NCBI GenBank assembly: GCA_030390025.1
Contig: CM059432.1
Coordinates: 26,290,001 to 26,354,000 of the forward strand
Direction of reading: 5' to 3'
Origin: Squalus acanthias
Taxonomy: Eukaryota
Length of the DNA: 64,000 bases
Positions 1 through 64,000 of the stretch are shown here, in pieces. The notes beneath the pieces were generated by a model, which was not told the origin of the DNA, searched no databases, and saw only the letters and a program-made list of their open reading frames with translations. The position numbers and the translations under genes were made by a program. Positions within the stretch are counted from its first letter, which is position 1. Each line of letters opens with the position of its first letter.

Positions 1-2995
1 AGCCTCTATAATCCCATTTTGAGAGGGCTTTCCGATTTTTAGTCATTCCCCCCATCCCTCATGCCTCCTCTGGAACACACCAGGTAATGCTGGCGGCCTC
101 ACAAGTGGATTGCTTACAAACAGCTGCAGCTCCACCATTACAAAGGAGTTTTCACCAATGATAATTTGCAGGTGGCAGAACTTTGTTGTTTCAGGTCTGG
201 GGGAACTTTTAGCAGGCATACTCAGTGTTGTGGAAGTTTGGAGCCTGGGAAACCCCTCTCCCCACCTTGACTAAGCGCTTCCTCAACTGAGGCATATACC
301 AGAAGCATGGCAACCATTTAATTCCTTTCCTCCTGGACATCAGATTTGGATGAAGACCAGCCGCGGCAGCAGCAGAACCATGGGCAACAGCAGCACCAAC
401 AGCAGGAGCATCAACAGGAGCGCCAAGCTGCTAGTCACCCACCTGAAGATGCACAGGCCAGAAGTCGCCAGTGTGCGACCATATGGCTGGCCGAGATGCA
501 AGGGACACACTCATGTTGGTCACATTTGCTTAGCCTGTACAATCAAACACTTTTGCCTCACACCTTCTTACCAGAGCATCGACAATGGACAAGAACCTGC
601 GGATTCCTATCACTCTGACCACCATACTGACAATTGCAAGTCGCTCTAAGCCCTCATTGTGGAAGTCCCATTTGCGAAATGACACAGGCCACAACTTCAA
701 CAGTTTGCCATCAGAATTTTTTATCACAACAAGCAACTGGTGGCATTTCAAAAATAAGCACAACATAACACCCAAGTGACTACCCTTGTGACTACTTGTG
801 CATTATCTTTCTCTTACGCGTGCTCCTACGTGGTGCTTCCCCTGTGGCTTCAGCAGATGTGGAGGCCCCTTGCTCACTTTCTTGCTGCTCCTGCCTCGAC
901 ACCTTTGGCGGCTGTCCTCTGGGGTTGCGAACCTGTGAGGGCTCGGCAACAGTCTGCTGCTCCTGCGGCTGTGCAGGGGATGAGACGCCCATCTCAGTTG
1001 GGTGAGGACTCTGGTGGGGCTCTGACCGAGGGCTTTGCAGTGGCATGGTTGTTTGAGCGCTTGGAGAGGAGCCCCCACTTCCTTGTTGTCTGCCACCAAC
1101 ATCCCTCTCATGGGTCAGCCCCACTTCAGAGCTAGCAAGTGGCTTGACAGCACCTTGCTGCACTTCAGGGGGGCCATGAGGAACCGTTTCTGCACTGGAA
1201 GTCCTACTCCAGAGGACTTCCATGAAGGTCTGGTTTCTATGCTCAGTAGCTGACCATCGCTCCTCAAGAGATGCCAGTCTATTCTGAACAATGACCATGT
1301 TTTCTACACTCTGGCAACTTAGCTCCTCCATGGCCGTAGCCATCCTCTCCTCTACTGTAGCCATCCTTTCCACGGAGGTTGTCATCCTTTCCGTGGTGAT
1401 GCGTTCATGCGCGAATGCCTCCACAAAGGCTCTGCTCATGTTCGCGATGGACTCCTCCATTCGCTCGACACTCGCAGCGACCCTGGAGACAAAACCTGCC
1501 AGAGACACCTGCACCTCTTCCTGGAGTTCCAGCACCGTTCTCATTCTGGATGGACCCAGAGGCACAAGGTCGACATGCAGCTGAGCCGAGCTGGCAGAGT
1601 CCTGCACCCTCTGACGAGGACTCTCCACTGCTGTCCCTGTCTCCACCATCTGCTAATGCTCACTTGTGAGCTGTGATACACCAGGTGCCAACACTACTCT
1701 ATCTCGTGAAGGTCCCACCGAGGTGTGAGTGTCTGCGCTGGTGCTGGATGCGCTGATTTCTGCTGAGGCTGCGCCCTCAGAGGTTGCAGCTTCCTCTGAG
1801 GAGTCTGGAAGCTCAGGCTCTTCCTCCTGGACAGTGGGGACAGGGGCTTTCGATGGTCCTGTGGGGGAGTAAAGGAAAGAGTTAGAGATGTGAGGTCAAG
1901 GTTACATGAACATTGAATAGTGCAGATGATCATAAGTCAATCTGTTAGAGCATCAGATTCATTATCAGTGACTCATGCAATGTCAATGAGAGAGATGCCA
2001 AACTATTCTGTCACCAGCTTGCTGCGATGCGCCCATCTGTCCGTCCCCCACTTGGGAATCCTCCTTGATCCCGGCGATTTCCAGGGCCGCCTCCTCCCAG
2101 GCGGTGAGCTGGGCTACTGAGGGTGGCCCTCCTCCTGTCATGGCTCTTTCCCTCTTATTGTGGGCTCTCTTCTCCTGCAATGAGGGACACAATGGAGTTT
2201 GAGTGAGAATGAAGGAGTGAGTGTAGATAATCCATAGCATAGATGCTTAGAAGGATACGAAGGACTATCCCTGTGTGTTGAAAGTTGTTGTTGTCATGGC
2301 ATCATAGTGATAGGGAGTGTGAGGGCTGCATGGTCGAATAGTTAAGTGAATATGACCTTCGAGAGAGAGGGAATGGGTAATGGTGCAGGCATGTAAGTGT
2401 CAAGTGGGATGTGGAGGAAGAGGTTGGCAAAGCAGAGTGCTGGTGAGGAGAGGCGATGGGGATCAGATTGAGGGTGATGGGAAAGTCATACTCACTTTTC
2501 CTGTGCGGAGAAGTTCATGAAACCTCTTCCTGCATTGCAGCCAGGTTCTGTGGCTCAGCGAAATGGAGTTGACCTCCTGGGCCACTTACAGCCACACAGC
2601 TTTTGTCTGCTGGGGTGGCTTTTTTCTCCCTGAAGAAGGGAACAGCACCTCCTTATTACATCTGGCTCCGTGCACCAGAGCTTGGAGGGAGGGCTCATCA
2701 AACCGAGGTGCACGCTTTTGCTTGATCGTGGATATCATACAATTTGCAGAGCCTTTGCAGTCTCCAGAGGAAGCAAGGCTGCATGCTGGTCTTAAATCCA
2801 GCAGCATTGATGATGTCATCAGAGGCAACTTTCTGTATAAAAAGACTCATTGGGCCAGGTGTTTCCACACGCAGGAAATCAATTGCCCAATTAGGGGAAA
2901 ATCCCACTTTTTCAGCACTTCACTTAGGAGTCGGGGTCCTGACACGATTTCCACCTGACACGCCCCAGCCCGCCCACACTGACAAAATCCAGCCC
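1..2995. mobile_element. Non-autonomous PIF/Harbinger DNA transposon (copy 1); left end outside the window; Myb gene retained, transposase core deleted
   Basis: Right terminus AAAATCCAGCCC ends at 2995 (reverse complement GGGCTGGATTTT). Myb/SANT gene on the - strand. On the + strand a Q/H-rich N-terminal piece (346-480) abuts a transposase C-terminus-like peptide MAGRDARDTLMLVTFA*. Confidence 0.8.
792..2738 (-). pseudogene. Harbinger Myb/SANT-like (NAIF1/MSANTD-type) DNA-binding protein gene; 3 exons, ~490 codons, 2 premature stops
   Basis: Exon 1 2738-2496 (MISTIKQKRAPRFDEPSLQALV...W..VAQEVN...TWLQCRKRF, donor GTGAGT). Exon 2 2174-2015 (EKRAHNKRERAMTGGGPP). Exon 3 1858-792. Introns are GT-AG and the phases (0, 1) are consistent. 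Stops at ~2587 and just upstream of 1649. Confidence 0.85.
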
Positions 2996-3035
2996 TGTGA
3001 CTCACCATGAGCAACTCCAGGAAAGATATGCTATT

Positions 3036-3778
3036 GGCCCAGAAATTGATCTCGCTCTGTTCCCGCGGGGGTAAGCCTTCCCCGCGATGTCTCACCTCGC
3101 TTATGCTTTTTCTGATCCAGCTCGCACGAAATTGATGTTCCAGACATCAGCTGTGCTGGGCTTGCGTATCCCAGCGGCGTAGTTAATTCGTGCGAGCTGT
3201 GGGATCACGTGACTCAGTTAGAGCCAATGGCAGCACACCATCTTCCATTCATAAGTCTCACAGCATGGCTGAGAGACTTATGAATCTTACACCCCCCCAA
3301 AATAACAGCTAAACCTCAATTAAATTAAAAAAAAAACCATCACATTAATAAAATAAGTATAGTTAATTAAATTAACCATTTTAAATAAAAAATTAAATTT
3401 TTGAAAAAATTTAAAATCTTTTAAAAAGTTATAAAAATAAACTTACCTGTCTTTAAAGTCTATAAAAAAGATATACCTGTAAAAAAAAATTCAAAAAAAT
3501 ACTTAATTCACTACTTACCTTCTTAAAAGCGAGTCTTACTCCTCCTTTTTACATTTCCAAAATCTTCCCTACTTACCTGCGCGTCCAAAGCATGAAGTGC
3601 ACAGCGTGCGCGCAGCCTGTAGCGCGCACGCGATGCACTCAAGCCCCGCCCCCTTTTCGGAAGAGCAATTGCCGGTTTTCAGCGCATGCGCAGGGCATGC
3701 AGAAAACCGGCAATTGGAGTGGGAATACGCGAGAGTATGCAGTGCGTACTCTCGCGTCCCGGGATCAATTTTCGGCCC
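3036..3778. mobile_element. ~740-bp Harbinger-type MITE (copy A)
   Basis: TIRs GGCCCAGAAATTGATCTCG and CGGGATCAATTTTCGGCCC. Flanks ATT/AAT. Inverted homologue at 58327-59068. Confidence 0.85.
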
Positions 3779-4599
3779 AATATATCAAAAATTCTGGTGG
3801 AAATAGCACTTTAATTTTCTAATTAAGTTACGTATTTGAAATATCCGTCTAACCGTTAAATGGCCTTCTGTTTTCAGATATGCATGTGCATTAACGTGAA
3901 TTCACAAACTTTGTCAAAGTAGAATATGACTTTCCTATGACTGTATTTTCTTGCTCAACAACAAGTCAAAGGCAGAGTTAACTTGTTGGACTTGAACAGA
4001 TTGTTAAAAGGTCCAAAAGTAAGGAGCACAGGGCATGATCAAAATTAGCGTTCTCATGTAAATTATATAGGTATGTAATGCTTCTTTCTACTGTTGTGAT
4101 TCTATCAGATGATAACTGCAGTAGCTATGCAGCGTCTCCGACTATTAATAATTCCAGACACAAAATTCCTCAAGTTGAACCATCTAGTCCGGACCTGCTT
4201 TAGGATTTTCAATGGAATTGCATCCAGAAACTCCTGAACACCAGTTGGCAGTCATTTGTCATTTGCAATGCAGAAAGAGCAACCATAAATATCACAGACA
4301 AGCTGCTCAAGGACTACTGGCAACATCTGTGTACAGCTGAGACACACAGATGGGAAACATGGCAAATTTAATGGATAGAAAAATAGGAGGTGACCTAATT
4401 GAAGTTTTCAAGATTATGAGGGGAATTGACAAAGTTGTTCTCGAATAATCATTCACTATGGCAAAAAATTCAAATAGCAGGGGAAGGGGGACACAAATTA
4501 AAAATTAAGGCCCCAATTTTAACTACGCCTGCCTGGTGGAAACCGAGTGTGGGGGGGAGGGTTGGGGGGGGGGGGGGAAAGGGGAGCAGTTGAAATAAA

Positions 4600-5362
4600 A
4601 TTTGACCAGAAACTTAACTGGACCAACCACATAAATACTGTGGCTACAAGAGCAGGTCAGAGGCTGAGTATTCTGCAGCGAGTGTCTCACCTCCTGACTC
4701 CCCAAAGTCTTTCCACCATCTACAAGGCACAAGTCAGGAGTGTGAAGGAATACTCTCCACTTGCCTGGATGAGTGCAGCTCCAACAACACTCAAGAACCT
4801 CAGCACAATCCAGGACAAAGCAAAAAGAATTAAGAAAGACTTGCATTTCTATAGCGCCTTTCACATCCACCGGACGTCCCAAAGCTCTTTACAGCCAATG
4901 AAGTACTTTTTGAAGTGTAATCACTGTTGTAAAGCAGCCCGCTTGATTGGCAACCCATCCACTACCTGAAACATTCACTCCCACCATCACCGGCACACCG
5001 TGGCTGCTGTGTGTACCATCTACAAGATGCACTGCATCAACTCATCAAGCCTTCTTCGACAGCATCTCCCAAACCCGCGACCTCTAACACCTAGAAGCAC
5101 AAGGACAGCAGGCGCATGGGAACACCGTCACCTCCAAGTTCCCCTCTAAGTCACACACCATCCTGACTTGGAAATGTATCGCCATTCCTTCATCGTCACT
5201 GGGCCAAAATCCTGGAACTCCCTAACAGCTCTGTGAGAGTACCTTCACCACATGGACTGCAGTGGTTCAAGAAGGCGGCTCACCACCACCTTCTCAAGGG
5301 CAACTAGGGATGGGCAATAAATGCTGGTCTTCCCAGGGACGCCCACATCCCGTGGATGAATA
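4600..5362 (+). mobile_element. 3' fragment of a CR1/L2-group LINE, interrupted by a SINE 3' fragment
   Basis: Peptide DQKLNWTNHINTVATRAGQRL...YKAQVRS..EYSPLAW resembles a LINE RT C-terminus. Minus-strand SINE tail at ~4823-4930 is flanked by an AAAGCA duplication. Antisense homologue at ~31790-32150. Confidence 0.75.
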
Positions 5363-7021
5363 CATTTTTGAAAAGGCCAGTCATTTACCCTGCACCCACA
5401 CCGATCCTGCTGCCTTCCCCCCATGTCCCAATCTGAACCTACTCTTTTGAGTAGGCAAGCAAGAAGGAAGCGAGGTCCTACTTTAAATATGTAGATCGGG
5501 TAACTATGTATATATGCTGTCATCAGGACCCGATTTGCAATTTTATCGACGGCCTGAGCGGGGGAGCAGTCAGGCCACACCTGTCGGGAGCCGGATTGTG
5601 GACCAGAAGAGGCACAGAAGGTAAATTAATTTAAATTTCTTTCTCAGCCAGTAGGGGCAGGAGTGGGCTACCCCATTCCCAATCTTTTCCAGAGCTTCCA
5701 GGTAATTAATCTATCCAGGTTTCGGGTGGGACTCTGCAGAGATTTATTCAAATAAGGCCCTACCGTTAAGATTGGCAGCACCTCCACGACCCGACCCTAC
5801 TAGGCTCATCACCCGCTACCAGGCTCCCCCGCATCCTTCACACCTCCCTGTAAAAATCGAAGCCTAGCAGACTGAGAATAAGAAGGGAAGTCAGATGGTC
5901 AAAAATGAATAGAATTCTGGAATATGTTACTCGGCAAGACCTTTGAAGCAGAGAATATAAATGGGTTCAAGCGGTAATTTCTGGAGAAGAGAGATTGAAA
6001 GATATGGTGACAAGGTGGGTAGGTGTGGTTGAGCTCTATCAAAAAGGGATGCGCTTGTTGGGCATATTGCCTTTTGCTGCTGTTATGAAGGTGGTTTTAT
6101 TTTGGTCTATAGAGAGCTAAATTCTATCTCCCTTCACCACTCAAGTGACTTCAGGCCAGCCCGACTTTACAATCCAGACATATCTCCTGTTTAAGGACGG
6201 CAATGTCTAACAGTATCAGAATTACATTTGTCGATTTCTTCTTGGCGGTGAATCAGCTCGTATAAAGCAGTGATGACTCCTATTTTCTCACAGAAATACT
6301 GTCGTTTTGACGCAATGTAATACCAGTTGCCTTGTCAACCGAGATACTAAAAGATTGTGATCTTGAAACAGCTGCCAGTTTTGCATGGCACTCTGGCAAT
6401 GACATTTTTTATGAGCATTGATTTTTTTTTCTTCATCTGCCTTGCACCTCCAAAGCTAGTTTGGAATCGGGAAACATTTATGACAAGTCATTTCTAAGTG
6501 TAGTGTGTCTGACATGAGGAGGTAGGATGATTTCCTTGATAAATTAAATTGGCCAGTTGAAGCAGTGTATTTGCAAGTAACGCTGAAGAAGTTATCAGTG
6601 ACAGTTGAACAAATACATATAACAGCAAAATGTTTTCAAACAGTTGTGATCTTTGTAAACTGGTTTTGACTTGTAATGTTTGGTGAGGTATATATAATCT
6701 CAGAGGCAGCCACAATTCAAATGATGGCCTGGAGTTTCCTCCACAATTACGTGGCTTAAAAGATGGCAGAAATTTGGGCATAATTGAGTTATGCGCGTAA
6801 CTACAATATGCCCAAGTCTCCTCGATCTTTTACGTCTGTCCATCAAACCTTCTTTCTGAACAATTGTCCGCCCACAGCAGGGGTGGGGGGGAGGGGGTCT
6901 CTCAATATTGCAACCAGATTTTCATGCACAGCAGGAAACAGTCATTTTATCCGGTCTTTTAATTGCAATTCTTTGAGCGTTTTTTTTCTCTCAAAATTTA
7001 TCCTCACTGAGACATGCTCTG

Positions 7022-7998
7022 CATCCTCCGCCATTTCCACCACCTCCAGCGTGATCCCACCACCAAACGCATCTTCCCCTCCCCTTTCAGCATTCCGCAG
7101 GGACCGCTCCCTCCGTGACACCCTAGTCCACTCCTCTACCACCCCCAGCACCCCTTCCCCTTCGCCCGGCACCTTCCGTGCAAGCGCAGGAAATGCAACA
7201 CATGCCCTTATACCTCCCCTCTTCCCACTGTCCAGGGCCCCAAACACCCCTTCCAGGTGAAACAGCGATTTACTTGTACTTCCTGCAATTTAGTATACTG
7301 TATTCGCTGCTCACGATGTGGTCTCCTCTACATTGGGGAGACCAAACGTAGATTGGGTGACCGCTTTGCGGAACACCTCCGTTCAGTCCGTAAGGGGGAC
7401 CCCGAGCTCCCAGTCGCCTGTCACTTTAATTCACCGCTTCACTCCCACTCTGACCTCACCGTCCTCGCCCTATTACACTGTTCCACGGAAGCGCAGCGTA
7501 AGCTCGAGGAACAGCACCTCATCTTTCGTTTAGGCACGCTACAGCCCTCTGGACTCAATATCGAGTTCAACAATTTTAGATCATAACCTTAGCCCCATCA
7601 CATTTATATTTTATTTTCTCATCCACCCTTTTATTTGCCCCCCCCCTTTTTTTTCCCTCCTAGAAGCTGGCAGCTGTCCTTCATTCTGAAAGTGCATTTC
7701 ACACTTCTTTCAGCCTTAACCTGTCACATTAACACCACCTCTTGCCTTGAATATCTCTTAATGTCTCTTAATGTCTCTTAATCTCTCCTTTTGTTCTTTC
7801 ATCCCCTCCCCCTTTTCCCAGCTTTATCCTTGCCTTAAATCTATATGATTTCCTGCTGTCTCCAGTTCTGATGAAAGGTCTCGACCTGAAACGTTAACTC
7901 TGTTTCTCTCTCCACGGATGCTGCCTCGCCTGCTGAGTTTTTCCAGCGTTTTCTGTTGTTATTTCGGATTTCCAGCATCTGCAGTATTTTGCTATCGT
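7022..7998 (+). mobile_element. 5'-truncated Penelope-like element (family A): GIY-YIG endonuclease region plus 3' end
   Basis: ORF 7257-7586 reads NLVYCIRCSRCGLLYIGETKRRLGDRFAEH...GLN. Hammerhead motif in the 3' end. TSD ATGCTCTG at 7014-7021 and 7999-8006. Confidence 0.92.
7864..7899 (+). ncRNA. Minimal type-I hammerhead ribozyme (Penelope family A)
   Basis: AGTT-CTGATGA-A-AGGTC(TC)GACCT-GAAA-CG-TT-AACT. Stem I AGTT/AACT, 5-bp stem II, palindromic stem III ACGT. Confidence 0.85.
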
Positions 7999-8920
7999 AT
8001 GCTCTGTATTATTTGTGTCTTTGAATGCATTTTTATGGCAAAGTATAAGTCACATTAAAAATTGAAAAGCTTCTCCGATTGCAGGTTCTTAAGCATGGTG
8101 TGCCTGATGTGCCTGAAGGATAGTTGAATGAGTTGAAACTTTAAATTTTAAGACTCAAAGAAGAAATATACTGGTGTGGGTTCGGCGTTTCCTTGGGCCC
8201 CGATCGATTACGCTGATTTAAGCCCATTTACATCCATTTTTTCAGGCGTATTCTAATGAGATTGGCAGGATACTTGGGTGCAAAATAGGCACGGCTTTGG
8301 GCGCAATGCAGGGTTATGCCCAAGTAGGAAACAGGCTGTTATGCCACTTCAGAATAATAATTTTACATATCTGAAACCTCTTAAAGAAGTGAGAAACAAC
8401 TACTGGAATTTCAGGTAGCTGATCCCAGGTTTGTTGCAAGTTGTATATTAGAAAGGATGGAACCTGTGAAGGCCATTCTGCACATCAATCTTGTTCCTAC
8501 CACAGACTATTACAATCCACCCTATCGTGCACTATATCCGACCCATTTAATTACTTGAAGGTAAGGACAATGTTCTCTGCACCCCAGAAATTATCAAGCA
8601 AAACTCCAGAATATTCAGGCCTCTTGACATCAACAATATTGAACTCTGACCTGCTGCAATTGCTAATCTGGCAGCAGTAGATGACTGATTCTGTTATGTC
8701 GCAATAATATTGCATTGGAATTAATCTAATAATAGAAACCTGGACCCCAATGAGCCTGGTTTGGTGTTACTGCAAAACCTTTTAGAGAATTCAATCAATT
8801 GGATGGAGGCAGTGGCAGTGGAAATTAGATACGCTGTTTTGGAAGGACCATGCTGAGTGGGCCAAAGTTGTTTTTTCCCCTCTCCCCTTCTGTTGTGAAG
8901 GTACTGATACGTTGAGGGGT

Positions 8921-9000
8921 GTGGGAGGGAGGGAAGGAGGGAGCAAGGAAGGAAGGGAGGAAGGGAGCGAGGAAGGGAGGAAGGGAGGAAGGGAGACAGA
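8921..9000 (+). repeat. Purine-rich (GGGA/GGAA)n microsatellite
   Basis: Read directly from the sequence. Confidence 0.8.
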
Positions 9001-9844
9001 GACAAGGGCCGCGATTTTGCCGGCGCTCAGAGGGCGGGTTCGGAGGCGGGTCTGCTGTCACAATCAAACTCATTGACAGCAGGTTGTGAGCCCGCTCCAA
9101 ACCTGCCTCCATGTAAGTTTCCAAAGTTTTCAAAGTCTGCGATTTCAGGACAGACCCGACACCAAGCGGCGGGGGAGGCATTTAAGATAGTTAAATGCTT
9201 GTTCAACGCTTGTTAACTATTTTGCTAGCCTATTTCTATTTTACCACTTTTTTAATGAGATTCACGTCATTCTGAGATCATGTCAGGTAAGTAGGTCGGG
9301 TTCTCTATGTCTCCCCATTGCTGTGAATAGGTGACAGCTGCAAAAGTGGTATGAAAGCTACTATTTCACAGCTGGTCGCTTTCCAATGTCAGAAGCTTGA
9401 GCCTTCAGGACTTGGAAGACACTTTTGAGCTGTATACAGTTTGGAAATGTTTGGAGTAAACTCTCTATCCACTGTCACCTCCTTGAAGCAAACTCTCTCA
9501 CCATTGACAAATCGCTTCTGTCAACCCAAATTCAGCTGCCATGTATTCCAACAACATCGGTGCCCTTGAAAAAATTTCACCCTGGTCCTCTGAATTCCTC
9601 CACGATCAGCCCCAACACCAACATCACCAACAACAACACCAACCTTCTCCGCCATCACCTGATGCTGCACAGGACACAGGGCATCAGCTCTCGACAACAT
9701 TGCTGCCCGGGAGGCCAGGAATGGCATCATCATGGCCAGATTTACTTCACTTGATGCTGTACACCCTGGCTGCCACATGATGCGCCAGATTGACACCACC
9801 CCACACCAGCACCATAAAGCATCCTGACAATGTCCAAGCCATTC

Positions 9845-12800
9845 ATAGAACATAGAACATAGAACAGTACAGCACAGTACAGGCCCTTCGCCCTCGATGT
9901 TGTGCCGAGCATTGTCCGAGACCAAGATCAAGCTATCACACTCCCTATCACTCTGGTGTGCTCCATGTGCTTATCCAATAACCGCTTGAAAGTTCCTAAA
10001 GTGTCCGACTCCACTATCACAGCAGGCAGTCCATTCCACACCCCAACCACTCTCTGAGTAAAGAATCTACCTCGGACATCCCTTCTATATCTCCCCCCAT
10101 GCACCTTATAGTTATGCCCCCTTGTAACCGCTGCCTCTACCCGAGGAAATAGTCTCTGAACATCCACTCTATCTATCCCCCTCATCATCTTATAAACCTC
10201 TATTAAGTCGCCTCTCATCCTCCTCCGCTCTAAAGAGAAAAGCCCCAACTCCCTCAATCTTTCCTCATAAGACCTCCCCCCCAAACCAGGCAGCATCCTG
10301 GTAAATCTCCTTTGCACTCTTTCCAATGCTTCCACGTCCTTCCTATAGTGAGGTGACCAGAACTGCACACAATATTCCAAATGTGGTCTCACCAAGGTCC
10401 TGTACAGTTGCAGCATAACCTCACGGTTCTTAAACTCAAACCCTCTGTTAATAAACGCCAACACACCATAGGCCTTCTTTACTGCTCTATCCACTTGAGT
10501 GGCAACCTTCAGAGATTTGTGGATATGAACCCCCAGATCCCTCTGCTCCTCCACGTTCCTCAGAACCCTGCCGTTGACCCTGTAATCCTTATTCAAATTT
10601 GCCCTACCAAAATGAATCACCTCGCACTTATCAGGGTTAAATTCCATCTGCCATTTTTCGGCCCAGCTCTGCATCCTATCAATGTCTCTTTGCAGCCTAC
10701 AACAGCCCTCCACCTCATCCACTGCTCCACCAATCTTGGTGTCATCAGCAAATTTACTGATCCACCCTTCAGTCCCCTCCTCCAAGTCATTGATAAAAAT
10801 CACAAACAGCAGAGGACCCAGCACCGACCCCTGTGGCACACCGCTGGTAACTGGTCTCCAGTCCGAAAATGTTCCATCCACCACCACCCTCTGCCTTCTA
10901 TGAGATAGCCAGTTACTTATCCAATCGGCCAAATTTCGCTCTATCCCACAACTCCTTACTTTCTTCATGAGCCGACCATGGGGAACCTTATCAAGCGCCT
11001 TACTAAAATCCATGTATACGACATCAACTGCTCTACCTTCATCTACACACTTAGTTACCTCCTCAAAGAATTCAATCAAATTTGTTAGGCAAGACTTACC
11101 CTTCACGAATCCGTGTTGACTATCCCTGATTAAGTTGCCCCTTTCCAAATGGTCATAAATCCTATCCCTCAGGACCTTTTCCATTATCTTACCAACTACC
11201 GAAGTAAGACTAACCGGCCTATAATTACCAGGGTCATTCCTATTTCCTTTCTTGAAGAGAGGAACAACATTCGCCACTCTCCAGTCCTCTGGCACCATTC
11301 CCGTGGACAGTGAGGACCCAAAGATCAAAGCCAGAGGCTCTGCAATCTCCTCCCTTGCCTCCCAAAGAATCCTAGGATATATCCCATCTGGCCGAGGGGA
11401 CTTATCGACCCTCAGGTTCTTCAAAATTGCTAAAACATCTTCCCTCAGAACATCTACCACCTCCAGCCTATCCACCTTTATCACACTCTCATCCTCAAGA
11501 ACATGGCCCCTCTCCTCGGTGAACACTGACGAAAAGTATTCATTCATCACCTCTCCTATCTCTTCTGACTCCATGCACAAGTTCCCACTACTGTCCTTGA
11601 CCGGCCCTACCCTCACCCTGGTCATTCTTTTATTTCTCACATAAGAGTAAAAGGCCTTGGGGTTTTTCTTGATCCGACCCGCCAAGGACTTCTCATGCCC
11701 CCTCCTAGCTCTCCTAAGCTCTTTTTTTAGCTCATTCCTTGCTACCTTGTACCCCTCAATCGACCCAACTGAACCTTGTTTTCTCATCCTTACATACGCT
11801 TCCTTTTTCCTCTTGACTAGACATTCAACCTCTTTTGTGAACCATGGTTCTCTCACTCGGCCATTTCCTCCCTGCCTGACAGGGACATACCTATCAAGGA
11901 CACGCAGTAATTGCTCCATGAAAAAGCTCCACTTTTCGTTTGTGCCTTTCCCTGATAGTTTCTGTTCCCATCTTATACTCCCTAATTCTTGCCTAATCGC
12001 ATCATAATTACCCCTCCCCCAATTATAAACCCTGCCCTGCCGTATGGCCCTATCCCTCTCCATTGCAATAGTGAACGTTACCGAATTGTGGTCACTATCT
12101 CCAAAGTGCTCTCCCACATACAAATCAAACACTTGGCCCGGTTCATTACCCAGTACCAAATCCAACGTGGCCCCAGCTCTTGTCGGCCTATCCACATATT
12201 GTGTCAGGAAACCCTCCTGCACACACTGTGCAAAAACTATCCCATCCGAACTGTTTGACCTATAAAGGTTCCAATCAATATTTGGAAAGTTGAAGTCACC
12301 CATGACAACTACTCTGTGACCTCCACACCTATTCATAATCTGCTTTGCAATTTCTTCCTCCACATCTCTATTACTATTTGGGGGCCTGTAGAAAACTCCT
12401 AACAACGTGACCGCTCCTTTCCTATTTCTAACTTCAACCCATATTACCTCAGACGGCAGATCCCCCTCGAACTGCCTTTCTGCCGCTGTTAAACTATCCT
12501 TGATTAACAATGCTACTCCTCCACCTTTCTTACCACCTTCCCTACTCTTACTGAAACATCTATACCCCGGAACTTCCAACAACCATTCCTGTCCCTGTTC
12601 TAACCATGTCTCCGTAATGGCCACCACATCGTAGTCCCAAGTACCAATCCACGCTCCAAGTTCTCCTACCTTATTCCGGATGCTCCTTGCATTGAAGTAG
12701 ACACACTTCAAGCCATCTTCCTGTCTGCCGGTACATTCCTGCGACCTTGATACCCTCCTCAGTACCTCCCTACACTCACCACTGGCTCCTGGACTACAGC

Positions 12801-12892
12801 CCTTTTTCCCATCCCCCTGACAAATTAGTTTAAACCCCCCCGAAGAGCCGTAGCAAATTTCCCTCCCAGGATATTGGTGCCCCTCTGGTTCA
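9845..12892 (-). mobile_element. 5'-truncated CR1 LINE with open ORF2
   Basis: (TTCTATG)n tail at ~9845-9866. 5' end is truncated inside the ORF1 C-terminus. Confidence 0.95.
9928..12711 (-). CDS. CR1 ORF2: APE endonuclease plus reverse transcriptase (927 aa)
   Basis: Endonuclease motifs NARS, ITETW, GDFN, SDH. RT motifs PGNYRPVSLTS, GVPQGSVLGP, KFADD. Reading frame is uninterrupted. Confidence 0.95.
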   Translation of the reverse strand: MKCVYFNARSIRNKVGELGAWIGTWDYDVVAITETWLEQGQEWLLEVPGYRCFSKSREGGKKGGGVALLIKDSLTAAERQFEGDLPSEVIWVEVRNRKGAVTLLGVFYRPPNSNRDVEEEIAKQIMNRCGGHRVVVMGDFNFPNIDWNLYRSNSSDGIVFAQCVQEGFLTQYVDRPTRAGATLDLVLGNEPGQVFDLYVGEHFGDSDHNSVTFTIAMERDRAIRQGRVYNWGRGNYDAIRQELGSIRWEQKLSGKGTNEKWSFFMEQLLRVLDRYVPVRQGGNGRVREPWFTKEVECLVKRKKEAYVRMRKQGSVGSIEGYKVARNELKKELRRARRGHEKSLAGRIKKNPKAFYSYVRNKRMTRVRVGPVKDSSGNLCMESEEIGEVMNEYFSSVFTEERGHVLEDESVIKVDRLEVVDVLREDVLAILKNLRVDKSPRPDGIYPRILWEAREEIAEPLALIFGSSLSTGMVPEDWRVANVVPLFKKGNRNDPGNYRPVSLTSVVGKIMEKVLRDRIYDHLERGNLIRDSQHGFVKGKSCLTNLIEFFEEVTKCVDEGRAVDVVYMDFSKALDKVPHGRLMKKVRSCGIERNLADWISNWLSHRRQRVVVDGTFSDWRPVTSGVPQGSVLGPLLFVIFINDLEEGTEGWISKFADDTKIGGAVDEVEGCCRLQRDIDRMQSWAEKWQMEFNPDKCEVIHFGRANLNKDYRVNGRVLRNVEEQRDLGVHIHKSLKVATQVDRAVKKAYGVLAFINRGFEFKNREVMLQLYRTLVRPHLEYCVQFWSPHYRKDVEALERVQRRFTRMLPGLGGRSYEERLRELGLFSLERRRMRGDLIEVYKMMRGIDRVDVQRLFPRVEAAVTRGHNYKVHGGRYRRDVRGRFFTQRVVGVWNGLPAVIVESDTLGTFKRLLDKHMEHTRVIGSVIA

Positions 12893-13952
12893 TGTTCCTT
12901 TCATGTTCATCAAAATTGGGGAGGAGGGGGGAAGCTATGTCTCAACATTCACTGGAACTCACTAAGACACTTCCAAAGGTGAGCACAGATCTGTCCAATA
13001 AGGTTAAGTGTTGAAAATATAGATTTCAATGTTTGACAGCACATTAACAGAAACTTCACATGAACATTGGCTAAACCACCCAGCTGTCTACTATTGTGTG
13101 CTGTTAGTTCGTATGCTTGCAGTAGGTTGAGGGTGAATGTGAAGGGTAGCTAGTGAGATGGGGAAGTGATAATGTAGATAGAGAGGGATGGGTGGAGGTA
13201 AGTTGGTGTGAGTAAAGATGTGCAGGAGTAGGGTAGGGAAGGCAGAGTGATGTGGATGTGATGAGTGGCACAGCAGGATGAGGTTGAGTGTGGCTTGGCA
13301 GTAACGTTTCGTGATCTGCTCAGATCATTGAAAGGTTTGCGCCACTGCAGCCTGGTCCTCCTGACGACATCCCTGCTTGTGTCCTCCTGTGCAATGTGCA
13401 ACCAGGCTGCGTTGATTTCCTGGGGAGGTCTCTTCCACCTATGGGAAGGGAAGAGAACCTCCCTGTGTGCTGTGACTCCCTCCATAAGCATATGGAGAGA
13501 GTCATGGGAGAGCCTGGGTGCAGCCGTGCACCTTTGTGCTGTGCTTGTCAGTGTTTGCAGCACCTCAATGCTGCAGAATACTGACAGCAGAACTGTCAAG
13601 ATCAATTTGGACATGGTCCCTTTAAGGAAACCGGCTGATGACGTGTCATCAAATGACGTCATCAGACCCGCTTCCTATTAATTGGCCGGGAACTTCGCAG
13701 GGCGGGCTTAAAAAGGCCAATTAATGATAAATCGCCTGGAGAGTGTTGGCTGAAGTAGGCAGCGGGCTGGGACCGTGACACTGACCCCAGCCGCCCCGGA
13801 CCTGCCTCGGTCAGCGACATCGCCGGGCTAAGAAGTTTACAAAAGGTGGAAAGAATGATAAGGTCATAAGCAAACACAGAAATACAGTAATAACAATAGA
13901 AAGCGCTGGAAAAACTCAGCCGGCCAGGCAACATTCATGGAGAGAGAAACAG

Positions 13953-13989
13953 AGTTAACGTTTCAGGTCGAAGACTCTTCGTCAGAACT
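13953..13989 (-). ncRNA. Minimal hammerhead ribozyme (family A), one stem II mismatch
   Basis: Reverse complement reads AGTT-CTGACGA-A-GAGTC(TTC)GACCT-GAAA-CG-TT-AACT. Confidence 0.75.
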
Positions 13990-14272
13990 GAGAAAAAAGC
14001 AGGAAATGAAACAGATGGAAAAGCAAGTTTGGAGGCTGGGGTAGGGAATAAAAGAACAAAAGGGAAGTAAAGAGACATTAAGAGATACTCAAGGCGAGAC
14101 GAGATGGTAATAGGACAGGTTAAGAAACAAAGGATGGCTCTAGAAGTGTGAAATGCGCTGGCAGAATGAAAGACAGCTGCAATGTGGGAGAGAGAGAAAA
14201 AAAAGGGAAAAGACACAAAACAAAAGTGTAGATAAAATATATATATATATATATATATGGTAGGGGCCGAGG

Positions 14273-15474
14273 TTATGATCTGAAATTGTTGAGCTCGATA
14301 TTGAGTCCGGAAGGCTGTAAAGTGCCTAATCGGAAGATGAGGTGCTGTTCCTCGAGGTTACGCTGAGCTTCCGTGGAACAATGCAAGAGGCCGAGGACGG
14401 TGAGGTCTGAGTGGGAGTGGAGCGGTGAATTAAAATGACAAGCGACCGGAAGCTCGGGGTCACCCTTACGGACTGAACGGAGGTGTTCCGCAAAGCAGTC
14501 ACCCAATCTGCGTTTGGTCTCCCCAATGTAGAGGAGACCACATCGTGAGCAGCGAATACAGTATACTAGATTGCAAGAAGTACAAGTAAATTGCTGTTTC
14601 ACCTGGAAGGGGTGTTTGGGGCCCTGGAGAGTGGAAAGGGGGGAGGTATAAGGGCAGGTGTTGCATCTCCTGCACTTGCACGGGAAGGTGCCGGGCGAGT
14701 AGGAAGGGGTGCTTGGGGCGATAGAGGAGTGGACTAGGGTGTCTCGGAGGGAGCGGTCCCTACGGAATGCTGAAAGGGGAGTTGAGGGGAAGATACGTTT
14801 GGTGGTGGGATCACGTTGGAGTTGGCGGAAATGGCGGAGGATGATCCGTTGAATGTGGAGGCTGGTGGAGTGAAAGGTGAGGACAAGGGGAACTCTATCG
14901 TGGTTCCGGGAGGGAGGGGCAGGGGTGAGGGCAGAAGTGCGGGAAATGGAACGGACACAGTCGAGGGCCGTGTCAACCACGGTAGAGGGGAATCCTCGGT
15001 TGAGGAAAAAGGAAGACATGTCAGAAGCACTGGTATGGAAGGTGGCATCGTTGAAGCAGATGCGGCGGAGACGGAGAAACTGGGAGAAGGGAATAGAGTC
15101 CTTACAGGTGGCGGGGTGGGAGGAAGTGTAGTCCAGGTAGCTGTGGGAGTCAGTGGGCTTGTAGTGAATGTTTGTCAATAACCTATCCCCAGAGATGGAG
15201 ATGGAGAAGTCGAGGAAGGGAAGGGAAGAGTCGGAGATGGACCATGTGAAGGTGAGGGCAGGGTAGAAATTGGAGGCAAAGTGAATGAAATTGTCTAGTT
15301 CAGGGCGAAAGCAGGAAATGGCACCGATACAGTCATCAATGTACCGGAAAAAGAGGTGAGGGAGGGGACCCGAGTAGGACTGGAACAAAGCGTGTTCCAC
15401 ATATCCCACGAAAAGGCAGGCATAGCTAGGACCCATGTGGGAACCCACAGCAACACCTTTGATTTGGAGGAAAT
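14273..15474 (-). CDS. Penelope RT (C-terminal part) plus GIY-YIG endonuclease; 5'-truncated but open (~400 aa)
   Basis: QIKGVAVGSHMGPSYACLF, FRYIDD, LPFLD, YKPTDSHSYL, LVYCIRC...YIGET. The first 29 aa of the predicted ORF come from the inverted arm and are an artefact. Confidence 0.92.
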
Positions 15475-16037
15475 GAGACACCCTAGTCCACTCCTCTATC
15501 ACCCCCAGCACCCCTTCCCCCTCGCCCAGCACCTTCCCGTGCAAGCGCAGGAGATACAACACCTGCCCTTATACCTCCCCCCTTCCCACTCTCCAGGGCC
15601 CCAAACACCCCTTCCAGGTGAAACAGCGATTTACTTGTACTTCTTGCAATCTAGTATACTGTATTCGCTGCTCACGATGTGGTCTCCTCTACATTGGGGA
15701 GACCAATCGCAGATTGGGTGACCGCTTTGCGGAACACCTCCGTTCAGTCCGTAAGGGTGACCCCGAGCTTCCGGTCGCCTGTCATTTTAATTCACCGCTC
15801 CACGCCCACTCAGACCTCACCGTCCTCGGCCTCTTGCATTGTTCCACGGAAGCTCAGCGTAAGCTCGAGGAACAGCACCCCATCTTCCGATTAGGCACTT
15901 TACAGCCTTTTGGACTCAATATCGAGTTCAACAATTTCAGATCATAACCTCGGCCCCTACCATACATATATATTTTTTTTATCCACACTTTTGTTTTGTG
16001 CCTTTTCCCTTTTTTTTTCTCTCTCCCACATGGCAGC

Positions 16038-16984
16038 CACGCCTCCACTACTCGCCTTCAAACAGCCGCCTAACCTCAAAAGTACCATCGTTCGCAGCAA
16101 ATTACCCAGCTTTCAGGAGAACAGCGACCACGACACCACACAACCCTGCTACGGCAACCTCTGCAAGACATGCCAGATCATCAACACATATACCATCATC
16201 ACACGTGAGGACACTACCCACCAGGTACATGGTACATACTCATGTGACTCGGCCAACGTTGTCTACCTCATACGTTGCAGGAAAGGATGCACCGGAGCAT
16301 GGTACATCGGCGAGACCATGCAGACACTGCGACAACATATGAACGGACACCGCGCAACAATCGCCAGGCAGGATTGTTACCTCCCAGTCGGGGAACACTT
16401 CTGCAGTCAAGGACATTCAGCCTCGGATCTGCGGGTAAGCGTTCTCCAAGGTGGCCTTCGAGACACACGACAATGCAAAATCATCGAGCAGAAACTGATA
16501 GCCAAGTGCCGCACCCATGAGGACGGCCTCAACGGGATCTTGGGTTCATGTCACGCTACATGACGTAGAGTCATCCAGACTCGAGTCATCATTGGCTTGT
16601 TCACAGATGTGATTTCCAGTAAAAAAAGTAAAAAGTTTAGCATTTGACACATTAGACCCCCTGTGACCCCACCTCATTGTCTTAGTTGTATCCTGCTATG
16701 TCTTTGATATAATGCCTTCCTGACTGACCTGATTGTTTCACTGCCAAGGTGTGATAAAAGGCAGTCAGAAAGATTAACTGTAATCGTCTGACATTGCACG
16801 CTGCACAGGCATTGTTCTCTGTCTATATATGCTTTGACGATTCGTATTCCTTCACTTCACCTGATGAAGGAGCAGCAGCTCCGAAAGCTTGTGATTTCAA
16901 ATAAAACTGTTGGACTATAACCTGGTGTTGTGCGACTTCTCACTTTTGTCCACCCCAGTCCAACACCGGCATCTCCGCATCATG
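16038..16984 (+). mobile_element. 5'-truncated Penelope-like element (family B) nested in the 3' UTR of family A
   Basis: PPLLAFKQPPNLK...NVVYLIRCRKGC..WYIGET...GLN. The family A sequence GCAGC|GTCTTTCATT is split by this insert. Confidence 0.88.
16857..16894 (+). ncRNA. Minimal hammerhead ribozyme (Penelope family B)
   Basis: TCAC-CTGATGA-A-GGAGC(AGCA)GCTCC-GAAA-GC-TT-GTGA. Palindromic stem III AGCT. Confidence 0.85.
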
Positions 16985-17180
16985 GTCTTTCATTCTGCCA
17001 GTGCATTTCACACTTCTAGAGCCATCTTTTGTTTCTTAACCTGTCCTATTACCCATCTCATCTCGCCTTGTGTATCTCTTAATGTCTCTACGTCTCACAG
17101 ACCTTCCCTTTTGTTCTTTTATTCCCTCCCCCAGCCTCCAAACTTGTTTTTTCATCTGTTTCATTTCCTGCTTTTTTCTC

Positions 17181-17217
17181 AGTTCTGACGAAGGGTCTTC
17201 GACCTGAAACGTTAACT
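17181..17217 (+). ncRNA. Minimal hammerhead ribozyme (family A)
   Basis: AGTT-CTGACGA-A-GGGTC(TTC)GACCT-GAAA-CG-TT-AACT. Confidence 0.85.
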
Positions 17218-18408
17218 CTGTTTCTCTCTCCATGGATGTTGCCTGGCCTGCTGAGTTTTTCCAGCACTTTCTGTTGTTATTTCAGTTTTCCAGCATCCGC
17301 AGTATTTTGCTATTGTAACAGAAATACAGTAAGTGAGTGTGTGTATGTGTGTGAGAGAGACAGAAACATTAAAAAAATAGAGTGGGAGCCAAGCAGAGAC
17401 CCACAAAGAGACACAGTTTTACTTTCATTTTAGTCTCTGAGCAATGTCATGGGAGAACAACTAGCATAAATATTAATTAAAAAATTGAAAATCTATATTT
17501 TTGAAGAATATGATGTAGATGTAAGCAGGCTGTTTTACTTGGACTGTGAGCACTGAAGTAGAGGTTAAAGGTTCAACCTTAACAACTCTCAAGTGAGATG
17601 AGAGATTAGAAGGATTTTATTGTTGCTGCAGACTACCTTAAGATAGTATAGAACAAGAAAAGGTCATTTGGCCCACTGAGCAGTAAAGGCCGCTGATGGT
17701 GCGCTGATAAACACCGTAAAAAAGAGCTGGATAAATATCATGTTAGGAATAGGATTGAAGGTTAGAGGGACAAATATAGACTCGGATGGAATACAATTGT
17801 TCCTGTGCTGTGTGGCCTTGTTTGAATGCTGCCAGTGAGCTGCTGGCACCAGACTGGCACTCTGAGGTAGCTTGCCGGTTAGAGAGGGCAGGAAATCAGT
17901 CGTCCCCATGGGTGTCAGTCAATAGTCTGAGCCTGGGTGGGAGAGGTGATCCCAGAGAAAGCCTTGCATCTGCAGGAGTTTTTTGGGGGCCCAGGAGGAG
18001 CTCTCCTGCCGCCCATCTCTGAGACTGAATGACAAGAGTTGGCAAGCTATTTAATCATGGAGGGCATCACAACCAATTCTGAACTTCTTATCTGATGCCC
18101 AAAAGTGTAGAGGACCATACAATTTCCCCACCTCCGCTTTGGTACGATCACAGTGCCAGTTCCAATATGGGCCAGGAGCTGCCACTGTTTCGTAATGAGA
18201 GCTGACCTCAAGAACTGCTGCAAGGTTGACTTAGTGGGTTATCAGTGAGCAATAAGCTTGCATTACTCTTGTCCTGTGGGCACGAAAATGTACCCTTGTT
18301 GCTCTTGACAGAACAGCTGCTTCGAACTTTCCTCCCCTATCTTCCTCAGCTCTAATTAAAACTTTCTACATATTCTTCTTCTTCCTGCATCATTCTCACC
18401 ATGTTGAC

Positions 18409-19135
18409 TCATACGAACATACAAACAATGACTGACAGGTAAAGACCCCCTGGTCCATCCAGCCTGTGCTACCCAATTGTGATACCTTGTTTATCACCAT
18501 ATATACATCCCCATCCCACCCAAAACTATGTGATCTGCTGGGAGAGGTGAAAAACAAGGTAAAAACCCAGGCCAATTTGGGGCAAAAAATCTGCAAAATT
18601 CCTCTCCGACCCATCTAGGCAATCAAAACTAGTCCAGGAGATCACTCTGGCCCTGAATTCCCTGCAGTACCTACCTTCTGTAAGAGGTGATGTCCGCCCC
18701 AACCAGAAACAGATCCAGTTCTTGCTTGAAGGAATTCAGCGAATCAGCAACCACCGCACGAGAAAGCAGCCTGTTCCAGAGATCCACTATTCTCTGGGAA
18801 AAGAACCATCTCCTGACATCTAACCTAGACCTGGCCTTACACAACTTAAAATTGTGACCCCATGTCCTCCCTAACCTATTTAATTGGAACAAACTGTCAA
18901 CTGGAACACAATCTATTTCCTTCATCATCTTATAAACCTCAATCAGATCACCCCTAAGTCTACGCTTCTCTAAAGTGTAGAGTCCCAACTCTTTTAGCCT
19001 ATCTTGCTAACTAAGATGCTTTATACTGGGAATTAGTCTAGTGGTCCTCCTCTGCACCCTTTCCAAAGCCTCAATATCACCCACCATGTGAGGAGATCAA
19101 AACTGGACATAATATTCCAAGTGAGGCCTGACTCA
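18409..19135 (-). mobile_element. CR1 3' fragment with a long 3' UTR
   Basis: GLYTLEKRRLRGDLIEVYK...FFSQRIVDLWN; TTCGTATG/TTTGTATG-type tail at ~18410-18426. Confidence 0.85.
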
Positions 19136-19212
19136 AGCCTCACTCCACCATTTCCCACTTTAACTAATTCTTTTTCTCAGGACCTCAAAATTGTGGTACT
19201 CTTTACCTCTTT

Positions 19213-20980
19213 GGCCGGAATTTTCTGGAGGGGTCAGCAGGTAGGATCGGTGGTGGGTCGGGTGGGAAATTTGATTTTTTTGACAGCGGATCGGGACCCT
19301 GCTGTCACCCTGCCACAACGCGCCTTTCCCAATGTTGAGTCTGTCAGCACTGAGCAGACCCAACAGGCAGCGGCGGGGGTCCCAATTAAACTCATTAGCA
19401 TCTAGTTGACAGATCATTAACAGGCTTTTTTAACTTACCTTTTCACTTTAACTTCATGGCCACGGGAACCACGCTGTTCGGGGACCACGGCTGTCAACCT
19501 GAGGCGGGAGTTCAGTGGCCATTGCTCCAGCTGATTACTTGACAGCTTCAAATGTACAGTAAAAGCTGACAGATCATCACTTTCCTCAGCCACAAGCTGC
19601 ATCTCAGTCCATTTCCAGCACAGATTCTGCAGGCTTTCCACTTTCCACTCTCCATCCACTCTTACCTCATTGGAAGAACTCTCTCACCATTGACAGAATG
19701 CTTCTGTCATCTGTACTTCAACTGCCATCTATTCCATCAACATGGGTATCCTTTATACTGTTTCACCTTGGTCCTCAGAATCCGACCACAATCAGCCCCA
19801 ACACCAGCAGCACCAGGCACACCAGCAGCACCAACAACAACACCAACCTTCTCCGCAATCAACTGATGCTGCACAGGACACAGGGCATCAGTACCCGACC
19901 ACATTGCTGCCTGAGAGGCCAGGGATGGCCTCACCATGGCCAGATTTACTTGACTTGATGCTGTACACATGATGCGCTAGGTTGGCACCACCCCACATCG
20001 ACACCATAAAGCATCCCTACAATGTTCAAGCCATTCGTTTCACACTCACCACCATTGGGGGGGGGGGGGGGCAGGGCGGGGTACCACTATGTCTCACCAT
20101 TCACTGCAACTCACTAAGCCACTTCCAAAGGTGCACACAAATCTGTCAAAGAACGCAAAGTGTTCAAAATAAAGGTTTCAATGTTTGACACCACATTAAC
20201 AGAAACTTTATATGAACATTGGATAAAACACCCAAGTGGTTACCCTTGTGTGTTGTTAGTTGGTATGATTGCACTAGGATGAGGGTGAGTGTGAGTGGTG
20301 ACTAGTGTGATGGGGATGTGATAATGTAGAGAGAGAGGGATGGGTGGACGTGCAAGGTAAGTTGGTGTAAGGATGTGTAGGAGTAGGGTAGGGAAGGCAG
20401 AGTGATGGGGATGTGATGAGAGGCACAGCAGGATTAAGGTGAGTGTGGCTTTGTACTAACGTTTCGTGATCTAATGAGATCATTGAATGGTTTGCGCCAC
20501 TGCAGCCAGGTCCTCCTGACCACATCCCTACTTGTGACCTCCTGTGCAATGTGCAACCCGGCTGTGCTGGTCTCCTGGGGAGGTCTCTTCCGCCCATGGG
20601 AAGGGAAGAGGACCTCCCTGCATGCACTGACTCCCTCCATTAGCATATGGAGGGAGTCATGGGAGAACCTGGGTACAGCCCTGCACCTCTCAACAGTCAT
20701 TGTCAGTGTTTGCAGCACCTCAATGCTGTAGAACACTGACAGTACAAATGTTAAAAGAAAGTTGGCCATGTTCCTTTAAGGAAACTGGCTGGTGATGCAC
20801 CATGAATGATGTCACCAGACCTGCTTTTTCTAATTGGCCTGGGAAACGCGCAGGGCGAGCTTCAGCAAGCCCTATCAACAGAAAATAATTTTCCAGCGCG
20901 GGATGGAGCCAGCAGCGGGGTCGGGACCCGCCACCGACACCGGCCGCAACGGACCCACCGAGGTAAGGAAAATCTCGGCC
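19213..20980. mobile_element. Non-autonomous Harbinger (copy 3) with both ends intact
   Basis: TIRs GGCCGGAATTTTC and GAAAATCTCGGCC with TTT on both flanks. Myb exon-1 remnant at 20460-20700 (-). Transposase N- and C-terminal tips at 19742-19950 (+). Confidence 0.88.
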
Positions 20981-21260
20981 TTTGTCCCTTCACTCACCCT
21001 ACAGTCTATAGATATTTAAAGCACAAGCTTGGTATTACCGAACCAGTACTTCTTCCCTCCTACTTGGTGCCTTGAAACGGGCAAAACTGGACCAGTGTTT
21101 TGCATTAGAACTTGTCAGAATGTGAGATGTGATGAAGGTTCTTTAACAAAGTGTTTACCCATTAAAGTGTCAAATTGTCTCAGTTGATCGCATGCTTGCC
21201 TCTGAGTTATAAGATCAGGGGTTCAAGCCTCACTCCAGGACTTGAACACATAATCCAAAT

Positions 21261-21924
21261 CAGTGTTATCCAATCTGTTAGTCACTAGCCACACGTGGGT
21301 AATTGGGAATCCATATGTGGCTAATTGCATTTCTAATTAGTAAATAAAAATGAGTAATAGATATTGTTGGGGCTGCCGCGAAACACGAATTAAGACTGAA
21401 TCCATGTGTGGAAAACAAAGGCTTTTTAATACAACTGCATGGTCCAAAATGGCTGAACAGACTGCCCCCAGAATTCTCTGGAAAAACCCAGAGGCCCCGC
21501 CCACTCCTTTTCTCCTGCCTTAAAGGCAAGGTGCCTTAAAGGCAAGGTGCTCGATATATTGTCCACGGACGGAAAAGTGGATCATGCCCGTTTAGGTGGC
21601 GATCCACCACAATATCATTGTTGGGCATTTGATTTCAATACTTATATTCACATGGCGTATGCATGTCTACTTTAACCTTTTTGTGTGTTTATTGGTAAAA
21701 CGGTAAGATGAAAAATCAGAGTGTGTGAATATTTTTTGATCTTTGACCATTCAATAACCAAGTTTATTTCCTTGGTTACTGAATGGTTTAAGTAAATATA
21801 ATGTATTTACCTATATTGTGTGAGTGAATGTAAGGTGTTGCCACTAAAATTAGTGTATGTGGCTAAAACAGTGTCACCATAACCACACATGTGGCTAGTC
21901 AGCAAGAGCCATTGAACAATGCTC
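21261..21924. mobile_element. Old hAT/Charlie-like MITE
   Basis: Degenerate TIRs CAGTGTTATCCAAT and ATTGAACAATGCTC. Subterminal TAGCCACAC..GTGG and CACATGTGGCTAG motifs. 8-bp flanks ATCCAAAT/ATCTAAAC (6/8 match). Confidence 0.65.
21365..21611 (-). mobile_element. Solo LTR (247 bp), probably Gypsy-type
   Basis: TG...CA ends, 4-bp TSD ATAT, ATTAAA on the - strand. Confidence 0.8.
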
Positions 21925-22440
21925 ATCTAAACTGATATGTCAGTGCAGCACTGAGGGATGAGGTGTTAAGCTTAGATCCTGTACCAGTGGGTAACAGTTG
22001 ATCATGTGGTGCTATTTGAAAGAGAGCAGAGAAGAACTACTGGGATCCCAACCAACATTCCTCCCTTCGATAAGCACCACCAAAAAAAAGCATTTGCTGT
22101 TTGTGCTGATGGGCTTTTGTACTTCCAGCATTTTCTGCTCTTTTTTTGAGTTGTCCAGCATTTGTTATTTTTTCTTCCAACACCTCCTTGTATCCCAACT
22201 GGGCCCTCCCCCTCACCACTTAGACGTGTCTCATTCTTTCTCTCCTTCCATTTATGCCTGCTTTGAATGTCCATCTGTTGAATATCCTCTTTTTGGCTCT
22301 CCTTACTCAGATTCAATTAGTGCTGTCATACAGTCCTTATGCTAGCTTTGTTTAGCTGGGGTTTACAAGTTTAGTGCGTGTGTGCTTTGTTTCCTCTGGG
22401 CCTCACATGAAAACCTTGGGAATCCCCTCCCAGGCAGTAG

Positions 22441-23207
22441 TTGAAAGTAATGCATTTTGGAAGGAAGAATGAGCAGAGGCAATATAAACTAAATGGTACA
22501 ATTTTAAAGTGGGTGCAGGAACAGAGAGACCTAGGGGTTCACATACACAAATCTTTGAAGGTGGCAGGACAAGTTGATAAGATTGTTAAAAAAGCATACG
22601 GGATCCTGGGTTTTATAAATAGAGGCAAAGCATACAAAAGCAAGAAAGTTATGGTAAAACATCATAAATCACTAGTTAGGCCTCAGCCAGAGTATTGTGT
22701 CCAATTCTGGACAACACACTTTAGGAAGGATGTCAACGCATTGGAGAGGGTGCAGAGGAGATTTACTAAGATGATACCAGGGATGAGGGAGTTCAGTTGC
22801 TGGGCCTGTTCTCCTTACAGCAGAGAAGGTGAAGGGGAGTTTTAATAGAGGCGTTCAAAATTAAAATGGGTTTTCATAGAGTAAATAAGGAGAAACTGTT
22901 TCCACTGGCAGGAGGGTCGGTATCCAGAGGACACAGATTTAAGGTAATTGGCAAAAGAATCAGAGGGGAGCTGAGGAGAATTTGTTTTACACAGCAAGGT
23001 GTTATGAACTGGAATGCACTGTCTGAAAGGGTGGTGGAAGCAGATTCAATAGTAACTTTCAAAAGGGAATTGGATAAATATTTGACCTGGAAACATTTGC
23101 AGGGCTATGGGGAAAGAGTAGGTGAGTGGAACTAATTGTAAAGCTCTTTCATAGGCACAATGGGCTGAATGGCCTCCTTATTTGCTTCTATAATTCTATG
23201 ATTCTAT
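22441..23207 (+). mobile_element. CR1 3' fragment
   Basis: KVMHFGRKN...ERVQRRFT; (ATTCTATG)n tail. Confidence 0.9.
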
Positions 23208-24215
23208 GGTAAGGGGGTGTCAACTCTCTTAAATAGGATTGCAAGCAAATTTAAAAGCGGAAGGGAAAGTAGACTGGGAATAAGCGAGTTTGAAGAAAGA
23301 CTACGAATATTCTATGCAATTTGATTTTGGGGGCCTGTTACATCAGGTGTACCTTAGATATTCTCTTGGTTATAGTGGTACTGGTACTCCTGTAAGTGAT
23401 CAGAAAATCTCACATTCAGGAGTGTGCCCATACTGCCCAATATCTAATTACAGAATAAAATAACCCAGGGTGTAACAATGGAAGGAATCCCCTTGTGATT
23501 TGAAATGGTTACTTTGTGCTTCACACATGCACTTCACTAATCTTTCAGTAGGCAGACTGAAAATACTTTTGTGAGACAAGGCTCAATATGAATCATTAAC
23601 GTGCTTTATTTTACAGACAGCAAGCGAAGGTACAGAGTAATAGCTGTAAATGAACCTCGCTTACTTTACTCAATTTCACTTATTTCCTTAGCAAGAATGA
23701 GGGGGAAAAAAGTATTAAATCACATACACTTTCTTTTGTGGGATGTCTTACTTGTTTATCGTATTACCTCTCTTTATAGACAACTCCTGACTGCAACAAC
23801 TGACCTTCCGCATCTTAGCTTTAAACTCAAGGTTAAGGCCTGGCCCATACCATTTAAAAGCTGAGTGGCTGCCCATATATTTCTTTTCTGTTTTTCTCTC
23901 TATGGATCCCCAAGTAGAAGGGCAACTGTCCCAAGAGTATATTCTCAGCAGACACCTCGTACATACTAGGCTCACATAAATCAAATCATCCCCACCATAA
24001 TACGTGTGGATGTTTTGTTACACTGTATGAAACAAGAATTGATTAATGTCCTCAGTCATTGTGGAAACCTTTACAATTAAACCTCAACCCTGGTCTGACC
24101 CCTCCCTCCCTCCCTCCCTCCCTCCCCCTCCCCCTCACAGCTCAAAGGTTGCAGCCTATGGCTTTTTAAACATGTTCAAGTGCACTTTGTTTTAAAGCAC
24201 ACCACTTAAACATAA

Positions 24216-24306
24216 ATAACAACAGAAAACACTGGAAAAACTCAGCGGGCGAGGCAGCATCCGTGGAGAGAGAAACAGAGTTAACGTTTCAGGTCGTCAG
24301 AACAGT
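24216..24306 (-). mobile_element. 91-bp Penelope family A 3'-end insertion with a damaged hammerhead
   Basis: 13-bp TSD CACTTAAACATAA at 24203-24215 and 24307-24319. Stem II is partly deleted. Confidence 0.85.
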
Positions 24307-25254
24307 CACTTAAACATAACTCATTCCAAAATCCTCCCTGTGAAAAAAAATGATCAAAAATGCCAAAACACGACAAGCCATTTAAGTTGAGTTCACCCGA
24401 TATCTGAACATGGCCACTTTCTAGAACGGGTCAGTGGATTGTGATCAGGAGCAAGAACCCTAGCTTATTTCCCCCCTCCTAGCCTAGGCTAATTGTTGTG
24501 TTTAACTTCTTTAATTGGCTGTGGTACAACTAATACAACACAGACTTGGAATTGAACCTGAACCTTCCTGGCCTGTATGATGGTGCCTTTGCCCAGTAGA
24601 TGATAAAGGGAGCTTAAGGTTCTTGTCGGTCTTTATACAGGGGCCTGGTTATCGATAGAAATTTTGGTAAGTAAAATAATTTAAAATAAAGGAAAATATT
24701 GAATTGAGGACAGGCCCCCCAATCTTGTACACACATCACGCTGATGATTACAAATAGAGCCACATTTTCCTGCTATTTAGATTTAAATGTAAATCCTCTC
24801 ATTACTAGTGCTTGATACACTCTAGGCCAAGATTGTGTTTTTGTGCTCTTCCACACTTTTAAAGTTTATATGCATGTTTCTTTCCCTGCCCCATGGGTCT
24901 GTACCCTTGATTGCAGATGGGAAGGCACTTTGTTTCGTCTAAAGTTCCCTGATTCAGCAAGCTGCACAGACAGGGAAACTTGGAAACTTCTCTAAACTCA
25001 TGATGCAGCTGGAAAGCCACCCATCAGGTTTCAAGAATGGAGGTTGTAAGCTGAGTTTTGCTCCATCACATTAGGTCTGCTCAGGGTAGACTCCGTGGTA
25101 GATTCGAATGTATATGGTCTGTGGATGCAATGGACTTAATGGACCGAAAGACCATTTTACCATTCCAGGTTTACTGATGTTCCTAAGCCAATCTATTCAT
25201 TTGTAGTTTCCCTTGACCAGTCTGCATTATGATGGAGCCAGTTATCTTCTGCTT

Positions 25255-28078
25255 TCATTTAAAGAAATATTCCAAAATTCTCAACGAATATACATTCCAG
25301 TGAGAAATAAAAACTCCACGGGAAAAGTGATCCATCCGTGGCTAACTAAAGAAGTTAAGGATAGTATTAGATTAAAAGAAGAGGCTTATAATGTTGCAAA
25401 GAATAGTAGTAAGCTTGAGGATTGGGAGAGCTTTAGAAACCAGCGAAGGATGACCAAAAAATTGATAAAAAGGGAGAAACAGAATATGAGAGTAAATTAG
25501 CAAGAAATATAAAAACGGAGTGTAAGAGCTTCTTCAAGTATGTAAAAAGGAAGAGAGTAGCAAAAATAAGCATTGGTCCCTCAGAGGCTGAGACAGGAGA
25601 AATTATTTTGGGGAACAAGGAAATGGCAGAGGATTTTGTATCTGTCTTCGCAATAGAAGACACAAAAAGTATACCAAAATTAGTGGGGAACCAAGGGGCT
25701 AATGAGAACGAGGAACTTAAAGTAATTAATATCAGTAGAGAAAAAGTACTTGAAAAACTAATGGGACTAAAAGCCGACAAATCCCCTGGACCTGATGGCC
25801 TACATCCTAGGGTTCTAAAAGTGGTGGCTGCAGAGATAGTGGATGCATTGGTTGTGATCTTCCAAAATTCCCTAGATTCAGGTAAGGTCCCAGCAGATTG
25901 GAAGGTAGTAAATGTAACTCCGCTATTCAAGAAAGGAGGGAGAGAGAAAACCGGGAATTACAGGCCAGTTAGCCTGACATCAGTCGTCGGGAAAATGCTG
26001 GAATCCATTATTAAGGAAGTGGCACTTAGAAAATCATAATGGCCCTGAATTTGCGGTTGGAGGCTTCCCACGGGAAAATGCCTCCAATCCGCAAATAAAA
26101 AGACCGCGTACCTGGTGGTCCAGAGATTCGCGGTCCTGGGCCTCTCTGGGTACCTGTGGGAAGAGGCCCACATATCCCAGGGGCACATGTGATTCACAAG
26201 CGCCCCTGGGATCATGTTGGTCGGCCCAACGAATGACAGAAGGGAATCCCCATTCATGCTTTTGAGGATTCCGTATGTACGGAAACCCCATAAGTATGAA
26301 TGAGAATACCCCAAAAAATACCTCTACACTTCAAATAAAAAAAATTTTAAAATCACATAATTAAAATTAATTAAAATGGCATTTAATTAAATATTTAAAA
26401 CAAAAATTTAATTTTTTGAAAAATAAATTTATATGTTTTAAAGGGCCTAAAAATAAACTTACCTTATTTCACAGGTTTTTAAATGTATAAATTATTGATA
26501 AAATTTTATTTTTCTGCTTTTTAAAACTCTTATGCCTGCTTTTACCAGGCGTAAGAATTTCACGGGCATTCGCTGGGCAGAAGTTGGGCAAATAGCCCAA
26601 CTCTCCGCTCGCGAATGCCCTTTTCCCGGGGATGCGGATGATCTGTCAAGATCTTGACAGATCGCAAGTTCCGGGTTTTAGCGCATGCGCAGCACATGCC
26701 AAAACCTGAAACTTGCACGGCCCTTACGGGCGAGTGCGCACCTCATACGCACCCGTAGGGGCCGTAAATTATGCCCAATATGATTAGGCAGAGTCAACAT
26801 GGTTTTATGAAAGGTAAATTGTGTTTGACAAATTTATTATTAGAGTTTTTTGAAGATGTAACTAGCAGGGTAGGTAAAGGGGAACCAGTGGATGGAGTCT
26901 ATTTGGATTTCCAAAAGGCATTTGATAAGGTGCCACATAAAAGGTTATTAAGCAAGATAATGGCACAAGGGGTTGGGGGTAAGGTATTAGCAAGGATAAA
27001 GGATTGGTTAACAGACAGAAAACAGAGAGTAGGGACAAACGGGTCATTTTCAGATTGGCAGGCTGTAACTAGTGGAGTGCCGCAAGGATTAGTGCTTGTG
27101 CCTCAGCTATTTACAATCTATATTAATGACTTAGATGAAGGGACCGAGTGTAATGTATCCAAGTTTGCTGATTACAAAACTAAGTGGAAAAGTAAGATGT
27201 GAGGAGGATGCAAAGAGCCTGAAAAGGGATATAGACACGTTAAGTGAGTGGGCAATAACGTGGCAGATGGAGTATAATGTGGGGAAATGTGAGGTTATTC
27301 ACTTTGGTAGGAAGAATAGAAAAACAGAATATTTTTTAAATGGTGAGAAACTATTAAATGATGGTGTTCAGAGAGATTTAGGTGTCCTAGTATAAGAAAC
27401 AGAGAGAGTTAGCATGCAATTACAGCAAGCGGCAAATGGCATGATGGCCTTTATTACTAGATGGTTGGAGTACAAGAGTAAGGAAGTCTTGCTACAATTG
27501 TACAGGGCTCTGGTGAGACTACACCTGGAGTGCTGTGCATAGTTTCAGTCTCCTTATTTAAGGAAGAATATACTTGCCTCAGAGGCGGTGCAATGAAGGT
27601 TCACTAGATTGATCCCTGGAATGAGAGGGTTGTCCTATGAGGAGAGATTGAGTAGATTGTGCCTATTCGCTCTGAAGTTTAGAAGAATGAGAGGTGATCT
27701 CATTGAAACATATAAGATTCTGAGGGGGATTGACAGTAGATGCTGAGAGATTGTTTCCCCTGGCTGGAGAGTCTAGAACTAGGGGACATAGTCTCAGGAT
27801 AAGGGGTCGGTCATTTAAGACTGAGATGAGGAGGAATTTCTTCAGAGGGTTGTGAATCTTTGGAATTCTCTGCCCCAAAGTGCTGTGGATGTTCAGTTGT
27901 TGAGTATATTCAAGGTTGAGATAGATAGATTTTTTGGACTCCAGAGGAATTAAGGGATATGGGGATAGGGCAGGAAAGCGGAGTTGAGGTCGAAGATCAG
28001 CCATGATATTATTGAATGGCAGAGCAGGCTCGAGAGGCCGTATGGCCTACTCCTGCACCTAATTCTTATGTACTTATG
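25255..28078 (+). mobile_element. Decayed CR1 ORF2 (5'-truncated), interrupted by a MITE
   Basis: KSPGPDGLHPRVLK, GNYRPVSLTS, SQHGF, GVPQG, SKFAD; multiple stops and frameshifts. Confidence 0.92.
26041..26776. mobile_element. ~740-bp Harbinger-type MITE (copy B, divergent subfamily)
   Basis: TIRs GGCCCTGAATTTGCGG and CCGTAAATTATGCCC. AAT TSD falls inside CR1 codons HLENH-N-MIRQ. Confidence 0.9.
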
Positions 28079-29989
28079 CTTTGCTCTTACTGAGGGGCAA
28101 TGCAGTGGAAATAGGGGCAGAGACCTGTTAAACTGTGTCTCTCTTCCCTATGCACTTAATGTGAATTTCCCAGGATATCTCCAAGCAGAAAGCTTCCACA
28201 TTCAAATGCAACTCAAATGAAGTGAAAGTGGCAACAAAACACCTGCTTGGAAGGCACTGAGAAACCAACCTGTCCACTGAAAATGAACCTTGTAGTTTAC
28301 ACCTGGCCCCTTCAGACTGGAGTATCTCAAAAGGGGCTGGCAGCAACCTGCAACAACATCTGAACAAGTAGTTAATTATTATTTCAACAGTGGGACTGAG
28401 ATCATTTGGATGTTGTTTTTGGAAAGAAGCCAGATTGACTCAAAGCCACTGGCTATTAAATATCTGTCTATATAATTAAAAATGTTAGATTTTTATGCAC
28501 TTCCCTGCCTGCACAACTTCACTTCCTATTGTTACATTTTTGTCATACTTGTGTAAATTCTTTACCATGAACCTCTCCGTCCACATTTATAATGGGTTTT
28601 TGCTCTCTGTGCAACCTGGCCACTGGATCCCTATAAATCACTCAAAATGCTTTCTGAAATTTTTTCATCCGCTCTTTTTTTCTCAGTATCTGAAATTTGT
28701 ATTGTCCAAAACAAGGATTTAAAGAAAATTTATTAAAATTTATATATTTCACAATAAATTTATCCATTGAATTGCTTTTTTATTGAAGTTTTCACTTGAA
28801 GACCTCAACTACTCACAAAAGCCTGAGCTTCAATATGATATTGTACCACAGCTGTGCCTCCATTAGCTGAACTTGGATTGTGCAGTCTGCGCGAATGAAG
28901 TGTGCCTAATTTCCAATCATCCATGAGTATCATTTTTTCATCAGTTCTGATGGAGAATTTTTCTTTAGCTTCTAGCATTCTCTGCTAGGTAGCTTTTTTT
29001 TAAATAACTATGAAAATCAAAGGGACACATTTCAATCCTTTATTGATGTAAAATTTATATTGAGTGTTTTTCTTAAAAACACAGAGCGCCCAAGTCAATG
29101 GAAAGTAAAATCAGGCGCGGTATAAAATGGGTGACTAATCTAATCCCATTAGTTTCCCACTGAGCGGGTTAGGTTAAAATGAACCCTATAGCTTTTGTTT
29201 TGCGTTCTATAAACTTAAGAAATTGTATTAAGCTGAGGAAGAGAGAGAGATGGACAGAGATTGAGGTCAGAGAATGAGGTAGGCTGTGACTGAAAAGGGG
29301 TAGGCTAGAGAGAGAGTGAGAGAAGCGCTGAAATTTCAAAGGTTTGGTAAGGCATAAACCCAATGGATCTATCTGGGTGGTGGTGGGAGGGGGTCGAATC
29401 AGAAATTAAGACTTAGAGAGGATCTTCCAGTTCTATGCCCATTTAAGTTCCATTTTAAATTCCACAAATAAGTGCAGAAGGGTTTAAGATGCACATACCC
29501 GAGCTAATGCGCAGCCATTTCTTCAGAAGGATTTAGGCCAGGATGATGACATTTGTCCTAAATTGCAACACCTGTGCTGATTTAATTTAACAAACCAGCA
29601 GAGAGAAAGCTGATTCTGGAATCTTAAAGGTTAATTGCTATGTTTTACTGTGCTGTTATGTAGAGATTTAAGGGGTGAATTTCCATCGTAATTCTCACGA
29701 TTGTCTACTGTAACTGCCGTTCATACCATTTGTCTGCCGGTTTTGCGGCTCTTATGCCGAGAGATGATCGGAAGACGCCCTCACCTCCCTCCCCCCGACT
29801 GAAATTGACTCCATTATTACTGCCCCCCCACCGTGTGAATATGTTATCCTTTATTTTAGAGACTCCAAGCTTCACCTGGAAGTCTCCCTCAAGACTGTTT
29901 TTTGTGTGGGAAGTTTTCCTGAAGTATATGGTTAGGCTGCAGCATGTCATTACTGCACTCAGTTCTTGGCCACTGGTTGATTTCTAGGG

Positions 29990-30841
29990 GTAACTGGCGA
30001 CTTCAGCAAGGTCAGTCAGTTTGCTGTCCAGTCTTGCATAATGCAAGTATTTAATGCCGCATTTGCCAGGGCAGCCCAGTTCATTACATTTGACACTGGA
30101 GCAAAATAATTCAGTGAGCGGGCCATTAATTTTCATTGGATCGCTAGCTTTCTATGAGTGCTTCGGGCTCCAGATTGCACTCATATGGCCATTCAAGCCC
30201 CTATTGTCAACACACATGATAATGTCAACTGAAAGAGACTTCACTCCCTTAATGCCCAATTAGTGTGCAACCACAGGTGCATGTTTCTGAAATTCAATGC
30301 CCAGTATGCAGGGAGCTGCAATGATTCATTTATCTTTTAGCAGTTTAGTGTCCCTGCACAGAATGAAGGAAAAGGCACTGTCTGGCTTCTTGAAGACAAT
30401 GAATATCCAAGAGTAGAGTGGCTGCGAATACCGAAGAGAAGGACCACCAGTGAGGCGAAAGGACTCTACGACGAGGCACACATCCACATTCAAAGTAAAA
30501 CTGAGCAGGCCAATGATATGTTAAAGGGACGATTTTGGTTTTTATTCAGTCCAGGGGGCTCCCTCCAGTCTGCTCCCAATGTTATATCACAAATTGTGGT
30601 GGCCTGCTGTGCCTTCCACAATTTGTTCTTCAGAAAGGCCTGGAAATTGATTCCTGGCATGGAGACAGAATCGGAAGCTGAATCCCCTGAGACAGAGGGA
30701 GTCAGACGTGAGGATGGTGCAGTAGGATCACAGACAGCTGATGGGAGAGAGCTGCGAGACAAACTCATCAGAGAGACTTTCAGTAGGTATGATCCGATTA
30801 TAATTAGACAACTTTTGCAGCAACCAAGCTGCACCATATAA
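29990..30841 (+). pseudogene. Decayed Harbinger (HARBI1-like) DDE transposase
   Basis: FHSLNAQLVCNH...NAQYAGSCNDSFI, WLLED..YP, TEQANDMLKGRF...GGSLQ..P...SQIVVACCAFHN, RELRDKLIRETFS. Possible left TIR GGGGTGAATTT at ~29672. Confidence 0.85.
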
Positions 30842-31374
30842 TTTACACGTACAGCTCTTCAGAACACTTCATCATCATTAAAAGCTGAAGTTCCAGAAGG
30901 GCACCCAAGTCCCCAAGCATCTTTTTCAGATCGAGTGCAACTTTAAGTTTTCAACAGAAAAGTCATGAATGTCATAATATTATTTTTAACAACAATATTC
31001 ATGTAAAAGTTCTAGAGCTTTATATAACTGAAAAGTCAATAAGAATCACCACTTGCACTATGCTTGTGGCTTTTTGCTTCTTCCTCATTGCTAGGCACTG
31101 CAGCATCACCACTGGCAGCAGGGTTTAATTACAACATGACAAGTTTACATAGACTGTTTCCATTATAAATGTCGATCTAGGAATTTATAATGGAATTATA
31201 AAAATAAGGACAGAATGAGAGACTTTAAAATGGTGACTGAATTATGTCTGCACACCCTGGTCCAATTATTTCCCACTCTGAAGACAACACTTGACTTTGC
31301 CTTCTTGCAATGCCATGACAGATCAATTTGAATATTATATTTATTAAACATTGTGCTGAATATTGTGGAAAAAA

Positions 31375-31503
31375 GGGGTAATTTTACAACTTCACGCTAC
31401 TAATGGGCAGCCTTGTCCACTAGCAGCAAATATTGAAAACTCAGGCATGTATTGCCCATAATTTTCTGAACTTCATTGCTGTGCAGGCTTGTAAAATTAC
31501 CTC
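31375..31503. mobile_element. Small Harbinger-like MITE
   Basis: TIRs GGGGTAATTTTACAA and TTGTAAAATTACCTC; TSD not evident. Confidence 0.55.
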
Positions 31504-31512
31504 ATTATAAAC

Positions 31513-31670
31513 GTGTGCATCTGCAGGCACAGGTTGCTGCAAGTCAATGCCCAGTATGCAGGAAGCTGCAATGATTTATTTATCTTTTGGCAGTCCAGTG
31601 TCACTGCACAGAATGAAGGGAAAGGCATTGGCTGGCTTCTTGGAGACAATGATTATGCAACACTATTGTG
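31513..31670 (+). pseudogene. Second partial copy of the Harbinger transposase core
   Basis: VNAQYAGSCNDLFI...GWLLGDNDY, collinear with 30263-30410. Confidence 0.75.
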
Positions 31671-31789
31671 GCTTTCCTTTTTTGAAAGTTGCTATTGAAT
31701 CTCCTTCCTCACTTTCAGGGAATGCATTCCAGATCATAACAACTCCCTGCATAAAAAAGTTTATTTTCCTCTCTCCTCTGAGAAGTGTA

Positions 31790-32602
31790 TTTTTTTTATT
31801 CCTTCCTAGGATGTAGGCATCGCTGGCAAGGCCAGCATTTATTACCCATCCCTAATTGCCCTTGAGAAGGTGGTGGTGAGCCGCTGCAGTCCTTGTGGTG
31901 ATGGTACTCCTACAGTACTGTTAGGGAGAGAGTTCCAGGATTTTGACCCAGCGACAATGAAGGAACGGCAATATATTTCCAAGTCAGGATGGTGTGTAAC
32001 TTGATGGGGAGCTTGCAGGTGGCGGTGTTCCCATGTGTCTGCTGCCCTTGTCCTTCTAGGTGGAAGAGGTCGTGGGTTTGGGAGGTGCTGCCGAAGAAGC
32101 CTTGGCGAGTTGCTGCAGTGCATCTTGTAGATGGTACACACTGTATTGTGCACTTCCTCGATGGTTGATACTCCTTGTGCACAGACTAGTCTTGTAGTCC
32201 CTCGAGTATAGAAGATTAAGAGTGATATAGTTGAGGTGCTTAAGATGATTAAAAGTTTTGATAGGGTAGGTAGAGAGAAACTATTTACTCTGGTGGGGGA
32301 GTCCAGAACAAGGGGGCACAACCTTAATATTAGAGCTAGGCCATTCAGCGGTGATGTCAGGAAGCACTTCTTCACACAAAGGGTTTTGGAAATCTGGAAC
32401 TTTCTCCAGAAAAGCTGCGAGGCTAGGTCAATTGAAAATTTCAAAACTGAGATTGCTAGATTTTTGTTAGGCATGGTTTTTAAGGGTTACAGCACCAAGG
32501 CAGATAGATGGAGTTAAGATACAGATTAGCCATGATCTAATTGAATGGCAGAACAGGCTTGAGGGGCTGAATGGCCTACTCCTGTTCCTATATTCGTATG
32601 TT
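31790..32602. mobile_element. LINE 3' fragment (-, ~31790-32150) adjacent to a CR1 3' fragment (+, ~32190-32602)
   Basis: The first part is antisense to 4990-5340. The second reads TRGHNL...RKHFFTQRV. Confidence 0.8.
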
Positions 32603-32932
32603 CCTTAGTAATTTATCCTGTGGTTATTCTTCCTTGAATGATTAAATAGGTTGGGTGGAGAGCAAATTGCACGTGTTTTTATAAATGATAGTGGTTCCAG
32701 TCATGTTGAGATAATGGGAGCATCATCAGTGAAAGACAGTCAGTGTAGCATACTATAGATTGTAATGTTAGATTGTTATCTGAGATATTTACTTCATTAT
32801 GTTTAGGAGTCAAAAAGACATTTCAGTTTCCTTTTCTCTGGCATTTGTCTGTATAAATTTATCTCTCAGAGGAAATTAAGTTGAATAGACTCCATGGCTA
32901 TGCAAATTACACAGTCTGTTAGAAGAAGCAAC

Positions 32933-33386
32933 GGGCAACACGGTGGCATAGTGGTTAGCACTGGTGCCTCACAGCGCCAGGGACCCGGGTTCGAATCTGG
33001 CCTCGGGTGACTGTGTGGAGTTTGCACATTCTCCCTGTGTCTGCGTGGGTTTCCTCCGGGTGCTCCAGTTTCCTCCCACAGTCCAAAAATGTGCGGGTTA
33101 GGTTGATTTGGCTATGATAAATTTACCCTTAGTGTTAGGGGGGATTAAATATGTGGGGTTACGGGGATAGGATAGGAAGGGATATGTTAGGGGGAATTAA
33201 ATACGTGGGGTTACGGGGATAGGGTGGGATATGTGTTGGTGCAGGCTCGATGGGGATTCTGTGTGAGAAAGCAGGGACAGGGTACTGGATTTGGATGATC
33301 AGCCATGATCGTATTGAATGGTGGAGCAGGCTCGACGGGCCGAATGGCCTACTCCTGCTCCTAGTTTCTATGTTTCTATGTTTCTA
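32933..33386 (+). mobile_element. V-SINE/HE1-like tRNA-derived SINE with a CR1-like 3' tail
   Basis: A-box TGGCATAGTGG, B-box GGTTCGAATC, V-domain-like TGTGTGGAGTTTGCACATTCTCCC...GGTTTCCTCCGGGTGCTCC, (TTTCTATG)n tail. Confidence 0.9.
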
Positions 33387-33554
33387 TAGAGGTGTTTAAA
33401 ATTGTGAAAGCATGGGAGAGAGCTGATAGAAACAAAATTGTGATTGAGGGGTCTAGAACAAGAGGCCATAAGCATAAGATTAAATGTAAGAAAGAGAACA
33501 AGATCATTTTTTAATACAGAGATTTGAGAAACCAAGTCAACATTTAAGAATAGG

Positions 33555-34125
33555 TTACATAGGATTACATAGAATATACAGCTCAGAAACAGGCCATTCG
33601 TGCCAATCAGTCCATGCCGGTGTTTATGCTCCACTCGAGCCTTCTTCCGTCTTTCCTTATCTATCAGCATAACCCTCTATTCCCTTCTCCCTCATATGCT
33701 TGTCGAGCCTCCCGTTAAATTCATCTATACAATTCACCTCAACCACTCCCTGTGGTAGCGAGTTCCACATTCTCACCACTCTCTGGGTAAAGAAGTTTCT
33801 TCTGAATTCCATATTGGATTTCTTGGTGACTATCTTATATTGATGGCCTCTAGTTTTGCTCTTCCCCACAAGTGGAAACACGTTCTCTGTGACTACCCTA
33901 TCAAAACCTTTCAGAATTTTAAGGATGTCTATTAGGTCATCCCTCAGCCTTCTCTTCAAAAGAAAAGAGACCCAGCCTGTTCATTCATTCCTGCTAGGTA
34001 CCATCCTTGTAAATCTGTTTTGCACCCTCTCCAGTGCCTCTATATCCTTTTTATAATATCTACAGCAGGATTGTACACTGTACTCCAAGTGTGGTCTAAC
34101 CAATGTCCAATAAAACTTTAGCATA
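33555..34125 (-). mobile_element. CR1 3' fragment
   Basis: KRRLRDDLI...TRGHQYK...FFTQRVVRMWN. Confidence 0.88.
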
Positions 34126-34144
34126 GGTGGTTAGCATATGTTAG

Positions 34145-34677
34145 TGTTGGTGAAAAATGAATTCACTCGAGTCTGTCTCAAAGCAGAAGATCACAGTTTA
34201 TTTAACAGAGAGCGCTGGGAGAAGAGCCATAGACCCCGCGGTCTAGTGATCCACTTCTCGACATTACAGTGGTATCGGAACTTCTTTTATACATTATAGG
34301 GTCGGATACACAGTTCATTACATGCAAATGTCTCCACCCATTCACATTCCCTCAGCAACAAACTCCTTAATTATAATCTGCACTTTAAGCTAAATTTTTC
34401 TTGTTACTTCCCTTTCGAAACTATAAACATAGAGTGTTGCGTCACATCTGTCCGGCAGGACTGGCTGGTCATGCAGTGATTGGTTCTCAAGTGTAACCGC
34501 TGTACTATTATTGTCTTAGTGGGCCTCCTTGGTGCCTCGCACGTACGCACGTTGACCACAGACATTACTCATCGCACTGTGTCAGCGAAACCATTCTGTA
34601 TTTACGAATTTACCTTTTACAGCACATTCTTTAACTTTTACATTGCTGCTTTAAGCCCTATAATTTTTACCCTAACA
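34145..34677 (-). mobile_element. Solo LTR (533 bp)
   Basis: Ends TGTTGGTGAAAAAT and ATTTTTACCCTAACA; perfect 5-bp TSD GTTAG. On the - strand TATAAAAG (~34290) lies upstream of AATAAA (~34200). Confidence 0.88.
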
Positions 34678-35159
34678 GTTAGATAGGTAGTTGAAGGAAA
34701 GGGGACTAAAGAGATAGGGGAACAGGGCAGGAAAATGGGTTGAGGACTAGTCCAGGAGGATAAACACTAACATGGACTGGTTTGAGGTGAATGGCCTGTT
34801 TCTGTGTTGTAATTTCCATGTAATTCTATATAATGGGCCCTTGCGGGGGGGCACATTCAACATATGCCAATTCTGTGAGGAAAAAGTTTCTAATCAGGTC
34901 TTATTTGAGGTTTGTTAGATAAAGCGGTTTTCTTGTTCTTTCCTTGCAAATGCATCATTTATAACCCACACCACTGTAAAGATCTGGATCATGCTTCTCT
35001 CAAACTTCCTTAAATATTTAAAAATAAAGTGTAATAATTTAATGACATCAGCTACAAGTCAATTTTCCTATATGAGGCCCTTTTGTAACTGATAGGGATG
35101 TGTATGTTTATGATCCATTCCTAAATGAGGCGTTTTTCTCTCTCTTACTCTCTTGCAAC

Positions 35160-37372
35160 TGATAGGGATGCCGTTCACACGCGTTAAATGTCTGTTCTAC
35201 GGGAGAAATTGTCCGTGATGCATACACGACCGGTACTTGCGTCCCGTGTCTCTCCTGTAAGAGGATGGCTGAGAGTGAGGCGTCCGAGGCCCCCAGTTCC
35301 CAACAGTAGGGTTTCCCCGGATTGGGTGTTTTCAACACGGGCGCTTGAGCTATCACTTGTTTCATTATCATTACTGCTTGTTCCTGTGGCTCGACCCATT
35401 CCCATGTTGCCCCCTTCTTAAGGAGGGCCTACAACGGGGCTGTCTTAGCTGCAAAATCCTCCACAAATTCCTGGTGATACCCCACCACTTCCAAGAAGGT
35501 TCGCAAGGAAGGTCCGTCCTTAGGCATCAGTGTCTGCCCGATAGCAGACACTTTGTGCTCTGGCGCCTTCCGTGATCTGTACTCTAGGATGACTCCTAAG
35601 CACTGAACCTGGGACAGTGCGGCTCGGACCTTGAAGGCACTGCTCTCCAGGAGCTTTAACTACACTTCCAATAGCTCCCTATGCTGCTCCATGGATTCCA
35701 TATGTAGAAGCATGTCATCTACATACTAGGCTGTAGGTGTCGAGGAAACAGTACCCAACACCTGATGGAAAATGGAGGGGGAGTTGTGGAATCCCTGGGG
35801 TGAATAGGTCCATTTATATTGTTGGTCCTCCAGACTAAAGGCGAATTTGTACTGGCACTGTTTTGTTAGAGGAACCGACCAAAATCCATTAGAAATATCT
35901 AAGACGGTAAAGAATCGTGATTGGGCAGTGGTTGTCATAAGTGTCTCTGGGAACAAGGCTACCGTAGGCGAGATGGAGGGGGTATGTTTATTCACTTCGC
36001 GGTAACCGATAGTCAATCGCCACGACCCGTCCGGTTTCTTGACTGGGTGAATTGCTGGTACTGGCCATTTTTCGGTGCACCCCTTGCTCAAGTAATGTCT
36101 GAACTATTTCGCAGACGGATTGCTCGCCTCCTCCGGGAAATGGTACAGTCGGGCCGGTTGAGGTGGATCCGGTCCCAGAATAACCATGTCCTATTGTAAG
36201 TGCCCACAGTCATTCTTGAGCATGGCCCAGCACTGCGCCTGCCTCAACAACTGTCCTCCACTGGGCATCCTAACAAACATCTTCTTTGCAGCCGGGTCAG
36301 ATTTTCGCAATTGTAAAGGGGAAAGATGGTCTTAAAATGATACCAAAGTCAATTGCACTCGAGCAGGGATTTCATACAAGTCCTACTGGCATTGGTCCCA
36401 AACCCAACGGCCATCCAAATGGCGGCTGTAGTTCCTTCCCAGTCCCCTCCCGCATTTCGTATCGGGGTCAGAAGACCCTTAAACACGTCTGGGTGATGCA
36501 CATGTAATACCAGCTAAACTCGCTCTCCCCTATCACAGTTATGCAACGGAATGGTTTGTTCTGTGGCTGAGAGCATTGGGCTGGGGTCCTTTTGTTTCAA
36601 CTGGGGAATATTGCGGATTATATTCTGGATCTGGGTCGAACTGTACGGGACACTTGTTGCCATGTGGTCCTCGTTCGCGTCAGATTTAAGGATCGTTACA
36701 GCGGTCATCGGTTTACGGGGGCCAACTCGCCTTCCCAATCAACAACCCCATCCTCCGCAATATTGTCTTTATCGTCCCCTCCTCCCATTGCTTTAAACTA
36801 ATTGCGTGTACCATGCCCTTGTGGGATTTAATCCGTTCCCATAAAAGGTTTATAATCTGATGAAGGAGCAGCGCTCCGAAAGCTTGTGATTTCAAATAAA
36901 GCTGTTGGACTATAACCTGGTGTTGTGCGACTTCTCACTTTTGTCCACCCCAGTCCAATACCGGCATCTCCGCATCATGGTTTATAATCTGTCAGCCGCC
37001 AACGTGGCTAGCTCCCCCACCTAGTGCTGCTTGATCCTTCCTGATCATATCTGCCATGGTACGAGTGGTGGTGACCTGAACTGTCAGTTTTCTCTTCTGT
37101 TTGCCTACCCTCAATCTTACATCCTCAGTTTTCATTTCTATCATTCTGTGAATCTTATATCCTCATTCTGTTTGTGTTTAGTCACCTGTTCTTGCAATGC
37201 CCTAATCTCCTCCCGGGCCCACCTACTTTCCTTTTTTAACTGCTCTTGTCACAGCCGGGCTAGTTCCTGTGTTTGGAACAGCATTGTTACTGCCTTTCTG
37301 TCATCCTCCCTCATTCTCTTTTCTTCAACCAGTTGTTGTTTGCGATCCTTCACTTCCTTCAAGGCATTACAT
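35160..37372 (-). pseudogene. Decayed retroviral-like gag-pol relic (foamy/lokiretrovirus-like RT)
   Basis: PVKKPDGSWRLTI.YR.VN, FTVLDISNGFWSVPL, QYKFAF, PQGFHNSPSIFH, YVDDMLL (~35705-35725), tether/RNase H-like APVL..P...ASDASLSAILLQ...VVYASR. Coiled-coil-like gag part at 37100-37370. Confidence 0.85.
36860..36978 (+). mobile_element. ~120-bp Penelope family B 3'-end insertion beginning at the hammerhead core
   Basis: Near-identical to 16864-16983. 13-bp TSD GGTTTATAATCTG at 36847-36859 and 36979-36991. Confidence 0.9.
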
Positions 37373-37978
37373 TCCTGGGTTTTGTGCTCAAGTGTCTGGA
37401 GTGGGGCTTGAATCAACAACCTTCTGACTCAGAGACGACTGTTAACTAGCCTTCAAACATCATAGTGTCTTCTCAAAGCAACAGTTGGTGCAGGGCTATT
37501 GTTGCATTAGTTCGGCTGAGGTTGGAGTATTATGTGCTGTTTTGGTTATCCCATTATTAGGAAGAATATAAAAACAATGAATAAGGACTAGCATAGGTTT
37601 ACTAGGATATTACCTAGACCTGTACCTTTAAAGTATGCAGGTGACTGTGATGGGAAAGATCAAAATCATTAAAGTCAAGTATCAAAGTGATAAAAGAAGT
37701 TGTGTCTGACAGGATTCAGCTGAGACCAGATAGTACTGAACATTAATAGCTTTCATCCAGTACCACCGGTTTCATCTGAGAGATTGGAAAAGAGGATTTG
37801 AGCTAATTCTTCAAAGTTGTCCTGCTTTTTCGTGAGTCTGTAAGGAATTAGTGCTGAAATGTACCTATCCATCTCTCTCTCTCTCTCTACCATAATGTCT
37901 CCGTATCACTGTCTCTGAGTATTGCTGGTTCTGTGTTTCTATGTCTCTGTGTGTCCCTATGTATCTTTATGTCTCTTT

Positions 37979-39297
37979 GGGGGCGATTTTCCATGGGTAC
38001 TTTAGGCACTAAAGAGCCTCCGAGGTGGCGAAGATGGGGTCTTAAGCTGAAACACCGGTTTAGCCCAAGACGTCATCTTGGTAAAGGAGTTGAAGCTTGC
38101 GCTGGGAATGGCTGCCCAGAGGATCGTTAAGTGGCTGATTGCCACTTAAATTGCCTGCTAGCGCTCATTAACGAAGCTGCATGGAATTTTGGTGGCTCGT
38201 TCTTGACCTAATGCCCTCTCCTAACAGCGGCCAGATTGGGAGTAAACAAGTCAGTTGCAGAGGATTTTGAGCGCAACTTAAAAGGTATATCACCTTTTAT
38301 TGTTCACTTGCTGCTGGAGGTTTGAAGAGGACTTTTGAAACACATCGGGAGACTTTCTGGGACACTTTTTCAAGACTATATCAACATTTATTCTGGAAAT
38401 CTTCTGAGGACTTCACCTAAAAAGAGTGAGTGCTGTGCTACTCTACCTTCTAGCAGTCACCAGGAGAAAAGGAGTGCTTGGTCATCAGCATCTTGCTAGG
38501 TTCTGCAGGAGAATAGGAGAAGGGATATGAGGTTAGGCAGAGCAGCACCAGCTGCTGCAGGAGAGAGGGACAGGAGGGTGAGGTGGACTCCTTCCTCCTT
38601 GCTGGTACAAGACATCACTCCTCCTCTGCACCTCCTCCACCAGGTCCTCCAGTGCCGCTTCCGAGAACCTGGGTGTTCTCTCACTTGGTCCCTGAGCCAT
38701 CCTGAAACCTGCCGCTGTGTATCAGCCAGACAACTCCACACCTTCAGTGGAAGTGGGTGCGAGGAGCCCACATATACTGCTCCGTGAAAATTGTGTCTAA
38801 TCAGCACTTGAGTACAAAACCTGCAGGTGTCTGATTTAGCAGCTCCAGGCAAGTTCAAATTATGGCCATCAGCAATTAGGCCCAAAAGTGCATGCTAAAA
38901 CCAGACTTCTTGAGGTTTAGAAGCAGAAGAAAAGCAAAAATCCGTGAATTCCAATGGAAGGCTTCGTAAAGAAATCCAGTCAGGTGAATTGCATATAGAT
39001 ACCAATGAACTGAGTGCATGAATGTGAGTGCTTCTATAAGTAGCGCTTCCAATTGCCAATTCATGCCAGTACTGCAGAGTACTGGTCAGTTCCAGCGCTG
39101 CGGGCTACTTCCATTTTTGCAAGTAAAAGTAGCATTGGTGCCCTATTGACATCATAGGACCTAATTTAAATACTTAAATGAGGCTACCACAGCTGGCGGG
39201 TGGGATCTTAGCAGGAATGGGGCAGTAAGTGCTGCACTGTGATTTTAGTGCTGCTACTGCCCTGTTACCACCAGGCGGAGCAAGTTAAAACTCAGCC
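37979..39297. mobile_element. Old non-autonomous Harbinger with a Myb N-terminal remnant
   Basis: Left end GGGGGCGATTTT; right end approximately AAAACTCAGCC. The - strand from ATG 38700 reads MAQGPSERTPRFSEAALEDLVEEVQRRSDVLY. Confidence 0.7.
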
Positions 39298-39574
39298 ACT
39301 TGGTGTCTATGTATCACTGCGTCTGTGCCACTCTGTCTTTTTGTATCACTATGGCGCAGATTTTGGTCCTCACCAGCTGGGCATTAAGCATCACCCGGGC
39401 AGAGACAGCATGAAAATTGGACGGGGAGGATCACATGCAGCCTGCAAAATGCGTCCGATTTCCCTTCCATTAATTTAAATGAAATGTGAGTTTGGTTACT
39501 GGCAGTTAGTGGGGAAAGAAATCTCAGACACTCAGTGGCACATCTTCCCTGGCATTTTCATGGTAAGTCGGAAG

Positions 39575-39920
39575 TATTATAAGGATAGGAATGCTATACC
39601 ATGCAATGGTATGGTAACGGGGCTTAGAAGCTTAAATTATGAGGACACATTGCATAAACTTGGCTTGCATTACCTTGCGTATAGAAGATTGAGAGGTGAT
39701 CTGATCAAGGTGTTGTAAATGTTAAAAGGATTCGATTGGGTAGACACAGAGAAACTATTTCCTCTGGTGGGGGAAATCAAGAACAAGGTGACACAATCTT
39801 AAAATTAGAGCTGAGCCATTTAGGAGAGAAATCAGAAAGAATTTTTTCACAAAGGGTAATAAAAATCTGGAATTCTCTCCCCCCAAAAGGCGGTGGATGC
39901 TTGGACAATTGGAGCTTTCA
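39575..39920 (+). mobile_element. CR1 3' fragment
   Basis: GLRSLNYEDTLHKLGL...RRLRGDLIKV. Confidence 0.8.
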
Positions 39921-40566
39921 ATGTTCCAATGCACAAAGTGTTACTGTGCTACTAAGGAACAGCTGGTTGCAATCTGGCCTGTCCTTTTATGAACACAAGG
40001 TCTAATTGTTGTAATATCCTGAGGTCAATTGGAGGATAAATGCTCTTAGGGACATCCTGAGTGATGAGCTCAATTAGGAAGTATTTTCTGTTGCTGGGAA
40101 AGTTTCATTGGAAATGATTGTGTCTTTATATATAGTTTTTAAAAATGCCACACAGAAATTTGTAGTGTGACAAAGTGTGATGTGGAATGTGATTACTGTG
40201 TTTTACAACAAAAATAGAAGATGAGGGATATGTAGATAGATAGACTAGATTTACAGCAATTGCATTTTTCTTTATTGCTACTTGTTAATATCAGGGAGGT
40301 TTCAATCTCTTTCCCAGCCCTTTAGAGTGGCAAATGGATTGATGTGAAAACACTGAACAAAGAAAAGTGTCCAACCCATCAAACCTACTCCTATCAGAGA
40401 TCATGTGCAATCTACTCTATCATGAATTCTACCCCTCCATTCAATCTCCTGAAGAAATTCTGACCCCATATTCCAAGGTAATCAAGCAAAACTCCAGAAT
40501 GCCTATCAACCCCACACCCACAAACTGCATTATGCAACCTAATAGGTTGCCATTTATGATCAACCC

Positions 40567-43500
40567 ACTCCCTTCCCCTCCCCTTTTCCCACCATCCCCT
40601 CCCCTTCTCTCCCCTCTTTCCTCCCCTCCCCTCTTTCCTCCCCTCCCCTCTTTCCTCCCCTCCCCTCTTTACTCCCCTCTTCCCTCCCTCCTCTCCTCCC
40701 CTCCCTCCCCCCTCCTCCCCTCTTTACTCTCCTCTCCTCCCCTCTTTCCTCCCCTCCCCTCTTTCCTCCACTCCCCTCCCCTCCCCTCCCTTCTTTCCTC
40801 CCCTCCCCTCTTTCCTCCCCCTTTCCTCCCCTCTTTCCTCCCCTCCCCCCTCCCTTCCCCTCTTTCCTTCCCTCCCCTCCCCTCCCCTCTTTCCTCCCCT
40901 CCCCCCTCCCCTCCCCTCTTTCCTCCCCTCCCCTCCCCTCTACTCCCCTCCCCTCCTCCCCTCCCCTCCTCCCTTTCCTCTCCTCCCCTCCCCTCTTTCC
41001 TCCCCTCCCCTCTTTCCTCCCCTCCCCTCCTCCCCTCCCCTCCTCCCTCCTCTCTTCCTCTCCTCCCCTCCTCTCTTTCCTCTCCTCCCCTCCTCTCTTT
41101 CCTCTCCTCCCCTCCTCTCTTTCCTCTCCTCCCCTCCTCTCTTTCCTCTCCTCCCCTCCTCTCTTTCCTCTCCTCCCCTCTCCTCTTTCCTCCCCTCCCC
41201 CTCCCCTCTTCCTCCCCTCCCCCTCCCCCTCCCCTCCTCCCCCCTCCCCTCCCCTCCCTCCCCTCCCCCCTCCCCCCTCCCCTCCCCCCCTCCCCCCCTC
41301 CCCTCCCCCCCTCCTCCCTCCCCTCCCCCCCTCCTTCCCTCCCCTCCTCCCCCCTCCCCATCTCCCCCCTCCTCCCCCCCTCCCCTCCCCTCCCCTCTTT
41401 CCTCCCCTCCCCTCCCCCTCCCCTCCCCCTCCCCTCCCTCCCCTCCCCCTCCCCTCCCCTTTCCCCTTTCCCTCCCCCTCCCCTCCCCCCCTCCCCATCC
41501 CCCTCCCCTCCCCTCCCCCTCCCCATCCTCCCTCCCCTCAACCCGTCCTCCCTCCCCTCCTCCCCCTCCCCCCTCTCTTTCCCCCTCGCCTCACTTTCCT
41601 CCCCTCCCCCCCTCTCCTCTCTTTCCTCCCCTCCCCTCTTTCCTCTCCTCTCCTCCTCTCTTTCCTCTCCTCCCCTCCTCTCCTCCTCTCTTTCCTCTCC
41701 TCCCCTCCCGCTTTCCTCTCTTTCTCCCTCCCGCTTTCCTCTCCTCCCCTCCTTCCCTCCCCTCCCTCCCCTTCCCCTCCCCCCTCCCTCCCCCTCCCTC
41801 CCCCTCCCTTCCCCTTCCCTCTCCCCTCCCCCTCCCCTCTCCCCTCTTCCTCCCTTCCCTTCCCTCCCCCCTCCCCCTCCCCTCTTCCTCCCCTCCCCTC
41901 TTTCCTCCCCTCCTCTTCCCCTCCCCTCCTCCCCTCCTCCCCTCCTCCCCTCTCCCCTCCTCCCCTCTCCCCTCCTCCCCCCTCCCCTCCCTTTCCTCCT
42001 CCCCTCCTCCCCCCCTCCCCTCCTCCCCTCCTCCCCCCCTCCCCTCCTCCCCCCCTCCCCTCCTCCCCTCCCCTCCCCATCCCTCCTCCCCACCTCAGCC
42101 CTCCCCTCTTTCCTCTCCTCCCCTCCTCTCTTTCCTCTCCTCCCCTCCTCTCTTTCCTCTCCTCCCCTCCTCTCCTCTCTTTCCTCTCCTCCCCTCCTCT
42201 CTTTCCTCTCCTCCCCTCCCTCTTTCCTCCCCTCCCCCCTCCCCTCCCCCTCCCCCTCCCCCTCCCCCCTCCCCCCTCCCCCTCCCCCTCCCCCCTCCCC
42301 CTCCCCCTCCCCCCTCCCCCCCCCTCCCCTCCCCCTCCCCTCCCCCTCCTCCCCCCCTCCCCTCCTCCCCCATCTCCCCCTCCCCTCCTCCCCCCTCCCC
42401 CCTCCCCTCCCCTCCTCTCCCCTCCTCCCCCCCTCCCCTCCCCTCCTCCCCCTCCCCTCCTCCCTCCTCCCCCCTCCCCCTCCCCTCCTCCCCCCTCCCC
42501 TCCCCCCCTCCCCCCTCCCCCTCCCCCCTCCCCATCTCCCCCCTCTCTCCCCTCCCCTCTTTCCTCCCCTCCCCTCTCCTCTTTCCTCCCCTCCCCCCTC
42601 CCCTCCCCTCCCCTCCCCCTCCCCCCTCCCCTCCCCCTCCCCTCCCCCTCCCCCCTCCCGTCCTCCCTCCCCTCCTCCCTCACCCGTCCTCCCTCCCCTC
42701 CTCCCCCTCCCTCCCCCTCCCCCCCTCCCTCCCCCTTTCCCCCCTCCCTCCCCCTTTCCCCCCTCCCTCCCCCCTTCCCCCCTCCCTCCCCCCTCTCCCC
42801 CCCTCCCTCCCCCTCTCCCCCCTCCCTCCCCCCTCTCCCCTCTCTTTCCTCCCCTCCCTCTTTCCTCCCCTCCCTCCCTCTTTCCTCCCCTCCCCTCTCC
42901 TCTCTTTCCTCCCCTCCCCTCTTTCCTCTCCTCCCCTCTTTCCTCTCCTCCCCTCCCCTCCTCTCTTTCCTCTCCTCCTTTCCTCTCCTCCCCTCCCACT
43001 TTCCTCTCCTCCTCTCTTTCCTCTCCTCCCCTCTTTCCTCCCCTCCCCTCCCCTCCCCCTCTCCTCCCCCTCCCCTCCCCACCCCACCTCCCTCCCCTCC
43101 CCTCACCCCTCCCCTCCCCCCTCACCCCTCCCCTCCCCTCTCACCCCTCCCCTCCCCTCTCACCCCTCCCCTCCCCTCTTTCCTCCCCTCCCTCCTCCTC
43201 CCCTCCCCTCCTCCCCTCCCCCTCTTTCCTCCTCCCCTCCCCTCTTTCCTCCTCCCCCCTCCCCTCCCTCCCCTCCTCCCCCTCCCTCCCCTCCTCCCCT
43301 CCCCTCTTTCCTCCTCCCCCCTCCCCTCCTCCCCCCTCCCCTCCTCCCCCTTCCCCTCCTCCCCCTTCCCCTCCTCCCCCTTCCCCTCCTCCCCCTTCCC
43401 CTCCTCCCCCCCTCCCCTCCTCCCCCCCTCCCCTACTCCCCCCCTCCCCTACTCCCCCCCCTCCCCATCTCCCCTCCTCATCTCCCCCTCCCCATCTCCC

Positions 43501-44497
43501 CCCTCCCCATCTCCCCCCTCCCCTCCTCCCCATCTCCCCTCCCCGCCAGCTCCCCCTCCCCTCTACTCCCCTCCCCTCCTCCCCTCCTCCCCTCCTCCTC
43601 TCCCCTCCACTCTTTCCTCCCCTCCACTCTTTCCTCCCTCCACTCTTTCTCCCTCCCCTCCTCCCCCTCCCCCCCTCCTCCTCCCTCCTCTCCTCCCTCC
43701 CCCCCCTCCTCCCCCCCTCCTCCTCCCACCTCCCCCCCCTCTCCTCCCACCTCCCCCCCCTCTCCTCCCCCCCCCTCCTCCCCCCCTCCTCCTCCTCCCC
43801 TACCCCCCTCCTCCTCCTCCCTCTCCCCTCCTCCCTCCTCCCTCCTCCCCCTCCCCCCCTCCCCCCCTCCCCCCCTCCCCCTCCTCCCTCCCCCTCTCCC
43901 CTCCCCCCTCCTCCTCCCTCCCCCCCCCTCCTCCCCCCCCCCTCCTCCCCCCCCTCCTCCTCCTCCTCCCCTACCCCCCTCCTCCTCCTCCCTCTCCCCT
44001 CCTCCCCTCCCTCCCCCCCCTCCTCCCTCCCCCCCTCCTCCCTCCCCCCCTCCCCCCCCCCTCCCCCCCCTCCTCCCCCTCCTCCCCCTCCTCCCCCCTC
44101 CTCCCCCTCCTCCCCCCTCCTCCCCCTCCTCTCCTCCTCCCCCTCCTCTCCTCCCCCCTCCTCCCCCCTCCTCCCCCTCCTCTCCTCCCCCCTCCTCCCC
44201 CCTCCTCCCCCTCCTCTCCTCCCCCCTCCTCCCCCTCCTCCCCCCTCCTCCCCCTCCTCTCCTCCCCCCTCCTCCCCCTCCTCCCCCCCCTCCTCCCCCC
44301 CCTCCTCCCCCCCCTCCTCCCCCTCCTCTCCTCCCCCCTCCTCTCCTCCCCTCCTCCTCCCTCCTCCTCCTCCTCCTCCCCCTCCTCCCCCTCCTCCCAC
44401 TCCTCCCCCTCCTCTCCCTCCTTCCCCTCCTCCCCTCCGCCCCCCCTCCTCCCTCCCCTCCGCCCCTCCTCCTCCTCCTCCTCCTCCTCCTCCCCTC
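40567..44497. repeat. ~3.9-kb polypyrimidine/polypurine low-complexity tract
   Basis: Almost only C and T on the + strand, in CCCCT, CCT and CTCTTTCCT variants. Confidence 0.97.
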
Positions 44498-44566
44498 CGT
44501 TATCAGCTTCACCAACACAAGAACCATTTTCTCTCTCTCTGCTATTTTTTTAACTTTAGCTTTGGC

Positions 44567-44950
44567 CACACTCCAGGGCCTTGAGCACACATTCTAGCCT
44601 GACACTTCAGCACAGTACTGCGATGTTGGAGGTGCCATTTTTCAGATGAGATGTTAAACCTGTCTGCCCTCTCAGGTGGACATAAAAGATACTATGGCAT
44701 TAATCAAAGAAGAACAGGGGAGTTTTTCTGGAGTCCTGGCCAATATTTATCCCTCAACTATGGCACTTAAAAAAAAAAAAATTATCTGGTAATTTTTCAT
44801 TGCTGCTTGTGGGACCTTGCAGTGCACAAATTGGCTGCCACGTTTTACCACATTACAACAGTGACTACAGTTCAAACGTACTTCATTGGCTGTAAAGCGC
44901 ATTGGGACTTCCTGAATTTGTGAAAGGTGTTGCATAAATGCAAGTTTTTT
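44567..44950 (+). mobile_element. DeuSINE/SacSINE1-like SINE body
   Basis: TTGAGCACA...GGCCAATATTTATCCCTCAAC...AAATTGGCTGCC...CTTCATTGGCTGTAAAGCGC...TAAATGCAAG. Confidence 0.8.
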
Positions 44951-45214
44951 CTCTTTCTATACAATCTAACTAAATATATCCAACACCTCAGTAGATTTCA
45001 TAAATGTATGCTCCTGGCATGGAACTTCACATGTATTAGGAGTTTGGATGTGCAGGACGTTTATCCAATAAAATTAACAAATTACCTAAAATAAAATAAA
45101 TTGATTTGAAATGTTGGTGCCTTTCTTACTTCTGTTTGCTTAAGGGAGAATTGTTCTTATCACAGTGCTCAGTAAATTTATCAGAATTACTAAATATTGA
45201 AATATTGGTTGGTG

Positions 45215-45990
45215 AAAGTAATGTGAAGGATATTATATCTATAGATTTGCAGAAGACATTTGATACAGTGGACCTTAATAGACTTGTGGCTAAAGTGAGC
45301 GCTCTGGAGATGGAAGTGGAACAGATAAATTGGATAATGAATTGGCTAAATATCAGGAAGTGGAGGGCAGTGATCACTGGGTAGCAGCTGTAATTGGACA
45401 GCTGTGGTCAGCAGAGAACCCCAGGGGTCAGTTCAGGGACCTGAGCTGTCCACAATATTTATAAGCAGAATATCTAAGTTTGCAGATGATTCCAGATTGT
45501 GTCAGAAAGCAGGATATTTGGAGGAAAGGGATAATGTCCAGAGAGGTCTGTAGAAATTTAACAATTGGACAAATGAATTGCAAAACAAAATGTAGTATTG
45601 AGAAATGTCAGACAATACCTACTGATACTAAAAATAACAAGTAAGATTCTAAAATGAAAGTATTACTGTTAAAGTTTGGTGAAAGACTTAGATGTAATAG
45701 TTGACTAAGCTTTGAATGTACAGTTGCAAAGTCAAACTGATTTTTGAATTTATAAGTAGATCTGTACAGTATAAACTCAAGAAAGCAATACTGACATTAT
45801 ATAAATCAGTAATGAGAGCACTCACAAAAAGACAGAGGCAATGAAATGGATTCACAGAAGAGCTACAAAGACTCCAGGTTTTAGATCACTGAACTATGAA
45901 GAAATACGAGGGAAAGTAACTATATTCTCAATGAGCTAGAGATGAAGCTGAAACATGATCCATGTCTGTACAATCATGAAGAGAATTGAT
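45215..45990 (+). mobile_element. Ancient, highly decayed CR1-like RT fragment
   Basis: DIISIDLQKTFDTV, PQGSVQGP, ISKFADDS. Confidence 0.7.
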
Positions 45991-47729
45991 AAAATGCATA
46001 GAAATAGATAGAAGGTACAAAATTGGAAACAGCCCATTTTGCCCAACCAGTTCCTGTTAGCATTTACCCTCCACATGAGCAAATAGTTCGAATCACATTT
46101 ATCCACTCTGTTTGCATATACTTTCAACCCTGGCCCCTTTTTCCTGACTCTGTACTTGCTTAAACGCTGTTCGTCTCATTTTCCAGCATTTTCTGTGTTT
46201 TTTTTTACAGTTCCAGCATCTGGAGTATTTTGTTATTGTTTTAGAAAACTTCAAGTTTCCCTCTATCAGATGATTTAACTGTATTTTGAATTAATCTATC
46301 TTTACCTTCACTATGCTCTCGGAAAGACCACGCCAAATGTTGATAATTCTTTCCAGGAAGAAATTCTTCCTGACATCTGTCTTAAATTGTCCTTTTACCC
46401 GTTTTATCCTATATCTTGTTCTAGTGTCTTGGTTTTCTTTAAAGTAGTGTTCTAGGATTACCTTATATCATTATATATACAGTATGCTTCCCTAGTCACC
46501 TCTAGACCTAACTATTCCAAAGCTCTCCTGGCTGTCCTTCCAACCTCCACGTTCCGTAAACTTCAGTTTATCCAAAGCGCCAATGTCCTACACCACACCA
46601 AGTCCTGCCAACCCAAGGACACTCCTGCCCTTGCTGATCTAGATTGGCTCTTGATCCCTCAATGTTTCCCATTTAAAATTCTAATCCTCTTGTTTAAGTA
46701 CCTCATGGCCTTGCCACGCTCTATTCTCCCCCAGCCCTACAACCTTACCCCCACCCCTCCACACACACACACTGTTCCTCCGACTCTGGCCTCTTATTTA
46801 TCTCTGCTCACTACTGGCGATGCCTTCCATCCAGGCCCCATTTTCTTGAATTCCCTCCCTTTGGCCCTCTGCTTCTTCAGCTCTTCCTTTCAAACCTTCC
46901 CTAAAACCTAAGCTTTGCCTAAGCTTTTGGTCATCCCTCCTAATATCTCTTTCTTTGGTCAGCCCCCATTTCTGTCTATTTAATCCTCGGTGAAAGGCCT
47001 TGGGATGTTCTTCTACATTAAAGGCGCTATATAAATGCAAGTTGTTATTCTATAACATCTTCACTTGGTCATCTCCTTTCAAGTCTAAAGAGTCCTGGAA
47101 TAGGCTTGCACCCACAACCTTTGCTTTTGAGTCAGAAGGTGGTGGATTCTAGCCCCACTTCAGCACTTGAGCACATTATCAGCACTGATACTCCCATTGA
47201 GAAGTGAAGACGTGCTATATTGCTGGAGATGCTGTAATTTTTATGTGATTGTACATCCGATAAAATGACTTTGTCCTGCTGCTAACTGTGCCCAAAATAA
47301 AATACTTTTGGATTATTTATTGGATTCTTTATTGTTGGCCATGACACACAGTTATCGCTAGCTGTTTCTGCACACTGGTAGGAAATATACATCATAGTCT
47401 GACTAATATTCGCAGTTCAGGGCAAGCCAGAGATCATGTGTAGTACAAGATATCCTTGGTCTTCATGGTTTGATTTGTTGCCATTGTACTTGGATGGGAA
47501 CCTTGCTAGTTGATCATTCAAAGTATTTGGTGCAATTCAATTAACTGAACTTTCCCATTCATTCAATTCATCCCATCTGATTGACATTCTCTAGGTATTT
47601 TCTAGGCTGTGGGTTTGATAAACAAACATATCAGGAGTGAAGCCATGGGTTGGGACTGTAAGAGAAGATGTGGCAATGATTATTTGTAATCCTTTCGATA
47701 TATAACTTGGTGGCCAGGAGCTTCTCAAT

Positions 47730-48135
47730 GTCAACCTTGGCTCAGTGGTAAGTAGCATTCTTACTTCTCAGTCAGAAGGTTATAGGGTCAAGCCCAGCTC
47801 CAGAGACCTGAGCACGTAATCTAAGCTAATACTTCAGTGCAGTACTGAAGGAGTGCTGCATTAACAGAGGAGGTCTTTCAGATGAAACATTAAACTGAAG
47901 CTTGCACCGATGAATGTAAAAGATCCCAATGCCCTATTTGAAGAAGGAAGTTGTCCCAGCCAACATTTATCCCTCAACCAACCTCTCAAACAAATAATCT
48001 GATCATTTGTCTCATTGCTGTTTGTACACAAATAGACTGCTGCTTTTGCCTACATTACAACAGTGACTGTACTTCATTGGCTGTAAAGCAATTTGGGATG
48101 TCCTGAGGATGTGACCGGTGTGATACAAATGCTAT
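47730..48135 (+). mobile_element. DeuSINE/SacSINE1-like SINE
   Basis: TGGCTCAGTGG head; body homologous to 44567-44950 and 57742-58027. Confidence 0.8.
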
Positions 48136-48721
48136 TTTTTTCTTTTATTGTGGGCTTATCTTTGGCTGCCTACACTCAGCTGACCTGTAAGTCTTTGGCC
48201 AGCAGAGATACTGGGCTTGACAGTAGCTCCGTGACAGCATTTGACCATGTAAAAGCAAGTGGCTGGTTTTCAGGGATCAGTTTTATGTTGAAAAGTAGTG
48301 CAGGAGGAAATTCTTTGTTGTTTGTCATTTCGAGAATAGTAAAGTCTTATTGTGAATGCACTGTTTGTATTAAGTATGGCCCCATTAATCTGTTTAACGT
48401 TAAATAAATTATCAGTTTATGACTTGATTGTCAATCTGATAGAGTGTATATTCATCCGTCTTCTGAAGTTGAGGAGATCATGTGGCAGCATGTGATCTAC
48501 TTCAATGAGCTAGAGTACAGAGACAAGGGTTCTCTATTAAAGCCCTGGGTCTCACTAAGTTTACCTAGATATTGGGCAGCTAAATGTACACTCTGGTTTG
48601 TGGAGGTGGTGGTGGGGCACTGCACACCCCTTAAAGATCAGGGGGGTCATTTCCATGTATTCCCAAACTACTGTCACAACATCAGCAGGTTATTGGTGGA
48701 ACGCATTGAGAAATGGTGTAA

Positions 48722-48842
48722 ATGCTTTACAGCCAATTAAGTACTTTTTGAACTGCAGTCACTGTTCTAATGTAGGAAATGTGGCAGCCAATTTGCGCTC
48801 AGCAAGCTCCCATGTGATAACAACCAGATATTCTGTTTTTGT
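48722..48842 (-). mobile_element. 3' half of a SacSINE1-like SINE split by the 8.9-kb CR1 insertion
   Basis: GCTTTACAGCCAAT..GGCAGCCAATTTG..CCAGATATTCTGTTTTTGT; the SINE continues at 57742. Confidence 0.8.
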
Positions 48843-48919
48843 CATAGAGTCAGAGTTATACAGCACAGAAAGAGGCCCTTCGGCCCATCGTGTCCACGCT
48901 GGCCATCAAGCCCTGTCTA

Positions 48920-51730
48920 TTCTAATCCCATTTTCCAGCACTTGGTCCGTAGCCTTGTATGCTATGGCGTTTCAAGTGCTCATCTAAATGCTTCTTGAAT
49001 GTTGTGAGGGGTTCCTGCCTCTATCACCCTTTCAGGCAGTGAGTTCCAGATTCCAACCACCCTCTGGGTGAAAAAGTTTTTTTCTCAAATCCCCTGTAAA
49101 CCTCCTGCCCCTTACCTTGAAACTATGACCCCTGGTTATTGACCCCTCTACTAAGGGGAAAAGTTCCTTTCTATCTACCCTATCTATGCCCCTCATAATT
49201 TTGTACACCTCAATCAGGTCCCCGCTCAGCCTTCTCTGCTCTAAGGAAAACAACCCCAGCCTGTCCAGTCTCTCTTCATAGCTGAAGCGCTCCAGCCCAG
49301 GTAACATCCTGGTGAATCTCCTCTGCACCCTCTCCAATGCAATCACATCCTTCCTATAGTGTGGCGACCAGAACTGCACAGTATTCCAGCTGTGGCCTAA
49401 CTAGCGTTTTGTACAGCTCCATCATAACCTCCCTGCTCTTATATTCTATGACTCTGCTAATGAAGACAAGTATCCCATATGCCTTTTTAACCACCTTCTC
49501 TACCTGTCCTGCTGCCTTCAGGGATCTATGTACATGCACATCAAGGTCCCTCTGATCCTCTGTCCTTCCTAGGATCCTACCATTCATTGTGTATTCCTTG
49601 CCTTGTTCGTCCTCCCAAAATGCATCACCTCACACTTTTCAGGGTTAAATTCCATTTGCCACTGTTCTGCCCATCTGACCAACCCGTCTATATCGTCCTG
49701 TAGCCTGAGGCTTCCCTCCTCGCTATTTATCACTCCACCAATTTTCGTGTCATCTGCAAACTTACTGATCATACCTCCTACATTCATATCTAAATCATTA
49801 ATGTACACTACAAACAGCAAAGGACCCAGCACCGATCCCTGCGGTACACCACTGGACACAGGCTTCCAGTCACAAAAACAACCTTCGACCATCACCCTCT
49901 GCCTCCTGCCACTAAGCCAATTTTGGATCCAATGTGCCAAATTGCCCTGGATCCCATGGGATCTTACCTTCTTGACCAGTCTCCCATGCGGGACTTTGTC
50001 AAAAGCCTTACTGAAGTCCATGTAGACTACATCAACTGCACTACCCTCATCCATACAGCTAGTCACCCCCTCGAAAAATTCAATCAAATTGGTTAGACAT
50101 GATCTCCCCCTGACAAAGCTATGCTGACTATCCTTGATTAATCCTTGCCTGTCCAAGTGGAGACCAATTCTGTCCCTCAGAATTTTTTCCAATAATTTCC
50201 CTACCACTGATGTTAGGCTCACTGGCCTGTAATTCCCTGGTTTATCCCGACTACCCTTCTTGAATAATGGTACTATGTTAGCTGTTCTCCAGTCCTCTGG
50301 CACCTCCCCTATAGCCAGAGAGGATCTGAAAATTTGTGTCAGAGCCCCTGCAATCTCCTCCCTTGCCTCACACAGCAGCCTGGGATACATCTTGTCTGGG
50401 CCTGGGGATTTATCCACTTTTTAGCCTGATAAAACCGCTAGTACCTCCTCCCTCTCAATACTAATTTGTTCAAGTATATCACAATCCCCCTGCCTAATAT
50501 CTATGCCTACATCGTCCTTCTCCATAGTGAACACAGATGCAAAATATTCATTTAAAACCTCACCCATATCTTTCGGCTCTACACACAGTTTGCCACTTTG
50601 GTCCCTAATGGGCCCTACTCTTTCCCTGGTTATCCTCTTGCCCTTAATATAAAACACCTTGGGATTTTCCTTTATTTTGCCCGCCAGTGTTTTTTCATTT
50701 CCCCTCGTCGCTCTCCTAATTTCTTTTTTAAGTACTCCCCTGCACTATCTATACTCCTCTAGGGCTTCCACTGTTTTTAGTCCTTTGTATCTGCCAAAAG
50801 CCTCCCTTTTTTTCCTAATCCATTCTTGTATATCCCTTGATATCCAGGGTTCCCTGGGCTTGTTGGTCCCACCCTTGACCTTTACGGGAACATGTTGGCG
50901 TTGTACTCTCTCTATTTCCTTTCTGAAAGACTCCCACTGCTCTGATGTGGATTTTCCTACAAGTAGCTGATCCCAGTCCACTTTGGCCAGATCTTGCCTT
51001 ATCATATTGAAAATTGGCCTTCCCCCAATTTAGAACCTTTATTTCCAGTCCATCTTTGTCCTTTTGCATGACTACCTTAAATCTCACTGAATTATGGTCA
51101 CTGTCACCAAAATGCTCTCCTACGGACACTTCTACTACTTGCCCGGCTACATTTCCTCGAATTAGGTCCAGTACCGCCCCCTCTCCTGTAGGACTTTCTA
51201 CATGCTGGCTCAAAAAGCTCTCTTGGATGCACTTTAAGAATTCCGCACCCGCTAAGCCTTTCACACTCTGACTATCCCAGTTAATATTGGGGAAGATGAA
51301 ATCCCCTATTATTATTACCCTATTATTTCTACACTTCTCTGAGATTTGCCTACATATCTATTCCTCTATCTCCCCCTGACTGTTTGGGGGCCTATAGTAC
51401 ACTCCGAGCAAAGTGCTTGCCCCCTTTTTGTTTTTAAGTTCTACCCATATGGCCTCATTAGAGGAACCTGCTAAGATATTATCCCTCCTTACAGCAGTAA
51501 TTGGACTCCTTGATTAATATTGCGACACCCCCTCCTCTTTTACACCCCCCTCTGTCTCGCCTGAAGATTCTATACCCCGGAATATTGAGCTGCCAGTCCT
51601 GCCCCTCCCTCAACCATGTCTCTGTGATAGCAACAATATCATACTCCCATGTGTTCATCAACACCTTCAATTCATCTGCCTTACTCGCAAGACTCCTTGC
51701 ATTAAAATAAATGCCATCCAGCCTTGCCAT
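48920..51730 (-). pseudogene. CR1 ORF2 (endonuclease plus RT), fragmented by frameshifts and stops
   Basis: Pieces YFNARS/ITETW, FGDSDHN, DKSPGPD, GVPQGSVLGP, SKFADDTK and ERVQRRFT lie in different frames. Confidence 0.92.
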
Positions 51731-51848
51731 ACTCCCTTGTGCCGTTACATATTTGCTCTGCCTTCTAGGCTGACTTGTTTTTTCCTCTATATTTGGCTGT
51801 GCATCACCCCCTACTATAGCTCCACTCCGTATCCACCCCCCTGCCAAA

Positions 51849-52799
51849 TTAGTTTAAACCCCACCCAACAATACCAGCAAACCTCCCCGCAAGGATGTTG
51901 GTCCCGTTCCGGTTCAGGTGCAACCCATCCGACTTGTACAGGTCCCACCTTCCCCAGAAGCAGACCCAGTGATCCAGGAAACTAAAGCCCTCCCTCTTGC
52001 ACCAACTCTTTAGCCACGCATTCATCTGCTCTATCCTCCTATTCCTATACTCACTAGCACGTGGCACCAGGAGTAATCCAGAGATTACAACCTTTGAGGT
52101 CCTGCTTTGTAATCTGCTGCCTAGCTCCCTAAATTCTTGTTGCAGGACCTCATCCCTCTTTCTACCCATGTCGTTGGTACCAATGTGAACCACAACCTCT
52201 GATTGTTCACCCTCCCCCTTCAGAATGCCCTGCAGCTGTTCAGTGCCATCCTTGACCCTGGCACCAGCGAGGCAACATACCATCCTGGAGTCACGTACAC
52301 GGCCACAGAAACACCTATCTGTTCCCCTTACAATAGAATCCCCTATCACTATTGCTCTCCCACTCTTTTTCCTCCCCTCCTGTGCAGCCGAGCCACTCGT
52401 AGTGCCACGGACTTGGCTCTTGCTGCATTCCCCTGAGAAACCATCTCCCCCAGCAGTATCCAAAACGGAAAATCTGTTGGAGAGAGAGATGGACCCAGGG
52501 GACTCCTGCACTCCCATGCTAGTTCTTTTACTCTGTCTGGCGGTCACCCATTCCCTGTCTGCCTGTGCACTCTTTACCTGCGGTGTGACCACCTCGTTAA
52601 ACGTGCTATCCACGAAGATCTCAGCTTTGCGGATGCTCCACAGTGACTCCAGCCGCAGCTCCAGCTCTGAAATGTGGATTTCGAATAGCTGCAGCTGGAA
52701 ACACTTCCTGCACACGTGTTCACCCTGGACACCAAAAGTGTCCCTGACTTCCCACATAGCACAGGAGGAGCACTCCACGCTGCCGAGCTGCCCTGCCAT
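51849..52799 (-). CDS. CR1 ORF1: N-terminal Cys finger, coiled coil and SGNH/GDSL esterase domain (316 aa, open)
   Basis: CSSC...CRKC, IVIGDSIVRG, VHIGTND, DGLHLN. Confidence 0.92.
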   Translation of the reverse strand: MAGQLGSVECSSCAMWEVRDTFGVQGEHVCRKCFQLQLFEIHISELELRLESLWSIRKAEIFVDSTFNEVVTPQVKSAQADREWVTARQSKRTSMGVQESPGSISLSNRFSVLDTAGGDGFSGECSKSQVRGTTSGSAAQEGRKKSGRAIVIGDSIVRGTDRCFCGRVRDSRMVCCLAGARVKDGTEQLQGILKGEGEQSEVVVHIGTNDMGRKRDEVLQQEFRELGSRLQSRTSKVVISGLLLVPRASEYRNRRIEQMNAWLKSWCKREGFSFLDHWVCFWGRWDLYKSDGLHLNRNGTNILAGRFAGIVGWGLN

Positions 52800-53090
52800 G
52801 TCCTACCCTTAATTTACTCCCTTTACTTCCTTTAAATTAAAGAATATTAAATACACTAGGGACCTAACTTCCCTTTAAACACTACTTACTCTAAACTAGA
52901 GACCTTACTTTTACTTTAATGACTGGATTGTAGAAATACTCACCAGGTCCTACTTACCAATCAGCTCCTTCCCTGGTTGTGACGTCACTTTAGCGGTTTC
53001 GCAGTTGTTGTTGTTTGACTGCTCCCGCTCTCGGACTCTTTCCTTGGTGTAAAGTAAAAAACAATTCCTACAGGGTGAAAAGTTAGGAAA

Positions 53091-56000
53091 AACAAAGGCG
53101 AAGCAAGGAAGCTCCTCCTTCCACTCCTCACCTAACCTAACTCCTTGACTCACCCAACTTGCAGCACTCCGTTTAAACTGCACTCGCCAAGCCTGTTTTT
53201 ATAGGCCCTGAAACAAAGGAGCTTGCTGAGCCCTGCTACAGGAGAACCAGTTTAATCTAGTTTCCCTAATTAACTGCCTTCAGCTGCTCTGAATTGTAGG
53301 CCTTGTAAATCTTTTATTCAAGTACAATAGTACTTACACAGCTCATCAATTACATAGTAAACCATTACATTCATTGATCACAATAAACAATAAAGCCTTA
53401 AGAACAGCTTTACGATTAACAATATAAATGCATTAATAAAATTTTACAAATACATCAACAAAGTTTACAGTACAAATACCCTTAAATAATCTCACACAAA
53501 CTTTGTAGATTTAAAACAATAAATCTCAAGGTAAACTCCACATAAAAGAAAACAGTTTAACACCTCAGTGTACAAATCACACAGCACCATCATAATTCAA
53601 TTAAATGCTACAAATATACTACTACCCGTTTTACGCCAGTCCTACTACCATCATTTGTTCATTCAATCATTTATTCGATCGTTCATTCACTCGGTCGTTC
53701 ATTCATTCGAGCGTTCATTCGTTCGATCGAGCGTAAGTTCCAATGTGCGTGCGTGCGTATCGTTTGTCTACATGCGTGCACGCATGGGTTCGTTCGGACG
53801 CCAACGACCGTTCGTTCAATCGAGTGTAAGTTCCAATGTGCATGCTTGCATTCGCTCGTCCGTTCGTTCGTTTGTTCATTGCCCAGCCCGCAACTAAATG
53901 TCGTTCGTTTGATCGAGTGTAAGTTCCAATATGTATGCGTGCGTGCGTCCCATTTGTCTAAGTGCGTGCATGCGTGCATTCGCTCGTTCGTTCGTCCAAT
54001 CGCTAGCCAAACAATTGTTCGTCCGATCGAGCGTAAGTTCCGATGTGCATGCGTGCATTCGTTCGATCGTTTGTTCGTTCGTTCGCTCAAGTGTCCGTCC
54101 GTTAGTTCGTTCATTCAGGAAATTTTCCCCCCGAAAGCCAGCTGTCAAATACTAAAATTTCTTACCAATATTAAATTATTTTATATTTTTTTCCTCCTTT
54201 TAATTTCCCCCCTATTAACTTATTTTCTTTCTTTTTATAAGACATACCATTTACTAGACAATAATCTCAAAGTAAATTCTACATAAACACTAATTAACAA
54301 CACAATGTGCAAAACCCCATAGCCTTATCAGAAATAAATTAAAGCTTCAAGTAAACTGCTTTCAACCAGAAAACCTGAAACTTTTTCCACAAAACAAGTA
54401 AATACCAGTTCTACGCCAGTCCTATTGGCAATCTAATAACTCATCGTCACTTGATGTTTGTCAAACCATGTGATGTCATAGTCCTTGTCCACAGTCTTCA
54501 GCTTTTCCACGGAAAAGAAACCATCCACTTTCTCAATCCCGTAAAAAAGACCGAACACTCAGATTTTCTTCTACTTGCTGTTATCGCTCACAGGACCCAG
54601 CCATCAAAAAATACTCATTATTCCTTACCGATATTACTTTGCTTTGTCTTTTATCTTCCTTTTATTTTTCCTTTTTTTTCCACTTTTAACCGTTCACATT
54701 TCCCATCTTGTGACCGCCCACGCGCCATGCTACAGATGGAAACAGTTTGTCTTTCCTCCAACCAAAATGGCGGCGCACAAACCCGATCCCGTCACCGAGA
54801 AAAGCCTCACAGCTGCCGCCAGACGGAGCACATACGGGGCCGCTGGAACTCATCCGGACCCGAGACCATTCTTCAACTTTTAGAACCAGTGCAGCATGCT
54901 CACCCACAGCATCTCCCGACTCCACCTCTGCCGACCAGCCGCTCCACCCTAGGCCCCCCGCCTGGGGTTCTGCGTGCTGGGCCTCTCGCCTAGGCCACTC
55001 TCCTTCGGGTCTTCCACCCTGGACCTTCTGCACTGGGCCCTCCGCACTGGCATTGCCCGCGAGCAGCCGGGGTGTGGAATAGCCAGTTCGCACAGCACCG
55101 AGCTGAGCTGAGCTGAGAATCTCACAGCCTTCCCGCCCCAGGCCTTCTGTACCGGGCCCTCTGCACTAGCATTCCCCGCAAGTAGCCGGATATGCTCGCT
55201 CACCCGTTCACACAGCACCGAGCTGAGCTGAGAATCTCACAGCCTGTGTCTCTCTAACAAAGGTGAAGCAAGGGAGCTCCTCCTTCCTCTCCTCACTTGA
55301 CTCACCCAACTGTTTAAACTGCACTCAGTGCAAATCGCACTGCCAAGCCTGTTTTTATACGCCCTGAAACAAAGGAGCTTGCTGAGCCCCGCTACAGGAG
55401 AACCAGTTTAATCTAGTATCCCTAATTAACTGCCTTCAGCTGCTTTGAATTGTAGGCCTTGTAAATCTTTTATTCAAGTACACAACTGATCAATTACATA
55501 GTAAACCATAAACAATAAACAATAAAGCCTTAAGAACAGCTTTACGATTAACAATATAAATACATTAATAAAATTTTACAAATAAATCAACAAAGTTTAC
55601 AGTACAAATACCCTTAAATAATCTCACACAAACTTTGTAGATTTAAAACAATAAATCTCAAGCTAAACTCCACATAAAAGAAAGCAGTTTAACACCTCAG
55701 TGTACAAATCACATAGCACCATCATAATTCAATTAAATGCTACAAATATACTACTACCCGTTTTATGCCAGTCCTACTGGCATCGTTTGTTCATTCAATC
55801 ATTCGTTCGTTCACTCGAGCGTTCATTTGTTCGATTGAGCGTAAGTTCCAATGTGCGTGCGTGCGTATCGTTTGTCTAAGTGCGTGCATGCGTGCGTTCG
55901 CTCGTTCGTTCGTTCGATCGGACGCCAACGACCGTTCGTTCAATCGAGTGTAAGTTCCAATGTGCGTGCTTGCGTTCGCTCGTCCGTTCGTTCGCTCGTT

Positions 56001-57626
56001 CATTGCCCGGCCCGCAACTAAACGCCGTTCGTTCAATCGAGTGTAAGTTCCAATATGTATGTGTGCGTGCGTGCGTACCATTTGTCTAAGTGCGTGCATG
56101 CGTGCCTCCGCTCGTTCGTTCAATCGCCAGCCAAACGATTGTTCGTTCGATCGATCATAAGTTCCAGTGTTCGTTCGATCGTTCGTTCGTTCGTTCACTC
56201 AAGCGTCCATCCAATCAGTAGTTTGTTCATTAAGGAAATTTCCCCCCCCGAAAGCCAGCCATAAATTTCTTACCAATATAAATTCATAACATTTACTAGA
56301 CAATAATTTCACAGCAAATTCTACATAAACACTAATTAACAACACAATGTGCAAAATCCCATAATCTTATCAGAAATCAATTAAAGCTTCAAGTAGACTG
56401 CTTTCAACCAGAAAACCTGAAACTTTTTTCAACAAAACAAGTAAATACCAGTTCTACGCCAGTCCTATTAGCAATCTAATAACTCCTCGTTTTCACTTGA
56501 TGTTAGTCAAACCATGTGATGTCATAGTCCTTGTCCACAGTCTTCAGCTTTTCCACGGAAAAGAAACCATCCACTATCTCAATCCCGTAAAAAAGACCGA
56601 ACACTCAGATTTTCTTCTACTTGCTGTTATCGCTCACAGGACCCAGTCATCAAAAAATACTCATTATTCCTTACCGATATAACTTTGTTTTGTCTTTTAT
56701 CTTCCTTTTATTTTTCCTTTTTTTTCCACTTTTAACCGTTCACATTTCCCATCTTGTGACCGCCCACGTGCCATGCTACAGATGGAAACAGTTTGTCTTT
56801 CCTCCACCAAAATGGCGGCGCACAAACCCGATCCCGTCACCGAGAAAAGCCTCACAGCTGCCGTCAGACGGAGCACATACGGGGCCGCTGGGACTCATCC
56901 GGACCGAGACCATTCTTCAACTTTTAGAACCAGTGCAGCATGCTCACCCACAGCATCTCCCGACTCCACCTCTGCCGACCAGCCGCTCCACCCTAGGCCC
57001 CCCGGCTGGGGTTCTGCGTGCTGGGCCTCCCGCCTAGGCCACTCTCCTCCGGGTCTTCCACCCTGGACCTTCTGCACTGGGCCCTCCGCACTGGCATTCC
57101 CCGCGAGCAGCCGGGGTGTGGAACAGCCCATTCACACAGCACCAAGCTGAGCTGAGAATCTCACAGCCTTCCCACCCCGGGCCTTCTGTACCGGGCCCTC
57201 CACACTAGCATTCCCCGCAAGCAGCTGGGGTATGCTCGCTCACCCGTTCACACAGCACCGAGCTGAGCTGAGAATCTCACAGCCTTCCCGCCCCGGGCCT
57301 TCTGTACCGGGCCCTCCGCACTAGCATTCCCCGCAAGCAGCCGGGGTATGCTTGCTCACCCGTTCACACAGCACCGAGCTGAGCTGAGAATCTCGCAGCC
57401 TGTGTCTCTCCAACAAAGGCGAAGCAAGGGAGCTCCTCCTTCCAATCCTCACCTGACTCACCCAACTCGCAGCACTCTGTTTAAACTGCACTCAGTGCAA
57501 ATCGCACTGCCAAGCCTGTTTTTATAGGCCCTGAAACAAAGGAGCTTGCTGAGCCCTGCTACAGGAGAACCAGTTTAATCTAGTATCCCTAATTAACTGC
57601 CTTCAACTGCTCCGAATTCTAGGCCT
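53091..57626. repeat. Tandem array of two ~2.16-kb units plus a third copy of the ~210-bp boundary module
   Basis: Units are 53091-55255 and 55256-57411. The module AACAAAGG(C/T)GAAGC...TAGGCCT starts at 53091, 55256 and 57412. Confidence 0.92.
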
Positions 57627-57741
57627 GATATATCCCTTTATAATCCTGCTTAAAGCTGGGAAATTTAGATTTTAAACAGTAAACAGTAACAGTAAATGTA
57701 AACAAATAAAAGTTTGATTTTAGCAAACAGTTAAGACTCCC

Positions 57742-58027
57742 TGATGTTGATTGAGAGATAAATATTGGCCAGGACACCAGGGAGAACTCCCCTGCTCTTC
57801 TTCAAAATAGTGCCATGGGATCTTTTACGTCCACCTGAGAGAGAGCAGACGGGGCCTCGGTTTTAATGTCTCATCCGAAAGGCGGCACCTCCGACAGTGC
57901 AGCACTCCCTCAGTAGTGCACTGGAGTGTCAGCTTAGATTTTTGTGCTCAAGTCTCTGAAGTGGGACTTGAACCCACAACCTCCTGACTCGGAGGTGAGG
58001 GTGCTGCCAACTCAGCCACAGCTGACA
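57742..58027 (-). mobile_element. 5' half (tRNA head) of the split SacSINE1-like SINE
   Basis: Reverse complement shows A-box TGGCTGAGTTGG and B-box GGTTCAAGTCC; body up to GGCCAATATTTATCTCTCAATCAACATCA. Confidence 0.88.
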
Positions 58028-58326
58028 TTCAAAATTTAAGCTGCTTCTTTTGGGCACAAGGACATTAATAAGCACGTTTTTGAAGCTTTTGAATGTAATT
58101 TTTATTTTAATTTACTAAGAAACTGACTAATGTACACCAATGTAACTAGCAAATGATTCTGTATATTCTGTATATTTTTTAAAAGCCATTTTTAGTCATT
58201 TAAAATCAGGTTACTCAGGTGGTGGATTGACACTGTGGTTTAAAATGTTTATTTTTTGTGCTAACCCACTTTCAGCTGTATTACTCAAACTGCACCAAGT
58301 TGCAACTCATAAATACATCAAGGAAT

Positions 58327-59068
58327 GGCCCAAAAATTAGTGCCGCTACGCGAGAGTACGCACTGTGTACTCTCGCGTATTCTGTCTCCAATTGCCGGTT
58401 TTCTGCATGCACTGCGCATGCGCTGAAAACCGGCACTTGGTGATTTCAAAAGGGGGCAGTTCCTAGGTGAACCGCGTGCGCGCTACAGGCTGTGCGCACG
58501 CAGTGCACTTAGTGCTTTGAACGCGCAGGTAAGCATGGAACATTTTAGACATAAAGAAAGGAGGCGTAAGACCCTCTTTTAACAAGGTAAGTAGTTAATT
58601 AAGTATTATTTTGAATTTTTTTTAACAGGTATATCTTTTTTAGAGACTTTAAAGACAGGTAAATTTATTTTTATAACTTTTTAAAAGATTTAAATTTTTT
58701 CAAAAATTAAATTTTTTGTTTAAAATGGTTAATTTATTTAACTATACTTATTTTATTAATGTGATGGTTTTTAAAAAAAATTTAATTGAGGTTTAGCTGT
58801 TCTTTTGGGGGGTATAGTATTCATAGCTTTCACAGCCGTGCTGTGAAAGCGATGAATGAAAGATGGTGTGCTGCCATTGGCTCTAACTGAGTCACGTGAT
58901 CCCACAGCTCGCACGAATTAACTGCGCCTGTGGGATACGAAAGCCCTGCACAGCTGCTGTCCAGAACATCAAGTTCGTGCGAGCTGGGACTAAAAAAGCC
59001 AACGTGGAGTGAGAGATCGCGGGGAAGCCTTACCCTCGCACGAAGGCTCACTCACTAATTTTTGGGCC
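58327..59068. mobile_element. ~740-bp Harbinger-type MITE (copy C, inverted relative to copy A)
   Basis: Perfect 16-bp TIR GGCCCAAAAATTAGTG; TSD AAT on both sides. Confidence 0.92.
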
Positions 59069-59261
59069 AATATCTTTTAAATAATTTTTTTTTTTTAAAT
59101 TACGACTTAAAATGCTGCCTCATTGCTCTGGTTCATGGCAGATTTTTTTATTTGTCGATATGCAACTGCTTACGAGTGGAAACCCGAGGAAAAAGACACT
59201 TCTCAAAACGGGCGCAATTTGTGCCTGGATCGCCGACTGCGGCCAAAGCGGAAACTCTAAC

Positions 59262-60279
59262 CCTTTGTTCTGTGCTCCTATTACAGGCTGACAGTACACT
59301 TTGTTCTGTGCTCCTATTACAGGCTGACATTACACTTTGTTCTGTGCCCCTATTACAGGCTGACATTACACTTTGTTCTGTGCCCCTATTACAGGCTGAC
59401 ATTACACTTTGTTCTGTGCTCCTATTACAGGCTGACATTACACTTTGTTCTGTGTCCCTATTACAGGCTGACAGTACACTTTGTTCTGTGTCCCTATTAC
59501 AGGCTGACATTACACTTTGTTCTGTGCTCCTATTACAGGCTGACATTACACTTTGTTCTGTTCCCCTATTACAGGCTGACATTACACTTTGTTCTGTGCC
59601 CCTATTACAGGCTGACATTACACTTTGTTCTGTGTCCCTATTACAGACTGACATTACACTTTGTTCTGTGCTCCTGTTACAGGCTGACATTACACTTTGT
59701 TCTGTGCCCCTATTACAGGCTGACATTACACTTTGTTCTGTGCCCCTATTACAGGCTGACATTACACTTTGTTCTGTGCCCCTGTTACAGGCTGACAGTA
59801 CACTTTGTTCTGTGCTCCTGTTACAGGCTGACATTACACTTTGTTCTGTGCCCCTATTACAGGCTGACATTACACTTTGTTCTGTGCCCCTATTACAGGC
59901 TGACATTACACTTTGTTCTGTGCCCCTGTTACAGGCTGACATTACACTTTGTTCTGTGCTCCTGTTACAGGCTGACATTACACTTTGTTCTGTGCTCCTG
60001 TTACAGGCTGACATTACACTTTGTTCTGTGCCCCTATTACAGGCTGACAGTACACTTTGTTCTGTGCCCCTATTACAGGCTGACATTACACTTTGTTCTG
60101 TGTCCCTATTACAGGCTGACATTACACTTTGTTCTGTGTCCCTATTACAGGCTGACATTACACTTTGTTCTGTGTCCCTATTACAGGCTGACATTACACT
60201 TTGTTCTGTGCCCCTATTACAGGCTGACAAGACACTTTGTTCTGTTCTCCTATTATAGGCTGACAAGACACTTTGTTCC
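59262..60279. repeat. 36-bp minisatellite, ~28 copies
   Basis: Unit CTTTGTTCTGTGCCCCTATTACAGGCTGACATTACA with a few variant positions. Confidence 0.97.
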
Positions 60280-60612
60280 ATGACAGTTTCAGTGTTTAGA
60301 GGAAAACGTGAAGATGAAATGTCTCATCTTGCTGGCTGGCTGGTCATTAATCAGACTAAGTATCATTAGAACTGACACGGACAGGAGTGGGGAGGCCTAT
60401 TAGGTTGCATCCTTCAAGTAAAAGGCATTGGTGAAAAATGAAAGGGTAATTCACAGGGACATAGGATTATAAAATTGTTAGTTTGGAAATTGATCATTTG
60501 AACTAAAACTTTCTTTAAAAAAAAGGAAATTGACGATGAAAACAATGTTAAATGCGTAATGTTGTTTTAAATCTATAATGTTATATAATAAAACATTCAT
60601 TAAAAAATGTAA

Positions 60613-60811
60613 AGGTTAATTTTATGAATTTTCACTGCCAGCAAAGAGTTTTAACCATTGGGAGCATATATTGAGAATTCAGATGTGTCCCTCCCACAAT
60701 TTCTCATCCATTATTGATGGTAAATCATGGGGAGCATGCGCCTGAATTCCTGTTATGTGCTCCCTGTGGGTGAACCTCCACACTGAGGAAGGAGATTCAT
60801 GAAATTAACCC
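60613..60811. mobile_element. ~200-bp Harbinger-like MITE
   Basis: TIRs AGGTTAATTTTATGAAT and ATTCATGAAATTAACCC; flanks TAA/TAT. Confidence 0.65.
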
Positions 60812-61329
60812 TATAATGAAACATACATGAAAGTTTAAACCTCAAACAATAAAGTGTATTAATGTAAGACATTGCGACATTCAGATTGCAATGCATACCA
60901 TCAAACTAATTTAAAATGAGGCAGTTGTAGCCATAAAAGTGATATTCCTATATCTGACTTTCATTACGAGTTTTTTTTTATCAGTTTCCATAGACCATGG
61001 GAATAACTCATGATTTATTTATAGCTGATATCCAGTATGATATTGTACCTATTTTTTCCTGTATTAAATGAAATGTTAAGAATGCAGAATAGCTGTGGTA
61101 CTGTATTTCATCTTACAAAAATCAGTGCAGAAGCAAATGAAACAATCAAACACCAAACACTGAGACATCAAAACTTCAAACATCAAATAAGATGAATGAA
61201 ATCTGTTAGCATGTCATGCTTCTTTTTCGTGGGACTTCTCTCTCAGCATGAGCTTCCAGGCTGACAAAAACAGGAGCTCATGAGATGCAACACCATACCA
61301 CATTGCGGAAAGAGTCGCTAGGCTGTCAA

Positions 61330-64000
61330 ATTAGTTTTGAGTAATTAGTTTCAAAACTAAAAAGTAACGTTACGGGACAGCAGGTAAGTGATTGGTTGGT
61401 GAGTCTTACCATTGTCTTTTTTCTCTCTAAGTTAGGGCAGTGGGTTAAACAAAAAAGTTTATTTAGTCGTCTATAAATAGAGGTATGGCAGGGAACCTTA
61501 GTCCCGTTGAATGCACATCCTGTGCTATGTGGAAAGTCCAGGACGCTTCTCGTGTCCTGGACAACCACATGTGCAGGAAGTGTCGTCAGCTGGAGGATCT
61601 CGAGCTCCGGGTTTCGGAGCTTGAGCAGCGGCTGGCATCGCTGCAGTGCATCCACGAGGCTGAGAGCTACGTGGAGAGCACATTTTAGGAGGTGGTCACC
61701 CCGCAGCTTAAGAGTGTGCAGGCAGAGAGGGAATGGATGACCGCCAGACAGACAAGGCGAACCAAGCAGGTAGTGCAGGAGTCCCCTGAGTGCATCCTGC
61801 TCTCTAACAGTTCTGAAACCTGGTAAGGGTGATGGTTCCACTGGGAAGTACAGCCAGAGCCAAGTCCACGGCACCACGGGTAGCTCAATTGTACAGGGGG
61901 GGGGGGGGGGGGGGGGGAGGAAGGTTAGAAAAGCAATAGGGGATTCAATAGTTAGGGGAACAGACAGGTGTTGCTGCAGCCGCAGATGTGACTCCATGAT
62001 TGTATGTTGCCTCCCTGGTGCCAGGGTCAAGGATGTCACTGAGTGGCTGCAGAACATTCTGGGCTTGGAGGGTGAACAGCCAGAGGTCATGGTCCATATT
62101 GGCACCAATGACATAGGTAGAAAGAGGGATGAGGTCCTACAGGCAGACTTTAGGGAGCTAGGAAAGAGATTAATAAGCAGGACCTCAAAGGTACTAATCT
62201 TCATATTACACCCGGTGCCACGGGATAATGTGTACAGAAATAGGAGGAGAGAGCAGATGAATGCGTGGCTGGAGAGATGGTGCAGGAGGGAGGGCTATAG
62301 ATTCTTGAGGCATTGGGACCAGTTCTGGGAGAGGTGGGACCTGTACAAGCTGGATGAGTTGCACCTCAACAGGGATGGGATCAATATACTTGCGGGCGGG
62401 GGGTGGGTGGGGGAGGGCGGCGTGGTTGCTAGTGCTATTGGGTAGAGTTTAAACTAGCTTGGCAGGGGGATGGGAACCTGAGCAAAGATTCAGAAGGGAG
62501 AGAAGCAAAGCCGGAAATGGAAGGCAGAAAATTAGTAAGCGAGTTTGGAAGGCAGAGGAAACAAAGGCTAGAAAATAGGCAAGTTTGGCAGTGCTTAATG
62601 GTATATACTTCAATGCAAGGAGTCTAGTGAATAAGGAAAATGAGCTGAGGGCACAGATAAACATGTACAAGTATGATATCATAGCTATTACTGAAATATG
62701 GCTGAAAGAAGGGCAGGAATGGAAGCTCGACATTCCTGATTACAGGGTATTCAGATGAGATAGAGAGGGGGATGAAAAATGAGGGGGGGGTCACAATATT
62801 GGTTAAAGAAACAATTACAGCTGTGAGGCAGGATGATATGTTAGAAGGATTATCAAATGAGGCCATATGGGTTGAACTGAAGAACAAAAATAGGGGCAAT
62901 CACACTGCTGGGAGTGTACTGTAGACCCCCAAACAATCAGAGGGAGATAAAGAGCAAATATGTAGGCAAATTTCTGAGAATTGCAAAAACAATAGGGCAG
63001 TATTAGTAGGAGATTTCAACTATCCTAATATTGACTGGGATAGAATCAGTGTAAAAGGTATAGAGGGCGCAGAATTCTTAACATGCAGTCAGGATAACTT
63101 TTTTAGCCAGTATGTAGGAAGCCCAACAAGAGATGGGACAGTTCTGGACTTAGTTTTAGGGAATGAAACTGGGTAGGTGAAAGGGGTATCAATGGGGGAG
63201 CATTTTGGTGATAGTGATCATAATTCAGTTAGATTTAGCATAGTTATGGAAAAGGACAAAGATAGATCAGGAGTAAGCATTCTCAATTGGGGAAAGGCCA
63301 ATTTTACTAAGCTGAGATGTGATTTAGCAAAAGTGGACTGGAAACAGCTACTTGAAGGTAACTCAGTGTCAGAGCAGTGGGAGGCATTCAAGGAGGAGAT
63401 AGTGAGGGTTCAGAGCAAATATGTTCCCAAAAAGAAAAAAGGTGGGACTCCCAAATCTAGAGCCCCCTGGAAGTCAAGGTGCATACAGGGTAGGATAAGA
63501 CAAAAAAGGGAAGCTTATGTCAGATACTGAGAGCTCAATACGGCAAAAAGCCTAGAGGAGTATAGAAAGTGCAAGGGGTGAAATTAAAAAGGAAATTAGG
63601 AAAGCAAAGAGAGGGCATGAAAAAATATTGGCAAGTAAAATCAAGGATAACCCAAAGATGTTTTATAAATACATAAAGAGCAAGTAACGAAAGAGTCGGG
63701 CCTATTAGAGACCAAAAAGTAACTTGTGTGTGGAGGCAGAAGATGTGGGTCTGGTTTCTAATGAATACTTTGCATCTGTCTTCACAAAAGAGAAGGACGA
63801 TGCAGACATTGTAGTTAAGGAGGAGGTGTGTGAAATATTAGATAGGATAAACATAATGAGAGAGGAAATATTAAGGGGTTTAGCATCTTTGAAAGTAGAT
63901 AAATTGCCAGGCCCGGATGAAATGTATCCCAGGCTTTTAAGAGAAGCAAGAGAGGAAATAGCCGAGGCTCTGACCATCATTTTCCAATCCTCTCTGGCTA
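61330..64000 (+). mobile_element. Decayed CR1 (5' UTR, ORF1, 5' part of ORF2) running off the window
   Basis: MAGNLSPVECTSC...CRKC, VHIGTND, YFNARS, FGDSDHN; many stops and frameshifts. Confidence 0.92.

Follow-up and report, generated by a model that had tools for sequence, protein, structure and literature searches.

The window (the whole stretch of 64,000 nucleotides of Squalus acanthias DNA that was analysed) contains an 8.9-kb insert, 48843-57741, that interrupts one SINE, which we take to be a Deu-type tRNA SINE. A sequence-only reading of this DNA had claimed that the SINE is split exactly, and this is indeed the case: on the minus strand, which is the CR1 sense, its 5' part stops at 57742 and the SINE picks up again at 48842. 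Joining the two halves yields a spacer of 21 nt, compared to 17 and 25 nt in two other copies in the window. By blastn, the SINE head matches 44569-44757 (73.7%) and 47727-47985 (69.7%). The copy at 44567, which had been regarded as intact, turned out in the alignment to lack ~70 nt of the head that are present in two other copies. No target duplication of at least 5 nt was found around the insert. The anatomy of the insert is observed directly: it consists of a decayed CR1 and, upstream of it, the chain O-A3-U2-A2-U1-A1 (Table 1).

Table 1. Features of the insert and of the SINE that it interrupts.
Feature	Position	Strand	Basis
3' part of split SINE	48724..48842	-	blastn to the copy at 44.5 kb (85.6% over 90 nt); alignment
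CR1 3' UTR, degenerate octamer-type tail at its end (48843)	48843..49031	-	sequence
CR1 ORF2 (endonuclease and RT), broken	49010..51915	-	tblastn, Pfam
CR1 ORF1, open, 316 aa, esterase (SGNH/GDSL) type	51849..52799	-	Pfam, homologues
Core CR1 5' UTR with CRE-like TGACGTCA	52800..53045	-	local alignment, motif scan
45-bp pyrimidine-rich linker, putative acceptor-like AG at 53068	53046..53090	-	sequence
A1, TATA module, 213 bp	53091..53303	-	TATA 53203-53196
U1, non-coding repeat, 1952 bp	53304..55255	-	alignments, motif scan, contig depth
A2, mosaic TATA module, 204 bp	55256..55459	-	three-way site patterns
U2, second U copy, 1952 bp	55460..57411	-	alignments, motif scan
A3, outer TATA module, 215 bp	57412..57626	-	TATA 57526-57519
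O, AT-rich outer end of insert, 115 bp	57627..57741	-	differs from U's end; any relation is distant
5' part (head) of split SINE	57742..58029	-	blastn and alignment

Based on its sequence, the interval 48843-53045 is classified as a CR1 LINE: it has a predicted ORF2 with APE endonuclease and RT, a predicted esterase ORF1 and an octamer 3' UTR. A conserved octamer tail is among the CR1 features described in PMC4316615. Pfam recognizes the ORF2 domains as RVT_1 (E 1e-34) and Exo_endo_phos_2 (E 2e-6), and the ORF1 domain as Lipase_GDSL_2 (E 4.7e-14). With the open ORF2 at 9928-12900 as the query, tblastn recovers ORF2 in five pieces, which lie in three frames and contain 11 stops. The CR1 had been described as complete; all of its parts are there, but it is dead, since ORF2 is broken though ORF1 is open. 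ORF1 has 65 homologues, the best named of which are from sharks and rays (43-66%). Its relatives in three collections comprise eight distant loci, and at none of these eight was A or U found. Moreover, the core 5' UTR is common to a paralogous CR1 at ~61.3 kb (local score 93 versus 65+-8 for shuffles, reached by 1 of 500). The shared UTR begins at ~53045 and A is not part of it (score 54.5 versus 55.5 for shuffles), which favours the reading of U as a separate passenger.

The arrangement A-U-A-U-A upstream of ORF1 was recovered at the coordinates given before, with refined boundaries, and so were the three TATA motifs in CR1 sense: on the minus strand, the first letter of TATAAAAA falls at 53203, 55359 and 57526. 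Regarding O, its local score against the end of U lies within the shuffle range (reached by 339 and 277 of 1000 shuffles), and for its best 18-nt match to U, 17-20 of 500 shuffles do equally well. We dropped the idea that O is homologous to the tail of U, since its scores were attained in 17-20 of 500 and in 24-306 of 1000 shuffles. That the outermost 115 bp differ from U had not been remarked in the sequence-only reading.

From 5' to 3', U1 starts with two GC-rich monomers of 116 bp (~55011-55245), followed by a related unit of ~170 bp (54909-55074), a YY1-like motif (+ strand, 54764), an AT-rich body that contains an old internal duplication, a CpG-rich microsatellite (53661-54120) and AATAAA at 53318. 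U2 has three 116-bp monomers (57058-57401), the YY1-like motif at 56809 (+) and AATAAA at 55474. The GC content of the U head is 61-64%, and monomer-like repeats in U are short (116 and ~174 bp) and confined to this head. AATAAA terminates U 10 nt before A and a CR1 tail is absent, which again favours a passenger. A poly(A) run and a short TSD were looked for in U and not found, except for one 4-nt match for U2, and this counts against a passenger. Pfam assigned none of five U reading frames to a family, ARAGORN reported no genes, and a search for a hammerhead-type motif gave no match. Rfam searches over 52700-58100 returned only two chance-level miRNA matches far under the gathering scores. 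The protein-looking frame of U (54618-54238, minus strand, stops as X) had no homologue at E<=10 among proteins of near its length or longer, which is weak evidence. No autonomous partner of U was found in protein homologue searches, and this speaks against the passenger reading. The A leader, the monomer and O fold no better than shuffles. The last 109 nt of U, one of five folds, have a z of -2.96.

We then surveyed contigs of public runs, using summed contig depth as a measure of abundance, which does not equal copy number; the evidence comes from 4 of 18 runs. U is an abundant multi-copy family present in three organisms. The U:ORF1 depth ratio is 0.02-0.06 in both DNA runs. In the DNA run X2, 10 of the 16 U positions that were read have a depth of 10,900-35,000, compared to 426,000-1,099,000 in ORF1 bins and 39.6 in a bin of unique flank, which favours a size class of its own for U. 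A depth dip at 54100-54331 (493 in X2) was taken merely as subfamily divergence. The TATA-side half of A has a U-like depth (9,103 at 53221; 16,933 in bin 53172-53403), whereas 73,735 is reached one bin further into the CR1 UTR. Thus, A accompanies U but is present in few of the CR1s, a further point in favour of the passenger reading. A step at 53045 would imply a depth of ~149,000 behind it, which matches the 145,000 at 52668. The A motif had no matches in metagenome and viral contigs.

The joints between the modules point in both directions. One A-to-U junction in X2, with a depth of 49.6 among the matches listed, has letters unlike both junctions of the window and favours the passenger reading. 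However, A-to-U joints have depths of 62.3 and 49.6, whereas most of U has 11,000-21,000, among the matches listed; set against the main U family, their sum of ~110 argues against a passenger. Full-length copies of a homing U should have A upstream. On the other side of U, 11,000-35,000 at its 3' end compares with 9,103 in A's TATA half, and no spanning contig is among the pieces listed. Likewise, the 32 pieces listed (of 91,810) include none that crosses U-to-A or A-to-UTR in a further copy, which also counts against the passenger reading.

Finally, the main U family has a different head, made of tandem ~174-bp units in which 55074 is joined to 54909 (depth 771 in X2 and 101.5 in X11). Such copies would suit the view that one CR1 subfamily has U and A together as a long 5' leader (~2.3 kb), headed by short, mouse-L1-like GC-rich monomers (116/174 bp) and acquired once, of which the window would hold two copies through an unequal crossover that doubled A-U-A. 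We consider such a leader the main rival, though less likely than not. The GC-rich head with its YY1-like motif fits it, as does the depth of U, which is fairly flat to 55055 and near that of A's TATA half; moreover, 5' UTRs reportedly vary among CR1 subfamilies. On the other hand, an extra event is needed to place A ahead of U, yet the variant junction recurs elsewhere. Moreover, the YY1-like motif is antisense relative to CR1, and a polyadenylation signal lies in U immediately before A.

The divergence between the two units is observed directly: units 1 and 2 differ at 105 of 2004 aligned bases (5.2%) and by 24 gaps, and the A pairs differ by 5.3-7.3%. Since they are this divergent, the units are not an echo of the assembly. 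An artefact, or a local duplication of unique DNA, had been named as what would undo the sequence-only reading, and we give it next to no credence: no listed piece spans the whole stretch, which would suit it, but the substitutions and gaps, the multi-copy nature of U in three organisms and the adjacency of the SINE halves all speak against it. Nor is U confined to this locus, being multi-copy and having a variant A-to-U junction elsewhere. Over the whole of U the divergence is 88/1773 (5.0%), which fits an age equal to that of the CR1 (p 0.56). In three picked core stretches, U1 and U2 differ at only 27 of 993 positions (2.7%), a figure that would suit a doubled leader; its choice was post hoc, however, and the whole-U value counts against it. 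U1 and U2 also share 4 non-majority letters among 13 comparable sites, and their shared letter at 54951 is absent from all contigs compared in the four runs. Both observations hint at local doubling, and the common non-majority letters are also in line with the long leader. A younger age of U than of the CR1 was considered and rejected (6/453 versus 47/1755 differences to the nearest contigs, p 0.12).

The three A modules are not equivalent. A hairpin segment of 15 bp present in A2 and A3 is missing from A1, which carries an extra segment of 13 bp. In the leader half, A2 and A3, each of which heads a U, thereby agree against A1 in two indels (15 and 13 bp) and also in one substitution; A1 and A2, each of which follows a U, have three substitutions in common that set them apart from A3 within the first 21 nt. 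Both patterns favour the passenger reading. A2 is therefore a mosaic, with an A1-like upstream edge and an A3-like downstream part in the leader half; two sites contradict this, column 50 (A2=A3, promoter half) and column 203 (A1=A2, leader half). A single unequal crossover between A1 and A3 predicts a mosaic A2 equally well, which we count against a passenger.

The main proposal of the sequence-only reading, a CR1 family that renews its promoter through giant 2.16-kb monomers in which each TATA transcribes the next copy, fits these data poorly, and we judge it improbable. It would account for three TATA modules with a 2.16-kb period in CR1 sense, and U1 and U2 belong by diagnostic sites to a minor subfamily (depth ~250-500) whose members are possibly chain copies. 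Promotion in tandem has a precedent in HeT-A as described in PMC1636488. However, the 5' end of the array is O and not a truncated U, the array is not homogeneous, A2 is a mosaic, the monomer-like repeats are short and confined to the U head, A is missing from a paralogous CR1, the leader of A1 is structurally unlike those of A2 and A3, and A-to-U joints reach ~1% of the depth of U among the matches listed. Furthermore, one promoter would be lost per TATA-started round, and RNA from the outer TATA could not include the ~215 nt that are present upstream of it.

The alternative of the sequence-only reading, in which U is an LTR-like passenger with A as its terminal repeat, comes nearer: the separate passenger using A stands and the LTR nature does not. 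LTR elements are marked by TG..CA ends, a PBS and a PPT. At the A boundaries, inspection by eye found neither TG..CA ends on either strand nor a PBS-like sequence nor a purine tract, and neither a 4-6-bp TSD nor, around the block, one of 4-20 bp was found. We therefore hold it very unlikely that A-U-A-U-A is a tandem non-autonomous LTR element joined to a 5'-truncated CR1, A providing three terminal repeats and U two internal parts. The direct repeats A1, A2 and A3, the similar depth of A's TATA half and U, and a paralogous CR1 without A would agree with such an element, and the outline resembles the L3I2 tandem TRIMs of PMC4717578, which have three terminal repeats and two non-coding internal parts. 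The TRIMs described there are, however, shorter than 1 kb and have a 4-6-bp TSD, whereas the unit here measures 2.16 kb and is devoid of both the TSD and the LTR hallmarks. In addition, AATAAA lies outside A, and the A-to-U joint, expected in every such element, is seen at ~1% of U depth among the matches listed.

The reading that we favour, with a little less than an even chance of being right, is that U is a non-autonomous passenger that landed in and borrowed a CR1 promoter, and that was doubled by re-insertion or by unequal crossover. We infer the targeting, the transcription and the mobilising enzyme of U. The RNA of U would start from the TATA of the preceding A, begin with A's leader half and end close to the AATAAA of U. 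The upstream edge of the target A would serve as the priming site for reverse transcription, and the end of the cDNA would pair with the leader already present in the target. Because the cDNA would end in the A leader and anneal to that of the target, A would come to lie on both sides of U, like a 210-bp target duplication. In an equivalent version, the mobile unit would be leader-U-promoter and the insertion point the promoter/leader boundary. For the second unit, either another landing or an unequal crossover involving two A copies would be responsible. The chain may have grown in place after an O-A-CR1 copy had split the SINE, or it may have arrived whole via the CR1 tail. More specifically, and only tentatively, U may home to the TATA promoter that one lineage of shark CR1s carries, regenerating the 210-bp promoter on both sides with every landing, which would produce quasi-LTR, HeT-A-like chains carried by CR1.

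HeT-A is telomeric and encodes a protein, whereas the chain here is interstitial and non-coding, ends in a CR1 and has a putative promoter. What it shares with HeT-A as presented in PMC1636488 is the head-to-tail order, in which the promoter that ends one unit would drive the next. Two precedents favour the passenger reading, Tx1-Mar/SINEU and R2/R9. According to PMC4494074 (Kojima, 2015), the Tx1-Mar LINEs and SINEU of crocodilians insert in another transposon, often in tandem around the TSD, and are possibly transcribed from the target; they include a non-coding partner with a preferred transposon target, as U would be in this reading. Their target as described there is a Mariner DNA transposon, with a TSD of ~16 nt and a head from U1/U2 snRNA, while the putative target of U is a CR1 promoter, of which ~210 bp are duplicated, and U is 2 kb long and has no Rfam hit. 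The same source uses as a criterion of target specificity that >20% of copies are flanked by one target. In R2/R9, following PMC6895275, co-transcribed target sequence can anneal to form the 5' junction, with a TSD of 126 bp in R9; in the model for U, the annealed sequence would sit downstream of the nick. These LINEs are there described as autonomous, rDNA-specific and equipped with a restriction-like endonuclease, whereas U encodes nothing. The mouse and rat L1 monomers of PMC5381506, CpG-island units of ~200 and ~650 bp, are tandem, as are those in the U head, which are GC-rich, measure 116 and ~174 bp, vary in number and are accompanied by a YY1-like motif. The 2.16-kb unit, unlike the rodent L1 monomers described there, is mostly AT-rich and TATA-bearing, has a non-U end and carries its YY1-like motif in antisense. 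The open-access literature searched yielded no report describing a CR1 leader of this kind or an element that targets CR1 promoters; Repbase or supplements may hold U.

If U and A were a long leader, the locus would represent a CR1 subfamily whose leader is unusually long and headed by monomers, together with a local duplication, which would be of modest interest. According to PMC4316615, the truncation of most copies has left little known about CR1 5' ends, and a dated, SINE-bracketed full-length chain is therefore useful. Should it be true that U homes to and duplicates a LINE promoter, it would be a vertebrate non-coding element that uses a promoter as both target and driver. Such an element would provide a route by which LINEs acquire new long 5' leaders, and LTR-like terminal redundancy could then arise from non-LTR elements.

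The insert splits a single SINE, as the sequence-only reading had proposed, and the two SINE halves lie on the same strand. When joined they leave a spacer of 21 nt, and two other SINE copies in the window have spacers of 17 and 25 nt. No target duplication of at least 5 nt was found at the insert. Upstream of the decayed CR1, three TATA-bearing modules (A) alternate with two non-coding repeats (U) behind an outer end (O), and the TATA boxes were recovered at the places first reported.

Coordinates of the insert, its parts and other repeats in the window
Feature	Position	Strand	Description
Insert	57741 to 48843	minus	splits one SINE
SINE head	57742-58029	minus	
SINE 3' part	from 48842	minus	
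Upstream order (bp)		minus	O(115)-A3(215)-U2(1952)-A2(204)-U1(1952)-A1(213), 45-bp linker, 246-bp core UTR
Putative mini-intron	53153-53068, 55305-55244, 57461-57400	minus	donor-like GTGAGT in the leader half of A, whose end is a pyrimidine tract
15-bp segment	57496-57512, 55329-55345	minus	short hairpin at predicted start site in A2/A3; none in A1
ORF1 end	51849-51858	minus	TTTAAAC plus TAA; ORF2 homology begins just before, in a different frame; slippery arrangement
Paralogous CR1	61300-64000	plus	73.6% identity to inserted CR1
Open CR1	9928-12900	minus	fully open 990-aa ORF2 frame; upstream without ORF1 or UTR
Frames	7119-7586, 14273-15568, 15477-15947, 15895-16563		presumably Penelope-type GIY-YIG elements, by resemblance
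Fragments	35108-36103	minus	presumably Gypsy-type RT/RNase H, by resemblance
C/T array	40570-44498		3.9 kb, near-pure, low complexity; GC skew -0.99
Minisatellite	59263-60278		36-bp unit, 28 copies, 96% matches

Part of U1 was present in 18 public sequencing runs from seven studies, none of which contained as much as half of its words. Contigs of four of the 18 runs (organisms A, B and C) were aligned to 48300-55255, and all 30 bins had depth in all four. Contigs of run X2 match the unique left flank over 449 nt with one difference; organism A is thus the source species or very close to it, and does not count as independent support. Summed contig depth is not a copy number and is usable for orders of magnitude; in X2 it was 39.6 in the flank bin (7.3 in the one flank record listed), 0.43-1.1 million over ORF1, 245,000 and 74,000 in the two UTR bins, and 17,000 in the bin that holds the TATA half of A and the end of U. 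Of the other seven U bins, five had 8,000-26,000; the last two were 54100-54331 (493) and the U head (6,372). As an order of magnitude, this corresponds to hundreds to a few thousand copies of U, which has 2-6% of the ORF1 depth in both DNA runs.

The TATA half of A has a U-like depth (9,103 at 53221 in X2). A depth step placed at 53045 implies 149,000 behind it, near the 145,000 at 52668, and steps at 53090 or 53171 are also compatible. The paralogous CR1 has the core UTR from ~53045 in common with the inserted one (a score reached by 1 of 500 shuffles), and no similarity to A was found in it (282 of 500). Because of this U-like depth and the absence from the paralogous CR1, A is not the promoter of CR1s in general; it goes with U and with no more than a minority of the CR1s. 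The inserted CR1 has an open, esterase-type ORF1, whose best named relatives come from sharks and rays, and an ORF2 broken into five pieces with 11 stops. P0010, a protein from a 4.2-kb contig labelled Pseudomonas aeruginosa, shares 58% identity with this ORF1; the bacterial record is probably contaminated with host DNA.

No match to U was found in Pfam, Rfam, tRNA or protein searches. Read in CR1 sense, U opens 10 nt past A with GC-rich 116-bp units (two in U1, three in U2), followed by a related ~170-bp unit and, on the other strand, a YY1-like motif. Its AT-rich body holds an old internal duplication (score 89; maximum of 500 shuffles 78), beyond which comes a CpG-rich microsatellite; AATAAA stands 10 nt ahead of the next A. 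In run X7 (organism C), a joint from 53732 to 54909 skips 1176 bases (depth 183), which points to a shorter, internally deleted form.

The listing covers 15 of the 98 joints, 24 of the 3820 loose ends and 32 of the 91,810 pieces, and the X2 counts are lower bounds. Among these joints, one from A to U (depth 62.3) may be the inserted locus itself; among the matches listed, a variant (49.6) carries 11 other letters and fits neither window junction. By the joint from 55074 back to 54909 (771 in X2, 101.5 in run X11, among the matches listed), tandem ~174-bp head units exist in other U copies. None of the 32 of 91,810 pieces listed spans U-to-A or A-to-UTR, and we therefore infer from depth that other U copies are linked to CR1.

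These results do not bear out the earlier proposal of giant self-renewing promoter monomers. The array ends in O, where U would be expected at the end of a homogeneous array that had been truncated. Moreover, the ~215 nt upstream of the outer TATA are present, although a transcript started at that TATA could not contain them. A-to-U joints amount to ~1% of U depth among the matches listed, and the monomer-like repeats are short units inside the head of U, not the 2.16-kb unit. An LTR-like passenger with A as its terminal repeat is also unlikely, since its boundaries show no TSD, TG..CA, PBS or PPT and A-to-U joints are too few among the matches listed.

Aligned over 2004 bases, the two units show 105 differences and 24 gaps, and they are thus old copies. 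With the rate of 7e-10 per generation given for the epaulette shark (PMC10587355), 2.7-5% divergence gives ~19-36 million generations, an order of magnitude only, which another species' rate and CpG decay make too high or unreliable. The CR1 body has 47/1755 differences to the six closest organism-B records listed (one more distant left out). Whole-U divergence (88/1773) is compatible with two copies of CR1-body age (p 0.56), and three core stretches chosen post hoc (27/993) with a more recent split (p 1e-4); age does not discriminate. Forty of 711 differences were listed, 16 of them in U; three were dropped (one minor allele, two facing a gap in U2). At the 13 remaining sites U2 has the family letter at eight, U1's letter at four and a third letter at one. 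Three of the four letters common to U1 and U2 are retained in X2 by 262-525 depth units, a level like the ~500 of 54100-54331, so that both copies seem to belong to a single minor subfamily. The fourth letter (54951), found in no compared contig of the four runs, is a single-site hint of local doubling, weakened by the loss of rare variants from contigs.

The leader halves of A2 and A3 differ from that of A1 by a 15-bp segment that both carry, a 13-bp segment that both lack and one substitution. Over the first 21 nt of A, three substitutions are common to A1 and A2 versus A3. A2 thus resembles A1 at first and A3 later, the change falling somewhere between position 22 and the 15-bp indel; two sites go against the mosaic and six are private to A2. 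The indel lies ~30 nt past the TATA, at a predicted start site. Such a mosaic is expected from a unit boundary inside A, and equally from a single unequal crossover of A1 with A3; under either cause, an O-A-U-A-CR1 form came first. The leader half, together with an AG 62-86 nt on, supplied by the CR1 linker and by the head of U, suggests a putative shared mini-intron.

In the best reading, U would be a non-autonomous retroposon landing in A and read from the upstream TATA, with A restored on both sides via annealing of U's A-derived head. Published precedents are Tx1-Mar/SINEU (PMC4494074), the co-transcribed target of R2 and the 126-bp duplication of R9 (PMC6895275; PMC3636483), HeT-A (PMC1636488), rodent L1 monomers (PMC5381506) and tandem TRIMs (PMC4717578), besides work on CR1 structure (PMC4316615) and SINE/LINE tables (PMC3747384). 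U has no A run and no short TSD, two features of L1/Tx1-mobilised elements, and is therefore filed as an element that would work like these, not as a member. Alternatively, U plus A could be the long 5' leader of a CR1 subfamily, a close rival that we consider somewhat less likely; the two readings can merge, as such a subfamily could descend from a U that landed and brought its own monomers. The O-A-U-A-U-A-CR1 arrangement had no report in the open-access literature searched. With targeting, transcription and partner enzyme of U as putative components, the structure itself is real and recurrent.
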